Part shown: positions 1 through 64,000 of the stretch, piece by piece
How positions within the stretch are numbered: the first letter of the stretch is position 1
How the letters are laid out: each line of letters begins with the position of its first letter
Source: an uncultured Acidobacteriota bacterium
GTDB taxonomy: Bacteria > Acidobacteriota > UBA6911
NCBI GenBank assembly: GCA_963843575.1
Contig: CAWJKZ010000021.1
Location: 341,006-405,005, forward strand
Length of the DNA: 64,000 bases
Reading direction: 5' to 3'
The notes under the pieces: model-generated
What the model was told of the DNA's origin: nothing
Databases searched by the model: none
What the model saw: only the letters and a program-made list of their open reading frames with translations
Translations under genes and position numbers: made by a program

Positions 1-10
1 GGGGGGCGAC

Positions 11-757
11 GTGATCGAGGTCCAGGGTCTTACCAAGGTCTATGGTTCGCTCGGCGCGGTGACGGACCTCTCGTTCGGCGTCGAGCCGGGGGAGGTGCTG
101 GGCCTGGTCGGACCGAATGGCGCCGGCAAGACCAGCACGCTGCGGTGCATCGTCGGGATCGTCCCCCCGACGCGCGGCAACGTTCGGATTTTCGGCCACT
201 CCATGACCGACGACCCGGTCGCTGCGAAGCGGCAGATCTCGTTCATGCCCGACGAGCCCCGGCTGTTTGACTACCTGACGGTTTTCGAGCACCTGCAGTT
301 CACGGCGCGCATCTACCGCGTCGACGATTTCGAAAACAGGGCTGGGACGCTCCTGGAGGAGCTCGAGCTGGCCGACAGGCGCGACGCCCTTCCCGCAGAG
401 CTGTCGCGGGGCATGAAGCAGAAGCTGGTCATCGCCTGCGGACTGCTTCACGCGCCGAAGGCGATGCTCTTCGACGAGCCGCTTACCGGGCTCGATCCGC
501 TCGGTATACGGCGTATGAAGTCGACCATCCTGAGGCGTGCGCGGGAGGGGGCGTCCGTCATCATCAGCTCGCATCTACTGCATCTGGTCGAGGAATTGTG
601 CGACCGGGTGCTCATCCTCAAGGCCGGGCGCAAGATCATTCACGGCTCCCTGGACAACATCATGCGCAGCCTCCCGGAACTGCGGGGCGACGAGAATCTA
701 GAGGAGATCTTCCTGCGGGTGACCGGGGACACGGGGCACGAGGCGGTGCCGCAGTGA
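11..757 (+). CDS. ABC transporter ATP-binding protein (ABC-2 exporter type)
   Basis: Walker A GPNGAGKT, signature LSRGMKQK, Walker B MLFDEP, H-loop SSH. Confidence 0.95.
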   Translation: MIEVQGLTKVYGSLGAVTDLSFGVEPGEVLGLVGPNGAGKTSTLRCIVGIVPPTRGNVRIFGHSMTDDPVAAKRQISFMPDEPRLFDYLTVFEHLQFTARIYRVDDFENRAGTLLEELELADRRDALPAELSRGMKQKLVIACGLLHAPKAMLFDEPLTGLDPLGIRRMKSTILRRAREGASVIISSHLLHLVEELCDRVLILKAGRKIIHGSLDNIMRSLPELRGDENLEEIFLRVTGDTGHEAVPQ

Positions 758-2496
758 TCCGCGCCTTCTTGTTCTACCTCTACCGCACCTCCAGGAACCG
801 GCTCGTCGTGCGGCTGAAGCGGTTGCGGCGGCCGAAGTACCTGCTGTCGGGGCTGGCCGGGCTAGCGTACGTCTACGTGGCGTTTCTGCGGCAGTTCCTG
901 TCTGGGGCGCGCGCCCAGCCGCCTCCTCAGCTCACGCTGGACCCGAACCTGCTCGGACCCGCCGAAATCCTCGTCGCCCTCGTCCTGCTGGCTCTCGTGT
1001 TGGCGCCCTGGCTCTCCTTCGGGCGCCCCAACGCCCTCCTGTTCACGGAGGCGGAGATTCAGTTCCTGTTTCCCGCCCCCATTTCCCGTCGCGCGCTGCT
1101 GCGTTATCGCATCGCGCGCGGGCAGGTGGCGATCCTGTTCGGCGTGCTGGTCTCGATCTTGGTTTTCGCTCGGCCGCGCCTGGTGCCGCACCGGCTGTTT
1201 CTGTTTGTCACGGTCTGGGTGGTGTATTCGTTCCTCGGCCTGTACCGGATGGGGACGTCGCTCGCGAAGACCAGCCTGCTGGAGCACGGCGCGGCCGGGT
1301 TCCGGCGTCAGCTGTGGGTGGTCGCGTCGCTTCTGGCGCTCTTCGGGGCCGTCGTGGTGTGGTTGAGGTGGTTTGTGCCGGCGCCCCTGGAGATGGCGCA
1401 CTCGACCCCGGCCGAGGTGCTGGCCTGGCTGCGACAGGCCGCGGAGAGCGGGCCGGCCTTCTACCTGCTGCTCCCGTTTCGCACCCTCGTCCACCCGGCC
1501 CTCGCCGCGGGAGTGGGCGAATTCCTGCTGCGCCTGGTCCCCGCGCTCGGCGTCCTGGTGCTCACCTACGCCTGGGTGCTGAACAGCCACGCCCGGTTCG
1601 AGGAGGCCGCGGTAGCCCGCGCCCAGACCGTTGCGCGTCGGATCGAGGCAGCTCGGTCCGGGGTCGTGCCGAGACGTTCGTCCAGGACCCCGTTCGTGCC
1701 ATTCCGGCTGAGACCTGACGGGCCCGCGCACTCCGCCTTCCTCTGGAAAAATCTCATCTCGGTCGGGCGCGTGAACCCGTGGCGGCTGATCCTCGTGCTG
1801 TCGGCAGTGGCACTGGCGATCGGTTTTTCATCGATGAGCCGCCGGAGCCTCCTGATGATTGCGGGAGGAATGGCCTCGGGGATTGCCGCCTTCCTGACTG
1901 TGCTGGGGCCGGTGATCTTGCGCAACGACCTGAGAATGGACCTGCTGCACCTGGACGCGATCAAGACGTACCCGATCCCGGGATGGCGAGTAGTCCTGGG
2001 CGAGGTGCTGGCGCCGGCGGCACTTCTCGGCGCCGCCGAGTGGTGCCTGGTGCTGGTCGCCGCGGCGACCCTGACGGGACTGGGACAAGTAACGTGGGGG
2101 CCGTCGCAGAGGTTCTCGCTGTGCCTCGGGGCGATGACACTGCTCCCGTGTCTGAGCCTGATGGCGCTCCTGGTGCAGAACGCCGCCGCGCTGGTCGTCC
2201 CAGGCTGGGTGCAGCTCGGGCGCACGCAACAGCGCGGCATCGAGGCCATGGGTCAGCGCCTGATCACGATGGTTGCGACGATCGTGGCGCTCGCGGTCGC
2301 CGGTCTACCCGCGGGAGCCGTGTTTGCCGCCGCATACTTCCCGGGATCGTGGCTTCTGGGCTATGCCGCCATCCCCTTGGCTGCTCTTTTCGCGGGCGCG
2401 GCGCTCCTGATCGAGGCCACCGCCGTCATCGCCTGGCTCGGCCGCCTTTTCGACAATCTTGACCCGTCGGAGGAACTCTCCGAAGGCAGTCCGTGA
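754..2496 (+). CDS. putative ABC exporter permease (multi-pass membrane protein)
   Basis: Many hydrophobic helices and a FTEAEIQFLFPAP motif. GTG start at 754 overlaps the ATPase stop (GTGA coupling); the 598 start in the ORF track is too far upstream. Confidence 0.85.
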   Translation: MIRAFLFYLYRTSRNRLVVRLKRLRRPKYLLSGLAGLAYVYVAFLRQFLSGARAQPPPQLTLDPNLLGPAEILVALVLLALVLAPWLSFGRPNALLFTEAEIQFLFPAPISRRALLRYRIARGQVAILFGVLVSILVFARPRLVPHRLFLFVTVWVVYSFLGLYRMGTSLAKTSLLEHGAAGFRRQLWVVASLLALFGAVVVWLRWFVPAPLEMAHSTPAEVLAWLRQAAESGPAFYLLLPFRTLVHPALAAGVGEFLLRLVPALGVLVLTYAWVLNSHARFEEAAVARAQTVARRIEAARSGVVPRRSSRTPFVPFRLRPDGPAHSAFLWKNLISVGRVNPWRLILVLSAVALAIGFSSMSRRSLLMIAGGMASGIAAFLTVLGPVILRNDLRMDLLHLDAIKTYPIPGWRVVLGEVLAPAALLGAAEWCLVLVAAATLTGLGQVTWGPSQRFSLCLGAMTLLPCLSLMALLVQNAAALVVPGWVQLGRTQQRGIEAMGQRLITMVATIVALAVAGLPAGAVFAAAYFPGSWLLGYAAIPLAALFAGAALLIEATAVIAWLGRLFDNLDPSEELSEGSP

Positions 2497-2528
2497 CGAA
2501 CCCAAAAACTCGCCACGAAGGACACTGA

Positions 2529-2735
2529 GTACACAGTCTCATAAGTACGCTGATGTATTTCTCAGGACGCAGAACAACACGGGTAATAGACGACAAAAAG
2601 CAAAACAGAACGCAGATTGCGCGGATCCAACGGATTCACGCGGATCGGCCGCGTCCTGTCGCCAGGTCGATCCGTGGGGATCCGCGCGCATCCGCGTCCT
2701 GAAAAATACGTCAGCGTATTTGTGAACATCAGTAC
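2529..2735. mobile_element. MITE-like palindromic element, copy 1
   Basis: About 43-bp imperfect terminal inverted repeats (GTACACAGTCTCATAAGTACGCTGATGTATTTCTCAGGACGC ... GCGTCCTGAAAAATACGTCAGCGTATTTGTGAACATCAGTAC). Both junctions read CTNAG. A second copy lies at 4421-4629. Confidence 0.75.
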
Positions 2736-2972
2736 TAAGGTGGCGGGCGGGCATCTGCGGCGTTGCCGCTCCTCGACGATGTCACCACAGCGCCTGCGTC
2801 GCGGCGCCTGGCATCTGCCCGCCCGGCGCTCGCGCCAAAGTGCGAACTTATTCTCGCGCGAACCCTAAGGACGGAGTCCGAGCCCGCCAGTGCGAATCCT
2901 CCGCAGTAGAAGGATGCTACCTGCCGAATTTCGGGATTTCCGCGTCCCTCCGTGCCTGGTTCTTGGGATCGG

Positions 2973-3731
2973 TTAAGGTGCGGGGGCAAACTCCGCGACG
3001 ACCGGGGCGTGGTCGCTGGTGCCGAATTGTGCGAGCACGGTACAGGCGCAGGCGCGCTCGGCCAACCCGCGGCTGGCGAGCACGTAGTCGAGGCGCCACC
3101 CGATGTTTCGCTGGCGCAGGTTACGCCACGGAGCCCACCATGTGAAGAGGTTCTCGTTCCCGGGATCGAGCGCCCGGCCGACATCGACGAGGCCCTTCGA
3201 GAGGATCCGCTCGAACAGTTCGCGCTCCTCGGGAAGTTGCCCGATGACCCCGGGTTTCCGCTCCTTCGGGTGGACGTCCATCTCGGTGCGGGCGATGTTG
3301 ATGTCTCCGCACAAGATCAGGTCCAGCCCGGCGTTGTGCGTCTCCTCGACGTAGCGTTCCATTGCTTCGAGGAAACGGATTTTGGCCGCGAAGTCCTTTC
3401 CCCCGTTCGGCACGTATACGGAACCGAGCACGAGCCTGCCGATCCGGGCGGTGACGATGCGCGTTTCGTGGTCGAACGACGGGTGCGCGAAGTCAGGCCG
3501 GTCGCCTCCCGAGACGTCCTTGCGGATGTGCAGCCCTACCCCGGAATAGGCACGCTCGCCGTGCCAGTAGCACCAGTAGTCCGGCATCTCGCACAATGCG
3601 GCCGGCACCTGGGATACAGCTGCCTTGATCTCCTGCAGGCACAACACGTCCGGCCGGTCGCGCCCCACCCACTCGGCGAACTGGCTTTCGCGCGCCCGAA
3701 TGCCGTTGACGTTCCATGTCGCGATTTTCAT
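2973..3731 (-). CDS. xth: exodeoxyribonuclease III / AP endonuclease
   Basis: MKIATWNVNGIRAR, LCLQEIK, YVPNG, GDINIA, TWW, WRLDY and SDHAPV motifs. Confidence 0.95.
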   Translation of the reverse strand: MKIATWNVNGIRARESQFAEWVGRDRPDVLCLQEIKAAVSQVPAALCEMPDYWCYWHGERAYSGVGLHIRKDVSGGDRPDFAHPSFDHETRIVTARIGRLVLGSVYVPNGGKDFAAKIRFLEAMERYVEETHNAGLDLILCGDINIARTEMDVHPKERKPGVIGQLPEERELFERILSKGLVDVGRALDPGNENLFTWWAPWRNLRQRNIGWRLDYVLASRGLAERACACTVLAQFGTSDHAPVVAEFAPAP

Positions 3732-3923
3732 TAGCCTGCTCCCTTCGTGAAACAAACCAGTTTAGCACTCTGCGCCACGCACCCGCTTGACCCAGGTCGG
3801 TTGCAGGCCAACCTGGCCAGGGCAATTCCCTACACTTTTTCCCCGATCTGCGCCACCCCAGCTGAAACGCGACATCAACCAACTCATAAGCATCATATTA
3901 TCAATAATATACGCCTGCATGGC

Positions 3924-3939
3924 TGGAACATTGTTTGCT
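3924..3939 (+). promoter_or_regulatory. candidate sigma-54 (-24/-12) promoter
   Basis: TGGAACATTGTTTGCT has exact GG-N10-GC spacing, follows an AT-rich tract and lies about 100 bp upstream of the 4042 ATG. Confidence 0.55.
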
Positions 3940-4041
3940 TTAACAATATGAAGTTCAAGAAATGGCAAGGAGGCCGGGCGTGTGCGTTGCCTGCATTGAA
4001 GTCTCGATCCGGAGACCGCCCGGCTGAAGGAGAAGTTAGTA

Positions 4042-4416
4042 ATGCAGACAAGAGAAATCCCGCGAGATGAATGGGGTTCCTTTCTCAACGGGTTTAGCCG
4101 GCGGCACGAGCGCTGGCGGATCACCGTGGACGTGCTATCGCCGGACCTGGGTGCTCAGACAGAGGTAAAGCAGGTGCCGCTGCTGGGTATCAGTGCCGCA
4201 GCGAAATGCGGGGAGAACAAGATATCCATCATGACGGCAAACGGCCCGGGAGCCCACACCACTCACTTCATCGAAGAACCGCGCCGGCTCTGGCTGGAAC
4301 AATCCGAGGAGGGTGCCGACCGCTCGATCGAAATCGAATCCGCCAACGGCATAAAAACGATCGTGCGTTTCCGCGACACGGTCGAGTCCCCAATCCCGGC
4401 CTGGTCGCCGCGGTAG
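4042..4416 (+). CDS. DUF5335-like small protein
   Basis: N-terminus REIPRDEWGSFLNGFSRRH recalls the family; AAGGAG RBS upstream. Confidence 0.7.
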   Translation: MQTREIPRDEWGSFLNGFSRRHERWRITVDVLSPDLGAQTEVKQVPLLGISAAAKCGENKISIMTANGPGAHTTHFIEEPRRLWLEQSEEGADRSIEIESANGIKTIVRFRDTVESPIPAWSPR

Positions 4417-4420
4417 CTTA

Positions 4421-4629
4421 GTACACAGTCTCATAATTACGCTGACGCATTTTTCAGGACGCAGAACAACACCGGGCGATGAAAGACAAAAAGCCAAAAC
4501 AGAACGCAGATTCCGCGGGGGCTACCTTGGGCACGCAGGACTTTCCGGGCCCCACCGGAGGTCGATCCGTGGGGATCCGCGCGCATCCGCGTCCTGAAAA
4601 TACGTTGGCGTATTTGTGATCATCAGTAC
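4421..4629. mobile_element. MITE-like palindromic element, copy 2
   Basis: Same terminal inverted repeats as copy 1. Flanked by direct TTA at 4418-4420 and 4630-4632 (CTTAG at both junctions). Sits exactly between two convergent stop codons. Confidence 0.8.
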
Positions 4630-5595
4630 TTAGTGGGAAGCGAGATCCCGCACTTTCTCGAGACGCAGTCTGATCGACGCGGCGAGCCGGGAGCCCGGGT
4701 GCAGGCGCAGGAACTCCTCCATCTCAGCCGCGGCCGCGGAAAAGTCGCCGCGCCGCCCGTATATTTCCATCAGATGCAGCTGGGGATAGCTGTAGTGCGC
4801 GGGATCCAGGGTCTTCGCCTTTTTCAGGTGCCGGAGCGCCATTTGTTCGTCGTGCCCGTAAAGGTAGCTCAACCCGAGCTGGGCTTCGGCCATCGGATCG
4901 GCCGGGTTCTGCTCCACGGCCCGGAGGTTGACTTCCAGCGACTCGCTGAATTTCCTTTCGGAGAGCAGGACGTTCCCGAGGTTGACGAGCGGCGAATACA
5001 GGTCGGGCTGCTGTCTCAGCGCTTCCCGGAAACAGGCCTCGGCCTGAGGGTAGTTCTGTCGGTGGAGCGCGATCGCCCCGAGGTCGTTCCAAGCAGCGGC
5101 GAACCGCGGGGCGAGTTTCAGGGCTTTCTTCAGGCACTCGACTGCCCCTTTCACGTCGCTCTTGCCCAGCAGCAGCCTCGATTTGGCGTGCTCGTCGCGC
5201 GCGCGTTGGGGCAGCGTCAATTCTCCGAGCGAGATACTTTGCGACCGTGAGGAACGCGCGTTCAGGCGGAGTTCGATCCTCACTGCGTTGGCCGTGTCGG
5301 CAAAGGGGGGGCCGATCTCCAGGGTCTTCCGCAGCAGGGGCGCTCCGGGAACGGCGGCTACGAGGGTGTAGACCCCGGGGCTGAGCCCGCCAAATCTGAA
5401 GTCGCCGTCCTCGGCGGCCACGGTCTCCTGGGACAGCGGCGCGGCGGCCGAACTCAGGACAATCACGGGCTTGGGATTATTAAATGCCTTCCCGTCGGGC
5501 TGGAGGACCCGGCCCAGGAGGTGATAGGAGCCGGGTTCGTCGGCCACGGCAAGGTGGCAGGCAATGAAAATCAGCCACGGCAGACATCGGTACAT
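4630..5595 (-). CDS. exported carboxypeptidase-regulatory-like (beta-sandwich) plus TPR protein
   Basis: Signal-like MYRCLPWLIFIACHLAVA, DGDFRFGGLSPGVYTL motif, several TPR repeats (AWNDLG, PLVNLG, AEAQLG); start reassigned to Met77 of the ORF. Confidence 0.8.
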   Translation of the reverse strand: MYRCLPWLIFIACHLAVADEPGSYHLLGRVLQPDGKAFNNPKPVIVLSSAAAPLSQETVAAEDGDFRFGGLSPGVYTLVAAVPGAPLLRKTLEIGPPFADTANAVRIELRLNARSSRSQSISLGELTLPQRARDEHAKSRLLLGKSDVKGAVECLKKALKLAPRFAAAWNDLGAIALHRQNYPQAEACFREALRQQPDLYSPLVNLGNVLLSERKFSESLEVNLRAVEQNPADPMAEAQLGLSYLYGHDEQMALRHLKKAKTLDPAHYSYPQLHLMEIYGRRGDFSAAAAEMEEFLRLHPGSRLAASIRLRLEKVRDLASH

Positions 5596-5718
5596 AAGCG
5601 CCCGCCCGGCGGCGCTTGCTGGCGGCGAAGCGCCGCGGTTATTATGATTTGTGCTCGGCGAATTTGGCCTATTATAGGGTGCGGCAGTCTCGAAAAGCAC
5701 GACAAATGAGGGGAAAAT

Positions 5719-6750
5719 ATGATCGGGGCCGCGATGTGGGTGTGCTGCTGGGCCCTTGTTCTGGGGTGCAACTCGATGAGCGGGAATCCCTCCGCCAATG
5801 TGGTTCCGATCGTCGTCGCCCACCGCGGGGCCTCAGGGTATGCCCCTGAGCACACGCGGGCGGCATACAGGCTCGCGATCCGGATGCGGGCGGACTTCGT
5901 CGAACAGGACCTGCAGATGACAAGCGACGGCGTGCTGATCTGTTCGCACGACGCCGAACTCAGCCGGACTACCGACATTACAAGCCGTTTCCCGGAGCGG
6001 GCGACCTCGCGCGACCCGGAGCGCTCGGGTGCGGCCCGGCGCGGCTGGTATGCGGTCGACTTCACCCTCGCCGAACTGAAGACCCTCGATGCGGGCTCCT
6101 GGTACAACAGGGCGAACCCCTTTTCAGCGCGGCCCGAGTACGGCGGGCAGCGCATCCAGACGCTCGACGAGGCGATCGAGGAGGTGCAGGGGCATGCCGG
6201 GCTTTACATCGAGACCAAGCACGTGGATTTCTACCTCGGGCTGGGCCACGACATGGTCGCCAAGCTCGCCCAGACCCTCGCGGCCCACGGGCTGGATGGA
6301 TCCGACGCGTCGGGCACCCCCGTTCTCATCCAGTCGTTCACGAAATCGAGCTTGCGCCGCATGGCGCAACTCGCCCCGCGGTACCGGCGCGTTCAGCTGT
6401 TGCCGATGGAGGATGTCGGCCGGGAGGATACGCGCCGTATCACCCCTGAACTCGCCGCCGAAATCGCGGCCTACGCCTACGGTGCCGGACCCGACAAGGC
6501 GATGCTGGGCCGGCGGTCCGACGTGGAGGCGCTGCACGGGGCCGGTCTGAAGATTCACCCTTACACTTTCCGTGGCAGCACGACGGCGGTGGTCCGCAAG
6601 CCCCTGGATCAGGTCGAGGAAAACGGCGCGACGGTGCGCCGGAACCTCGTCGACGAGATCCGGCGCTACGTAGATATGGGGATCGACGGCGGATTTTGCG
6701 ACTACCCCGATGTTTGGAGGGAAGCGGTGCGCCTCGGCCAGCCGGATTGA
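5719..6750 (+). CDS. glycerophosphodiester phosphodiesterase (GlpQ-like), probably exported
   Basis: VAHRGASGYAPEHT, EQDLQMTSDG, HD, IETK, IQSF, HPYT motifs. Confidence 0.9.
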   Translation: MIGAAMWVCCWALVLGCNSMSGNPSANVVPIVVAHRGASGYAPEHTRAAYRLAIRMRADFVEQDLQMTSDGVLICSHDAELSRTTDITSRFPERATSRDPERSGAARRGWYAVDFTLAELKTLDAGSWYNRANPFSARPEYGGQRIQTLDEAIEEVQGHAGLYIETKHVDFYLGLGHDMVAKLAQTLAAHGLDGSDASGTPVLIQSFTKSSLRRMAQLAPRYRRVQLLPMEDVGREDTRRITPELAAEIAAYAYGAGPDKAMLGRRSDVEALHGAGLKIHPYTFRGSTTAVVRKPLDQVEENGATVRRNLVDEIRRYVDMGIDGGFCDYPDVWREAVRLGQPD

Positions 6751-6825
6751 GCTGCGGGTCCTTCCGCCGGCGATGTCTCTGCCGGATCGGTACTGATTTT
6801 GCATCCAACAAAGGAGAAGAAGAGA

Positions 6826-7764
6826 ATGCCTCGGACTTCGCTCGCGTTCGTTGCCGCAATTGCGTCCCTGGTCCTGCTGTCGTGGGGTACCCAGGCTGCG
6901 CAGCCTGAAATCGTGGGGCGCTGGGACCTGACGGTCGGGACGGCCCCCCACACCTATCCCTCCTGGTTTGAGATCACGTCCAAGGACGGCCGGCTTGCCG
7001 GCCGTTTCGTCGGCAAGGTCGGGAGTGCCCGTCCCATCAAGCAGCTCGAGTTTGCCGGAGGCACCCTGAGGTTCTCGTTGCCCCCGCAGTACGAAACGCT
7101 CAAGAAGGACATCTCGTTCAGCGGGACGTTATCGGGCGGCCGGTTGAAGGGGACCACCGACGGCGAGGGCGGCGTCCTGCCGTGGGTGGGGGTGAGGGCG
7201 CCGGCGCTGCCGAAGCCGAAGAACATAAAGTGGGGCGCCCCCGTGGCCCTGTTCAACGGGAAGGACATGGCAGGATGGAAGCTGAAGGACCCGTCGCTCC
7301 CGAATGGCTGGAAAGTGGTCGACGGCATCGTGATGAACACGATGCCCTCCAGCGACATCGTCAGCGAGAAGCAGTTCACGGACTTCAAACTTCACCTGGA
7401 GTTCAACGTGGCCCCCAAGAGCAACAGCGGGATCTACCTGCGGGGGCGTTACGAGGTCCAGGTGCAGGACGACATCGGGAAGCCGCCGGAAAGTCACCTC
7501 GTCGGCGGACTCTACGGGTTCATCGATCCTACCGAGAACGCGGCAAAGAAGGCCGGAGAGTGGCAGGCCTACGACATTACCCTCCTCGGACGCTGGGTGA
7601 CGGTGACGCTCAACGGCAAAACGGTCATCGACGACAAGGAGATTCCGGGGATCACCGGCGGCGCGCTCCACAGCCGCGAGGGTGAACCCGGACCGCTCAT
7701 GCTGCAGGGGGACCACGGCGCGGTGTCCTACCGCAACGTCGTGCTTACGCCGCTCCAGAAATAA
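6826..7764 (+). CDS. exported DUF1080 (3-keto-disaccharide hydrolase-like) protein
   Basis: Signal peptide; LFNGKD..GW, DFKLHLEF, NSGIYLRG, YEVQV and LQGDH motifs. Confidence 0.9.
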   Translation: MPRTSLAFVAAIASLVLLSWGTQAAQPEIVGRWDLTVGTAPHTYPSWFEITSKDGRLAGRFVGKVGSARPIKQLEFAGGTLRFSLPPQYETLKKDISFSGTLSGGRLKGTTDGEGGVLPWVGVRAPALPKPKNIKWGAPVALFNGKDMAGWKLKDPSLPNGWKVVDGIVMNTMPSSDIVSEKQFTDFKLHLEFNVAPKSNSGIYLRGRYEVQVQDDIGKPPESHLVGGLYGFIDPTENAAKKAGEWQAYDITLLGRWVTVTLNGKTVIDDKEIPGITGGALHSREGEPGPLMLQGDHGAVSYRNVVLTPLQK

Positions 7765-7858
7765 TGACAGAATCCCGTAGGGGCGGCACTCCTTCGAGGT
7801 GAGTTTTGCGGCTGATCTCCAGGACTCGAAGGATTCGCGGCAGCGCCTATCGGGTCAC

Positions 7859-7873
7859 TGGAACTCGTCTTGC
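7859..7873 (+). promoter_or_regulatory. candidate sigma-54 promoter of the tssJKLM operon
   Basis: TGGAACTCGTCTTGC has exact GG-N10-GC spacing, 68 bp upstream of the tssJ ATG. Confidence 0.5.
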
Positions 7874-7941
7874 CGGCTGAATACGAATGTCGTATGCTCA
7901 AATGCAGCGCTCGGCAACCATCGCAAACATCGGGGAATACT

Positions 7942-8403
7942 ATGCGATCCGAAAGGTACTTCGTGTGGTCGATTCTGATAGCGAGTCTGCTGTTCACCCT
8001 GGGGTGCCCGAAAGAACCCGCCCGTGTCAACATGGTCTTGGCCGCCGCCCCCAACGTCAACACCGACCCGGGGGGGCAGCCCCTGTCGGTGGTGGTGCGC
8101 ATCTACCAGCTGAAGGACAAGGGACGGCTGGAGACCGCGGACTACAACGCCATGTGGAAGTCGGACCGGGAGACGCTCTCCGATGATTTTCTCGACCGCC
8201 AGGAGCGGGTCGTGCAGCCCGGAACCCAGGAGATGATCGAGGTCAGGGCCAATCCGCTGGCCGCCTATCTCGGGGTAGTCGCCCTCTTCCGGAATCCTTC
8301 CGGCGACAGTTGGCGCAGGGTCGTTCCGATCAAGGGCAAAAATCAGAAGGTCACCTTCAGCCTGCGCGAGCAGAGTATCGAGCTGAGCTCTTCGGGAAAA
8401 TAG
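7942..8403 (+). CDS. tssJ: T6SS outer-membrane lipoprotein TssJ
   Basis: Lipobox TLGC; N.D..G.PLSVVVRIYQLKD; YLGVVALFR..WR. Confidence 0.92.
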   Translation: MRSERYFVWSILIASLLFTLGCPKEPARVNMVLAAAPNVNTDPGGQPLSVVVRIYQLKDKGRLETADYNAMWKSDRETLSDDFLDRQERVVQPGTQEMIEVRANPLAAYLGVVALFRNPSGDSWRRVVPIKGKNQKVTFSLREQSIELSSSGK

Positions 8404-8414
8404 GGACGGCAACG

Positions 8415-9767
8415 ATGACGCGCCTGGAAAAAGTGCTCTGGAGTGAGGGGTTGTTTCTTACCCCGCAGCATTTTCAGCAGTGGGACCGCTACTACGAGGA
8501 GTTCGTCAGCTTCCGGCTGCGCTCGCTGACGACATTCGCCTGGGGGGTCGAGGAGCTGGAGTTCAACGGGGAGGCGCTCCAGAACGGGGTGGTCGAACTG
8601 CTCCGCTGCCGGGCGGTGTTGCCCGACGGCATGCCGCTCAACATCCCCGAGACGGACCCCGCCCCCCCGAGCCGTAACTTCACGGCTGACTTTCAGCCGT
8701 CCAGCGAACGGCTGAGCGTCCATCTTGCCGTCCCCGCGCTGCGCGCGGGCGGGGCGAACCTGGGCGTCAACGGAGGCGGGCCCGCAGATTCGATGACGCG
8801 CTTCCGCATGACGTCGGCCTCGGTGACGGACGAGAACACCGGCGAAAACCCGCAGCCGGTCTCGCTGGCCACGAAGAACCTCCGGCTCCTGCTGGGCGAG
8901 GATGTCTCGGGGCACGGGTCGCTGAAGGTGGCCGAGCTGCGCCGCACCCCGGAGGGGAAGGTTGTGCTGGACGATTTCTTCATCCCGCCGGCCACCGCCC
9001 TGACGGCCTCGAAGTACCTGCTCGACATCGTGCGCCGCTTTTACGAGGTGCTGACGGCCAAGAGCGTGACCCTCTCGGACCAGCGGCGCCAGAAGGGCCC
9101 GGGGATGGCGGACTTCACCACTTCGGACGTCGCTAACTTCTGGCTGCTGCACACCGTCAACTCCTACCTGCCGGTCATGATGCACCTGCACCACGTCCAG
9201 AAGTTCCATCCGGAGCAGCTGTATCTCGCGATGGCGCGCCTCGCGGCGGAGCTGACGACCTTCGTCACGGACGCGAGCCCGGGCGACCTCCCGAAGTACT
9301 TCCACAGCGATCTCACCCGCACCTTCACGGAGCTCGACCGGCGGCTGCGCGTCCTGCTGGAGACGGTGATCCCGACCCGCTGCGTCCCCATACCGTTGGA
9401 GCGCACGAAGGAATCGCTCTATGTCGGGCGCATCCTGGACGACCGGCTGCTGACCCAGGCCGAGTTTTTCCTCGGGGTGTACGCGCGGATCCCCGAGACG
9501 CAGATCATCGAGCGCGTGCCGCGCAAGACCAAGATCGCTTCGCTCGACACGATCAACTATCTCCTCGGGCAGGCGCTGCCGGGCGTGTTGCTCCGCCCTG
9601 TCCCTATCGCCCCGGGGCCGATCCCGGCCCGCATGGGCTTCAAATACTTCCGCCTCGAGAAGCTCGGCACCTATTGGGACACCATCGCGGCCTCGCGCAG
9701 CGTCTGCATCTATTTCCCGGCCGAGTTTCCAGATCTCAAGCTGGAACTGTATGCCGTGAAGGATTGA
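8415..9767 (+). CDS. tssK: T6SS baseplate subunit TssK
   Basis: VLWSEGLFLTPQHFQQWD N-terminus, HPEQLY, LPGV.L, YFRL motifs. Confidence 0.95.
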   Translation: MTRLEKVLWSEGLFLTPQHFQQWDRYYEEFVSFRLRSLTTFAWGVEELEFNGEALQNGVVELLRCRAVLPDGMPLNIPETDPAPPSRNFTADFQPSSERLSVHLAVPALRAGGANLGVNGGGPADSMTRFRMTSASVTDENTGENPQPVSLATKNLRLLLGEDVSGHGSLKVAELRRTPEGKVVLDDFFIPPATALTASKYLLDIVRRFYEVLTAKSVTLSDQRRQKGPGMADFTTSDVANFWLLHTVNSYLPVMMHLHHVQKFHPEQLYLAMARLAAELTTFVTDASPGDLPKYFHSDLTRTFTELDRRLRVLLETVIPTRCVPIPLERTKESLYVGRILDDRLLTQAEFFLGVYARIPETQIIERVPRKTKIASLDTINYLLGQALPGVLLRPVPIAPGPIPARMGFKYFRLEKLGTYWDTIAASRSVCIYFPAEFPDLKLELYAVKD

Positions 9768-9776
9768 GGTGCCGAC

Positions 9777-10496
9777 ATGCCTTCGTCACGGGACGATTTC
9801 GACAGCACGGATTTCGGCGCGGGGTCGGCCGGTTCAAAGAAGACCCTGGTGGATCTCTGCCGCGACGCTTTCCTCCTCATCTTTCACATCCGGGGGGGCA
9901 ACGACCCCGGGCACCCCGACGACTTGCGGAAGAGCATCGCCGCGCTGCTCCGGACGTTCGACGCCCAGGCGGCCAAATCGGGGTACAGCGAGGAGGATGC
10001 CAAGGCGAGTCGCTACGCCCTGTGCGCGCTCATCGACGAGACGATGCTCAACTCGAGGTGGTCGTTCAAGGACCAGTGGGCTGCGCGGCCGCTGCAGCTC
10101 GAGTATTTCGGGGAACAGCTGGCAGGGGAACGCTTCTTCGACCTGTTGGAGCGCGTCCGGCAGAAGGGGCGGAGGAAGGCCGATCTGCTCGAGGTCTTTT
10201 GCGTGGTGCTGATCCTCGGTTTCCAGGGCAAGTACAAGATGCGAGCCGGGGACGAGCTCGCGACCGTCACGCACGAGGTGGTGCAGGAGGTGCAGCAGTT
10301 CCGCGGCGGAGCCCCGGAACTGTCGCCGCATTGGCAGGTGCCCGAGGAGCATGTCGAAAAGCCCCCGCAGACAGTCCCGATGTGGGCGTGGGTTACCGGC
10401 ATCGCGGCCGTGGCGCTGGTCATCGTGGTTTACGTGGTGCTGAAGCTCTGGCTGGGTTCGGCAGCCTCCGACGCCGTCGGTCGGATGGTCCTGTGA
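9777..10496 (+). CDS. tssL: T6SS membrane subunit TssL (DotU family, short form without OmpA domain)
   Basis: YALCALIDE, W...PLQLEYF, GERFF, LGFQGKY, single C-terminal TM. Confidence 0.95.
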   Translation: MPSSRDDFDSTDFGAGSAGSKKTLVDLCRDAFLLIFHIRGGNDPGHPDDLRKSIAALLRTFDAQAAKSGYSEEDAKASRYALCALIDETMLNSRWSFKDQWAARPLQLEYFGEQLAGERFFDLLERVRQKGRRKADLLEVFCVVLILGFQGKYKMRAGDELATVTHEVVQEVQQFRGGAPELSPHWQVPEEHVEKPPQTVPMWAWVTGIAAVALVIVVYVVLKLWLGSAASDAVGRMVL

Positions 10497-10548
10497 GTTT
10501 CTGTCTCCGGGTCTTACCAACGCAATCTCTTTTAGCAACCGGCGAGCC

Positions 10549-13500
10549 ATGAACATATCGGCGTCAGGCCTGGCAACAAAAGTGGGGATCCCGGTCGCTC
10601 TGGCTGCGGCGGCGGTGTGGGCCGTCAACTCCTACGTCAGCCCGGACGCGGCCAAGAAGCTTCTTGCCATCATCCTGATTTTCGCGGCGGCGCTGCTGGT
10701 CGTGTGGCTCCTGGTGTGGCTGATCCGGGCCCTGGTGGTGTCGATGTCCGGGGCACGGTCGCGGGCCAGGGCCGCGCGCGAAGCGGCCCCGGCCGAAGGG
10801 GCAACCCCGCAGGAGCGGGCCGCCCTGGACGCGCTGCAGGGGAATATCGACGTCGCGTTGCGGGTCGTGCGCGAGTCCAAAATGGCTCGGGGCCGCAAAG
10901 GCGACGAGGCGCTGTACGCCTTCCCCTGGGTGGTCCTCTTCGGCCCGCCGGAATCGGGCAAGAGCACCCTCCTGCGTGACTCGGGCGTGGAGTTCCCGTA
11001 CAGCACGGCGGGCGAGGCCCGCAAATCGAAGCGCCCCGGCGTGGGAGCGGGCTGCGAATTCTGGTTCTCCCGCGACGCGGTTGTCCTCGACATGTCCGGG
11101 ACCCTCGGGACCGGGGATGACGAGTTCGAGGTGTTCAAGGGCTTCCTCGACCGCCTGAAACGAGCGCGGCGCGAGCGCCCCATCGACGGCATGGTCGTAA
11201 CGGTCCCGATCCGGGACATCCTGGACCAGGGCGCCGACCACGTCGAGGGGCTGGCAAACCGCCTCCGGCAGCGGGCGGACGAGATGACGCGGCGTTTCGG
11301 CATCCGCTTCCCCATCTATGTCCTTTTCACCAAGTGCGACCAAATCGACGGCTTCCCGGAGTTTTTCCGCAGTTTCCGGAGCCGCGACCGTGCCCAGGTT
11401 TGGGGCGCGACCATCTCCCGGGAGGCCCGCAAGCAGCTCCCCGTCGACGAGATCTTCCGGCAGGAGTTCGGGCGCATCGCCGAGTCGCTGCACGGCTATC
11501 GCCTCCAGGCGCTCGCGGCCGAGAAAGACCCGGGACGGCTCGCGCTCGTGTTCGCGTTTCCGGAGCGGTTCGCGGCGCTCGGCGCCAAGCTGGAGTCGTT
11601 CGTCGGCACCCTGTTCCAGGCGACCCCCTATTCGGAGAGGCCCATTTTCCGCGGGTTCTATCTGAGCAGCACCGGCGTTGCCGTCCCGGAGGCCAGGCCC
11701 GACGCGGAAGAGTTCCGCTGGGACGCCGCACGCCAGGCCGCCGCCCCGCAGCAGGAGCCGCAACGGGTCAAGAGCTATTTCCTGGAATCGCTCCTGCCCC
11801 GCGTCGTGTTCGCGGACCGTCCCCAGGTCAAGGCGTCCGTGGACACGCGCCTGCGCCGGCGGCTGTGGCTCGACGTCGCCTTCTTCGGGACGATCGCGGT
11901 GTGCACAGCGCTGCTGGTCGGGATGCTCTACTCGTTCAGCGAAAACCGCGGCCTGATCGAGTCGACGCGGCTGGCGGCCGTGCGCCTCACCGACGCCGGA
12001 TGGAACGGGCGGCGCGCGTCGGACCTGGCCGCACTGCAGCAGCTGCGCGAACGTCTCGACGAGCTGGACCGGTACCAGACCGAAGGGCCGAAATGGACGA
12101 TGCGGTGGGGGTTGTACTCGGGCGACCGGGTCGTGGAGGCCGCACGCCGCGTGTACTTCCGTCGCCTGCGCACCTCCTTCCTCCTGCCGACGGCCGACAC
12201 CCTGCGGCAGAAGCTCAACGCCTATGCCTCGGCTCAGCCCGGAGCGGTCAATTACAGCGAGTTTCACTCCTTCCTGCAGGCCTACCTGATGATGACCGAG
12301 CCGCCGCGGTCGCAGGAATCGTTCCTGCGCACCACGCTGGCGCCGGTGTGGAAGGCGCTCGGGCCCCCCGAGGCCGAGCCCGTGGTGCTGGACCAGCTGC
12401 GCTTCTACGCGCAGCAGTTGCCCAAGAACGACGCCGACCTGCAGCTGACCCGCGACAACGAGGTGGTCGCCCGGGCGCGCCGCGCGCTCGGCCAGTTCCC
12501 GGCGCTCGATCGGCTCTACATGCGCCTGAAGACGGAGGGGAACGCCAAGTACCCGCCGTACACCCTGGCGCAGGCCACCGGGGGGAAGAGCCTGGAATAC
12601 CTGAACTCCAGCCACGACGTCCCCGGGGTGTTCACCGAGGCCGGCTGGACGGGGTACTTCAAGCAGGCCATCGCGCAGGCGGGCAAGGAGATGGTCCAGG
12701 ACGACTGGGTCGTCGGGCCGACCTATAGCGGTGCGGTTCGTTCGACCGACGCCGACTCGGAACGGCAGATCCGGGACAAGTACTTCACCGAATACGTCGA
12801 GGAGTGGCAGAAGTTCCTGGAGGGTGTCTCGGTGCGGCCCCTGGCGGACCTGAACGAGGCCCGCTCGGCCCTGGACTCGTTCTCGCAGCAGGACTCCGCA
12901 GTGTCGCGCCTCCTGATGAATGTGGCCGCCAACACCATGCTGCGCCGGGAGCCGGAGAAAGGCAACAGCATCACCTCGATGGTTTCGAGCACCCTGGCCA
13001 CACTCGGGCTCTCGACCCGCGTGAACCGCGCCGAGCTGATCGATGCGGTGGCCGACCAGTTTCAGGCACTGCACGACGTCGTCACGTCGCCTGACGGCGG
13101 CAAGACCCCTTCGATGCTGGCAGGGTATATCCTCGCGCTGAGCAAGGTGCACGCGCGGCTCGAGGCGCTGTTCGGAGCCGGCACCCAGTGGGAGCAGGTC
13201 AAGGCCTACGTCGACATGATTGCGAACAACCTCTCCAGCAACGAGTTCCAGGAGGGTTACCGAATCACCGCGCTGATCAACAAGCAGTGCCGCACCCGCA
13301 GCACCCAGCCGGTCGGACCGATGCTGGAGCAGCCGCTGCGGCAGACCTGGGCGGCGATCCTGCGCGAAGTCGGCTTCCGGCTGGACGGATTGTGGAAGAC
13401 GCAGGTGGCGGAACTCTACCGGCGGGACATCGAGAGCAGCTACCCGTTCAACCTCTCGGGGCAGGACCTCCCGCTGGCCACCCTGTCGCAGTTCTTGAAG

Positions 13501-14133
13501 CCGCGCGAGGGGAGCCTCGACGCGTTTTACGAAAAAGAACTCAAGATGTTCCTCACCCCATCGGGCAGCGCGTTCGCGCCGCGCACGCTGTTCAACGCCG
13601 AGGTGGCATTCTCCCCGCAGTTCCTGGAGTTCCTGGAGAAGACGAACGCGATCCGCCAGGCGCTTTATCCTCCCGGGGCGCCCGACATGAGCGCCACCTT
13701 CGACCTGACCCCGGACGCGACACCGGGCGTCACCGAAAGCCTGCTGGAGATCGACACACAGAAGTTGCTTTACAGAAACGAGCGACCCGTCCCCTCCGTG
13801 GTGACCTGGCCGGGGAAGGGGGGATCTCCCCAGGCAAAGCTGAGCATCTCGCTGACCGGCTCGGGGGAACGGCCGGGCATTCCGGCGATCGAAGGCGAGT
13901 GGGCCCTCTTCAGGCTGCTGGCGCAGGCCCGGGTCGTGCCGCTCTCTCAAACTGCCTACAGCGTCAGCTGGTCGCTGCCGAGCGCCGACGGGAGGAAGCT
14001 CGAGGTGCGCTACAAACTCCAGGCGCGGAGCTACCGAAACCCATTTCCCCCGAACTTCTTCCGCGTGGTGAGCTGTCCTGAGACCGTTACGCAGCAGTCG
14101 TCGGCCGCCGCGGGACTGTCGCCGGCGCGCTGA
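10549..14133 (+). CDS. tssM: T6SS membrane subunit TssM (IcmF)
   Basis: N-terminal TMs, YAFPW..GPPESGKS P-loop, RPIDG, FPIYVLFTKCD, FRGFYLSS, YPF, C-terminal GEWALFRL. Confidence 0.95.
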   Translation: MNISASGLATKVGIPVALAAAAVWAVNSYVSPDAAKKLLAIILIFAAALLVVWLLVWLIRALVVSMSGARSRARAAREAAPAEGATPQERAALDALQGNIDVALRVVRESKMARGRKGDEALYAFPWVVLFGPPESGKSTLLRDSGVEFPYSTAGEARKSKRPGVGAGCEFWFSRDAVVLDMSGTLGTGDDEFEVFKGFLDRLKRARRERPIDGMVVTVPIRDILDQGADHVEGLANRLRQRADEMTRRFGIRFPIYVLFTKCDQIDGFPEFFRSFRSRDRAQVWGATISREARKQLPVDEIFRQEFGRIAESLHGYRLQALAAEKDPGRLALVFAFPERFAALGAKLESFVGTLFQATPYSERPIFRGFYLSSTGVAVPEARPDAEEFRWDAARQAAAPQQEPQRVKSYFLESLLPRVVFADRPQVKASVDTRLRRRLWLDVAFFGTIAVCTALLVGMLYSFSENRGLIESTRLAAVRLTDAGWNGRRASDLAALQQLRERLDELDRYQTEGPKWTMRWGLYSGDRVVEAARRVYFRRLRTSFLLPTADTLRQKLNAYASAQPGAVNYSEFHSFLQAYLMMTEPPRSQESFLRTTLAPVWKALGPPEAEPVVLDQLRFYAQQLPKNDADLQLTRDNEVVARARRALGQFPALDRLYMRLKTEGNAKYPPYTLAQATGGKSLEYLNSSHDVPGVFTEAGWTGYFKQAIAQAGKEMVQDDWVVGPTYSGAVRSTDADSERQIRDKYFTEYVEEWQKFLEGVSVRPLADLNEARSALDSFSQQDSAVSRLLMNVAANTMLRREPEKGNSITSMVSSTLATLGLSTRVNRAELIDAVADQFQALHDVVTSPDGGKTPSMLAGYILALSKVHARLEALFGAGTQWEQVKAYVDMIANNLSSNEFQEGYRITALINKQCRTRSTQPVGPMLEQPLRQTWAAILREVGFRLDGLWKTQVAELYRRDIESSYPFNLSGQDLPLATLSQFLKPREGSLDAFYEKELKMFLTPSGSAFAPRTLFNAEVAFSPQFLEFLEKTNAIRQALYPPGAPDMSATFDLTPDATPGVTESLLEIDTQKLLYRNERPVPSVVTWPGKGGSPQAKLSISLTGSGERPGIPAIEGEWALFRLLAQARVVPLSQTAYSVSWSLPSADGRKLEVRYKLQARSYRNPFPPNFFRVVSCPETVTQQSSAAAGLSPAR

Positions 14134-14148
14134 CAAGGAGCAGAGACG

Positions 14149-15615
14149 ATGGACACCCTACTGGAACAGCTCCAGGCTAAAGCGGCGGGGCACCCCCCCT
14201 CGCTTCCACTCAAGCTGCTGGTCGTTGCCGACTGCGCCGGGGATGCGACGCAACCGGCCGTCCGAATCCAGCAGGGGCTCGACGGGCTGTTTCAGAGCCT
14301 CCGCCCCACCGTGCGGCTGAGCGTTGAGAACCGGCTCCAGCCGGGAGCCCCGAAGCTGGCGCTCGAGCTGCAGTTCCGCTGCCTGAGCGATTTCCACCCC
14401 GAGTCGGTGGTCGGCCGCACGGCGGTCCTGTCCGAGGCGCGGCAGGCGGGCCATCCCGCCCTGGCGGAACAGCTCGACCTGGTGCTTCACCACCCCGAGT
14501 TCCAGCGCGTGGAAGCGGCCTGGCGCGGCCTGGCGCGGCTCTGCCGTGAACTCGAGGACAAGCCCGGCGTGATCGCGGAGGTGCTCACGACAGGCCGGAA
14601 GGATCTTGCAGGGACGTTCCACGGCCGGGTTTTCGAACCGGAGTACCGGGGAGAGGCCGGGCCGCCCCTGTCGGCGGTGCTGTTCGATTTCCGGTTCAGC
14701 CACGAGCCCGCCGACCTGCCCCTGCTCGAGGCGCTCGCTGCCGATTGCGCCGCCCTGGAAGCCCCCATGATCGCAGCCACCTCGCCCGCGTTTTTCCAGC
14801 TGAAAAACCTTGCCCATCTCCCCAGCCTGCCGGAACTCGGGCCGCGGATGCAGCAGCCCGCCTATGCCGGTTGGCGCCGCTTCCAGACCGACGCGGCGTC
14901 CCGCTGGGTGTGCCTGACCGCCAACCGCTTTCTGGCGCGCGAGAGCTACGCCCTGAGCCGCGAAGCCGGGGACGCTCTCGACTACCGCGAAAAGGCCGAT
15001 GCCGCCCACCCCGAAAACTACGTGTGGGCGGAGGCCGGGTGGCTCATCCTGTGCAACCTCGCCCGCAGCTTCTCGAAATACCGCCACTGCGTGGTCATCG
15101 ACGGGATGAGCCCAGACACCGCCCACGACAACCTTCCGGTACGCCCTTTCCCAAAAAAGGCGAACGTGGAGGTGCCGAGCCCGACCGAGATTCTCCTGGA
15201 CGACACCAAGGCGTGGGAGATCGTCCGGGCGGGCATCACTATCCTGCTCGGGATCAGCGACGGGGCAGTGGCGAGTTTTCCACTGGTGGCCAACGCTTAC
15301 CGGCTGAAACCCGGAGTTGTCACGGTCGAGTCGGCGCTGTCCTACCAATTGTTCGCCGGGAACCTGTTCCACTATCTGGTTGCCCTCTACCCTGAATTCC
15401 CCGCCGAGGGCGCCGAGGCGGTAGCTGCTTTCGTGCGTTCCCACCTCGAGGAGTTTCTCGTGCCGTTTGTGGGCGACCAGCCTGGGGAGTCTGTCCGCGC
15501 CGAGCTCGTCGAAGCTGCCGGCGAGACTGCCGGCCGGACGTTGCAGGTCACGCTCCGGCCGCAGCTCAAGATGCAGGGGAAAGACGTGGACTTCGCGCTC
15601 AGCATCGCGCTCTGA
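14149..15615 (+). CDS. single-chain TssB-TssC sheath-like fusion protein 1 (short form)
   Basis: TssB core (LPLKLLVVAD..., VENRL, DFHPESVV) joined directly to TssC motifs (QLDLVLHHPEFQRVEAAWRGL, RFLARESY, PTEILL, LSYQLF). Confidence 0.85.
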   Translation: MDTLLEQLQAKAAGHPPSLPLKLLVVADCAGDATQPAVRIQQGLDGLFQSLRPTVRLSVENRLQPGAPKLALELQFRCLSDFHPESVVGRTAVLSEARQAGHPALAEQLDLVLHHPEFQRVEAAWRGLARLCRELEDKPGVIAEVLTTGRKDLAGTFHGRVFEPEYRGEAGPPLSAVLFDFRFSHEPADLPLLEALAADCAALEAPMIAATSPAFFQLKNLAHLPSLPELGPRMQQPAYAGWRRFQTDAASRWVCLTANRFLARESYALSREAGDALDYREKADAAHPENYVWAEAGWLILCNLARSFSKYRHCVVIDGMSPDTAHDNLPVRPFPKKANVEVPSPTEILLDDTKAWEIVRAGITILLGISDGAVASFPLVANAYRLKPGVVTVESALSYQLFAGNLFHYLVALYPEFPAEGAEAVAAFVRSHLEEFLVPFVGDQPGESVRAELVEAAGETAGRTLQVTLRPQLKMQGKDVDFALSIAL

Positions 15616-15623
15616 GAGGCCCC

Positions 15624-17435
15624 ATGGTCAAGAACGCCAGAGACAGGATCCGGTTCGGCGGTGAGGCGCCGTCGGAGTCGTCGTCGCCGCCGCTGCGACT
15701 GCTCGCCATCGCCGATCTCTCCTGCGCCGGCGACGGCGTCGCCCGGCGGGTGCGCGTGGACAAGGACTCGTTCAACGAGGTGCTCCGGACGGTGTGTCCC
15801 CGGATTGCCATCCAGCTTCGGTCGCGGTCTCCCTCGGGTTCCCCAGTGGAAGCCGAGTTCCCGATCCAGGACCTGAAATCCTTCGCCCCCGCGCAGCTCG
15901 CCGGCGCGCCCCTGTTCCGCGACCTGGTCAGCGACAGGGCCGCGGCAGTCGATCTGCGGGACGGCCGGATCCGGCCGGAGGAGTTCAAACACCGGGTTCA
16001 ATCCGACGTCTTGCGCGACGCCCTTGCGGGGCTGATGCACGAACCGTCCGCGCCGCCGGCCGTGGAAAAAACCCCCGAGCCGCAGCGCCGCACGGACCCC
16101 CGGAAGGACGACATCCTCGATTCGATTCTCGGCATGGTCGAGGCCCCCGCTGCCGCGGGGGCGGCAGAGCCGACAACCGACGGGGCTGCCCGCGTCCAGG
16201 CCTTCATCTCCGACATGTTCAAAGGTGGGCGTCCTGGCGGCGGAGTGGACCGCGGGAAGGCCGACCGGATGGTGAAGGACATCGAGGGCATGCTGGTCTC
16301 CCGGATGAACGAAGTGCTCAACCACCCCGAGTTCCGGCGGTTGGAGTCGGCCTGGCGCGGCCTGAAGTTCCTGGTGGACCGCACCGACTTCCGCGACGCG
16401 ATCGAACTCGACGTCGTTTCCGCGCCCAAAGGGGAATTGGTGCGGGTCATGGAAGCCGCGTTGACCGATCTGGACGCCGGCGCTGCCGGGGTGGACGCGG
16501 TGCTGGCGGCCTTCGAGTTCCGCAACACTCCCGAAGATCTGGACGTCGCAAGACGCGCGGCGGAGCGCGCCGCGGAGCTCAGGGCTCCGGTCGTGATCTC
16601 CGTTGGTGCGTCGTTCTTCGGACAGGAGAGTGCGGCGGAGGTGACGCGCATCCCTCACCTGCGCGCGCACCTCGACACCCCCGGGTTCGTAAAGTGGGAC
16701 TCCTTCCGCGGCGTCGAGAGTTCACGATGGCTCGGCGCGGCGTTCAACCGGTTCCTCCTGCGGAACCGTTACGAGCCTGCGTCGGCCCGGGTGGCGTTCC
16801 CATTTCACGAGGCCGGCGACGGTCTGTGGGGCGACCCCGTCTGGGCGATAGGATCGCTGCTGGTGCGCAGTTTTTCACGCACCGGCTGGTGCGGGCACAT
16901 CACCGGAGTGCGCGGGGGCGGGGTCCTCGAGGACTTGCCCGTGCGGGATTTTGCGCTGCCGTCGGGGGACGTGCGGCAGATCCCGCTCGAGTCGGTGTTT
17001 CTGCGTGGCAGGGAAGACGATTTCTACGCCGCCGGTTTCGCGGCGCTGCAGTGCGGTGAGGACCAGGACGTCGCCGCCCTGTTGGCTGCGCCGACGACGC
17101 ACCGGCCCGAACAGTACCCCGACGCGCGCGAGAGCGAGAGCAGCCGTCAGCGCGCCCAGTTGTCCTACCAGCTGGTCGCCGGCCGGATCGCCCGCTTCGT
17201 GGAGCGGGAACTCGCGCAGCTGGGCGGGTCGGCTGCGGCGGAAATCCAGACGGGGCTCGCCGCCGCGCTGAAGCGATTGATGGGGCAGGCGAGTCCGGAT
17301 TCCGTGCAGGTCCGCCTCTCGGAAAGTCAGGAAAGGGTCGGCTACCACGACCTCGCGGTTGACATCCGCCCGGGCCCGTCGATCTGGCCTTTCTCGACGG
17401 CGATTCAACTGAAGATTCCGCTGCGCAGGAACTGA
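15624..17435 (+). CDS. single-chain TssB-TssC sheath-like fusion protein 2 (long form)
   Basis: TssB motifs (PLRLLAIADL, VDKDSFNEVL, LKSFAP) followed by TssC motifs (ILDSIL, VLNHPEFRRLESAWRGLKFLVDRTDFR, GGGVLEDLP, QLSYQL). Confidence 0.88.
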   Translation: MVKNARDRIRFGGEAPSESSSPPLRLLAIADLSCAGDGVARRVRVDKDSFNEVLRTVCPRIAIQLRSRSPSGSPVEAEFPIQDLKSFAPAQLAGAPLFRDLVSDRAAAVDLRDGRIRPEEFKHRVQSDVLRDALAGLMHEPSAPPAVEKTPEPQRRTDPRKDDILDSILGMVEAPAAAGAAEPTTDGAARVQAFISDMFKGGRPGGGVDRGKADRMVKDIEGMLVSRMNEVLNHPEFRRLESAWRGLKFLVDRTDFRDAIELDVVSAPKGELVRVMEAALTDLDAGAAGVDAVLAAFEFRNTPEDLDVARRAAERAAELRAPVVISVGASFFGQESAAEVTRIPHLRAHLDTPGFVKWDSFRGVESSRWLGAAFNRFLLRNRYEPASARVAFPFHEAGDGLWGDPVWAIGSLLVRSFSRTGWCGHITGVRGGGVLEDLPVRDFALPSGDVRQIPLESVFLRGREDDFYAAGFAALQCGEDQDVAALLAAPTTHRPEQYPDARESESSRQRAQLSYQLVAGRIARFVERELAQLGGSAAAEIQTGLAAALKRLMGQASPDSVQVRLSESQERVGYHDLAVDIRPGPSIWPFSTAIQLKIPLRRN

Positions 17436-17472
17436 GTCAGCGTACGGAGTGAAGTACTGGCGCATCAGCACC

Positions 17473-17502
17473 TTGTTTGCGACAGGGGCGCACCGATATA
17501 AT
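17473..17502 (+). promoter_or_regulatory. candidate sigma-70 promoter for vgrG
   Basis: TTGTTT-N18-TATAAT in the 154-bp gap before vgrG. Confidence 0.35.
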
Positions 17503-17589
17503 TTGGCTACTTTCGAATCGGGGCAACTCAGGCAGCTTTCCTGGTGGCAGTTCCTGCCAACTTTGCCTGTCTGACGGGGGGGTCTGAAC

Positions 17590-19938
17590 ATGGCGACGAC
17601 AGCCCGAAGGTTGGGGCTGGAAGCTGATTTCTTCTTCCAGGCCGGTTCCTATTCGGAGAAGGATCTTCGTGTGGTCCGGTTTGAGGGGACGGAGTCGCTC
17701 TCGGAACTATTCCGGTTCCAGCTGCAGCTTGCGTTGGAGGATGTCGAGGCCGATTTCGAATCCATCCTTGGCAAACCGGCACGACTCAAGATCATGGGGC
17801 GTGAAGGGACGCGGTACGTCAACGGCATTATAAGCTGGTTTGAACAGGCCGGCGAACCGACGCGGCTGACGCAGTACAGCGCGGAACTCGTGCCGAGAAT
17901 CTGGCTGCTCCATCACCGTCACAACTCGCGAATCTTTCAGGAGATGACGGTTAAGGACATCATCGACAAGGTGCTGAAAGACGCGAAGATCCCGCCCGAC
18001 GAATTCGAATTCCAGTTGCGCAAGACGTATCCGACGCGCGAGTACTGCGTACAGTACCGGGAATCGGATTTTGCGTTCATATCCAGGCTCATGGAAGAGG
18101 AGGGAATTTACTACTGGTTCGAGCACACGGAGAAGAAGCACGTCCTGACGATGAGCGACGCGTTCTCCATCCACGTCCCCATCGAGGGGAACGCGGGGCT
18201 GGTGCTGCATGAAGTGACAGGCGAAGAGCCCGACTTCGAGCACATCTACCACTTTCGCTACACGGAAGAGGTGAGGCCCGGGGAAGTTGTCCTCCGCGAT
18301 TTCGACTTCAAGAAGCCGTCCTTGGATCTGACGGCCAACAAGGCCGCAGATGTTCGTAAAGAGCTCGAGATTTATGACTACCCGGGCGAATACGTCCAGC
18401 CGGCCGTAGGCAAAGATCTCAGCGAGGTGCGGCTTCAGGAAGCGCAGACTCCGCGGAAGGTCGGTCAGGGCAGAACAAACTGCCGCCGCATGCTCCCCGG
18501 GCGCAAGTTCACCTTGGACAAACACAACCGGACGGCGTTGAACCAGGAATACCTGATCACGCGCGTGCTGCACACCGGGGCGCAGGTTCAGACGTTCAAA
18601 GAAGCGGCCGGCACGTCGAAGGGCAACGAGTACAACGCGGAGTTTTCGTGCATCCCGGCGAAGGTCCAGTTCCGGCCGGCGCGGGTTACGCCGCGCCCTG
18701 TCGTGCACGGCTCGCAAACCGCGATCGTGACCGGTCCCGCGGGGGAAGAAATCTACCCGGACGAGCACGGGCGCGTGAAGGTGCAGTTTCACTGGGACCG
18801 CGAGGGCAAGAAAGACGAAAAGACCTCCTGCTGGATCCGGGTGAGCCAGAACTGGGCCGGTCCCAGCTGGGGGGCGATGATTATTCCTCGGATCGGCCAC
18901 GAGGTGATAGTGGACTTCCTGGAAGGCGATCCTGACCAGCCGATCATCACCGGTCGCGTCTACAACGGCGCAAACCGGCCTCCCTACCCGCTTCCGGGCG
19001 AAAAGACCAAAAGCACCTGGAAGTCGAACAGCTCAAAGGGGGGCGGTGGTTCAAACGAACTCCGGTATGAGGACAGCAAAGGGTCGGAGGAGATCTACCT
19101 TCACGGGCAAAAGGACTGGAACATCGTCATCGAGAACGACAAGACCCAGAAGATCGGCCACGACGAAAGCCTCGACGTCGGCCACGACCGCAGCAAGCAT
19201 GTGGGGAACGACCAGTCCGAAAAAGTCGACAACAACAAGAGCATCACGGTCGGGGTCAACCACACGGAGAAAATCGGGTCCAATAAGGACCTTACGGTCG
19301 GCGCCAATCACACGGAGAAGATCGGCGCCAACATGTCAGTTACGGTCGGCTCAAACTTGACGGAGAACGTTGCCCTGAATTATTCGGAAACCGTCGGTAT
19401 CGCTATGGAGCTGACAATAGGCGCGGCCATGACCCATACGGTCGGCGCAGCGCTCATGCAGAGTGTGGGCGCCAACATGTCCCAGAGCATCGGGGTTTCG
19501 AAATCGATCAATATTGGATCGAACCTGACTCAATCGGTGGGCGCAAATTCAAAGGAGCAGATCGGGAGCAACAAGTCCACGAAGGTCGCCAGTAACGACA
19601 CCATTTCAGTCGGTGGAGACCAAAAGCTCGATGTCAGTGGCAAGCGAAGCACCTCGATCGGAAAAGAGGACTCACTGAAGGTTGGGACGAAGCTCACCAT
19701 CGACGCTGGAGATCAGATCGTACTTCAGACGGGCAGTTCCAGCATAACCATGAAGAAGGATGGCACAATCAACATCAAAGGCATGAAGATTACGATTGAA
19801 GGTACTCAAAAGATCGAGGAGAAGGCAGCCCAGATCAGTTCCGAGGCCCAGACGAAGAACGAGATGAAGGGCGCGATGGTGACAGTCGAGGCCTCTGGCA
19901 TCAACACAATCAAGGGCGCCCTGGTGAAGATCAACTGA
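17590..19938 (+). CDS. vgrG: T6SS spike protein VgrG (no evolved effector extension)
   Basis: REYCVQYRESD, DEHGRVKVQFHWDR, IPRIGHEV.V.F..GDPD.P, gp5-like C-terminal repeats. Confidence 0.97.
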   Translation: MATTARRLGLEADFFFQAGSYSEKDLRVVRFEGTESLSELFRFQLQLALEDVEADFESILGKPARLKIMGREGTRYVNGIISWFEQAGEPTRLTQYSAELVPRIWLLHHRHNSRIFQEMTVKDIIDKVLKDAKIPPDEFEFQLRKTYPTREYCVQYRESDFAFISRLMEEEGIYYWFEHTEKKHVLTMSDAFSIHVPIEGNAGLVLHEVTGEEPDFEHIYHFRYTEEVRPGEVVLRDFDFKKPSLDLTANKAADVRKELEIYDYPGEYVQPAVGKDLSEVRLQEAQTPRKVGQGRTNCRRMLPGRKFTLDKHNRTALNQEYLITRVLHTGAQVQTFKEAAGTSKGNEYNAEFSCIPAKVQFRPARVTPRPVVHGSQTAIVTGPAGEEIYPDEHGRVKVQFHWDREGKKDEKTSCWIRVSQNWAGPSWGAMIIPRIGHEVIVDFLEGDPDQPIITGRVYNGANRPPYPLPGEKTKSTWKSNSSKGGGGSNELRYEDSKGSEEIYLHGQKDWNIVIENDKTQKIGHDESLDVGHDRSKHVGNDQSEKVDNNKSITVGVNHTEKIGSNKDLTVGANHTEKIGANMSVTVGSNLTENVALNYSETVGIAMELTIGAAMTHTVGAALMQSVGANMSQSIGVSKSINIGSNLTQSVGANSKEQIGSNKSTKVASNDTISVGGDQKLDVSGKRSTSIGKEDSLKVGTKLTIDAGDQIVLQTGSSSITMKKDGTINIKGMKITIEGTQKIEEKAAQISSEAQTKNEMKGAMVTVEASGINTIKGALVKIN

Positions 19939-20319
19939 GTGGACGAACAACCCTGGTCGACATGGTTTCGGTTCACTTTAGCAGCGTTTGCGACTTGGAG
20001 ATTGTCGTTGCTCTTTGCACGCGACGATGGGCCATGGGAGCTATTTGCACGTATCCGGAAATTTGCAAGCCGAGTTGCGCTCGGTCGGGCTGTCGGCTGC
20101 GTCAAGTGCATGAGTATATGGTTTGCTATGCCGCTTGCGTTTTTTGTCGGCGGCAGCCTCATACAAATGGTTGTGGTATGGCTTGGCCTTTCAGGGGTAG
20201 CAGCCCTGATCGATGAGTCGACTCGGCCGCCATTCGAGTGGAAGGAAGACCCAAAGAATGAGTTGCTGCGGGGAAACCCGGACCGCACCGCTGACAGAGC
20301 GGCACCGGATGAAGATTAG
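19939..20319 (+). CDS. DUF1360-like small membrane protein
   Basis: ATWRLSLL...DGP and CxxC-x-x-x-W (CVKCMSIW) pattern with TM helices; abuts the vgrG stop. Confidence 0.6.
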   Translation: MDEQPWSTWFRFTLAAFATWRLSLLFARDDGPWELFARIRKFASRVALGRAVGCVKCMSIWFAMPLAFFVGGSLIQMVVVWLGLSGVAALIDESTRPPFEWKEDPKNELLRGNPDRTADRAAPDED

Positions 20320-20521
20320 CTACTCCGGTGGCCGTCCCATTGAGGTGATCGGCCCCGTTACGGGTACGAAATATCGTTTTTCCGGGATGGCCAGGATTGG
20401 TCTGGTGGATCCGCGGGATGCGGTAATGATGGTGCGGAACCGCAGATTCAGAGTCGAGGGGATCGTGGAGCTACCGCCTGGGGCGGACACAGCTTCAGGG
20501 AGGAGGGAGACACATGGGTAA
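20258..20521 (+). CDS. small hypothetical protein with MSCCG N-terminus
   Basis: ATG at 20258 with GGAAGG upstream; overlaps both neighbours; GPVTG..YRF..VDPRDA segment. Confidence 0.55.
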   Translation: MSCCGETRTAPLTERHRMKISYSGGRPIEVIGPVTGTKYRFSGMARIGLVDPRDAVMMVRNRRFRVEGIVELPPGADTASGRRETHG

Positions 20522-20888
20522 GCCGGCAGCAAGACTGGGCGACTCAACCATGCATGGTTCACCGTTGCTGGGTGCGGCGTGCATGACAGTGCTCATCGGC
20601 GGCAAGCCCGCATGGCGCATTACCGATCAGCACACCTGTCCAATCCCAAATGCTCCGCCTCCGGCTTGTACTGGTACGCCCCATGGTCCGGGAATCACCA
20701 CGCCCGTTCCGGACGGCGGTTCGGGGATCGTCTTGATTGGGGGAAAGCCGGCCGCTCGGGTCGGAGACATCGTCATGGAGCCCGGCGCTCTCCTTCCGCT
20801 GCCGCCCCCCAACAACATCGTCGTCGGCGAGTTCACGGTGCTGATCGGGATGGGCGGCGGTGGCGGGTGCCCCGCGGGCGCAACCTGA
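20514..20888 (+). CDS. PAAR spike-tip protein
   Basis: KPAARLGD, KPAWRITD and KPAARVGD repeats with His/Cys zinc-ligand candidates; strong GGAGG RBS. Confidence 0.93.
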   Translation: MGKPAARLGDSTMHGSPLLGAACMTVLIGGKPAWRITDQHTCPIPNAPPPACTGTPHGPGITTPVPDGGSGIVLIGGKPAARVGDIVMEPGALLPLPPPNNIVVGEFTVLIGMGGGGGCPAGAT

Positions 20889-21345
20889 ACGTGACGAAAA
20901 GCTCCGGTCGGAGCTACGCTTTCTCTCAAGCTGGAGTGCGCATCGTCTAGTGGAACCTTGGCGGCTGGCGTGCGGTTTTATGACAAGGAGAAAAATTCAC
21001 CGGGATTTCAACGAATTTCTTGCCCGGTACGCGGATTGGGACGCCGCGCGCGGGACCGACCTGGAGCCGAAGAACCGGAGAGGGCGTTCCCGACGTGAGT
21101 TCTGCGACCGGGAAGATGAATGACGCGCCAACAGACATCGCGGCCGGTCTAAGGGATTGCGTTCTATGGAGGCTGCGCCGGACGGCATAACCTTTTTGAT
21201 TTCAAATGGATTGGAAAGGGTGGGGGGGGTATAGGATTAGGTGGAGAAGTTCGATCAGACAGATCTCCGGGTGATCGTTTAGATTAGTCCCGAGTCGCGA
21301 ATTCACTCTCGCGCGCCGTATTCGAGCCGTAGGGGTTGCTCTCCT

Positions 21346-22347
21346 ATGAGTGACTCCGGCTTTACATCCCTGTCCGGCGCGCTATTGCCAGAAAGGATTT
21401 CTATGGCTGAGGACCAGAGACGTGCCGGCCAAGCGCGGGTGAACGCCGAAGAGTTGAGGCCTGGCGTGGATCTTTCCAAGCGCTGGCTTGAGGGAGCCGA
21501 CCTCTCTCGCCGCGATCTTGCTGAAGCCAATCTGTCGGGAGCGAACCTCCGAAATGCCAACCTGTGCAGCGCTGTCCTCGCTGGTGCCATTCTCACCGAG
21601 ATCTCGGCTGAAGGAGCGGTAATGCGCGAAATCTCGCTAGAGAATGCCGAACTCAGCGATGCACTCCTCGTATCCTGCGACCTGACAGGGGCGAATCTCA
21701 AGGGGGCTAATTTGGCCAAGGCCAATCTGACGCGCGCGAAGCTAACCCGCGCCAATCTGACTGGAGCCAATCTCTCGACTGCCAAACTGGCGGAGGCTGA
21801 CCTGACTGGGGCTGTTCTTACGAGTGTAGATCTGTCTTCTGCGACGGCACCGGGGGCCATTCTGAGGGACGTCATCATGGAGGGATCGAATGCCAGGATG
21901 GCAGACTTTTCGGAGTGCGATTTCAGCCGAGCCAAGGTCCGGAAAGCCAGTTTCGAGCGGGCTGCGCTAACGAGGGCAACATTTGACCAGACCGCTGCAG
22001 AAGGCGCTGTGTTCGAATTCGCTGATCTGCGAGGTGCGACAGTCAAGAAGGCCGAATTCGCACAGGCCAGCTTGGTCGGAGCGACTTTGTCTGGTGCCCG
22101 GGCGTTCGACTGTGATTTCCGCGAGACGGATTTCTACTGGGCTGAGATGGAAGGCTTCGAGATGGTGCGGTGCAACACCGAGGGCGCAAGGGTCCCGGAG
22201 AAGGTCGAGATCAAGTACGGCCCTCGGGGCGTGAAGCCACCCGAGGTTAAGCCGGTTCCCTTGTATCGAACCGCCGCGACTGCAGAGGAGAGGAAGAGAC
22301 TGGTCGAGGCGGCTCTCAGGGCTGAATCCTCGCAAGGCAAGGAATAG
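21346..22347 (+). CDS. pentapeptide-repeat protein (TagB-like T6SS accessory)
   Basis: Long run of A(N/D)Lxx repeats; the start may instead be the second Met (MAEDQ). Confidence 0.88.
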   Translation: MSDSGFTSLSGALLPERISMAEDQRRAGQARVNAEELRPGVDLSKRWLEGADLSRRDLAEANLSGANLRNANLCSAVLAGAILTEISAEGAVMREISLENAELSDALLVSCDLTGANLKGANLAKANLTRAKLTRANLTGANLSTAKLAEADLTGAVLTSVDLSSATAPGAILRDVIMEGSNARMADFSECDFSRAKVRKASFERAALTRATFDQTAAEGAVFEFADLRGATVKKAEFAQASLVGATLSGARAFDCDFRETDFYWAEMEGFEMVRCNTEGARVPEKVEIKYGPRGVKPPEVKPVPLYRTAATAEERKRLVEAALRAESSQGKE

Positions 22348-22424
22348 GTAGCACGAGAACGTGGCGCCGGCGATTCCGGCGGCCGGGTAATTTCGGGCAT
22401 TCGAAAGACGCTTCAAGTGTCTCT

Positions 22425-22631
22425 ATGCGCGTAGTCAACGGAACCCCATATCCTGTGGATACAGTGCTCTGGGAAGATCTCCAGGGACACTCCAAACTGA
22501 CAGTTATCGTCAAGGCTACGTTCGAGATTGGAAAGGGTAAGATGGCGGCAGCCGACAAGCAGCTCCCTGTCTTCGCTGCTGACCAGCACTACCGAGATGA
22601 TCCCACCGCTTCTATGCGATCAGAAGGGTAA
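22425..22631 (+). pseudogene. truncated DUF2169 adaptor (first 68 aa only)
   Basis: Aligns with the N-terminus of 27205-28290 (WEDLQ, VIVK.TF, PVF.ADQ.YRDD); no continuation in any frame. Confidence 0.85.
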
Positions 22632-22737
22632 ACTCTACGAGGACAGGGCGTGGAAGAGCTGTCGCGAGGCGGCGAAACGTCGGCCCAGAAAACCGTGATA
22701 CCCAGCAGCGGCGCTGGCCGGCATTAATGGTACTGAC

Positions 22738-25700
22738 ATGTGCGACGTCAACATTGCCACCGGTCAAGTTACGCAGTTCCAGATCGACGTGCTCCTATCG
22801 GGAAGGATTCCCTGGCGTCTGACCCGTCGCTACTCGAGCGAGAACCCCAAGCGCGGTGTAGTCGGCTATGGCTGGACGTTGAACCTTGGCACGTTCCTTC
22901 GATGTGGACCCGAACAGATCCAGATGCTGGTTGACGGCGAGCCGTCTTCGCAGTTCCCGCCGATCGCCGTCGGCCACTTGCGCCCGCTGGACGACTCTGG
23001 AGTTGCGGTGGCCCGAACGGACGCAGGCATCTCCGTGACGGACCGCGTTGGCACGACATTCGTTTTTCCGTGTGGCGAGCCGCTGCCGAACCTAGTCCCC
23101 TGCGTGAGGCGATACGATCACTATCGTAACTTCATCGAGTACCGCTACGACGGCGACGCACGGCTTCGGACGCTGACCGACACGTTCAATCGGCAGATAG
23201 TCTTCGCATACGACGGGCGCTCGCGGCTGGTCGAGGTGTTTGCCGCGTTCGGGTCGACCCACTGGTCTCTTGTCCGTTATGAGTACGACAAGGACGACGA
23301 TTTGGTCGCCGTCATCGACCCCGGCGGGAATCCCACTCGATACGAGTACTCATCACATCTGCTCACGCGTGTGACTGATCCCACCGGTCGCGATCTCTAC
23401 TACCAGTACGATCGCGACAAGAAATGCGTACGGACCTGGTTTACTGGCGGGGTGTGGGATCGGCAGCTGTCCCACGATCCGCTTCGGCGGCGCGTTCTCG
23501 TCACTCATCCGGACGGATACTCGAAGCTCTTCAGCCACGACGGCAAGGGCACCGTAACCGGCGACGTCGATCCCCTGGGTCGGGTGCGCGAAGATGTGGT
23601 GGACCACAACGGGAAGATCCTTCTGCGTGCTGGCGCGATACCGACGGTCATCCGCCGCGACCCTGGTTCGAACATCGTGCTGATGTCTCGGAATGGGCTG
23701 GAAACCTTTGCTGAGGTCGACGCGAACGATCAGGTGACGCTGCTCAGAAAGCACGATGGCAGTGTCTGGAAGTACGAATATGACGCCGCCGGCAACCCGA
23801 CACGTTCGGAGGCGCCAGACGGCGCGGTGTGGAAGTTCGACTACAACGAACACGGTGACCTAGTCCGTTTCGTTGACCCTACCGGTTATGAACGACATCG
23901 CGAACGCGCTGCTGACCGGCTCGTCCTGCGCGATGCGTGGGGCCTTCGCCAAGACGAGCGATTCGATCGCCTTGGCCGGACGACCCAGGTTATCGATGGA
24001 GAGGGCGGCGAGGTCCGCTTCCGCTACGACGCGTCCGGAAGACCGCTCCAACGCATCAACCCTGACGGAACATCGACATCGGTCGAGTATGACGCCGCTG
24101 GCCGTCCCACTCTTCTGACAGACGAACTCGGTAAGCAACTGCGATTGATGAGGGATCCCACGAACACGTGGGTCAAGGTCTTCCGTTCCGATGGACACCA
24201 GGAAGTCTACGAGTACGGCCTGAGCGACGAACTGAGAAGGATTACAAATTCAGCGCGCGAAACAGCCGAGCTCTGGTACGACGCCGCGGGCCGATGTACG
24301 CGCGTCCGCTATTTCGACGGACGACAACACGCGATCGACTATGACGACGCGGACAATCCAATCGCGCTGCGAGATGGTCGAACGGGCACGGTGCTGGCCA
24401 CGTGCAAGTACGCCGACGACAAACTCGTCGAGGAGCTGTATTACGACGGGCGCCACTTGAAGATAGAGTACGGCCCGGCTGGGGAAGTGGTTTCGGTCGA
24501 GAACGACGACGCGACGCTGTCGTATGAGCGCGATGCGTTGATGCGTATCGTAAGGGCGCGTCAGAACAACCTGGAGCTGAACTACGGCTACAACCTCAGG
24601 GGGGATCGCACGTCTCTGACGACGAACAGGGGTCGTCGAATCGAGTACGTCTGGGACGGTCGCGGTCGACTCGTCAGGATGGTCGACACTGCGGCCGGAA
24701 CGTACGAGTATTCGTACGACGGCCGGGACCTAGTGACCGGGATCCGGATGCCCAATGGGTGCGTCCAGTCTATCAAGTACGACCGACGACAGCGGATGAT
24801 CTCGCGCCGCGTGACACGCGTCGATGGTTCCGAGATCTGCTCTCGAGAGTTCTCGTACGACCAACGATCACGACTGATCCGATACCTGGATAGCGTGCGA
24901 GGGACGCGAAGCTACACGTACGACGCATCGGATTTCCTGACGTCGGCCAGCGATGACGGAGGCATCGTCCGGTTTCAGCACGACTCGAACGGCAACCTGC
25001 TGGCGACACGGAACGGGGATCCGGTCGCATACGCCCGCGGGGATCGCCCGACGCGCGTCGGCCCGGATGAAATCGGCTACGACGAGCGAGGCAACCTGGT
25101 CCTGTGGCGGTCTAGCAGCGGCGAATCTCGTTTCGAGTACACGGGCGAGAGCTGGCTCAAACGCGCGCGGCTCGCTGCCGGCACCGTGGCGGAATACGAA
25201 TACGATGGGCTCGCACGCCGGACCGCGAAGACGGTTGATGGGCAGCGCACCGAGTTCGACTGGGATGGTGTCTGTGTGCTGAGCGAGCGCACCGAGACCG
25301 AGGCGATCGAATACCTGTTCATGCCCGGCTCCTTCTTCGTAGCAGGGGTCACGCGGGGCGGGCGACACTATTCCTACGTGCTCGACCAGCAGGGAGCGCC
25401 CACTGAGCTGATAGACGATGCCGGCGAGATCGTGTGGGCGGCTGATTACGCCCCGCACGGCGAAGTCACGGCCGTTCGAGTCGCCAAGGTCGCCCAGCCC
25501 TTTCGCTTCCTCGGTCAGTACTACGACGACGAACTGACGTGGCACTACAACCGGTTTCGGTACTACCACCCGCTACTCGGCCGGTTTACGAGCCCTGACC
25601 CGCTGTGCTTTGCGGCGGGCATCAACCTGTATCGGTACGCACCGAATCCCGTGAATTGGGTCGATCCCTTGGGGCTGTCGGTGGCGACGCCCGGCGCCGG

Positions 25701-26187
25701 CGGCAACCCGGCCACATGCGAGGTGATATCGAACTGCGACTGGGGCCCGAAGATGATGGAGGAGGCTAGGAAGAAGACGAGCGGGGTCAACGAGAAGGGA
25801 TGCGATGCGATCATCACCGGTCCGTGCACCCGGCCTCCGGACCAGAAAGACTATTACATGAGCAATTGCGTTGACGAGGATGACAAAGCAAAGGTTGAAG
25901 CATCCCTCAAGAGTCAGAACGATTCGTGCAAGAGCAAGCAGGTCGACCACATCAAGGAGGTTCAGTGCGGTGGTCAGAACGAATGCGATAACCTGGCACC
26001 GCTGACGCAAACGGTGAACGGGAGTTTCGGTTCGCAGATCAGGTCCTGCCGCAGCCAGTTGGCGGCCGCGGGTGTGACTGGCACGGTGTCGATGGTAATC
26101 AAGCTGGTGAACATTCGAAGTGCTTCCGCCGCGCAGCTGAAGAAACACGACAAACAACCGTGTAGTGCCAAACCAGCATGCCCGTGA
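22738..26187 (+). CDS. Rhs polymorphic toxin: DUF6531-like N-terminus, YD repeats, Rhs core, C-terminal HNH-like nuclease
   Basis: DVNIATG..WRLTRRYSS; many YD repeats; PFRFLGQYYD, YNRFRYY, NPVNWVDPLGL; tip motif DHIKEVQCGG..NL...VNGSFG. Confidence 0.93.
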   Translation: MCDVNIATGQVTQFQIDVLLSGRIPWRLTRRYSSENPKRGVVGYGWTLNLGTFLRCGPEQIQMLVDGEPSSQFPPIAVGHLRPLDDSGVAVARTDAGISVTDRVGTTFVFPCGEPLPNLVPCVRRYDHYRNFIEYRYDGDARLRTLTDTFNRQIVFAYDGRSRLVEVFAAFGSTHWSLVRYEYDKDDDLVAVIDPGGNPTRYEYSSHLLTRVTDPTGRDLYYQYDRDKKCVRTWFTGGVWDRQLSHDPLRRRVLVTHPDGYSKLFSHDGKGTVTGDVDPLGRVREDVVDHNGKILLRAGAIPTVIRRDPGSNIVLMSRNGLETFAEVDANDQVTLLRKHDGSVWKYEYDAAGNPTRSEAPDGAVWKFDYNEHGDLVRFVDPTGYERHRERAADRLVLRDAWGLRQDERFDRLGRTTQVIDGEGGEVRFRYDASGRPLQRINPDGTSTSVEYDAAGRPTLLTDELGKQLRLMRDPTNTWVKVFRSDGHQEVYEYGLSDELRRITNSARETAELWYDAAGRCTRVRYFDGRQHAIDYDDADNPIALRDGRTGTVLATCKYADDKLVEELYYDGRHLKIEYGPAGEVVSVENDDATLSYERDALMRIVRARQNNLELNYGYNLRGDRTSLTTNRGRRIEYVWDGRGRLVRMVDTAAGTYEYSYDGRDLVTGIRMPNGCVQSIKYDRRQRMISRRVTRVDGSEICSREFSYDQRSRLIRYLDSVRGTRSYTYDASDFLTSASDDGGIVRFQHDSNGNLLATRNGDPVAYARGDRPTRVGPDEIGYDERGNLVLWRSSSGESRFEYTGESWLKRARLAAGTVAEYEYDGLARRTAKTVDGQRTEFDWDGVCVLSERTETEAIEYLFMPGSFFVAGVTRGGRHYSYVLDQQGAPTELIDDAGEIVWAADYAPHGEVTAVRVAKVAQPFRFLGQYYDDELTWHYNRFRYYHPLLGRFTSPDPLCFAAGINLYRYAPNPVNWVDPLGLSVATPGAGGNPATCEVISNCDWGPKMMEEARKKTSGVNEKGCDAIITGPCTRPPDQKDYYMSNCVDEDDKAKVEASLKSQNDSCKSKQVDHIKEVQCGGQNECDNLAPLTQTVNGSFGSQIRSCRSQLAAAGVTGTVSMVIKLVNIRSASAAQLKKHDKQPCSAKPACP

Positions 26188-26242
26188 GCAGTAGATTTCA
26201 TTTGGTAGAGATCGAAGAACGGCACCTTCTCTGGAGAGAACG

Positions 26243-26884
26243 ATGGGCGAGCAAGACGAGCTGAGATTCAAGATCGATACGCTTCACAACAGGCTGAACG
26301 AGTTCTATGCGCTCGACGATAGCTGGCGCACGCTCGGCGAATGGCCCGAGGGTGTAACCGGCTCCGTTTTGCACCCACCGGCCTCCAGCGATGAGATTGC
26401 CAAGGCCGAAGCTCGATTCGGTCACAAGTTCCCCCCCTCATATAAGGAGTTCCTCCGGTTACAGTCCGCATGGGAGCACTTCTGGGGTGACAACACGCTC
26501 ATAGGCACGGGGCGTCCGGCGACACAGAGAGCACAAGACAAAATTGCCGAGTACATCGGATTCCAGCGAGACTCGTTGCGAAGGCAACTTGGTGCGGACT
26601 TGTCGCCCGAGGCGATCACGGCTTGGGAATCCAAAGAACCGCGAAACCTTTGCCTTGCCAATCAGTTGATCATCGGGACTGACTTCAGCGGCGCATTGTG
26701 GGCGTACGATACGCGTACCCGCCGTGAGAATGGCGAGATGACTCTCGTGTTTTGGGAGCTCAGCTACGGGGCCCAGGACCCGACCTTCGAGCGGTTCTTT
26801 CCCGACTTCCTGGACTTTGTGATTGGCGAAGTGGATTTTCGGATCGAGCATCTCAAGGCCGAGGAACAGAACGATTCCCAATAG
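26243..26884 (+). CDS. SMI1/KNR4 (SUKH) family immunity protein
   Basis: PPASSDEIAKAEARFGHKFPPSYKEFL; directly downstream of the Rhs toxin. Confidence 0.9.
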   Translation: MGEQDELRFKIDTLHNRLNEFYALDDSWRTLGEWPEGVTGSVLHPPASSDEIAKAEARFGHKFPPSYKEFLRLQSAWEHFWGDNTLIGTGRPATQRAQDKIAEYIGFQRDSLRRQLGADLSPEAITAWESKEPRNLCLANQLIIGTDFSGALWAYDTRTRRENGEMTLVFWELSYGAQDPTFERFFPDFLDFVIGEVDFRIEHLKAEEQNDSQ

Positions 26885-27204
26885 ACGACCTCGGTCTTTG
26901 GGCAACGACGCCTTGGCCTTGCTGGTGCCCATCATTATCTGGCAACTGACGCCCTCATCTGGGGGTTCCGGGCTGGTGAACACTTCAGGAGACGGCCGCG
27001 CAGACCGCTGACAGCAGTTGCAGCCGTTGCGAACTAAAAAAACGCCACCGCAGCAACGAACTTGGGCTAACCGGGGGCTAACCCGTTAATGAAACTGCCG
27101 CTGCTGCCGCCGCTTCATTCGCCGATTGAAATGCATTTGGGGGTTTGGGTGAGAAGTGGCAAAATGCGCGCAGGAACGCGAAGTCTGCACGACTACTTGA
27201 GCAT

Positions 27205-28290
27205 ATGCGGATCATCAATGAAACGTCTTTCTCGGTATGTACCTTGTTTTGGGAAGATCTGCAGCAGCGTGCCATGCTCTCGGTCATCGTGAAGTCCACG
27301 TTTGCCATTCAGAACGGCAAGGCGGCAGCGGCCGCCGATCAGGCACCGGTTTTCACTGCGGATCAATATTACAGGGACGATCTGGCGGCACCTGTTCGGA
27401 TGGAGGCTGACACCGTTTCTTTTAAACCTGCCGCGGACATTGTCCTCGTCGGATACGCGCACGCTCCTCGGGGCCGTCGCGTAACACAGCTCGAAGCCAT
27501 TCTCAAAGTCGGCAACCTGCAAAAGAGCATCAGGGTGTTCGGGGATCGCAAGTGGCGGTTTGCGAGCAAACTGGCGGGTGCTCCGGTGTTTACCTCGCCT
27601 GAACCGTTCCAATCGATGGAACTCACCTATGAGCGCGCGTTCGGCGGGATCGACGAGAAGTCGGCGGCGTACTGCGCGGAGAACCCGATTGGCAGAGGGT
27701 TCATCGGCATCAGAACGCCGGAGGCGATTCATGACAAACCACTGCCCAATATCGAGGACCCACGTCACCTGATCCAATCATGGGATGATCACCCCAAACC
27801 GGTCGGATTTGGATTCTATGGCCGCGGCTGGATGCCGCGGCTCAAGTACGCCGGCACGTACAACGACAAATACCGCAAGGAGCGGGCGCCCGCTTTGCCC
27901 AAGGACTTTTCCAACGCTCTATTCAACGGCGCTCACCCCGATCTGCAGGTCGAGGGATACCTGCGGGGCGACGAGCCCGTTGAACTTCTGAACCTCAGCC
28001 CCGAAGGCAGGCTCAGGTTCAACCTGCCGGGCATTCGACCGAAAATCTGCATTAAAAAGTGGACCACCGATCCTGTCGTATGGATCGAAAAAAACACAAG
28101 CGAGGGACACGCCGCGACTCTCCACGAGGTGCCTACTATGGAGGAATCCGTGGTGCCAAATCTGGACACACTGGTCCTCATCCCGGATGAAGGCATCTTC
28201 TACGAGGTCTTTCGCGCGGTCTGCCCGCTGAAGAGTCTCGACACCCTGGAAATCTGCCAGATCAAGGTCACCGCGTCGGAGGGTAGCTGA
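27205..28290 (+). CDS. DUF2169 T6SS adaptor/chaperone
   Basis: FKPAADIVLVG, VFGDR.W, YERAFGG, NPIGRG, LPNIED, P.GFG...W.PR..YAGTY, LDTLV. Confidence 0.92.
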   Translation: MRIINETSFSVCTLFWEDLQQRAMLSVIVKSTFAIQNGKAAAAADQAPVFTADQYYRDDLAAPVRMEADTVSFKPAADIVLVGYAHAPRGRRVTQLEAILKVGNLQKSIRVFGDRKWRFASKLAGAPVFTSPEPFQSMELTYERAFGGIDEKSAAYCAENPIGRGFIGIRTPEAIHDKPLPNIEDPRHLIQSWDDHPKPVGFGFYGRGWMPRLKYAGTYNDKYRKERAPALPKDFSNALFNGAHPDLQVEGYLRGDEPVELLNLSPEGRLRFNLPGIRPKICIKKWTTDPVVWIEKNTSEGHAATLHEVPTMEESVVPNLDTLVLIPDEGIFYEVFRAVCPLKSLDTLEICQIKVTASEGS

Positions 28291-28300
28291 GGAGAGGCCG

Positions 28301-28483
28301 GTGAGTGCTTCGCATATAGGGCTGCTGTTCATCGGTCTCGCAGTGGTGTTTCTGGGACTCTCGACTCGGGATTACCTGAGGGCGGGTCCGAAGATGACCC
28401 CGGCGCGGCGGACATGGCTGCGGATTGGAGTGATCTTTGCTATTGTGGGCGTGTACCTGTTCGTCACCAACCTGGGAAGTTGA
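28301..28483 (+). CDS. small two-helix membrane protein
   Basis: 60 aa with two hydrophobic segments and a GAGGAG RBS. Confidence 0.55.
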   Translation: MSASHIGLLFIGLAVVFLGLSTRDYLRAGPKMTPARRTWLRIGVIFAIVGVYLFVTNLGS

Positions 28484-28535
28484 TCAGTCGCGAGAGACCT
28501 CCGACCAAAATTTGGGCCACCCTGCCTGTCGTGGC

Positions 28536-28564
28536 TTGACGCTGTTGTCCAATCCCAATATCTT
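28536..28564 (+). promoter_or_regulatory. candidate sigma-70 promoter
   Basis: TTGACG-N17-TATCTT about 95 bp upstream of the 28661 ATG. Confidence 0.45.
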
Positions 28565-28660
28565 ATTTTGATACGACGATTAGATGGTGGCAGCCTCCGG
28601 GAACTCGGCGCAAGGCAGAATTGAACTGCGGTCCCTTTTCTTTTGACTTGAAGCGCGGCT

Positions 28661-30605
28661 ATGAAGCTGACATTTCACGGGCGAGTCGTGGAGTTCCGGT
28701 GGAGATCCGAATCTGAGGATCGGGACAAACTCGAACTCCTGCCCGATGCTCCTGTGCTGCAGCTATCGCTCAAATCAGATCCAGATGCGATGGCGGTGGT
28801 GCGACGTTTGCTCGCCGAGCGGGGCTTGCGCCAGGACGTCGGCAGCCAGGACGACGATCAGGTCATCCGGCAGATCCTGCGGTTGCACGATACCAAAGAG
28901 CTCATCCTGAGCCACACCCTGCGGCCATACATCATTGTCGATCGTGGGCAGGTGAAGCCCGAACCGCCCCCCCCAAAGCCGACACCGCCGCCCAAGCCGC
29001 CTGACGACAAAAGAGTTGTCGAATACGAGTTGGTCGAACTGGTCGAGGTCGTGACGCAGGCCAAAGAGAAATGGGTTAAAGGTCCTGCCATGGACACCAC
29101 GGACACGGCGGTGATCGCGGAAAGCGTCGAAAGAAAGGACAAGGACGGTACCCATTTCAAGCAGTTCATCAATCTCAGCAAGGACCTGGAGGGCCAGCCG
29201 AAGCGGCACCCCGAGTTCGGCCGCGAAATCACATTTCGTGCCCGCGTCAGGCAAAAGGACGGGCTGAAGGACAAGCTGGCGGGGGTCAAAGTCAACTTCA
29301 GCCATTCACGCACGGACGGCCCAAACAGGTCCAATCCGGCAGCTCCGAATCCTGGAGTCTGGACGGGAGCTGCACTGACCGGAAATCAGAAGGAGGGCTT
29401 CAACCGGGCAAATGGCGATGCCACGACGACAGGGCAAACCGACAGTCAAGGCTGGACAGGCGTGGTCTCGTTCCATGTCTCCATGTTTGGCGGGGACCGC
29501 TTCGAAATCAAAGCCGAGTTGGCGCCTGGAACGCTCGGCGCACAAGGGGTAGCCCCGATCAAGACCAAAGCCCAGTATGTGGTCTGGCGGAAGTTCTGGT
29601 ATCAACTCACTCATGCTACTGGATACAACCCGCCGCAACCCAATAGCGCCGAACAAGCCTATACCGAAGTCTTTGGCGGCATGACCAAGGCGAATGTGAA
29701 GACCTTCTCCAAGACGGACTTGCCGGCAGACCTGCAGGACCGGACCTTTCTCAAGGAGTACATGGTCAAGCAGGGCGCCGCCAGCGGGGATCGCCGCCAT
29801 CGGTGCTCACAACAAACAAGAATTTGCCAAGATGTTGACGAGCGAGCCCGACCATCCACTGAAGGCGCACCTGATTGTCTGTCAATATCAATGTGATCCG
29901 GCAGCCCCGTCTGCATTGGGCATCTTTTCCTTGACCGCGAACGGCCAGGCCATAACTCTCACCAAGGGTTCGGGCGGTTCGATTGTGAGCAAGCCCGCCC
30001 TGAAGGCCGGCGCGAACCTGGTTATTGTTGGCGAGTGGGCCACTGTCCAGACGCCATGGACCAAGGGTGGTGACATCGGCGATGCGAATATCGAAATCGA
30101 TTCAGGCAGAGCCAGCACCCTCAGCGTAAAGATCAACTTGCCGCCAGGAGCTCCCGCGCCTTCGGACGCAGCCAAGGTCTACGTCAAGCTGCAGGTGCAG
30201 ACCTGCGCGAGTTACCTGGGCGAATCATTCGGCAAAGGGCAGATTCTGGTCGTCTATCGACCGTCGGCAGCCGCTGGAAGCCAGGGGAGCGAGGTGGACT
30301 ACAACGATACGGTTGCCCACGAGCTCGGCCACATGTGGAATCAAACACCTGTCCCCGCGAAGCAGCCGAATTCGATGAATGACCATCCTCTGCAGTATGT
30401 CGGGCACGGCGGCCAGGGCCCCCACTGCCGGCACGGAGCGACGGTAGCGGCCGGCGCCGTCAACTGGCAGGACAAAACACAGGAGACACCCAGTCCGAAG
30501 GCCGGAGACTGCATCATGTATCACAGTTTCAGCAGGGCTTGCAGCCACAAGTTCTGCCTTACGTGCACTCCCTATCTACAGCTCCAGGACATGTCATCCA
30601 TGTAG
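28661..30605 (+). CDS. candidate T6SS effector with C-terminal HEXXH zinc metallopeptidase; split by a frameshift at about 29787
   Basis: Removing one G from GGGG at 29786-29789 joins ORFs 28661..29896 and 29832..30605 into 647 aa (..KQGAASGIAAIGAHNK..). AHELGH at 30315-30332, later His and a CIMY Met-turn-like motif. Confidence 0.7.
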
Positions 30606-30654
30606 CGGACATGCCCAGCAGCGTCTGTTTTGCATAGAAACAGCGAGCCTGAAT

Positions 30655-31686
30655 ATGACTTCGACACGCGAGATTGTGGAGAAGGTGCTGAATTTCGGCG
30701 ACAAGGAGTTTTTTGCCGCTGATGCTTCAGTCCTGTCTCCCCGGGAAGCCCAGCTGCTTGAATTGGACTTCTCGGGAGTGGCTGCAAATGCACCTCGCCG
30801 GATCGTAATCAGCGACCATGGGAAGCTTCCCCTGATCATGGCCTTGAGGTGCAGCGGTGAGAGAGACTGGGACGTGGACCTCACAGACAATTGCATGCTG
30901 GTCGCGACGAATCTCCTGGACGGCACCGTGCGCGTGACCAACGCCCTGCTGACCGAAAAGGACCTGACGAGCAGAGGCGGCAGAATCAGAGCGGAAAAGG
31001 GGCCAAAGCCCGCGGGATTGGCGGAGGTATCATCCCAACTGACCGAAATTGATGTCAGAAGACGACTGAATCTTGAATGGAAGGCCGGGACCTGGGCCCT
31101 CGGCGTCGCCTATTTCGATTGGCCGTCCAACACGGTGGTTGTGCAACTGGAAGGCGGCAGCCCCGCCCCCAATGGGCCGGTGCGGCCTGTTCGTCCTTCT
31201 TACAACCCGGCCGCGCTCAGTGCGATGAAGCAGGCAGGAAAGTCTCTGCCCAGCTATTACCCGACAACCGAAACGCCTGCGTCTCCCGAATCCGGAGTCA
31301 CCTTTGGGGTCGATTTCCGGATGAAGCAGGGCCGGCAAAGCCTGGTTGTGACTGCGTCGTTCGCAGTTCCGGTCAAGGAATTTCACATTCCCAAACAAGA
31401 GATCGTCCATGAATATCAGGATGGCCGGCGGGAAAAGGTTCAGGCAATCCTACCTGTGACCCTGGCCATGCTGAAACTCGACCACGTGTGGCCGTGGCAG
31501 TTCGATTGGGCCGTTCCCGTTTACGGGGAACCATCAGCCATAGGAACGATCGCCCGCGGTTATTTCGCCATAGATGCCCTTGCTTCGGAGGATTCTCCCC
31601 TCAGCGCCGGCTCTTACGTCTGCTATATCGTCGCCGACGGCAGGATTTTCGGCCCAAGGAAGTTCCAGGTTCCGGAAAACCGGTGA
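30655..31686 (+). CDS. hypothetical protein, candidate immunity paralog A (no signal peptide)
   Basis: Directly follows the metallopeptidase gene and is clearly homologous to the next gene. Confidence 0.7.
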   Translation: MTSTREIVEKVLNFGDKEFFAADASVLSPREAQLLELDFSGVAANAPRRIVISDHGKLPLIMALRCSGERDWDVDLTDNCMLVATNLLDGTVRVTNALLTEKDLTSRGGRIRAEKGPKPAGLAEVSSQLTEIDVRRRLNLEWKAGTWALGVAYFDWPSNTVVVQLEGGSPAPNGPVRPVRPSYNPAALSAMKQAGKSLPSYYPTTETPASPESGVTFGVDFRMKQGRQSLVVTASFAVPVKEFHIPKQEIVHEYQDGRREKVQAILPVTLAMLKLDHVWPWQFDWAVPVYGEPSAIGTIARGYFAIDALASEDSPLSAGSYVCYIVADGRIFGPRKFQVPENR

Positions 31687-31703
31687 ACAGGGGGCCCTCA
31701 CTG

Positions 31704-32828
31704 ATGAGAAAGGAGCTTCTGCTATTTTTAGTTTTGATATGCGCGATACCCCAGGAACATAGCACGGCACCCGTGTCCGCGATTCTTTCGAAGATATTGA
31801 ACCTCAGCGAAAGCGAGTATTTTTCCGCAGACCCATCGGCCTTGAGTCCGCGGGAGTCGCAGTTACTGGGCATGAACTTCGTCGGTGTGGCGGTGAACGC
31901 TCCGAGCCACATCGACACTGAGCGTCATGACCGCCTGCCCTTGATCATGGCCGTTCGCTGCAGCGGCGAGAGGGACTGGGACCTGACTCTGCGAGACAAC
32001 TGCATCCTCCTGGCTTCAAACCTGCAGGACGGCACGGTAGAGTTGGCGCCTGCTTTTGCGACTGACAAGACTCCCAGCGTCGAACCAGGAGCAAAGAGGG
32101 GGCCCAGACCGGCCGGGCTGGCAGAAGTTGCCGCCCAGCTGACTGAACTGGATGTGCGCCGCCTGATAGACCTCGACTGGAACAGCGGAACCTGGGCCCT
32201 GGGTGTGATCTACTACGACTGGCCGTCCAACATCGCATTGGTGGAGCTGAAGGGCCGGAAACCCCTGCGGCCCGCACAGTCACGGCCTGTATCTCCTGCG
32301 CCCGATCCGGCGACCGGCACGCGCGCAACTGCGTCAAGGAATGGCTGTGCGGCTCTGCCGTGTTATTTCCCGACGCCTAGAACCCCGGAGGCGCCCGCGT
32401 CGGGCACCTCCTTCCTCCTCGAGTATCGGGCCGAGGATGGACGGAAGAGCCTGATCGTATTCGGGACATTTGAAATCAGAACCCGACCCTTCCATCTGCC
32501 TGGGCGACGCATAATCCATCGTTTCCAGAATGGGCGGAAGGAGACTGTGAGCGCAGCGGTGCCTGTGACTCTTGCGGTGCTGTCGGCGAATGCGACCGTG
32601 CCGTTGCAGTTCGATTGGGTCGTACCCATCTACGGCCGGCAACCCAAGGTCGGCACAGCCGCCCGAGGCTTTCTTGCCGTCGACGCACTCGCCACAAGTA
32701 ACAGGACGGGGGAGTTGGACCCTGGCCGATATGTGGCTTACCTCATCGTCGACGGCAGGATCAGCGGGCCGCAGGCTTTCGAGGTGCCGGGCGAACCAGG
32801 CGGGGTTGGTCAAGCCCCACCCCGGTAG
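31704..32828 (+). CDS. hypothetical exported protein, candidate immunity paralog B
   Basis: Signal-like MRKELLLFLVLICA; shares LPLIMA.RCSGERDWD, PAGLAEV, GTWALGV.Y.DWPSN and QFDW.VP.YG with 30655..31686. Confidence 0.7.
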   Translation: MRKELLLFLVLICAIPQEHSTAPVSAILSKILNLSESEYFSADPSALSPRESQLLGMNFVGVAVNAPSHIDTERHDRLPLIMAVRCSGERDWDLTLRDNCILLASNLQDGTVELAPAFATDKTPSVEPGAKRGPRPAGLAEVAAQLTELDVRRLIDLDWNSGTWALGVIYYDWPSNIALVELKGRKPLRPAQSRPVSPAPDPATGTRATASRNGCAALPCYFPTPRTPEAPASGTSFLLEYRAEDGRKSLIVFGTFEIRTRPFHLPGRRIIHRFQNGRKETVSAAVPVTLAVLSANATVPLQFDWVVPIYGRQPKVGTAARGFLAVDALATSNRTGELDPGRYVAYLIVDGRISGPQAFEVPGEPGGVGQAPPR

Positions 32829-32901
32829 GCCGAAACAGAGAGGCCGCGGTGCGGCTCTGCCGAGAGGGCGCTTCCGAGATTATCCCGGATCGTTGCCCGA
32901 A

Positions 32902-32952
32902 GGTCGGCGCCGAGGCGCCGACCAGAAAGCGGCGTCGAGCCGCCGCACTCCA
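32902..32952. repeat. REP-like palindromes between convergent genes
   Basis: Perfect hairpin GGTCGGCGCC-GA-GGCGCCGACC, then AAAGCGGCGTCGAGCCGCCGCACTCCA, which is related to 38509-38623. Confidence 0.6.
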
Positions 32953-32954
32953 GA

Positions 32955-35681
32955 TTAAAACCGCAAGTCGAAGTTGTTTTCCGGGGTCAAACCCACCATC
33001 ACAGAATCGCCCAGCGTCCCCGTGCCCATGCGCTGCAGGATCTCGGTGGAGATCAGCGGCAGCAGGGTGCCGTTGAGGATGTGGTCGATGTTCCGCGCAC
33101 CCGATTCGACCTCCGTGCAGCGCTGCGACACGAGTTCCACGACGGCCGGGTCATAGCCGAACTTCATCCGGTGGCTCTCCGCGAGCCGCTTGCCGATCTG
33201 GTTCAGCTTCAACGCGACGATCGATTTCATCGCGTCCATCGAGATGGGGTAGAACGGCACGACCGTCATGCGCCCCAGCAGCGCGGGCTTGAAGTGCTTG
33301 ATCAGCGCCGGGCGGATCGCGTTCATGATCTCGTCCACCTCGGGCCGCACCGGGCCGCCCGCCATCGAGGTGATCGTGTCCGAAGCGAGGTTGCTGGTGA
33401 GCAGGATTATCGTGTTCTTGAAATCCACGACGCGCCCCTCGCCGTCGGAGAGCATCCCCTTGTCGAAGACCTGGTAAAAGAGGTTCAGCACCTCCGGGTC
33501 CGCCTTCTCCACCTCGTCGAGCAACACCACCGAGTACGGCCGCTGGCGCACGGCCTCGGTCAGGACACCGCCCTCCCCATAGCCGACATAGCCCGGAGGG
33601 GAGCCGATCAAGCGGGACACCGTGTGCTTTTCCTGGAACTCCGACATGTTGATCGTGACCATGAAGCGCTCGCCGCCAAACAGCAGGTCGGCCAGCCCCA
33701 GTCCCGATTCGGTCTTCCCGACGCCGCTCGGTCCCACGAGGAGGAAGACACCGATCGGCGTTTTAGGGTTTTGCAGCCCCGCCTTCGCGGCCCGGAGGCC
33801 TCGGCCGATGGCTTCAATCGCGTGATCCTGCCCCTTGATGCGTTCTCGCAGCCGGTCCTCGAACTCCAGGACCGCATGCGCGTCGTCGCGCACCATCTTG
33901 CCCAGCGGGATACCCGTCCAGTCCGACACCACGCGGGCGATCACCTCTCCGTCCACCTCGGTCCGGATGAACGGGTTCTTCCCCTGCACCTCGCGCAGCT
34001 GCGCCAGCGCGGTTTCCAGCTCCTGTTTCAGCGTGGCGGGATCCTGCGCGGGCACGGCGGCCGGGGCGGGGGCGGCAGCCAGGGCGGCTCCCGCGGAGGC
34101 GGCCGCGATCGGAGGGGCTTCGTTTGGCGCAGGCGGGTTGGCGGCGGTTTTCGCGGCTTCGTCGATCTTGCCGCGCAGCTCGAGTACGCGGTCGACGCAC
34201 TCCTTTTCGCGCAACCAGCGGCTCTCGAGGTCGGAGGCCTGGCCCTTTGCTTTTTCAATGCTCTGCTTGAGGTCTCCGATCCGGACCGGGTCGACCGCCA
34301 CGCCCGCGGCCAGGTCTCTCTCCAGGGCGCCCAGTTCGCGTTCGAGCGTCTGGATGCGGCGCTGCGCGTCCTCGATCTCGTAGGGGCGGGCTGAAATCCC
34401 TATGTGGACGCGTGCGGCGCACGTGTCGAGCAGGTCGACCGCCTTGTCCGGCAGCTGCCGGCCGGAGATGTACCGGCTGGACAGCTTCACCGACTCCACC
34501 ACGGCCTCGTCGAGGATCCGCACCTTGTGCGAAGCCTCGTACTTGTCGCGCAGGCCGCGCAGCATAAGGACCGTCGCCTCCTCGCCCGGTTCGTCAAGCT
34601 TCACCAGCTGGAACCTGCGGGCGAGCGCCGGGTCCTTCTCGAAGTATTTCTTGTATTCGGACCAGGTGGTTGCCGCGATGGTGCGCAGTTCTCCGCGGGC
34701 CAGTGCAGGTTTGAGAAGGTTGGCGGCGTCGCCGCCGCCGGCCGCGCCTCCGGCCCCGATCATCGTGTGGGCTTCGTCGATAAACAGGATGATCGGCTTG
34801 GGCGACTCCTTGACCTCGGTGATGACGGCCTTCAGCCGGTTTTCAAACTCGCCTTTGACGCCGGCCCCGGCCTGGAGGAGTCCGAGATCGAGCCCGAGCA
34901 GCTCGACCCCCGAAAGGATCGACGGGACGTCCCCTTCGACGATGCGCAGCGCGAGCCCTTCCACGACTGCCGTCTTGCCGACCCCGGCTTCCCCCACGAC
35001 AATCGGGTTGTTCTTCCTCCTGCGGCCGAGGATATCGATCATCTGCCGGATCTCCCGGTCGCGCCCAAACACCGGGTCGATTTCGCCGGCGCGAGCGCGG
35101 CCTGTGAAATCGAGTGTGAAACGGGCGAGGGCGGATTCGCCGTCCGTGCGGCGCGCCCCGGCAACCTGCGGTGCCCCGCCCGGTGCCGCTCCTTCGGCCG
35201 GAGCGTCCTCGGGAGACCCGGCGACGATCGTGAGGAGTTTCTTGCGCAGCTCGTCCTTGGCAACCTTGTCGAGGAGATCCACAAAGGCGCCGCTGGTATA
35301 GCGGGACGGGCGGTCGACCAGGCAGGCGATCAGGACTCCTGAACGGATTTCGGCCAGGCCGAACTCGAGCGAACCCATCAGCCAGCCGTCCTGGAACCAC
35401 TCGATGAGCATCGGCGAGAAGACGGGCCTCCCGGCGTTGCCGCTGCGCAGGTCCTCGACGGCGCGCTGCACCGCCTTCTGGAAGCGGGCGGGCTCGATTT
35501 CGAAATGCCGCAGGATGTGCTGCAGGTCCCCGTTCGGGTCCTCGCACATCTTCACCAGAAGGTGTTCGACCGTGACCTCGTAGTGGCCCCGCGAAACGCA
35601 GATGCCGGCCGCCCCTTCCAGGGAGCGGCTGCAGAACCGGTTCAAGCGACGCAACAGCGATTTGATCTCAACGCCTATCAT
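32955..35681 (-). CDS. tssH: T6SS AAA+ ATPase ClpV
   Basis: Clp-N domain (EHLL), GEAGVGKT and GPSGVGKT Walker A motifs, RRFQ, LIGSPPGYVG; real start MIGVEIK at 35681. Confidence 0.97.
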   Translation of the reverse strand: MIGVEIKSLLRRLNRFCSRSLEGAAGICVSRGHYEVTVEHLLVKMCEDPNGDLQHILRHFEIEPARFQKAVQRAVEDLRSGNAGRPVFSPMLIEWFQDGWLMGSLEFGLAEIRSGVLIACLVDRPSRYTSGAFVDLLDKVAKDELRKKLLTIVAGSPEDAPAEGAAPGGAPQVAGARRTDGESALARFTLDFTGRARAGEIDPVFGRDREIRQMIDILGRRRKNNPIVVGEAGVGKTAVVEGLALRIVEGDVPSILSGVELLGLDLGLLQAGAGVKGEFENRLKAVITEVKESPKPIILFIDEAHTMIGAGGAAGGGDAANLLKPALARGELRTIAATTWSEYKKYFEKDPALARRFQLVKLDEPGEEATVLMLRGLRDKYEASHKVRILDEAVVESVKLSSRYISGRQLPDKAVDLLDTCAARVHIGISARPYEIEDAQRRIQTLERELGALERDLAAGVAVDPVRIGDLKQSIEKAKGQASDLESRWLREKECVDRVLELRGKIDEAAKTAANPPAPNEAPPIAAASAGAALAAAPAPAAVPAQDPATLKQELETALAQLREVQGKNPFIRTEVDGEVIARVVSDWTGIPLGKMVRDDAHAVLEFEDRLRERIKGQDHAIEAIGRGLRAAKAGLQNPKTPIGVFLLVGPSGVGKTESGLGLADLLFGGERFMVTINMSEFQEKHTVSRLIGSPPGYVGYGEGGVLTEAVRQRPYSVVLLDEVEKADPEVLNLFYQVFDKGMLSDGEGRVVDFKNTIILLTSNLASDTITSMAGGPVRPEVDEIMNAIRPALIKHFKPALLGRMTVVPFYPISMDAMKSIVALKLNQIGKRLAESHRMKFGYDPAVVELVSQRCTEVESGARNIDHILNGTLLPLISTEILQRMGTGTLGDSVMVGLTPENNFDLRF

Positions 35682-35701
35682 GGTGTCCTCGTTCTTCCCT
35701 T

Positions 35702-36769
35702 TTACGACCCGCCGGCGGACGCCGTCTCGGGCCAGGGGAATTGAGTTTGGGGCATTTGGGAATGGGGCTGGTTGAATACCACCGCCGTGGTGCTGGGTGC
35801 ACCGGGCAGCCAGCCCGTCCATCCCAACCGTTGGGGCGATACGCTCGAAAGCTGCAGCGGCGGAACCTCGTCGGCCGCGATCTGGACCTCGATGTCGAAA
35901 TCCAGCCTGTCTCCGACCAACAGCCGCGTGAGGTTGACCATCCCGGCGTAGTCCTCGCCGACGGGGGTGAAGCGCCGGAAGGTGCGCAACGGCACGGGGC
36001 CGACCCTGATCCGGAATTTGCCGCTGCGGTCCCGCACGCGGCCCCCCACGATCAGGTCGCGCCCGAGCGTACAGTTCCGTCCCCCGATCCGGTTCCGCTG
36101 CGACTCCTCGATCGTGACCCAGCGGGGGCGGCACTGCTCGATCTCGAGGCACTGCACCCCGAAATAGTCGCGCAACACGCCCGCGATGCTGGCGGCCGAG
36201 CGGGGCCGCTGCGTGATCAGCCCCGCGTAGCGGAGCAGGCGCACGGCCGGGAGACCGGCCGCATTGGCGAGCTCGGCCGTGCCCAGACCGATCAGCGAGT
36301 AGACGCGCTGGGAGAACACGTCCGCGCCGCGGTGCCGGAACTGGACGTCGTAGCGGTATTTCTGCCACGTCCGGAACAGGAGCGAAAACGCGCGGTGGTG
36401 GAAGATGTCCAGGAAGTCGCGGACCGCGGCCTGGTCGTTTTCCTTCCAGATCAGGTCCTCGGTGTAGAACGTGGGGAGAGGGGAGTCGGAGCTGTAGAGC
36501 CCGAGAAACGAAGTGGTGACCCGGAATCGCTCGTCGTCGCGGGACCCGCCCGTGCGGGCGATCTCCTGGACGTCCGATGCCGGGAAGGTCATGGACACCG
36601 CTGGACGGATCCGGACCTTCTCTTGCCCGGCCGGACCCTCGTATCCGAGGGGCGCGCTCCCCGTGTAGCGCAGCAGCAGCTGGACCGCCTGGAAGAACGA
36701 GAAGGCGTGTGGCCTCTCCAGGAGCTCCTGCATCAGGCCAAGATTTGTCGTCCGAGTCTCGGTGGCCAT
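35702..36769 (-). CDS. tssG: T6SS baseplate subunit TssG
   Basis: FSFFQAV.LL, FLGLY...SPLP..Y, DFLDIFHHR, LGW..WL. Confidence 0.95.
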   Translation of the reverse strand: MATETRTTNLGLMQELLERPHAFSFFQAVQLLLRYTGSAPLGYEGPAGQEKVRIRPAVSMTFPASDVQEIARTGGSRDDERFRVTTSFLGLYSSDSPLPTFYTEDLIWKENDQAAVRDFLDIFHHRAFSLLFRTWQKYRYDVQFRHRGADVFSQRVYSLIGLGTAELANAAGLPAVRLLRYAGLITQRPRSAASIAGVLRDYFGVQCLEIEQCRPRWVTIEESQRNRIGGRNCTLGRDLIVGGRVRDRSGKFRIRVGPVPLRTFRRFTPVGEDYAGMVNLTRLLVGDRLDFDIEVQIAADEVPPLQLSSVSPQRLGWTGWLPGAPSTTAVVFNQPHSQMPQTQFPWPETASAGGS

Positions 36770-38493
36770 TGGTAGACCTCGCCCTGCTTCACGCCGCGCA
36801 CGGTCAGCCTGGTAAACGAGTTGACCGAGGCATACAGGGCAAACAGCTCGTTGAGTATGGTCGAAAACAGGTACAGGTCGCCTTCGCCGGAGAAGCCGGT
36901 TTCCAGGAGGTCGAGTTCGATGGCGGTGCCGCGGATGGGCACGCCCTGGAAGAGCCAGTCCATCGGTGCGGAGCGCACGCGCTGAATCGCCTCGAGGTGG
37001 AGCTGGCTCTCACGCGCAGCCTGGCGATCGACCAGCGCGTGAAAGTTGTAGACCTCCAGGACCGACCGCAGGGCGTCGGCGCTCACCAGGCTCAGATAGT
37101 TCAGCGCCAGGTGCGAGAGCAGCCGCCAATGCAGCCCCTTGTCCAGCGGCGGCCGCACCGAGGCGGTCACCCCCGTGATGTTGCGGAAGGTCGAATACTC
37201 GGGTGACTGCTGCGTGGCCGCGCTGATGTCGCCGATGCGCAGCAGCTCAGGGAGTCTCCGGTTAGTGCAGGTGAGGTCGAGAGAAACGGTCTCCGCGGGG
37301 GGAAGGACGTGCGCCTCCTGTTCCGAGACGAACGCGATGAACGAGTCCGTGCCTTCGCCGGCCACCGAGCCGCGCAGCCGGACCTGGTAATAGATCGGCT
37401 CGCGTGCCGCGTCTACGTCGTGGGTGAACGAGTAAAACGGCGCGTACTCCCGCGGCCGGGCCTGACCCTGGATCCAGCCGAAGACCTTGTCGACCGAGTA
37501 TATCTCGTAGTGCTGCGCGTCGACCGACCCCGGCCGCACGCGGTACTCCACGCGGTCGTGCTCCAGACGAATCGGGTCGGCGGTGTGGCTGAACAGGTTG
37601 ACGGCGGGGGTACAGAACAGCCGGAAGTTCTCGCCCGATACCCTGGGGGGCTTATCGACCGTCCTCTTGAAGCGGAATTGGACCTCGAACTTCCGCCCGG
37701 TCTGTAGGTCCGCGGCGCGTCCCAAACCCGAAAGGTCAACGAAGCCGAACTTGGACGGGAGCGCGAAATACTCCTGCAGCAGGCGAAAGCCGGAAAAGGA
37801 ACTCTGAGGGTAGGGGAGGAGCGCGTCCTCCTCTGCGAATCCCGCCGCCCGCAGGGCGGTGGCCGGCAGCGTCATTTGCTGGCTGGGGCGGCCTTCGAGG
37901 AAACCCTGGATCACGATCTCCTGCAGATTCCGGGTGAGCCAAAGGTACAGCAGGTTCGAAAGCTCGGGCTCGCCGTGCAGGAAGAGCCGGAGCCGGCCGA
38001 TGTTCAGCTGTTTGAACTGAACCCCTTCGCCGAGCTGCAAGGCGAGCCTCAGGGTCACCGGGGAACCGGCCTTTTCCTCGAGCTCTGCGCCAGCCACTTC
38101 GAGCGGGTAAAGATCGACCCCGTAGCAGGTCTGGAACCGGCAGCGCGTCCCCTCGACTGGAACCGAGGCGATCTCGGTACCGCGGGGGATGGGGGCGCGC
38201 TCGCGCACGGCGTTGGCCACGGGCCGGAACTCCACGATAGTCATGCTTGGGATCGGCCGCAGGTAGTGCGGCCAGAGCAGGCTCAGCAGCCCGTGGGTCA
38301 CCTCAGGAAATTCGTCGTCGAGCTTCTGGCGGATGCGCCCGGTCAGGAAGGCGAATCCTTCGAGCATACGCTCGACATCCGGGTCGCTGCCGCGCTCGGC
38401 CAGCATGTGCGCGAGGGCAGGGTAGGCCTGGGAAAACTCCCGCCCCATCTCCCGCAGAAACGTCAACTCGTCCTGGTAGTACTTGTTGAACAT
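36733..38493 (-). CDS. tssF: T6SS baseplate subunit TssF
   Basis: YYQDELTFLRE, DPDVERMLEGFAFL, LLQEYF, CTPAVNLF, WRLLSHL.LNY, NSFT. Confidence 0.97.
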   Translation of the reverse strand: MFNKYYQDELTFLREMGREFSQAYPALAHMLAERGSDPDVERMLEGFAFLTGRIRQKLDDEFPEVTHGLLSLLWPHYLRPIPSMTIVEFRPVANAVRERAPIPRGTEIASVPVEGTRCRFQTCYGVDLYPLEVAGAELEEKAGSPVTLRLALQLGEGVQFKQLNIGRLRLFLHGEPELSNLLYLWLTRNLQEIVIQGFLEGRPSQQMTLPATALRAAGFAEEDALLPYPQSSFSGFRLLQEYFALPSKFGFVDLSGLGRAADLQTGRKFEVQFRFKRTVDKPPRVSGENFRLFCTPAVNLFSHTADPIRLEHDRVEYRVRPGSVDAQHYEIYSVDKVFGWIQGQARPREYAPFYSFTHDVDAAREPIYYQVRLRGSVAGEGTDSFIAFVSEQEAHVLPPAETVSLDLTCTNRRLPELLRIGDISAATQQSPEYSTFRNITGVTASVRPPLDKGLHWRLLSHLALNYLSLVSADALRSVLEVYNFHALVDRQAARESQLHLEAIQRVRSAPMDWLFQGVPIRGTAIELDLLETGFSGEGDLYLFSTILNELFALYASVNSFTRLTVRGVKQGEVYQWPPRLGRQILA

Positions 38494-38508
38494 AGGAGCT
38501 TATCGCTG

Positions 38509-38623
38509 TGGAGTGCGGCGCCGCGGCGCCGCTTTCCGCTTATGCTCTGAGGCCGAAATGCCCGGCACCTCGGCGCCACCCGAATGACCAGATCGCGACG
38601 TGGCGTCGAGCCACCGCACTTCG
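38509..38623. repeat. REP-like inverted repeat pair between tssE and tssF
   Basis: TGGAGTGCGGCG..GCCGCTTT at left and GGCGTCGAGCCACCGCACT at right; same family as 32926-32952. Confidence 0.6.
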
Positions 38624-38642
38624 AAATGTCGGGCAACCGTAA

Positions 38643-39050
38643 TCAGCTGCGCACCTGGACTTCGCCGCTGCTGTCTACCTTGGTTTCGAACCAGACTGGA
38701 CTGCCGGACCCGAGCACGGCGGTGACCTCGAAGTGCAGGCTGAACACGTCGTCTTCGGCGGCCGAGTGCCTCACCCGCACGTTGGTCAGACGCGGTTCGT
38801 ATTTCTCGACGGTGCTGCGTATGGCTTGTTCCATGATTCGAATGGATTCGGGGAACGAGTGGACCAGGTCGACGATGTCGGGTATGCCGTAGTCGGGGGC
38901 CACCGGCGCGTTCCCGCGCCGCGTGTTGAGCATTTTCCCGAGGTGTTCCAGAACGGAGGCGACGATCAGCCTCTCGTTCTGCTGGGTCGTGCGCGGCGCA
39001 TCGGGCCGCGGGTCAGCCAGTCGCTCCAGTACGCTGCGCTCGCGGAACAT
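38643..39050 (-). CDS. tssE: T6SS baseplate subunit TssE (gp25-like)
   Basis: LLNTR-like MLNTRRG, DYGIPD, YEPRL. Confidence 0.95.
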   Translation of the reverse strand: MFRERSVLERLADPRPDAPRTTQQNERLIVASVLEHLGKMLNTRRGNAPVAPDYGIPDIVDLVHSFPESIRIMEQAIRSTVEKYEPRLTNVRVRHSAAEDDVFSLHFEVTAVLGSGSPVWFETKVDSSGEVQVRS

Positions 39051-39065
39051 GCGTCGCCCTCTCCG

Positions 39066-39100
39066 AAAACCGGGGGGGCCGGCCGCTCCGGTCCCCCTGT
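39066..39100 (-). terminator. GC-rich stem-loop just downstream of tssC
   Basis: Imperfect GGGGGACCGG/CCGGCCCCCC stem followed by TTTT on the minus strand. Confidence 0.4.
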
Positions 39101-39107
39101 CAGCCTT

Positions 39108-40595
39108 TTACTTCTTGTCGAGCTTGCCGACCAGCCCGAGGGTGAAAAAGGCGCCCATGTACTTGAAGTGCGGCCGGACCTTCATGTCGACGCGGTACCA
39201 GCCCGGATCGCCCTCTACGTCCTCGACCTTGATCTCCGCCTGCCTGAGCGGGCGTTTGCTGCGCACGCTCTGCGACGGGGCCTCCATGTCTGCGACGTAC
39301 TGGGAGATCCACTTGTTCAGCTCCGCCTCCAGGTCGGTGCGTTCCTTCCAGCTGCCGATCTGCTCCCTCTGCAGCACTTTGATGTAGTGTGCCAGGCGGC
39401 AGATGATGAACATGTAGGGGAGTTGGGTCCCGAGCTTGTAGTTCGTTTCCGCCTGCCGCCCCTCGGCGCTGATCCCGAAGAATTTCGGTTTCTGGCACGA
39501 ATTGGCGGAGAAAAACGCCGCGTTGTCGCTGTCCTTGCGCATGGTCAGGGCGATAAAGCCCTCCTCGGCCAACTCGTACTCGCGGCGCTCGGAGATGAGG
39601 ACCTCGGTGGGGATCTTGGTCTGGATCTCGCCCATCGCTTCGAACTGGTGCATCGGGAGGTCCTCGACGGCGCCCCCACTCTGCGGGCCGATGATGTTCG
39701 GGCACCAGCGCCATTTCGCGAAACTGTCGGCGATGCGGGTGGCGAACGCAAAGCTCGTGTTGCCCCAGAGATAGTTCTCGTGCCCGCCGGAGACCTTTTC
39801 CTCGTAATTGAAGGCCTTTATCGGGGCCGAGGTCTCGCCGTAAGGCAGTCGGAGCAGGAAGCGGGGCAGGGTGAGGCCGACGTAGCGGGAATCCTCGGAT
39901 TCGCGGAACGAGCGCCACTTGATGTACTGCGGACCCTCCAGGATCGACTTGATGTCTTTCAGATTCGGCAGCCTGAGGAACGAGTCCTCGCCGAAGAACT
40001 TCGGACTCGCGGCGGCGATGAACGGCGCGTGCGCCATCGCCGAGACCGCCGCCACCTTCTGCAGCAGGGCCATGTCCTGCGGCCCGGGGCCGAAGTCGTA
40101 GTTGGCGATCATGGTGCCGATCGGCTTGCCGCCGAACTGTCCGTACTCGGCCGTGTACACCGTCTTGTACAAACCCGACTTCATGATCTCCGGAGCGTCT
40201 TCGAAGTCGTCGATGAGATCCTGCTTCGACACATTCAGGATCTCCAGCTTGATGTTCTCGCGGAAGTCCGTGCGGTCGACCAGCAGCTTGAGCCCGCGCC
40301 AGGCGGATTCCATCCGCTGGAAGTCCTTCTGGTGCAGGATCTCGTCGAGCTGGACCGAGAGCTTGCGGTCGACCTCGGCGATCATCTCGTCCACGAGCCG
40401 GCGCTCCACGCGTTCCTGCGCGCGGCTAGGTTGAAGCAATTCCGTGATGAACGCTTCGACTCCCTTGCGCGCCACGTCGTAGCCGAAATCGGAAGGTTTC
40501 ATTTTGGTTTGATCGAGGATCTGCTCGATCAGAGAAGGGGCCTCGGCCTCGGCCTGCTGGGCCTGAGCTTCCTTCTCGCTCTTCGCGTCAGCCAT
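39108..40595 (-). CDS. tssC: T6SS contractile sheath large subunit (canonical)
   Basis: SLIEQIL N-terminal helix, ESAWRGL, EYGQFGG.P, LPRFLLRLPYG, GGAVEDLP, RPHF. Confidence 0.97.
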   Translation of the reverse strand: MADAKSEKEAQAQQAEAEAPSLIEQILDQTKMKPSDFGYDVARKGVEAFITELLQPSRAQERVERRLVDEMIAEVDRKLSVQLDEILHQKDFQRMESAWRGLKLLVDRTDFRENIKLEILNVSKQDLIDDFEDAPEIMKSGLYKTVYTAEYGQFGGKPIGTMIANYDFGPGPQDMALLQKVAAVSAMAHAPFIAAASPKFFGEDSFLRLPNLKDIKSILEGPQYIKWRSFRESEDSRYVGLTLPRFLLRLPYGETSAPIKAFNYEEKVSGGHENYLWGNTSFAFATRIADSFAKWRWCPNIIGPQSGGAVEDLPMHQFEAMGEIQTKIPTEVLISERREYELAEEGFIALTMRKDSDNAAFFSANSCQKPKFFGISAEGRQAETNYKLGTQLPYMFIICRLAHYIKVLQREQIGSWKERTDLEAELNKWISQYVADMEAPSQSVRSKRPLRQAEIKVEDVEGDPGWYRVDMKVRPHFKYMGAFFTLGLVGKLDKK

Positions 40596-40633
40596 AGTCT
40601 TGTCTCCCGCCCCGTGAGGGGCTCAAAGGGCGC

Positions 40634-41131
40634 TTACTCCTTCTTCCCCTGTTCCATGCCCAGTTCCTTGATGAGGCGCTCGCGGGCGGCGTCATCCTGG
40701 AGCAACTCCTGCAGCTTCTTCCTGAACCCGGGCACGTTGCCCAGCGGGCCCTTCAACGCGGTCAGGGCCTCCCGCAGGTCGAGCAGCTTCTTCAACTCGG
40801 GCACCTGCTGGGCGACCGACTCCGGGCCGAAGTCCTTCAGGGTCTCGACCCGGAGGTTGACCGGCAACTCGTCCCCTTCTTGGTTGGACAGCCGGTTCGG
40901 GACCGTGAAGTTAAGCGACAATTCCTGTTTGCGCATCACCTCGTTGAAATTGTCCTTGTCCACGTTGATCGGTTTGCGGTCTTCGAGCGGACGGGAATCG
41001 GTTCGGAAGGTGAAGTCGCCCAGGACGAGCTGCTTCAGGGGCAGCTCAATCTGCTCCTGGGCCCCTCCGGTGGCCGGTTTGTATACGATGTTGATGCGTT
41101 CCCGGGGAGCCACGGAACCCTCTTTAGCCAT
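40634..41131 (-). CDS. tssB: T6SS contractile sheath small subunit (canonical)
   Basis: APRERINIVY, ELPLK.LVLGDF, VDKDNF, DFGPESVAQQVPEL..LL.LR. Confidence 0.97.
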   Translation of the reverse strand: MAKEGSVAPRERINIVYKPATGGAQEQIELPLKQLVLGDFTFRTDSRPLEDRKPINVDKDNFNEVMRKQELSLNFTVPNRLSNQEGDELPVNLRVETLKDFGPESVAQQVPELKKLLDLREALTALKGPLGNVPGFRKKLQELLQDDAARERLIKELGMEQGKKE

Positions 41132-41157
41132 CACTGACCTCCGCGAAATGGTCGCAC

Positions 41158-42732
41158 CTAGAAGTCGACCGTTAATGCTGCGTTGACATCGATCCTGCAA
41201 ATCCGCTGGTACAGTTCACCCAGCTGGCGCTCCACATCCGGGGGGCGTTCCGACATCGCGGCGGCCAGCTTCTGGCGGCACTTGAACAGCTGCTGCACGA
41301 CCGCGAGGGACAGTTCCGGTTCCCACTCCTCGAGCGAGAACCGGCGGATCTGTTCGTCCAGAAGGGTCAGGAGGGGCAGGGCAAGCTGCGGCTTGCCGGC
41401 GTCGACGCAGAGCCTAGCCATTTCGAGCTTCCACAGAAATTGCCGTCGCTGCCGGGATTCGCGGGCGATGCCGTTCGTGAATAGGGCAAGCCCCTTGTTC
41501 AGTTCGCCGTTCGAGAACAGCCGATGGGCTTCTGCCGCCGTCTTGGCGAGTTCCTGGTCGTCGCCGGCCCCCTCCCGTCCGGCCCCCGTGTTCCCGCCGG
41601 CGCCGGGCTGGGACGAAACCACCTCGCTGCGGACCCATTCCGCCGTTGCGAGGCTGAATAGTGGGGTGCCGTCGACGAACTTCAGCCCGGCAAGATCGGG
41701 GAGCCTCAGGAGCAGGGACTGCAATTCGGCCAGGATGGCCTTGCGCGCGGCGGAGTATTGCTCGCCGAGTTCCGACAGGGCCTGCGCGCACTGGCGTTGG
41801 ATGTCGAACGCGAACACCTGTTCGAGGAATCCCGCCTCGGCTTCCCTCAAGACGGCGAGCCAGTCGCGCCCCGAGAGGAGCTGCTGCAATCTCTGTGCGA
41901 CGCCTGCGTCCGGGGCCGGGATGTAGGTAATCCCGCCCTCCTGCGTCGGGAGGGCGACCTGCCATCCCCACGTGATCCCCCTCGTGATCCTGTACGGCAG
42001 CGGGTCGGCCGGGTCCGCCGCGAGCAGCATCGCCGCCGCCTGGAAAAGGCGCGTCCGACATTCGGCGAGGACTGCATCCACCTCGCCCGGCCCAGCCGCC
42101 TCGGGGAGGGGGGCGGCCTTGGCCTGCTCGGCCTGCTGCTGTTTTGCGGCCTCCTCTGCGGCGGCAGCGGCCCGGCGCGAGCGCACGGCGTCGGCCTGGG
42201 CCTGCACGAGCTGCCGCAGCTCGACAAATCCGGGCGCCTCGTTGGCCAGGCACTCCTCCACGGCGGCCACGAAGTCGAGCAGGCCCTGTTCGACTTCGAG
42301 CGCAAGCTCGTCGGAGGCCGCGGCCGGCTTGCGCGCCAGTGCCACGGGCAACCGCTCCTCCGCCCATTGGACCGCCCCGACCCTCCCCCGCATGCGGCTC
42401 TTCTCGGGGAACGCCGTCTCCCAGAAGTTCTTCAGCAGGTTCCGATACAGCGCGAGGCCATTGAGCAGCCCCTCGAAACCCTTGGCGTGACACAGCCCGA
42501 GGGTGAGATAGGATGCGACGCGAAGGTCTTTTGATTTGCTCTTGAGCAGGGAACTCGACAGCTGCGTGACCGCGCCCCAGTCCACCGGGACGGGGGAGAG
42601 GGCTTCCGTCTTGGCGATTTCGGCGCTGAGCTGTTCGAATTGCGGATCGAAACGAACCGATTCGCCTGCCGGAGCCGACGCGCTTATCGGTTCGACGCCC
42701 AGGTTGACGATTTCCGCATCCAAAAAGGACAT
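41158..42732 (-). CDS. tssA: T6SS TssA (ImpA N-terminal domain, VasJ-like C-terminal region)
   Basis: PAGESVRFDP, SKDLRVASYL, L.F.DGTP, L.EWEP.L. Confidence 0.93.
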   Translation of the reverse strand: MSFLDAEIVNLGVEPISASAPAGESVRFDPQFEQLSAEIAKTEALSPVPVDWGAVTQLSSSLLKSKSKDLRVASYLTLGLCHAKGFEGLLNGLALYRNLLKNFWETAFPEKSRMRGRVGAVQWAEERLPVALARKPAAASDELALEVEQGLLDFVAAVEECLANEAPGFVELRQLVQAQADAVRSRRAAAAAEEAAKQQQAEQAKAAPLPEAAGPGEVDAVLAECRTRLFQAAAMLLAADPADPLPYRITRGITWGWQVALPTQEGGITYIPAPDAGVAQRLQQLLSGRDWLAVLREAEAGFLEQVFAFDIQRQCAQALSELGEQYSAARKAILAELQSLLLRLPDLAGLKFVDGTPLFSLATAEWVRSEVVSSQPGAGGNTGAGREGAGDDQELAKTAAEAHRLFSNGELNKGLALFTNGIARESRQRRQFLWKLEMARLCVDAGKPQLALPLLTLLDEQIRRFSLEEWEPELSLAVVQQLFKCRQKLAAAMSERPPDVERQLGELYQRICRIDVNAALTVDF

Positions 42733-42871
42733 CTACTCAGATTTTCGAGTTCTGCGGGTCAATGTGTACAGACGTACCCAGTCCGCGCAAGACATACAGC
42801 CGATTCGGTCTGATTTGTCGTATCCGAGCGTGATCTGACGAAAATCATTATTTAGGTGGCTAGAAACCTTG

Positions 42872-43657
42872 TCAAGTTCTTTCCCGGACGGTCCCCCCCT
42901 GTGCCGCTGCCATTATCGACTCGACCTTCTCAACCAGGTCGTCGCGGATCTGCGATATCTTGTCGACGTCCACAACCTCCTCGAAAACCGAGGTTCCGCT
43001 CATCTCGGTCGAATCGAGGATGAGGTGATCGGGCGGGAGCATCGTCTTGAGAGGCGCCGTCAGGGTCGTCAGCGGCAGTTCCCCCAATTCCGGCGAGGTG
43101 ACGGTGCTGATCTCCCAGCGCAGGGCGCGCAACAGGTTCGCGATGCCAGGGTATCGGTTCAGCAGCAGGTGAATGAGGCAGCAACGGATGACGAACTCGC
43201 GCACGTCGTCCGGCTTCTTCTCCTCTTTGCCCGCGACGCCCAGCCGCAGGCGCGAGAGGCTCAGGCCCGACCCGTAGGACAGAACGTAGCGCACCGGCGA
43301 CGTGATGGTCACGACCTTCTGGCCGACGCCGGTGTTCAACTGGTGCAGGTATTCCCACGGATGAACTTCCAGCGCAAGCCCTATCGGCTTCAGAGGGGGC
43401 CTCAGCGGCCTGGGCAGGTCAAATGGCTTCCCTGCGGCCTTGGCATATAACTCGTTGAGCGCCGCAAAGTTCTTCTCGGCGTCGAGCACCGGCTCCGGAG
43501 TGCCGCTGTCGATGTAGTCTCCAAGGACCCGACGCGGCCGCAACAGCGGCGAGATCGTCGTCAGCTGCTCCCTCAACTGGAGGAGGAGGTGTTCCGATAC
43601 GGTGCGGGTCACCTTGCGCAGAAAAAGCAGTCGCCCAATGCTGAATTCTTCGGTCAT
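42872..43657 (-). CDS. hypothetical protein, co-oriented upstream of tssA
   Basis: Globular 261-aa product from MTEEFSIG with an AAGGA RBS; the ORF extension to 44020 overlaps the divergent gene. Confidence 0.75.
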   Translation of the reverse strand: MTEEFSIGRLLFLRKVTRTVSEHLLLQLREQLTTISPLLRPRRVLGDYIDSGTPEPVLDAEKNFAALNELYAKAAGKPFDLPRPLRPPLKPIGLALEVHPWEYLHQLNTGVGQKVVTITSPVRYVLSYGSGLSLSRLRLGVAGKEEKKPDDVREFVIRCCLIHLLLNRYPGIANLLRALRWEISTVTSPELGELPLTTLTAPLKTMLPPDHLILDSTEMSGTSVFEEVVDVDKISQIRDDLVEKVESIMAAAQGGTVRERT

Positions 43658-43885
43658 GATGTCCTTTTCACTTAGAGGCAAGAAGCCGAAACAACTGAAG
43701 CCGGAAGCCCGAGAGCCGGAAGTCCGAAGTTCTGATGCCGGAGACACCGCCCCAGACGGCGGTGGAGTGCTGGCTGCCAATGCCCGGCTTCTGGCTGTGA
43801 AATATAACACAGTAAAGGGAATAACAGTTACCGGCAAAACGATGCCAACTTTCCTTTGGCGCGAAGCTCGGTTATGATCAGAGCG

Positions 43886-45598
43886 ATGTCCGCACTTCTG
43901 ATCGTTCGCTCCGGTTCGCTGCAGGGTCAGCGGATCCGGCTCAAATCGGACCTTACCCGTTTGGGCCGCAAGGCCGAAAACGACATCGTTTTCTCCGACC
44001 ACCTGGTCTCGAGCAACCATGCTGAAATCCGCCGCAGCGGCGGGGAATACCTGCTGGTGGACTGCGGGAGCACCAACGGCACCTTTGTCGGAGGGAAGCC
44101 GGTCACGCGTATGCGGCTCGGGAATCGCGACAAGTTCGAGCTGGGGGAAGGGGGACCGGTCGTCGAATTCCGCACCGAGGGGGAAGAAGGCGGCGACCGG
44201 CCGCGGTTGTGCCCGATTTCGGGCTCGTGGCAGGGCGGCGAACCGATCGCGCTGACCGGGGCGCGCACGACCATCGGGCGGGGTGCGGGCAACGACATTG
44301 TGGTGGGGCGCGAGGCGGGCTCGGTGGTTTCGTCAGAACACGCTCTCATCCTGATAGAAGACGAGTCGTGCCGGATTCAGGATCTCGACAGCTCCAACGG
44401 GACCTACGTCAACGGGGAACGGATCGACGCGGTGCGCCTCCACGACGGGGACCGGGTGGAGCTTGGCTCGGGAGGCCCGGTATTCGAGTACCGGGCCGCG
44501 GGAACGGCGCGCAAGGGGCGCAAGCCGGACGAGCGCGAAGGTGAGCGCATGTTCCGCAAGCTGGAGCGTGCGGCCCGGGGCGGGCGCGCCGGCGAGCAGA
44601 CCATGCTGATGCTTCATGCGGCGAACAGGTTCCACAAGCGCCGCCGATGGCCTCTCCTGCTGGTGTCGGCCGTGCTGCTGGCGGGAGGGCTCGGGGCACT
44701 CTACCTGTACTACCAGAAGGCGCAGGAAAACCGCCGTATCCGCGAGTCCGCGGAGGAGGTCTTCTATCAAATGAGGGTGCTGCAGGCCGACCTGGTCCGT
44801 TATCGCGACACGATGGGGCCCGAGGAAGCCCAGCGCCGGAGCGGAGAACTGATCCGGATACGAAGGGCCTACGACGACTTCCTGAAAAACCTCGGCCTGT
44901 ACGAGGGGAAAACCCCCGTCCAGCAAGCCATCATGCGCCTGGCCAGGAACCTGGGGGAAACCGATCTGGATGTTCCACCGGACTTCATCCAGACCACGCT
45001 GCTCTACGTGGAGAAATGGCGCAGCACACCCCGGCTGCGCAATGCGCTCGACCGGGCGAAGCAGCGCAGTCTGCCGCGCATCATCCGCACCGCGCTCGAC
45101 CAGTATGGGCTCCCGCGCGAGTTCTTCTTCGTCCCGCTGCAGGAGAGCAGCTATGACGCCACCCAGGTGGGCCCGCCGACCCGGTTCGGCTATGCCAAGG
45201 GACTCTGGCAGCTGATCCCTCCCACGGCCGTGCAGTACCACCTCAGGCTCGGGCCGTGGAAAGACGATGCCCGGTTCGATCCTCTCGACCAGCGTCACGA
45301 CGAACTCAACTCGACCCAGGCTGCCGTCCGCTACCTGGCGGACCTGTACTCGACCAAGGCTGCCGCATCCGGCCTGCTCGTGATCGCGGCCTACAACTAC
45401 GGTCAGACCAGAATAATCACGCGCCTGGACCAGTTGCCGAACGACCCACGCGAACGCAACTTCTGGAAATTCTACCGCAGCGGCTGGCTGCCGGAGGAGA
45501 CCCGGGACTACGTGATGGCCATCTTCTCGGCCGCGCTCATCTGCGAAAAGCCCGACCTGTTTCAGATGAACATCGAACCTGTCTTCTCCGGCTGGTGA
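43886..45598 (+). CDS. FHA-FHA-TM-lytic transglycosylase (SLT/MltD-like) fusion
   Basis: Two FHA domains (GR..S..H..S.NGT), TM LLLVSAVLLAGGLGALYLY, SLT motifs QESSY, A.GLWQ, AAYNYG, ETRDYV. Confidence 0.9.
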   Translation: MSALLIVRSGSLQGQRIRLKSDLTRLGRKAENDIVFSDHLVSSNHAEIRRSGGEYLLVDCGSTNGTFVGGKPVTRMRLGNRDKFELGEGGPVVEFRTEGEEGGDRPRLCPISGSWQGGEPIALTGARTTIGRGAGNDIVVGREAGSVVSSEHALILIEDESCRIQDLDSSNGTYVNGERIDAVRLHDGDRVELGSGGPVFEYRAAGTARKGRKPDEREGERMFRKLERAARGGRAGEQTMLMLHAANRFHKRRRWPLLLVSAVLLAGGLGALYLYYQKAQENRRIRESAEEVFYQMRVLQADLVRYRDTMGPEEAQRRSGELIRIRRAYDDFLKNLGLYEGKTPVQQAIMRLARNLGETDLDVPPDFIQTTLLYVEKWRSTPRLRNALDRAKQRSLPRIIRTALDQYGLPREFFFVPLQESSYDATQVGPPTRFGYAKGLWQLIPPTAVQYHLRLGPWKDDARFDPLDQRHDELNSTQAAVRYLADLYSTKAAASGLLVIAAYNYGQTRIITRLDQLPNDPRERNFWKFYRSGWLPEETRDYVMAIFSAALICEKPDLFQMNIEPVFSGW

Positions 45599-45760
45599 CC
45601 CCGGGGGAACTGAGCCCCTCCGGTGGTACTGCCGGCCTCCCCCAATCCTGGAAGCCCTTCGAAACCGCCGGTGCGGCTTCATTTTGAAGGAAGTATCAGC
45701 TATTATCAGGTCGGCGGAGACCCGATAAGTAAGCTGCGAACCTTCCGAAGAATCGACGCG

Positions 45761-48430
45761 ATGAGACTCTGTCCCCTGTGCAAGCGAAGCTGGGAAGATG
45801 ACTTCCGTGTATGCCCGATCGACGGGCTGGCGTTGCAGGCCGTCGAGGCCGAGACCGACCCGTTCGCCGGCAAGACGCTGGGCGCGCTAAAAATCTCGGA
45901 GAAAATCGCCGACGGAGACCTGGGCCCGATTTACCGCGCGGAGGATCCCACGCGCGGTGCCGTGGCTATCCAGTACATCAATCAGGATCGGGTGGCGAGC
46001 CCCGTTTTGATGGAAGCCTTCGAGGATGCCGTCAATCTCGCGGCAAAGCTCATCCACCCCCACGTCCTCCGGGTCTACTCGCTCGAGCGGGCGCCAGACG
46101 GCACCGTTGCGGTCGTGATGGAGTATGTGGCGGGCAGCAGCCTGCGGGACTATCGTGCCAGCCACCCGGCGTTGGATTGGACTGAGGCCTGCGCCCTGAT
46201 CAAGCAGGCCGCTGACGGTCTCTCGGCGGCGCACCGGACTTCGATGCTCCACGGGTCCGTGCACCCCACCCGGATCATCGTGGGCGCGGATGGGGTCGTG
46301 AAGGTCGCGGGGTTCCATCGCAGCGGGCTGCGCGACGTGGCCGGCAGTTCGGGCGCAAAGCCGGGAGAACTGGTCTACTGGAGTCCCGAGCAGCTCGGGA
46401 TCATCCGGGACGTCCCGTACCCCGACTACCGAGCGGATGTCTACGGCCTCGGCGTCACGCTCTACGAACTCCTGGCGGGGCGCCTCCCGTACGAGGCTAA
46501 GAGCGTCGAGGATCTTGCTGCGGTGATGGACGCGGGCCCCGCCCTCCCCCCCAGCTTTGCGAACCCTCAGGTCTCGCCCACCCTGTCGCGTGTGGTGCTG
46601 AAAGCGATCTCCAAACAGCCGGTGGACCGCCACCGCTCGATGGAGGAGTTTCTGCGGGAGCTCGAAGCGGCGAGTCAGCCCTTCCGGGAGCCGGAGCGTC
46701 ACGAACCGGAACTACCCCGATCCCCGGAATACCCGCCGGCGCGGGGCGATTCCGGTCTGTTTCCACCCTCCGGGCCGACGCGCGGCAGGGAGTCGGTGGA
46801 GAACATCTGGCCCGAAGCCGCGCACGCGCCGCATGCGGGCGAGTCCAGCATGTTCACCTGGTTCAAGACCCGCATCGGGGGAGGGAAGCAGGCGCCGGCG
46901 CGCAAGAAGGCGCCCGCGGCGGACGACTCGTTTTTCTCCAGCCGCAAGGCTGATGACGGGGACGAGCGCACCGCCATCGCTACGGGCGCACGCAGGAGGA
47001 GCGGCCGCCGGCGGAGTTTTGCGGAGACCTTCACGAACTTCGGCCGGCGGGACGACGTCACCGGGACGGATTTCCTCCCGCGCCGCAGGTTCTCGAGCCG
47101 CGCCTACGTCCTGATGGGTGTGGGCGGGCTGTTGCTCGTGGGGGCCGTTGTCACCCTTATCCTGATGTTCGGGCGAGCCTCCTCGGGGAAGCTCATGCTC
47201 GAAAGCAACCCCCCGGGCGCGCAGATCTTCCTGAACGACGAGTACCGCGGCAACACCCCGCTGCTCATTCCGGAGATCAAGGCCGACGCGTACCGGTTGC
47301 GGCTGCAGCTGGACGGCTACGAGGCCGTAGCCGCCACGGTCGAGGTCGGACCCGACAAGGACGTGCAGCGCGCCTTCGTGCTCAACCGGCTGGCCCCGAT
47401 CCAGCTGCCGGCGCCTCCTCCGCTCCCATCCGCGCCGACCGAGCCTTCGGCCGCCCCTGTGCCCGTGGCCGCGCCCGCGGGTGCGAAAGCCCCGTACGAG
47501 GCGATGTTCAACAACGCCCTGCGCAGCCGCAACCTCTTCCCCCCGGCGCCCGGCAGCGCGTGGGACGTCCTGCAGACCTGGCAGCAGCGTGAAGCCGCAT
47601 CGCCGACGGCCGCCCTGGAGCAGGCGCGGCAGAGTTTCTGCCGCGAGGTCGAGACGGTCGGACTGGAGAAGCTCGACCAGCGCGATTTCCAGTCCGTGCG
47701 CGGATTGCTCGAGCAGATCCGGACGCGCATGCCGGGCCAGCCGTGCGGAGGCGGCCTCCAGGCCCGCTACGATGCGGCACTCTCGCGCTCCATCGCGGAC
47801 CTGCGTGCGTTCACGAGCGCCGCCATGAACCGGCAGAATTATGTGACTCCCGAGGCGGACAATGCACTCAAGTACGTCAGGCTCATTCTTCAGATCGACC
47901 CGCAAGACGGCGAGGCGAAGGCGCTCGACGGAGAGCTCTTCCAGCGCGGGTTGGAGCAAGCCAAGGCGAAGGCGGAGGCGCGCCAGCACCAGGACGCGCT
48001 GGCCATCTACACGCAACTCAAGGCCGGTTACCCCAACCCGCCGGGAGGCGTGGAACCGCTCAACCAGGGGATCGAGAGGGAGAAACGGCGCATGGCGCTC
48101 GCCGCCGCCCTGAAGGTCCCCTACAGTGTGGCGGTCAAGCACGGCCACAGCTTCCTGCGCATCAAAAACCGCGACTGCACGGGGGTCCTGCGCGCGGACG
48201 GCTTCAGCATCGAGTTCCAGACCAACGGAGACCACGGGTTCAAGCTCGCCTACGATGTGCTCAAGAGCGTGTCCTACGGCAAGGGGAAAATAGTGATCGA
48301 GGGGAGCACCATCGGCGGCGGCAAGATCGAACTCGAGCAGACCGAGAAGAACCCGAGCCCTTCACTGGCCGATCTTTACGGGAAAATCGAGGAGTACCGC
48401 AAACTGCGGGCGGAGTACCTGCGCCCGTGA
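45761..48430 (+). CDS. membrane pseudokinase with Cys-rich N-terminus, PEGA and TPR-like domains
   Basis: Hanks kinase fold with VAIQ, HGSVHPTRI and AGFH in place of VAIK, HRDxKPxN and DFG. SPEQ and DVYGLG retained. TM; PEGA (SNPPGAQIFLN). Confidence 0.85.
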   Translation: MRLCPLCKRSWEDDFRVCPIDGLALQAVEAETDPFAGKTLGALKISEKIADGDLGPIYRAEDPTRGAVAIQYINQDRVASPVLMEAFEDAVNLAAKLIHPHVLRVYSLERAPDGTVAVVMEYVAGSSLRDYRASHPALDWTEACALIKQAADGLSAAHRTSMLHGSVHPTRIIVGADGVVKVAGFHRSGLRDVAGSSGAKPGELVYWSPEQLGIIRDVPYPDYRADVYGLGVTLYELLAGRLPYEAKSVEDLAAVMDAGPALPPSFANPQVSPTLSRVVLKAISKQPVDRHRSMEEFLRELEAASQPFREPERHEPELPRSPEYPPARGDSGLFPPSGPTRGRESVENIWPEAAHAPHAGESSMFTWFKTRIGGGKQAPARKKAPAADDSFFSSRKADDGDERTAIATGARRRSGRRRSFAETFTNFGRRDDVTGTDFLPRRRFSSRAYVLMGVGGLLLVGAVVTLILMFGRASSGKLMLESNPPGAQIFLNDEYRGNTPLLIPEIKADAYRLRLQLDGYEAVAATVEVGPDKDVQRAFVLNRLAPIQLPAPPPLPSAPTEPSAAPVPVAAPAGAKAPYEAMFNNALRSRNLFPPAPGSAWDVLQTWQQREAASPTAALEQARQSFCREVETVGLEKLDQRDFQSVRGLLEQIRTRMPGQPCGGGLQARYDAALSRSIADLRAFTSAAMNRQNYVTPEADNALKYVRLILQIDPQDGEAKALDGELFQRGLEQAKAKAEARQHQDALAIYTQLKAGYPNPPGGVEPLNQGIEREKRRMALAAALKVPYSVAVKHGHSFLRIKNRDCTGVLRADGFSIEFQTNGDHGFKLAYDVLKSVSYGKGKIVIEGSTIGGGKIELEQTEKNPSPSLADLYGKIEEYRKLRAEYLRP

Positions 48431-48462
48431 GGTGAGTCGTGCCGAATACCGGCACGGTCGAG

Positions 48463-48505
48463 AAGGGACGGGGCAATACGTCGCCCCGCCCCTTTTTTGT
48501 TTTTT
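48463..48505 (+). terminator. intrinsic terminator between the convergent pseudokinase and hcp genes
   Basis: AAGGGACGGGGC/GCCCCGCCCCTT stem followed by a long T tract. Confidence 0.75.
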
Positions 48506-48522
48506 CAGGCGTTGAGCCCCGC

Positions 48523-49029
48523 TTACCCGGCGACCGGAGCTTCCCAGTCGTCCTCGGCGCTGATGCCGCCATCCGTCCACGTCCAGGCGATTTTCTGGTA
48601 CGTGAACGCGATGTTTTCGTACTCCGCATAGCGCATGAGCTCGGGGTTCTTGTTGTTGGCCATCGTGAACTCGATACTGGCGATGTTGGCGTTGGTCAAC
48701 TTGACCGTGTAGTGCTGCTTCTCCGCGCCGACCCCGCCTGCGGCCGACAGCTGAGGCGTCCAGAACTGCAGTTCCCACTCGGGGATGTTCTCGTTGTTGA
48801 CCAGGGCGTTGTACAGCAGGGGCGAGGCCTTGTCGAGTTCCTTGGTGATGACAAGCGCCTTGTGCATGCGCTTGCCGGTCGGCAACCCCGAAGCCGCATC
48901 TCTCGGGCTGATGATCTCATGGTGGACTGCGATCACCATGATCTTGCCCTCGCGCCCCTTTTGCGTCACGGAACCTTTGATGTCGCCCTGTTTCTGACCT
49001 TTCAACTTGAGATAAGCGTTCAGCGCCAT
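48523..49029 (-). CDS. hcp: T6SS tube protein Hcp
   Basis: AYLKLKG..QGDIKG, G.R.H....TKELDKASPLL, FTYQKI.W; strong GGAGGAGG RBS. Confidence 0.97.
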   Translation of the reverse strand: MALNAYLKLKGQKQGDIKGSVTQKGREGKIMVIAVHHEIISPRDAASGLPTGKRMHKALVITKELDKASPLLYNALVNNENIPEWELQFWTPQLSAAGGVGAEKQHYTVKLTNANIASIEFTMANNKNPELMRYAEYENIAFTYQKIAWTWTDGGISAEDDWEAPVAG

Positions 49030-49284
49030 GCTAGAGCACCTCCTCCTCCGGGCGTAACGCTCCGGCCCATGCCCGCACCATGCGTTGTGGCGGATGCCTC
49101 ACCCGGTCAGATTCCCAATCCTATTCCCTTTCGAACCTGCGCTGCGATTGTTAGCGAGAATACCAGATCCCGACCCCGGGGTCGAGACCCGGTTTGTTCA
49201 TCGTAAGATGTCGATCGAGGGCAATTTCTTAAATGCGCCGGCCCCCGCCCCCCGCCTGGGTTTTGTGTGATATACTGAGAGAAA

Positions 49285-50007
49285 ATGGGCAAGCGACCAT
49301 TCCATTTGGGACCCGACAAAGAGGAACCCGGCTCGAGAACGGGGCAGGCGACGGCCGAACTGGACGTCGCCGACGCGGGCAGGTATACCATCCAGCAGGT
49401 CGCCACCATTGGGCGCGCGCCCGACAGCCACATCGTTCTGGACGTCCGCTCCGTTTCCCGCCACCACGCGAGGATCTTCTACGAGGGGGGGCATTTCTGG
49501 CTTAAGGATCTCGACAGCGGCAACGGCACGACCGTAAATGGCAAGCGGGTGAAGTTGCAGATGCTGAGTGACGAGGACCGCGTCTGCTTCGGTGAGGCGA
49601 AGGCGGTATTCCGTACGGGCGCGCGCTCCCTCGCGGGACCGGCGCCCCTCGGGCGCGACCCGCTCGAGGGATCGGACGTGTCCCAGGACGGGACGCCGAC
49701 GGGGGGATTGCGGGGTTTCTACCCCGACGTCACGCCCGACGACAGGACCGGGCCTGCCGTGCGCGCTGCGTCGGAAACTCTCTCCACGCCCCCGCGCGAA
49801 ACCGGGGAGGCGGCTGCAGCGCTGAAAGCGCGCATCGAAAAACTCGAACGGGACAACGCCGAGCTCCGCCAGGAGATCGCCCAGCTTCGTTCGTCGGACC
49901 CGGCCAAGGAAACCGAACGCCTGCGCCGTCTCGTGGCCCAGCTCGAGCGGGCCCTCGCCGACAGCAACATCCGGATCCGCAACCTCCAGGAGCGGCTCGG
50001 CGGCTGA
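49285..50007 (+). CDS. FHA domain plus coiled-coil protein
   Basis: IGR...SVSRHHA...DLDSGNGT FHA domain; C-terminal heptad repeats. Confidence 0.88.
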   Translation: MGKRPFHLGPDKEEPGSRTGQATAELDVADAGRYTIQQVATIGRAPDSHIVLDVRSVSRHHARIFYEGGHFWLKDLDSGNGTTVNGKRVKLQMLSDEDRVCFGEAKAVFRTGARSLAGPAPLGRDPLEGSDVSQDGTPTGGLRGFYPDVTPDDRTGPAVRAASETLSTPPRETGEAAAALKARIEKLERDNAELRQEIAQLRSSDPAKETERLRRLVAQLERALADSNIRIRNLQERLGG

Positions 50008-50130
50008 GCGGGCCCTCCAGAGGCTAACGGAAAAGCTCACCTCGAAGACTCGAAGAGCTCAAAGAAACTCCAAGCACTGCCCATAAGTCTTCCGTGTCTT
50101 CGGTGACAAGTTCTTCTTGTCTGTCCCTGC

Positions 50131-53100
50131 CTACCTGCCCATCTTTTCCAGCCGGTCCCACCGCTCCTTGATTTCCTTCTGCACTTTTGCGGACGCGACC
50201 TTGAAGCTGTATTTCGCGTTGTGCAGGTCGCTGAACTCCAGCTTGTCGTCGTCTTTGAGGGAAAGCTTGAGGCTGCGGAACGGGATGCTGAAGGAATGCT
50301 CTTTTTCGCTTGCCTGGTATTCCACCGAGACGCCGCTGATGCGGAGCTCGCCCGTGCACTTTCCCTTCAGGAAGCCGTGGGTGTGCTCCACCGTGTAGCG
50401 GGAGACGGTTTCGCGCGCCGCCCGCTGGCGCAGCAGGTCGCGGTCGCCGGGATTCATGAGCCGGAGGTCGGCGTCGTACACGAGTGAGATGTTCTCGCCG
50501 TCGAAGAAATCGCGGGTCAGGGTGGACTGGTGGCCGCGCGCGGTCTTGACCGTGATCTTGTGGCGGCCGACCGGGATCGATTTGTTCTCGACTTCGCCGT
50601 TGGTGCCGAGCGACTGGTCGTCGAGCAGCAGGGTGCCGGGATCTCCGAGGCGGTAGATGCTGAAGCTTGCGCGTGCCGAGGCTTTCCGGGTTTCCGCGCG
50701 TTTGCGCAGCTCGGCGGCGGCCGAGTCGCCGGGGTTCAGCTTCTCCAGGTGCGTCACGGCGCCGAGGGCTTCGTCATAGTTGTTGGCCGCCATGGCGGTG
50801 TCGTATGCCCTCTGCGCAGTGCCGGCCTCGGCCGCCTGGTTCTTTAGGGACTGGGCCGGTCCGCTTGCGGGGTCCTCGGCCAGCCACTGCTCCGCGGCCG
50901 TCTGAGCTTCGCCGTACTTGCCCTGCTTGAAAAGGTCCGCGGCCTTGCGGCCGAGCTCCGCACTCCGGCTCGCCTTCTGGGCGGCGGCAGCCTGGTCCAG
51001 GTCTTTCTGCTGTTTCTTGGCGGCCTCCGCTGCCTTGGCGGCGATCTGTCTGCGCAGCGGACCCAGTTCGGGAGCGTCGGGCCTGAGTTGAGCTACCTTG
51101 GCCAGCTCCGCCCTGGCCTCGACGAGCTTCCCGGCGCCGATGTAGGCGGCTGCTTCGACCAGCCATTTCTTGATCTCGATCTCCTGTTCCGCGCCGCTCT
51201 TGTTCGAGGAGGCCTCGGCGTCGAGCTGCGAGAGGATGGCGAGGGCGGGTTCGTTTGCGGGATCGATCTGCAGGATCCTCTGCAGCGTCTTGCGGCTCTC
51301 CTCCGGCAGGTTCTGCGCCCGCTGGCCCTGGGCCTCGAGCAGCAGAAGGCTCACCTCCTTCAGGCCCTTCTGCCTCTGCGCTTCCTTCAGGAGCGCTTCG
51401 GCCTCGGTGTTTCCGGGGAACTCCTGCAAGGTGCGCTGCAGCTCTGCGATGGCCTCGACGTAGAGGCTCCGGTCCATGCTGGCTCTGGCCTCGGCGATCC
51501 GCTGGGCCGGTGTGGCAACGGGTCCGGGGCGGTGCAGATACCACCAGGTGCCCCCCGCGGCCCCCAGGAGCACAATCAGGGCCGCGGCGCCGGCCCACAG
51601 CGGCAGGCTGGATTTCCGCTGCGCACCGGGGGGCGGGAGAATGACGGTCTTTTCCATGCGGACCGTCTCGACGGCCGCGGGAGCGGGATGCTTGTCCCGG
51701 TCCGCCTCCCGGGTCTTTTTGCGCTGCTCCTTCTCGGTGTCCCTCTGCGCCTTCTCCCGTTCCTTCTGAGCTACCCGGGCAGTTTTCTCGATGTCCTTCA
51801 GCAGCCCTTTTGCCGCCTTGTTTCCGTCCTCGAGCGCGAGGGCCTGTAGTGCGAGTTCCTTCGCCTTTTCGAACTGTCCGCCGTCCAGCGCGCTCCGGCT
51901 GCCGGCGAGCAGGGCTGCGAGCTCATCCCGGCGCCGCTGTGCCTCGATCTCGGTCATGCGGCGCAGGAACGCCGCGGCGTCTGCGTTTTGCGGGTCGGCC
52001 TCGAGCGCCTCGCGCGCCTTGGCCACCGCTCCCGCGGCATCGCCGGAGGCAAGCAGCCGGTCCCCTTCCGCCACCAGCACCGCGACCTTCTCCTTGCGGG
52101 CCTTTTCGTGGACGGAGTCGATGCGGCGTATCATGTCCTTGGCCTTGGTGCTTCCGGGATCGAGCACGAGAGCGCGCCGCGCCAGTGCCTCGGATTGACC
52201 CAGGCTCCCCTGGAGGAAGGCCTGCTGCGCCTGGCTTATGAGCTCGTTGAGTTCCTGCTTGAACCGCCTGTCCTCGCGTGCCTGGCGGACCCGCTGGAGG
52301 AGTTCGGCAGAGGCCGGGTGGTCGGGGCGGACCTTCAGGGCCTCCCCGACGTGGAGTTCCGCGTCGTCGTAATCATGCCTCTCGAGCGCGTCCTCGGTCT
52401 TTCTCAGCAGCAGCTTGACTTCCTCGGCTCTGCGGGTCCCCTCCTTGCTTTCGGCGATTTCGAGGAGCAGGCGGGAGACGGCGGAGTCCGGGGCGGGGTC
52501 GAGGATCAGGGCTTCGGAGGCGAGCACCGCCGCTTCCTCGAACGACTGGCGTCCGAGCGCCTCCCTGGCATCTCGGAGCAGTGCGGACAGGCGCTCGGCG
52601 CGTTGTTTCACCTCGATAGCCCGGTCGATCTTCGCCGCGAGCTCCGACGCCTCGGTACTCCTGGGCGACATCTCGAGCGCCCGGTCGACGTGCGCCCGCG
52701 CCTTATCGAGGGCGTCGGTCTGAAAGAGTTGAAGCGCCTGGTCGAGTTCCGACTGCAGGCGCGCCCGGAGTTCCTCTCCCCGGATCCCCTCTTCCGCCTC
52801 CTCGATGCCGAGGCGGACGGCCGTGTCGTCGCCCATGACTTCCCGGGCGCGCTGCAGCGCGCGCAGGCTCTCCCGGAACTTCTTGTCGGCAAGGAGCTTG
52901 AACCCGGCAGCCTTGTCGCGCTCGGCCTGTTCTTTGCGCGCGAGGCGCGCCTTCTCGGCCTCCGCCCCGGCCATGGCCTGGCGCCGCAGGTCGATCGCAT
53001 CGGCTCGATCCGGCTCGAGTTCCAGCACGCCGCTGACGCACTCCAGCGTGGTCGAAAACCGGCCGGCGGTCAGCGCGTCGCGTGCGGTGGCCAACAGCTC

Positions 53101-54430
53101 CGCGATGCGCGCCTTCCTCCGTTCCTCGATCCGCCGCCGGGACTGGGCCAGAAGCTGCACATACTCTTCCTTGGGACCGAGGATACCGATCGCCTGGCGC
53201 AGAATGTCGAGCGCCTCTTCGGGGTGGTCCGCATCCAGCAGTTTTTTCCCCTCGCTGAACATCTGGGCGCCCCGCTCGGCGTCGGCTGCCGCCGGCTGAG
53301 GCTGGGGCTGGGAGGGTGGTGGCGGGGACTGGGGCGCCGGCCGCGCGGAATCTCCCGGAGCATCCGCCACGGGCGCACTCTCACGCGGGGGGGCCGGCGG
53401 CACGGGGCGGGCTGGCGCGGGGCGCAACAGCGCTTCACGCTCGAGCGACGCGTGCAGGGACCGCACGGCTGCGTAGGATGGCTTCTCGTCGCGCAGAGCT
53501 TCGCGGACGCTGTTGGCCAGCTGCACCACCGCCGGCGGGAGCGCCGGGGCGCTCGGCGGCCTGGGCCAGCCGCGGGGCGGCGTCCTGGATCTCATTCAGG
53601 AGACGCTGCGCCGAAGAGGCCATTTCCTCAAGGAGCCTGCGGCAGGCCCGGCTCACGTCCGCCATGGACGCGTAGCGCTTGTCGGGCTCCTTGGCCATGC
53701 ATGTGTTCAGGATAGGCCACAGCGCAGCCGGGGCCTCCGGCAGCAGCTCGGCGAAAGGGAATTGTGTCTGGAACAGGATGTTGTCCATCGTCTTGACGAT
53801 GTTCTTGTCCCGGAACGGGTGCGTGTAGGTGAGGAATTCGTAAAAGACAATCCCTGCCGAGAAAATGTCGGAACGCTCGTCGTACTGTCCGCCGCGGATC
53901 TGTTCGGGCGACATGTAGACTGGGGTGCCCAGGCGCACGCCGGACCGTGTCAGGTCCGAGGAGGGGATACGGGCGATGCCGAAATCGAGGAGTTTCACGC
54001 TGCCGGCCGGGGTGACGTGGATATTGCCGGGCTTGATGTCGCGGTGGATGATACCGTGCAAGTGCGCGTGGTTGAGCCCCTCGGCGACCTGGACCATCAC
54101 CGAGAGCTTCTGTTCGAGCGGGATGCGCTCCTTCTCCTTGATGATGTTCTTGAGGTCTTTTCCCTCGAGCAGCTCCATGACGATGTAGGTGATTTTGCCG
54201 TCCTCGCCGAGGTCGTGAATGATCACGATGTTCGGGTGCTGGAGGCTTGCGGCGGAGCGGGCTTCGCGGTAGAACCGCAGCTTGAGCTCCTGGTCCCACT
54301 TGATGTCTTCCGCCATCGTCTTGATTGCGACGTAGCGGCCGAGCACCTCGTCGTACGCCTTGTAGACGGCGCCCATCGCGCCTTCGCCGAGCTTTTCAAC
54401 GATCGAGTACTTCCCCAGTTTTTGGATCAT
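50131..54430 (-). CDS. transmembrane Ser/Thr protein kinase with long TPR arrays (PpkA-like role); split by a frameshift at about 53538
   Basis: Intact GEGAMG, VAIK, HRDIKPGN, DFG and SPEQ. Removing one base from the run at 53537-53539 joins ORFs 53435..54430 and 50131..53595 into about 1432 aa (..PGAPPAVVQ..). Confidence 0.85.
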
Positions 54431-56621
54431 CGTGTCGATTTCTTGAGCGCCTGGATACGTCGTTCGAGAAGTTCCATGATCGGGATGCCGTCGAGCGTTC
54501 CGAGGGTCGCCTCGGGGTACTCACCGGCCCGGGTGTAGTGCGCCAGCGCCTGGCCGGGGTCGCCGAGTTCTTCGTAGCAGCGTCCCTGATAGAACAGCAC
54601 AGTCCCGGGGCAGATCCCCGAGCGCAGCGGGCCCAGGTCGGCCCTCTCCAGCATTTCGAGCGCGCGCCTCCACTCCCCCTGGTCCATCAGGCCGCGGGCC
54701 AGGCTCAGGGCGGCAAAACGTGAGGCGGGGTCGGCGGGGTCGCGCTCCAGCAGATGGTTGAGGAACGCCATGACGGCATTGACCAACCCGTCGGGCGCGC
54801 TCCACGGGTACTCCGCCCCCGCGAAGCGCACGGCCACCGTTGGACGCTGCCGCCGGCCTCGAATTCGAGCGCAACCGACTGCCCCGGCCGGCGGGTGCGC
54901 AGGTAGGTCTGGAACTGGCCGTAATCCATCGGCCTCTGATCGACGCTGCGGATCACGCTTCCCGGCGGGATGGGCGACTGCGCCTCGGCCGCCGGGCGCT
55001 GGTCCTTCACGACGACCAGTCCGCGGGTGGTCTCGAGCAGGCTGAGTGCCACGTGGGGGGTGACCATACGGGATGGAACTCTCCCGGCGTTGTCGATCTG
55101 AGCCACGAGAAAATCGAGCGCGGCCGCCTCGACGTTCGGCACTTCGATCAGGTCGGGGTGTGGGCTGAGCTTTCCGTACAGCCTGAACACCAGGCTGTCT
55201 CCCATGCGCAGGCCGAACAGCAGCAGGTCCACGCGTCCGGCCTGCTGCGAAGCGGCGGCGACCATGGACGCCAGGTCTGCGGGCGAACGCTCCGCCGCGA
55301 TCAGTTTCTCCGGGACCGCGCTCCCGCCCGGCTGCCGTCCAGACGCACCTCCCCCGGTGAGGCCGAAAGTGCTCATGCCGGTGGCCAGTCGCCGCGCCAC
55401 CGGCTCCCAATCGGGCAGTGAAGGCGCCAGTGAACCGGCAGCCGTACCCGGGCCATACACACCCAGGAAGGCCAGTGCCGGTTTGAGGTCGCCGGCAGCT
55501 CCGGTCGAGCGCCCACGCTCGACGAGCACCTCCTTGACGAACTGCCCGGCGGGGTGGACGACCCGGACCTCGTGGCGGCCCACGCAGACGTCGAGCCGCA
55601 ACGGGGTCTTGCCCGTGGTCACGCCGTCGAGCAACACCTCGCCCCCCTCGGGTGTGGAGCCGACCTCGAGCGTCCCGAGGTCCTTTTTCAGCTCCACGTT
55701 GACGAGTTCGGGACGGACCAGCAGGGGCTTGCCCCAGTCGACCTCCTCGTCGCGCACCGTCACGCTCAAGGTCTTGGGCTCATAGCAGGGTGCCGCCAGG
55801 TCGATCGCGACGGTGTCGCCCACGGGGATATCGGCCAGGGAGAGGTAGCTCGAGCTCTTATCGCCCGCCCAACCCGGCGAGGACTGGATCTGGGCTTTCT
55901 GCTCCGGGAGGAGCGAGGCCAGCCAGTCGTCGTAACCCGTACCGCGTCCGGCGGGCTGACCGTTGACGCGCACTTCGACGGCCAGTGCCTTCACCGAGAT
56001 GGGGATCTGGACCGCGCGCCGCCGCAACCCGCGCTCCATGCCAAGCAGCTCGGCCGGCCGGATGGTCACCTCGAATGGCTCGTCCCGGTACCCGTCCTTG
56101 TGCAAGAGCAGTTTGTAGGAACCCGCGATCAGCGGAAGGTCCACGGGCGTCGTCCCCAGGGACTGGCCGAGATAGAGCAGTCCGGCCCCCGGCGGGGCAG
56201 TCTGAAGGGAAAGCCGGCCCGTCTCGGCCGAGCGGATCCTGTCCACGAGAAGTTTCTCGCGCGGGTTGAAGACGGCGTCGCCGACGAGCGGGGCGACGAC
56301 CATGATGTCCCGCACGGTGGCGGCGATCGTCGCCTCGTCGGCAAGGAGCTTGCTCTGCGTCCGCATCTGCAGCAGCAGGGCCTCCTGGAAGATGGAGCGG
56401 CTCTCCGCGTCCAGGTTACCGGTTTGCAGCCGGCCGCGCAATTCCGTCAGCAGCGGGGCGAGTTTCTCGGGGACCTTCTGAAGTTCGGTTTCCTGCAGGC
56501 CGGCAGCCTCGGTCAGCAGCTGTCGCAGCTGTGCCACCGGGGTCGGCTCCGCGGGCGCGGCCTGTGGGAACGCGGTGGCGAGCGACAATTCCAGTGCGGA
56601 CAGCAACAGTAGGATTCTCAC
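54427..56621 (-). CDS. exported PEGA/PDZ-like/TPR protein; split by a frameshift at about 54840
   Basis: Signal peptide and two PEGA motifs (TAPPGA..GTTP, STPEGG..GKTP). Adding one base at 54840-54841 restores ..VQTVAVRF... Start and stop overlap the neighbours (GTGA, ATGA). Confidence 0.78.
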
Positions 56622-58120
56622 CGGTACAGCACCCAATTCTCGTCGTTCTTGCCGGTCGCGACCACCTCGCCGGTCTGCGATACGCCGATGACCTTCAAGT
56701 TCCGGTACGAGGGCTTCGGGTCGAGCGCCACGGAGCCTAACCGGTCCGGCTCGACTCTGCCCGCGGCGTCCTTGGCGGCGAACACCTCGATTGAGTTGTT
56801 CCCGGAGTCGAGCATGTAGACGTTGTTCAGGAGATCCAGCGCGAAGTACTCGATGGTCGGTTCGCGGGCGCCGCCGGGCGCCAACGTGGTCAGAGGCTTC
56901 CCCTCGGCGGACAGGACCTGAACGGATTTCAGATCGGCGCCGAGGATGTAGAGGTAACCGCGGCGATCGATCCGCAGTTGATGTCCGCGGACCGGCGCGG
57001 CCAGCGTGGCGAGTATGGGGGTGGCGGCACCGGTGCCGGTCCGGTGCGTGCTGCCCTGCGGCAGCCGGAACAGCCCGGCCTCGAGGTCCAGCAGGTAAAG
57101 GTCGCCACGCGGGTCGAACGCGATGGATCTGAGCTTTCCCAGGGTCTTCTGCCTACCCCCCACGGTCGCGCTCACCTTCACCAGCATCCCGGTCCCGAGG
57201 TCGACCGAGTCTTCGGCGACATAGCAGGTGATCCCGTCGGCGCTGGTGGCCGCGTCCTCGAGTCTGCGAGCCGCTCTGGTTTCGAGCACCTTGGCATCCA
57301 TCGAGACGCCCAGCAACTGGTCGCGGTCGATCAGGATGAATCGACCGCCCGAAAAGGAGAGGGACCGCGGGTCCTTCAAACTGGCCACACCGGCGAGCCG
57401 GACCGCCGCCGTCTCGGCGAAGATTTGGCCTGCCGGGCCCGGCGTCGGCCTGACAAAACGGGAGAGCACGGCGAGGTAGTCTTGGGTGCGGCCGTAAATC
57501 GTCGGCAGCGGCGAGACCGAGAGGGCGCGCTGAAGGTGGGCGACGGCCGCGGTCCGGCTGCCCGCTGACGCGTCACACAATCCGAGCAGCACGTAACTGG
57601 CGGCCAGGGTGGGCGAGAAGGGGTCGGCCTCGATGACGGAACTGGACAGGGCGCGCGCTCCCGCGAGGTCCCCGGAGCGAAACGCCGCGTCCGCGCGGGC
57701 CTGCAGGGCACAGGACGAGTCCATGAGCGCGGCGTCCTCGAGGGCCGCCGCCCCCAGTTCGGGGCGCCCCTGGGCCGCGGCGGCGAAATAGCGCTGCAGG
57801 ATGTCGATCCGTCTCACCAAGGCGGCGGTTTGCGCACCCTGTGCGCTCAGGCGTTCGAAGCGGGCCACGCGGTCGGGTACAGAACCCGGGTGGAGCAAGC
57901 CGATGACCTGGATCATCTCCAGCAGCCGGGGGGTGAAGGCCGCGCCCGGCGAAGCCATCGCCGCGGCGTCCAGTCTGGACACGAACGGGAGGAGGCCTTC
58001 GGTCGGGGCTGCGGCAAGCGCCTCCTGGTAGCGTGCCCGCACCGGGTTCTGAACAACCGCGGCCCGCTCCGGCACGAGCGGCAGGAACGCCGCCAGGAAG
58101 ACAATCCACAACGCAGGCAT
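56618..58120 (-). CDS. exported TPR plus NHL-like beta-propeller protein
   Basis: Signal peptide, helical repeats, then repeats such as IAFDPRGDLYLLD, IDRRGYLYIL and ALDLLNNVYMLD. Confidence 0.75.
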   Translation of the reverse strand: MPALWIVFLAAFLPLVPERAAVVQNPVRARYQEALAAAPTEGLLPFVSRLDAAAMASPGAAFTPRLLEMIQVIGLLHPGSVPDRVARFERLSAQGAQTAALVRRIDILQRYFAAAAQGRPELGAAALEDAALMDSSCALQARADAAFRSGDLAGARALSSSVIEADPFSPTLAASYVLLGLCDASAGSRTAAVAHLQRALSVSPLPTIYGRTQDYLAVLSRFVRPTPGPAGQIFAETAAVRLAGVASLKDPRSLSFSGGRFILIDRDQLLGVSMDAKVLETRAARRLEDAATSADGITCYVAEDSVDLGTGMLVKVSATVGGRQKTLGKLRSIAFDPRGDLYLLDLEAGLFRLPQGSTHRTGTGAATPILATLAAPVRGHQLRIDRRGYLYILGADLKSVQVLSAEGKPLTTLAPGGAREPTIEYFALDLLNNVYMLDSGNNSIEVFAAKDAAGRVEPDRLGSVALDPKPSYRNLKVIGVSQTGEVVATGKNDENWVLYR

Positions 58121-58275
58121 GCGTGACTCCGCAGACGCTCAAAAGGCAGCCGGTCAATGAGATGGGCGGGGGCCCCGGTCTCAGAGTTTGTATTGTGTCT
58201 CGGGATGGAATTATATCAGGAGGCAGGGGTTTTACGTTGACATTTTCCGAGGCGCGATACTAAAAATGCATTGTT

Positions 58276-59094
58276 ATGACAGTCTTGCCAAGCTTCGAGG
58301 TGCTGGCCTACGCCCTCACCGACCTTGGGCGGGTGCGCTCGACCAACGAGGATTCCTTCTTCATCGCCAACCTCACCCAAGGGGTCCGGATCGAGAAGAA
58401 CGGCAAGCTTTGCTTCGCTTCGGGGGCCAAGGGCTCGCTCTTCGCGGTCGCGGACGGCATGGGGGGAGCCGCGGCCGGCGAGATGGCAAGCAGGACCGGG
58501 TTGCGCGCCCTGTACCGGGAAATCCAGGAGCTCTCGCGAGGCCTGCGGCAGGGAGATGGGGAGCTCCTGCAGGAGGTCCTCATCGACTCGGTCGGGTCGG
58601 CAAACAGGTTGGTCTACGAGATGGCCCAGCGCAACCCGGAGTACGCCGGGATGGGCACGACCCTCACGGTCGTGCTCGAGCTCGCCGGGCACGCCATGGT
58701 GGGCCAGGTGGGCGACAGCCGGGCGTATCTGCTGCGGGAAGACGGGATACGGCAGCTGACCCGGGATCAGTCCCTTGTGGCGCAACGGGTCAGCCTCGGG
58801 GAGATCACCGAGGAAGAGGCGCGGACGCACCCGGAACGCAACATACTGCTGCAGGCGCTGGGGGTGCGGCCGACCGTGGAAGTGGCGCTTCGGTCGTTGC
58901 TCGTGCGTCCCGGCGATGTCCTGCTGCTCTGTTCGGACGGGCTGCACTCGCAGATGTCGTCGGATGAGATCTATGCGGTCGTGACGGAGTCGGCCAGCCC
59001 CGAGGCCGCCTGCACCGACTTGGTGGACCTCGCCAACGCGCGGGGAGGGCCCGACAACATCACCGCCGTGCTTGTGCAGTTCCTCGCGGACTGA
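58276..59094 (+). CDS. PP2C-type Ser/Thr phosphatase (Stp1/PppA-like)
   Basis: G.VR..NED, VADGMGG, MGTT, VGDSR, CSDGL, GG.DNIT. Confidence 0.95.
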   Translation: MTVLPSFEVLAYALTDLGRVRSTNEDSFFIANLTQGVRIEKNGKLCFASGAKGSLFAVADGMGGAAAGEMASRTGLRALYREIQELSRGLRQGDGELLQEVLIDSVGSANRLVYEMAQRNPEYAGMGTTLTVVLELAGHAMVGQVGDSRAYLLREDGIRQLTRDQSLVAQRVSLGEITEEEARTHPERNILLQALGVRPTVEVALRSLLVRPGDVLLLCSDGLHSQMSSDEIYAVVTESASPEAACTDLVDLANARGGPDNITAVLVQFLAD

Positions 59095-59101
59095 CGGTTT
59101 T

Positions 59102-60709
59102 TCAGTAAAACACCCAGTTCAGAAAGACCAGCGCCGCCGCGATCAGGGCGGCGAACCCCAGCACCCTCCCGGGCGCGTGCGCGACGCCCCCGCGGTCGGC
59201 GCCCGATCGGTCGTACACGAGGCCCGCCAGTTCCACGCGGCTCCGGCGCGGCGTAAAAGCGCTCACCGCGCAAGTGACCACGAAGCAAGACGACCACCCA
59301 CAGATCGCGCCATAGAAGTTGGCGCTCATCTCGCTCCCGTATGGCAGGATCCCTGCCCTGTAGGCCAGGTAGTGCAGGAAGGCCGCCACCGTCCCCGAGA
59401 TCAACCCCCAGAATCCTCCGGCCGGCGTAGCCCAGTAGGTGAACATCCCCAGCAGGAACGTGGCGAACAGCGGCGCGTTGAAGAAGGAGAACAGGAGCTG
59501 CACGTAATCCATCAGGTTGTTGAATCCAAGGACGATGTAGGCCGTGGCGACACTTAGGAGCACGGCGGCGAGCGTCGCGCAGCGGCCGACTGCGAGGTAG
59601 TGCCGGTCCGACCGGCCGGGCCTGACGTAGGCCTGATAGATGTCATAGGTCCAGACGGTGTTGAAGGCGGTGACGTTCCCGGCCATGCCGGACATGAAGC
59701 TGGCGAGCATGGCCGTGATCCCCAGGCCGAGCAGTCCGTGCGAGTAGTAGCGGACCATCAGGGCCGGGAGCGCCATGTCGTAGCGGGCCGCGAGATCCCC
59801 GGGAAAGAGCGCCGCTGCTGCCAATCCCGGTATTACCACCAGGGCGGGGAAAAACAGCTTCACTACTGCTGCGATCAGCGGCGTCTGGACCGCCGACGGC
59901 AGGTCCTTGGCCGCCAGCGCGCGCTGGACGAGCAGAAAATCGGTGCACCAGTAGCCGAAGCTCAGGACGAAACCGAGGCCGATGACGTTCCCGATGCCGT
60001 CCATGGCCGAACCGAACGGGTCGGCGGCGGGAAGGCCTTTCCACGTGTGTCCGAGAGCGGGCGGCAGAGCCGCCACGAGGCCGGCCCACCCACCGAACTC
60101 AGCCAGCACGAAAAAGACGAGCGGCGTGAAACCAGCCACGATGAGGATGAATTGAAGCACCTCGTTGTAGATGGTCGCGGTGAGCCCGCCGAACCCGACG
60201 TACACCAGCACGACCGCCGCCGAGAGCAGCACCCCCGTGCTGAAATTCCAGCCCACCACGGTGCGGAGAATGATCGCCATGGCGTAGACGCTGATGCCCG
60301 AAACCAGGATCATGAGCGTCGCGAAGGCCGCGGCGTTGAACGCGCGCGTCTTTTCCCCGAAGCGGAGCTTCAGGAACTCCGGGACGCTCCTTACCCGGCT
60401 GCGGTGGTAGATGGGCATCATGAAGAGCGCCAGGAAGATCATGGCGGGAATCGCGCCGAGCCAGTAAAAGTGGTTGGCGCGGGCGCCGTACTTGGCGCTG
60501 GTCGAGACGATGCCCATTACCTCGAGGGCGCCGCAGTTGGCGGCGACGAACGCGAGACCTGTCACCAGTACCGGGAGAGAGCGTCCCGCGAGCAGGTACT
60601 CGTGCGTGGAGACCATCCGGCGCCGCAGCCGGAAGCCGGTGGCGATGATCACGAGGAAGTAGGCGGCGATGATCAGGTAGTCGAGGGAGCTGAGGTTTAT
60701 GGGGCGCAA
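59102..60709 (-). CDS. sodium:solute symporter (SSS family, sugar/polyol type)
   Basis: YLLAGRSL, GGL.A.IY, YWCTD...VQR.LAA, many TM helices. Confidence 0.92.
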   Translation of the reverse strand: MRPINLSSLDYLIIAAYFLVIIATGFRLRRRMVSTHEYLLAGRSLPVLVTGLAFVAANCGALEVMGIVSTSAKYGARANHFYWLGAIPAMIFLALFMMPIYHRSRVRSVPEFLKLRFGEKTRAFNAAAFATLMILVSGISVYAMAIILRTVVGWNFSTGVLLSAAVVLVYVGFGGLTATIYNEVLQFILIVAGFTPLVFFVLAEFGGWAGLVAALPPALGHTWKGLPAADPFGSAMDGIGNVIGLGFVLSFGYWCTDFLLVQRALAAKDLPSAVQTPLIAAVVKLFFPALVVIPGLAAAALFPGDLAARYDMALPALMVRYYSHGLLGLGITAMLASFMSGMAGNVTAFNTVWTYDIYQAYVRPGRSDRHYLAVGRCATLAAVLLSVATAYIVLGFNNLMDYVQLLFSFFNAPLFATFLLGMFTYWATPAGGFWGLISGTVAAFLHYLAYRAGILPYGSEMSANFYGAICGWSSCFVVTCAVSAFTPRRSRVELAGLVYDRSGADRGGVAHAPGRVLGFAALIAAALVFLNWVFY

Positions 60710-60775
60710 TGGGTACGGTCCTCCCTTTGTCCGGGCAACGGGAGCGTGCCGGGCGACGACCCCGCCGGGCCGGGC

Positions 60776-61423
60776 TCAGTACCGTTTCTTCTGTTGACGG
60801 AGCAGGTCGAACTTGGCCGTGTCGGCGACGGCCATGACGGCCATGACGCCGGCTTGGACCGGGTCGCTCACGACCAGGTCGGCGGCGTCGGGGACCGTGC
60901 CGGCCATGTTCAGGGAGATGACCCTCAGGCCGTCGCGGCGGACCTCCTCGACGGCGCGGGTGATCTCCCCTCCCATGAGGGAACCGGCCAGTACGAGAAG
61001 CCGCACCCGCGGCAGGCGCACCACGGCACGCACAGCCGCGGCCAGCTCCTTCTCGCCGACCAATGGGATGGTGTCGACCGAAATCCGCTCACCGCGTATG
61101 TTGTGGCGGTCGGCTTCGGAAACGGCGCCGACGGCGACCTGGCCGACCTGCGCGCCGCCCCCCATGATGATGATCCGCTTGCCGTATATCTTGGAGAAGG
61201 GCGGGGCCGGCTCCACTCCCGCGACCGTCGGAAGGGCGCGCAACTCGTCCAGCAAGGGATCGAGCGGCGCCTGGAGGTCGAACTCCAGGTACACCTGGAC
61301 CGCGTCCGGCCTGTGGATGATGTCGATGTAACTGATGTTGGCCCGGTGTTCGGCGAGCACGCGGGTCAGCTGAAACAGCGTCCCCGGTTCGTCCGACACC
61401 CTGATCAAGACCGCCTGTTCCAT
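60776..61423 (-). CDS. ACT domain plus DUF5612-like protein (EhbQ-like)
   Basis: ACT motif DEPGTL..L...ANI; GGGAQV.QVA.GA..EADRHNIRGERISVDTIP, LAGSLMGG, DPVQAGVMAVM. Confidence 0.75.
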   Translation of the reverse strand: MEQAVLIRVSDEPGTLFQLTRVLAEHRANISYIDIIHRPDAVQVYLEFDLQAPLDPLLDELRALPTVAGVEPAPPFSKIYGKRIIIMGGGAQVGQVAVGAVSEADRHNIRGERISVDTIPLVGEKELAAAVRAVVRLPRVRLLVLAGSLMGGEITRAVEEVRRDGLRVISLNMAGTVPDAADLVVSDPVQAGVMAVMAVADTAKFDLLRQQKKRY

Positions 61424-61475
61424 TCCGGTGTCCTTCGAGCCCTTCAAGAAGTCGAGGCGAGGCTTTGGATCAATT

Positions 61476-62720
61476 CTACACGGCGTCGAGCGCCTGGTGG
61501 AAGTCGTACAGCAGATCACGCCAGTCTTCGATCCCGACGGAGATCCGCACCATCGAATCCGGTATGCCCGCGGCCTTCTGGTCCTCCTCCGACATCTCGG
61601 AATGAGTCGTGCTTGCGGGGTGGCAGACGAGCGACTCGACTCCCCCCAGGCTGACGGCGTTCTTGGCGATCTTGATCTGGCGCAGGAAATCGAAGGCCGC
61701 GCGCTTCCCGCCGTGCACCTCGAAAGACATGATCGATCCGGGGTAGCTGCACTGGTTGTCGCGAATGCGGATCTGTTCCGGGTCGCGGAACAGCGTCGGG
61801 TAGTGCATCCGGGCGATTTTCGGATGCGTGGCCAGGTCCTCCGCGATCCGCTGCGCGTTCTTGCTTTGCTGGTTCATCCTCAGGGCGACGGTGGGGAGGC
61901 GGCCGTTGAGCAGCCAGCACTCGTCGGCCTGCAGGATGTTGCCGAGGATGGCGCGCGTCCCCCGCAAGTGGTCGATGGTCTCGGAATCGCGCCCCAGCAC
62001 CACGCCGGCAAGCATGTCGGAGAAGCCCGAGAGAAATTTTGTTGCGGAGTAGACTACCAGGTCGGCCTGCCGCGACAGGGGGTGTTGAAAGGTGGGCCCC
62101 ATGAAGGTGTTGTCGACGACGACCAGGGGCGCGTTCGGGTGGCTGTGTGCGTCGGCTGCGGCCGCTGCAATGTCGGTCATCACCAGGGTCGGGTTGGCGG
62201 GGGTCTCGATGTAGACCATCCGCAGGTTCTTCGCTCCCGCAATGGCCTGTCGGAGGCCGGCGCTGTCCCCGGCAGCCACCGGGACGGCACGCACACCCAG
62301 CGGTTCCAGGATCTGGTGTATCAAGTGCACCGATCCGCCGTAAAGCGGGATCGTGTAGACGATCGTGCTTCCCGGCGGGCAGAAGGTCAAAAACAGCGAC
62401 GAGATCGCCGCGAGCCCCGAGTTGAAGACGGCGGCGGACCGCGCCCCCGGCTCCAGCGGTACGATCTGGTCTTCCAGGATCTCGGCGTTTGGGTGCGACA
62501 GCCGCGCGTAGATCAGGTCGATGCTTTCCCCTTCGGCCGGGTGCGTCTTGCCAAGCGCGATGGCAAACGCCCGCTCCGCCGATTCCGGGGTGGAGAACAC
62601 GTAGGTCGAAGACCGGAACACGGCCGGTCTGGCCGAGCCGACCGACAGCCGCGGGTCGAAGCCCCGGGTAAGAACGGCCGTCGAGGTGCGCACCACGTAA
62701 GTTGGTTTCTTGCGCTGCAT
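61476..62720 (-). CDS. PLP-dependent trans-sulfuration enzyme (cystathionine gamma-synthase/lyase, methionine gamma-lyase family)
   Basis: YARL, SGLAAI, YGG, ETPANP, VDNTF, SATK (PLP lysine), VSLGGVESL, RISVGIE. Confidence 0.92.
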   Translation of the reverse strand: MQRKKPTYVVRTSTAVLTRGFDPRLSVGSARPAVFRSSTYVFSTPESAERAFAIALGKTHPAEGESIDLIYARLSHPNAEILEDQIVPLEPGARSAAVFNSGLAAISSLFLTFCPPGSTIVYTIPLYGGSVHLIHQILEPLGVRAVPVAAGDSAGLRQAIAGAKNLRMVYIETPANPTLVMTDIAAAAADAHSHPNAPLVVVDNTFMGPTFQHPLSRQADLVVYSATKFLSGFSDMLAGVVLGRDSETIDHLRGTRAILGNILQADECWLLNGRLPTVALRMNQQSKNAQRIAEDLATHPKIARMHYPTLFRDPEQIRIRDNQCSYPGSIMSFEVHGGKRAAFDFLRQIKIAKNAVSLGGVESLVCHPASTTHSEMSEEDQKAAGIPDSMVRISVGIEDWRDLLYDFHQALDAV

Positions 62721-62783
62721 GCCTTCTCCGCTGGGGATGACTTCATGTCCTCGAAGAGCGCAGCGGCGCAAGGGGTCCCGGCC

Positions 62784-63231
62784 CTAGTTCAACGCGCCGT
62801 CGTCGATCCCGAAGAACCGTGCCCAGTCCTCCAGGTCCACCCGCTCTTCCTTGCCTTCGGCCTCGCGGCGATACTTGATGCCCGAGGTGAACGTACGCCA
62901 GTCCATCGTGCGCGCCCCGGCGTCGCGGCAGCGGAGCGCGAGGCGGTGGTCGTTGGTGACGACGGTGACCTCCGCCGAGGTCCGGGATTCCGTCGAGCCG
63001 GTCCAAGATCGCGTCGTCGGCCGACAGTGGGGCGCAGTACCGGACACGCACTCCGCGCGGTGGCCGGGACCGTTCGGGATCGTCGCCGTCGAAGAAGACG
63101 TCGAATGCGCCGCCGCGCTCGACGTGCAGACGGCTCAACAGGTCCAGAAACGCCCGGCGCGTGCTCCTGTCCGAGCGGAGCGACGCCGCCGGTTGGCCGA
63201 CCAGGTTGTTTCCGTCAAACCAGTACGGCAT
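62784..63231 (-). CDS. NYN/YacP-like PIN-fold ribonuclease; split by a frameshift at about 62985
   Basis: DGNN, FDG, SADD.I and VVTND motifs are spread over two ORFs; removing one base from the run at 62984-62986 gives 148 aa. Confidence 0.8.
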
Positions 63232-63310
63232 GGCCCGATTCTAGCCTGTTTCATGCGCCCCGGTACAAAAACAATTCAGGAGCCATGCGCGCCTGTGGTA
63301 CGCTCCGCTC

Positions 63311-63580
63311 ATGTCGCAGACCGAAAAGGGATTGGGCAACGCACAGACGCTCTGCGTGGAGCTCTCGGAACTCGACTTCGAGGCGCTCGAGAGCGTCTCG
63401 GGTCACGCCACGGTCATACGGTTCCGCGTCCACAACGAAACGATCCGGTTCGGCGACGTCCTCCTCGTGCTCGAGGGCCCGGAGATCCGATTCCACGGCC
63501 GGATCGGCAACGTCGACGAACAGGGCTGGGCGGTGGCGGCCGACCTCTCCGGATCCACCATCCCCACCCTGAAGAACTAG
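63311..63580 (+). CDS. small hypothetical protein
   Basis: 89-aa ORF with plausible globular composition in a gap on the plus strand. Confidence 0.55.
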   Translation: MSQTEKGLGNAQTLCVELSELDFEALESVSGHATVIRFRVHNETIRFGDVLLVLEGPEIRFHGRIGNVDEQGWAVAADLSGSTIPTLKN

Positions 63581-63723
63581 GCAGTGAGAATCCGGAGCCC
63601 GCAGACGCGCGATCAGAGCTTCCCATTCCTCCTCCGCGCCCCGGAACCCGACAGGGCGAGTTGGAGTTTTCGACGTGATCTCCTAGAATTCTCATCGACG
63701 ACAATTAAGACTCCGAGGATTTC

Positions 63724-64000
63724 ATGAGAACTCCGGCATGGAAGGCGTTTCTCATTGCCCTGATGGCGGGCGTCCTGGCGGTAGCCCCGGCCGTTTCGGC
63801 CGACAACCTGAAGTCGTTGACCGGTTATTGGGTCGGCAAGGCCACGGGCCCACAGGGTGGCCCGCCCACCGGCGACCTCGCCATCGTCTTCGAAAAATCG
63901 GGCTCCGGGCTCAAGGGCACCGTGACGGTCAAGGCCGCGGGCGGGCTTCAGTACTCGGGCGAGCTCTCCGGCATCTCCCTGAAGGAAGGTTTTTTTTCGG
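63724..64000 (+). CDS. exported protein (partial, runs off the window)
   Basis: MRTPAWKAFLIALMAGVLAVAPAVSA signal peptide, LTGYWVG; GAGGA RBS; frame open to the end. Confidence 0.7.
   Translation, partial: MRTPAWKAFLIALMAGVLAVAPAVSADNLKSLTGYWVGKATGPQGGPPTGDLAIVFEKSGSGLKGTVTVKAAGGLQYSGELSGISLKEGFFS

Follow-up and report, generated by a model that had tools for sequence, protein, structure and literature searches.

Two tandem single-chain TssB-TssC sheath paralogues beside the canonical sheath genes of a T6SS cluster

Two adjacent genes of the window, i.e. the whole stretch of 64,000 nucleotides analysed here, which comes from a soil-type bacterium, each encode a true single-chain TssB-TssC protein, in which a VipA/TssB region is followed by a VipB/TssC region on one and the same chain, and the pair they form, hereafter F1 and F2, is a conserved unit. 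In the textbook view, the T6SS sheath is a uniform polymer of a single TssB/TssC heterodimer and, to our knowledge, several sheath paralogues in fixed layers are known only from phage-like particles, e.g. PVC and AFP. F1 and F2 belong to a large, conserved and unnamed single-chain TssB-TssC family (939 representatives at or below 1e-30 in a family profile search), which is hidden by present annotation and which, in the host lineage, is represented by two complementary types that occur as a fixed pair alongside the normal sheath. This points to a level of T6SS assembly or control that has so far escaped study.

Gene content and neighbourhood

The tandem arrangement of two fusions, proposed in an earlier note from the letters of the sequence, was recovered with both open reading frames exact. 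As the note had also indicated, F1 and F2 lie between tssM and vgrG and far from the canonical tssB/tssC pair at 39108-41131; the row reads tssJ-K-L-M-F1-F2-vgrG, and the distance to the canonical pair is 22 kb:

14149..15615, plus strand: F1, open reading frame of a single-chain TssB-TssC sheath paralogue of stripped type, 488 aa, with Pfam VipA and VipB
15624..17435, plus strand: F2, open reading frame of a single-chain TssB-TssC sheath paralogue of complete type, 603 aa, likewise with Pfam VipA and VipB
7870..14133, plus strand: tssJ (7870-8403), tssK (8310-9767), tssL (9777-10496) and tssM (10549-14133), by Pfam, upstream of F1 in the same row
17590..19938, plus strand: vgrG, following F2 after 154 bases, by Pfam Phage_GPD, Gp5_trimer_C and Phage_base_V
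32955..39050, minus strand: clpV (ORF 32955-36368), tssG, tssF and tssE (38643-39050), by Pfam
39108-40595, minus strand: canonical tssC, Pfam VipB at 443.6 bits and VipB_2 at 154.8 bits
40634-41200, minus strand: ORF of canonical tssB, likely start 'MAKEGS' at 41131, Pfam VipA at 194.3 bits
41158..42732, minus strand: tssA, Pfam ImpA_N and VasJ, TIGR03362 at 325.8 bits (cut-off 230.1)
48523..49029, minus strand: hcp (tssD), TIGR03344 at 149.2 bits (cut-off 58.9)

HMM scanning, as the earlier note had advised, placed VipA (PF05591) and VipB (PF05943) on one chain in both cases. In F1, VipA covers residues 18-94 (38.7 bits for a cut-off of 24; profile positions 25-110 of 155) and VipB residues 104-372 (180.7 bits, cut-off 27), while in F2 VipA covers residues 41-131 at 24.3 bits, exceeding the cut-off of 24 by just 0.3 bits, and VipB residues 214-493 (186.5 bits, cut-off 27). 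Both proteins miss the NCBIfam equivalog cut-offs, namely 97.25 bits for TIGR03358 (TssB; F1 35.2, F2 20.7) and 271.5 bits for TIGR03355 (TssC; F1 184, F2 215.2), and their identity to the window's own TssC amounts to 28-30%. At E up to 1, neither VipB_2 (PF18945) nor any phage-type sheath family gave a Pfam match in F1 or F2, the matches being VipA, VipB and a chance P53_C; weak VipB_2 matches are present in two relatives (P0163 and P0174). Two separate TssB/TssC polypeptides are not the case, F1 and F2 each being one open reading frame that is kept in all orthologous loci. The TssB- and TssC-type motifs that the earlier note had quoted do occur, but not all of them in both frames: LPLK.LV..D and DF.PESV are restricted to F1, VDKD.FNEV and EDLP to F2, and in F2 the F.R.E.AWRGL motif is preceded by LN instead of LH.

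Intergenic gaps are 15 bases for tssM-F1 and 8 bases for F1-F2, with GGAG/GAGG ahead of each ATG, and such tight junctions fit a co-transcription of tssM, F1 and F2; no terminator-like site was found on the plus strand from 14133 to 17435. GC3 is 0.84 for F1 and 0.85 for F2, similar to adjacent genes. The tssJ-K-L-M order is likewise encountered upstream of F1 in L016, L017, L019 and L036. The co-expression with the membrane complex put forward at the outset is consistent with these junctions, but the link is not general: in distant relatives (L034, L048, L050 and others) the pair sits amid housekeeping genes with no adjacent T6SS gene, and the operon link to tssM thus holds only for close orthologues. 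The T6SS cluster also contains an FHA/kinase post-translational control module, and the host genome yields 3 VipB matches only, all inside the window.

A stripped and a complete protomer

F1 is a stripped protomer, by its sequence devoid of the N-linker strand, of the outer recycling domain (Domain 3) and of the ClpV-binding helix, which retains the inner and middle domains as well as the C-terminal linker region. F2 is a complete protomer, combining a TssB-like part, a linker-like N-terminal motif, a helix aligned with the ClpV helix and a whole TssC-like body. Their parts are distributed as follows:

14149..14190, plus strand: F1 residues 1-14, conserved amphipathic N-terminal helix, standing where TssB has its N-terminal linker strand
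14191..14439, plus strand: F1 residues 15-97, TssB-like part, by hhalign to residues 48-137 of the window's own TssB ORF and by Pfam VipA
14431..15612, plus strand: F1 residues 95-488, TssC-like part including a predicted C-terminal gp25-like domain, by hhalign
15642..15662, plus strand: F2 residues 7-13, N-terminal R-x-R-I-x-F-G motif, candidate inter-subunit linker strand
15666..16025, plus strand: F2 residues 15-134, TssB-like part, by hhalign to residues 45-179 of the window's own TssB ORF
16095..16148, plus strand: F2 residues 158-175, 'DDILDSILGMVE', linker helix aligning with the TssC N-terminal ClpV-binding helix region
16179..17432, plus strand: F2 residues 186-603, TssC-like part including a predicted C-terminal gp25-like domain, by hhalign through TssC residue 488 of 494

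By sequence, the N-linker strand is absent from F1, the VipA profile match beginning at position 25, and a helix stands there instead, which is conserved in 22/23 rows of the F1-family alignment (A1) and modelled over residues 4-12; other members of the F1-type clade begin straight at the PL(K/R)hLV strand, again without linker strand. In hhalign comparisons, the F1 family matches the window's own TssB with a probability of 95.7% and canonical TssC over residues 67-487 of 494 with a probability of 100%; TssC residues 1-66, i.e. the region of the ClpV-binding helix, and the TssB C-terminal helices are missing. The AF2 model of F1 (mean pLDDT 72, under 50 over residues 317-393) aligns structurally with TssC chains at Z about 20 (model 91-478, VipB 62-478) and with single-chain phage, pyocin and eCIS sheaths at Z 15-18 over about residues 17-478.

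Regarding F2, the family matches the window's own TssB with a probability of 99.3%, and its alignment (A2) to TssC begins at TssC residue 15 and covers 15-488 of 494 with a probability of 100%. The R-x-R-I-x-F-G motif, conserved among close F2 orthologues, resembles TssB 'RERINIVYK', which makes it a candidate linker, in a region where the model has low confidence. The linker helix (family consensus 'DxLDxILxMVExP', model helix 163-169) is a putative equivalent of the ClpV-binding helix, with whose region it aligns. The AF2 model of F2 (mean pLDDT 85) reaches Z 33-36 to TssC chains (model 209-591 vs VipB 61-477) and Z 20-25 to single-chain sheaths over about residues 20-591. In both proteins, the C-terminal domain is predicted from hhalign and the models. 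A VipA-like N-terminus, on which the initial proposal depended, is present in F1 and F2 alike according to Pfam and hhalign.

The two linkers of each sheath subunit are reported to run, both of them, to the neighbouring ring on the baseplate side (PMC5813253), and ClpV is described as binding the TssC N-terminal helix, within the first 60 residues (PMC5048182). In Vibrio cholerae, one study reports that VipB K223A blocks assembly, that D333A or a lengthened N-linker blocks contraction, the exact N-linker length being critical, and that D333A or altered-N-linker subunits co-assemble and are dominant negative, firing being blocked (PMC5797969). Following MAFFT columns and an inferred numbering offset of +16, the K223 equivalent is K in 20/20 canonical sequences, 1/23 of the F1 family and 39/39 of the F2 family, and the D333 equivalent is D/E in 20/20 canonical sequences, D in 23/23 of the F1 family and acidic in 15/39 of the F2 family, with Arg461 at this place in the window's F2. 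Since F1 is without N-linker and K223 equivalent and F2 without the conserved D333 equivalent, both seem ill-suited as bulk sheath subunits. These features would fit the 'minor, specialised layers' of the earlier note, and F1 and F2 may be seen as natural counterparts of the changes (no N-linker, K223, D333) with which Vibrio sheaths have been locked by engineering, making testable how sheath ends start, stop or escape ClpV.

Conservation of the pair

In L016-L021 (6/6) and in 15 of the 19 F1-type metagenome loci, F2 comes after F1; one F1-type locus (L042) has 1478 bases of downstream sequence and no F2, and genome G264 carries an F2-like gene without F1-like neighbour. In the F1 family, 33/36 matches carry VipA and VipB, mostly with about 490 aa and 59-65% identity, and F2 orthologues share 42-66% identity, VipA and VipB being on one chain in 66 of the 120 matches listed. 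For 124 of the best 150 among the 939 representatives, the match begins at or before profile position 48. The tree groups F1 and F2 in a superclade of 88 tips (support 1.0), from which canonical TssC is absent; the F1-type clade comprises 25 tips (support 1.0). Coexistence with canonical TssB/TssC, as the earlier note had it for this DNA, extends to the 6/6 genomes looked at: canonical TssC is present in all 5 other tested genomes with the pair, at 439-451 bits or, in G301, split over three frames. Both genes are under purifying selection: relative to L016, F1 has a dN/dS of 0.153 and F2 one of 0.231, i.e. 1.5 to 4 times the values of TssK, TssL, TssM and VgrG (0.061-0.107).

That F1 and F2 are decaying duplicates, or assembly or gene-calling artefacts with adjacent tssB and tssC read through, has a negligible probability. 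Some very long entries (P0179 and P0190), with two VipA and two VipB stretches each, do look like merged gene calls, and the split tssC of G301 indicates that assembly errors occur in such genomes. However, the length of both frames is constant across independent assemblies with 29-86% identity, in F1 VipA ends at residue 94 and VipB starts at 104, too short an interval to hide a lost stop and start, and the fused clade stands apart from canonical TssC. Together with the dN/dS of 0.15 and 0.23, length, spacing and clade refute decay or artefact as far as sequence goes. Decay, which the earlier note had weighed against its own proposal, is likewise at odds with the orthologue length kept, with these ratios and with the presence of F2 after F1 in 15/19 loci, and no disrupted orthologue was seen.

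Relation to known sheaths and possible roles

In our literature search, no paper was found on single-chain TssB-TssC proteins, and those of the F1/F2 kind appear unstudied; the sources name them 'contractile sheath large subunit' or 'ImpC' only. With TssB/TssC (VipA/VipB; PDB 3J9G, 5MXN, 5URW, 5N8N), F1 and F2 share the fold, the order of parts (TssB-like strands, TssC body, predicted C-terminal gp25-like domain) and the location in a T6SS cluster, but they consist of one chain instead of two, fall below the equivalog cut-offs, form a separate clade and show the losses described above, namely N-linker strand, TssB C-terminal helices and TssC 1-66 for F1, K223 for the F1 family and the conserved D333 equivalent for the F2 family.

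The roles of Afp2, Afp3 and Afp4 match those of Pvc2, Pvc3 and Pvc4. In PVC, Pvc4 is described as the sheath initiator layer, docked on a gp25-like adaptor, with the Pvc2/Pvc3 layers next (PMC12546770), which supplies the eCIS precedent for a specialised sheath layer. As in this eCIS set, one machine would have several single-chain sheath paralogues, one being reserved there for the adaptor-docked layer, and both models, F1 and F2, can be superposed on sheath chains of PVC and AFP along almost the full chain (Z 16-23). Beyond the fold, however, no sequence kinship with eCIS sheaths is detectable (5-12% identity in structural alignments), and F1 and F2 derive from TssB plus TssC, not from the phage-type sheath family. 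In Agrobacterium, the duplicated tssC is reportedly unfused. The two TssC homologues of A. tumefaciens, TssC40 and TssC41, are described as non-redundant for Hcp secretion (PMC3702570), and similarly provide an extra TssC-like paralogue in a T6SS cluster; by description, one extra gene is found there and a pair here.

The explanation that we favour, tentatively and with slightly less than even confidence, is that F1 and F2 form specialised sheath end rings, like Pvc4 in PVC particles. We infer sheath incorporation, copy number, position and order, the argument on position being logic plus analogy. F1 and F2 would be an old co-inherited pair, issued from one TssB-TssC fusion later duplicated, and would serve the one T6SS of the genome alongside the ordinary TssB/TssC sheath, not replacing it. 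Since each carries a change blocking bulk function in V. cholerae VipA/VipB, they would most likely act at low copy number, in one or two dedicated end rings; a ring without N-linkers would be tolerated only at an end. As a best guess, this end would be the one beside the baseplate, as for the Pvc4 initiator layer, where F1 would be attached on the baseplate side through its C-terminal arm alone, unseen by ClpV, and F2 would bridge F1 to the TssB/TssC sheath. A bolder version, quite improbable in our estimation, is that the T6SS sheath of such bacteria is built from three kinds of protomer, with a ClpV-blind F1 ring, attached through C-terminal arms alone, remaining as a permanent baseplate seed after firing and an F2 ring adapting it to the recyclable TssB/TssC; if true, repeated firing from one baseplate could proceed without new nucleation, and the T6SS would possess the built-in initiator layer that it was thought to lack, one widespread across phyla.

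In place of end rings, F1 and F2 could build an alternative second sheath, i.e. a heteromer of alternating layers like Pvc2/Pvc3, which under some conditions would take the place of TssB/TssC while sharing its baseplate and tube. The whole sheath fold in both proteins, their pairing and their complementary losses (F1 keeps the D333 equivalent, F2 the K223 equivalent), from which a mixed lattice could provide both contacts, would agree with it, as would the two alternating paralogues reported for PVC sheaths (PMC12546770). Such a sheath is distinctly unlikely, nonetheless, as F1 is without the N-linker of reportedly critical length (PMC5797969), leaving half the layers unlinked on that side, and would not be recyclable by ClpV via the usual helix; besides, none of the 5 other tested genomes with the pair is without canonical TssC (0/5), and no second hcp, tssE or clpV was found beside the pair in detached loci.

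A regulatory, non-structural function agrees with the same data and, though rather unlikely, is weightier: F1 and F2 would be soluble or transiently bound sheath mimics, which cap growing sheaths, act as a brake in the extended state or occupy ClpV, and thereby tune the time and frequency of T6SS firing. The dominant block of firing reported for altered-N-linker or D333A subunits in V. cholerae (PMC5797969) makes it conceivable, F1 being without N-linker and F2 without the conserved D333 equivalent, and so do the F2 helix that aligns with the described ClpV-binding helix (PMC5048182), the FHA/kinase module of the cluster and the distance that can separate the pair from structural genes. On the other hand, both retain the inner domain in full as well as the C-terminal linker region, for which a pure ClpV decoy would have no use, F1 is without any ClpV-helix region, and the pairing of two distinct types across deep branches is more easily explained by a defined structural arrangement. 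Of note, brake and end-ring roles would be mutually compatible.

Two fused sheath proteins in one type VI secretion cluster

One complete type VI secretion (T6SS) cluster is present in the window, and since VipB-type matches in the whole genome (88% complete) number only three, all of them inside this window, a single T6SS is accompanied by three sets of sheath-like genes, namely the canonical TssB/TssC pair and the two tandem ORFs designated F1 and F2.

Genes of the type VI secretion cluster (window coordinates)
7870-8403, +, tssJ
8310-9767, +, tssK
9777-10496, +, tssL
10549-14133, +, tssM, directly upstream of F1
14149-15615, +, F1, 488 aa, VipA then VipB (Pfam)
15624-17435, +, F2, 603 aa, VipA then VipB (Pfam)
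17590-19938, +, vgrG, after F2 and followed by genes for a PAAR protein and a Rhs-repeat protein
minus strand, clpV (ORF 32955-36368), tssG, tssF and tssE
39108-40595, -, canonical tssC
ORF 40634-41200 (likely start 41131), -, canonical tssB
minus strand, beside tssB, tssA
48523-49029, hcp

The earlier note had announced two single-chain TssB-TssC ORFs, and this is confirmed, each of F1 and F2 matching VipA then VipB above the Pfam cut-offs; of the motifs quoted in its support, several are found in F1 or F2 alone and not in both. While the VipA match of F2 exceeds its cut-off by only 0.3 bits, profile-profile comparison to the window TssB (95.7% probability for the F1 family, 99.3% for the F2 family) removes the doubt over this marginal score. 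Both proteins score below the NCBI equivalog cut-offs for TssB and TssC and are thus relatives, not copies, of the canonical subunits; neither matches Pfam VipB_2. Regarding the literature, no natural TssB-TssC fusion was found in open-access full texts, Acidobacteria included, which hold only engineered tags or unrelated uses, though supplements of surveys could still name some, and a term search of a review from 2026 on accessory factors of the T6SS turned up neither fused nor paralogous sheath genes (PMC13584744). The source labels of F1 relatives, from Acidobacteriota metagenome bins, read only 'ImpC' or 'sheath large subunit'.

Pairing, constraint and origin of the two types

F1 and F2 lie in tandem and represent two full-length types that complement each other. 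The order tssJ-K-L-M-F1-F2 is kept in five close genome-contig loci (L016-L020), as far as the contigs reach, and a distant locus (L021) has an F1-like gene then an F2-like gene. Twenty loci came from metagenome contigs, and 19 of them belong to the F1 type, with F2 directly next in 15 of the 19; three of the misses lie near a contig end (352, 504 and 108 bases downstream in L040, L044 and L052, respectively), and in L042 no F2 match was found in the 1478 bases downstream of the F1-type gene. Upstream of F1, tssM is present in 6/7 close metagenome loci, the seventh having only 108 upstream bases. No T6SS genes were found in the flanks of the distant loci (29-36% identity), where the neighbours are housekeeping genes. 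In a sample of 300 other genomes of the phylum, a search with F1 reached E 1e-20 or below in 30, none of which has a 60%-type orthologue; the only fused forms among them are distant ones, in G294 (an F1-like gene, then a very weak VipB protein), G264 (an F2-like gene without F1) and possibly G256. Canonical TssC accompanies the pair in 5/5 other genomes, at 439-451 bits or, in G301, split over three frames.

Of note, this split tssC of the closest relative (G301:C12:706449-707354) contains one in-frame TGA, and reflects either a fault of the assembly or a main sheath gene that is broken while F1 and F2 are intact. Other genomes have an additional TssC-like gene that is not fused (24-33% identity to the window TssC) and lies in or beside the cluster, at L033 (14547-15821), L027 (4932-6032, -) and L053 (161-1261, -), which is a different route to a second sheath paralogue.

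F1 relatives are conserved in length (mostly 488-494 aa, 59-65% identity) and 33/36 F1 matches carry both the VipA and VipB domains; F2 relatives (42-66% identity) make up a wider set, with VipA and VipB on one chain in 66 of the 120 F2 matches listed. Taking the closest relative L016 as reference (amino-acid identity of 87% for F1 and 83% for F2), F1 has a dN/dS of 0.153 and F2 one of 0.231, against 0.061-0.107 for TssK, TssL, TssM and VgrG; constraint is clear, if a little more relaxed than for the core genes. Gaps of 15 bases (tssM-F1) and 8 bases (F1-F2) separate the genes, GGAG/GAGG precedes each ATG, and no terminator-like site was found on the + strand from tssM to the end of F2. In metatranscriptome run X13, one 218-base contig covers 17155-17372, within F2, and tssM is touched by one piece of 35 bases, which is too little to claim transcription, while stretches left uncovered carry no information; the RNA libraries best matching the window do so with small word shares (≤0.19).

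A tree of the TssC-like region (144 sequences, 404 columns) was built from 117 of the best 150 profile-search representatives, 33 outside 430-700 aa being left out, plus 12 added orthologues, 12 canonical TssC and the 3 proteins of the window. A single superclade (88 tips, support 1.0) contains both F1 and F2 and excludes every canonical TssC, the F1-type clade comprising 25 tips (support 1.0); this topology is consistent with a single fusion that later duplicated to give a short type and a long one. As some 30 further fused representatives lie outside this superclade with weak support (0.43-0.49), neither a single origin of all fusions nor a number of fusion events is claimed. The profile search itself returned 939 representatives (50%-identity clusters) at or below 1e-30, and among the best 150 of them, 124 match from profile position 48 or lower. 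In the library proteins P0210 and P0224, a whole single-chain sheath protomer is joined to a TIR domain and to WD40 repeats, respectively; the giants P0190 and P0179, with two VipA and two VipB stretches each, look like merged gene calls.

Anatomy and candidate roles of F1 and F2

The models of both proteins match solved TssC chains through to the C-terminus, and F1 and F2 thus both appear to keep the polymerisation domain; as single chains, they also superpose on sheaths of phages, pyocins and eCIS, starting near residue 20 (Z 15-25). Alignment of the F1 family is confined to TssB 48-137 and TssC 67-487, F1 being devoid, by sequence, of the N-terminal linker strand, the TssB C-terminal helices and the first 66 TssC residues. 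Its AlphaFold model has a mean pLDDT of 72, residues 91-478 aligning to VipB 62-478 (Z about 20). Close orthologues share a conserved amphipathic helix at the N-terminus, and other F1-type proteins start directly at the PL(K/R)hLV strand. The F2 family aligns to residues 45-179 of the TssB ORF and 15-488 of the 494 of TssC, so that F2 appears to have the TssB C-terminal helices, a linker helix and the whole C-terminal domain. The linker helix spans residues 158-175, with DxLDxILxMVExP as the consensus in the family, and lines up with the region of the N-terminal TssC helix, and an R-x-R-I-x-F-G motif at the N-terminus, kept in close orthologues, resembles TssB RERINIVY; the model (mean pLDDT 85) aligns over 209-591 to VipB 61-477 (Z about 35).

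Two VipB residues were mapped through the phmmer alignment to chain 5mxn_A, with a numbering offset of +16, the only value in 0-19 that places K and D correctly and in agreement with the residue numbers of the structural alignment. At the K223 equivalent, Lys is found in 20/20 canonical TssC, 1/23 of the F1 family and 39/39 of the F2 family. The D333 equivalent is D/E in 20/20 canonical TssC and D in 23/23 of the F1 family; in the F2 family it is acidic in 15/39 and basic in 17/39, being Arg461 in the window F2. In the extracts available from one mutational study, VipB K223A gives no assembly, D333A gives sheaths that assemble and do not contract, lengthening the VipA N-linker by two residues abolishes contraction, and altered VipA/VipB subunits co-assemble with wild type as dominant negatives (PMC5797969). 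Judged on residues and domains, F1 and F2 are each a well-kept sheath protomer with a change that would spoil a bulk sheath, which speaks either for a low copy number at a specific site or for a part in control.

The first of these, in the form of specialised rings at a sheath end, probably the one adjoining the baseplate, is the favoured reading, though a tentative one, because of the protomer defects, the N-linker logic, the putative ClpV handle of F2 alone and the precedents in PVC particles and Agrobacterium. A ring without N-linkers would break the linker chain everywhere but at an end. In extracts of a further study, TssE is proposed as acceptor of the first-ring linkers, and the VipA-N3 mutant has six arms in place of twelve (PMC5813253); an F1 ring at the baseplate end would likewise have six arms to secure it, not twelve. 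F1 would not be reached by ClpV through the usual route, and F2 would carry the putative ClpV handle. As for precedents, and as far as the respective extracts go, PVC particles use a dedicated paralogue, Pvc4, as initiator layer followed by other paralogues (PMC12546770), and a second TssC homologue can be indispensable in Agrobacterium (PMC3702570).

A brake or regulator, to which the same bulk-spoiling changes and the dominant-negative behaviour of altered subunits may be related, ranks second and is rather unlikely. That F1 and F2 together build an alternative heteromeric sheath ranks third and appears improbable. Decay or artefact, finally, is practically excluded, dN/dS and conserved length being as reported here.

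The F1 N-terminal helix was also considered as a moved ClpV handle and rejected: its 'LLEQLQAKAA' is slightly like TssC 'LIEQILDQTK', and the helix is absent in distant F1-type proteins. The F1 model is poor at residues 317-393, where the best-conserved stretch of the family lies; at 15133-15303 (F1 residues 329-385), a long run of invariant or near-invariant residues has nonetheless a pLDDT under 50, and may be an interface ordered only in an assembly.

Other features of the cluster

The clpV ORF (32955-36368, -) encodes 1137 aa if read from its first GTG, and 667 of its bases are shared with tssG; since relatives align only from about residue 221-229, the true start probably lies some 220 codons further in. 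The stretch 18001-32000 (G+C 0.57-0.62 vs 0.62-0.69 elsewhere) starts within vgrG, takes in the genes for the PAAR, pentapeptide-repeat and Rhs-repeat proteins and runs on for about 6 kb, and looks like a variable effector island. Compared with L016, VgrG is 93% identical, the Rhs protein only 31%. Directly after vgrG, a 126-aa ORF (19939-20319, +), 80% conserved in L016 and matching no NCBIfam family, may be a VgrG-linked adaptor or small membrane protein.

The span 43856-48430 (+), at the cluster's far end, encodes a phosphorylation-type control module: a protein that combines two FHA domains with an SLT lytic transglycosylase domain at its C-terminus and, after it, a Ser/Thr kinase with a PEGA domain. 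Between tssA and the FHA-SLT gene, the 381-aa protein u382 (42872-44020, -) matches no Pfam or NCBIfam family and has atlas leads all below 0.9. Because a homologue (36% identity; L032 8274-9101) adjoins the lone F2-like gene of G264, u382 may have a functional link with the fused sheath proteins.
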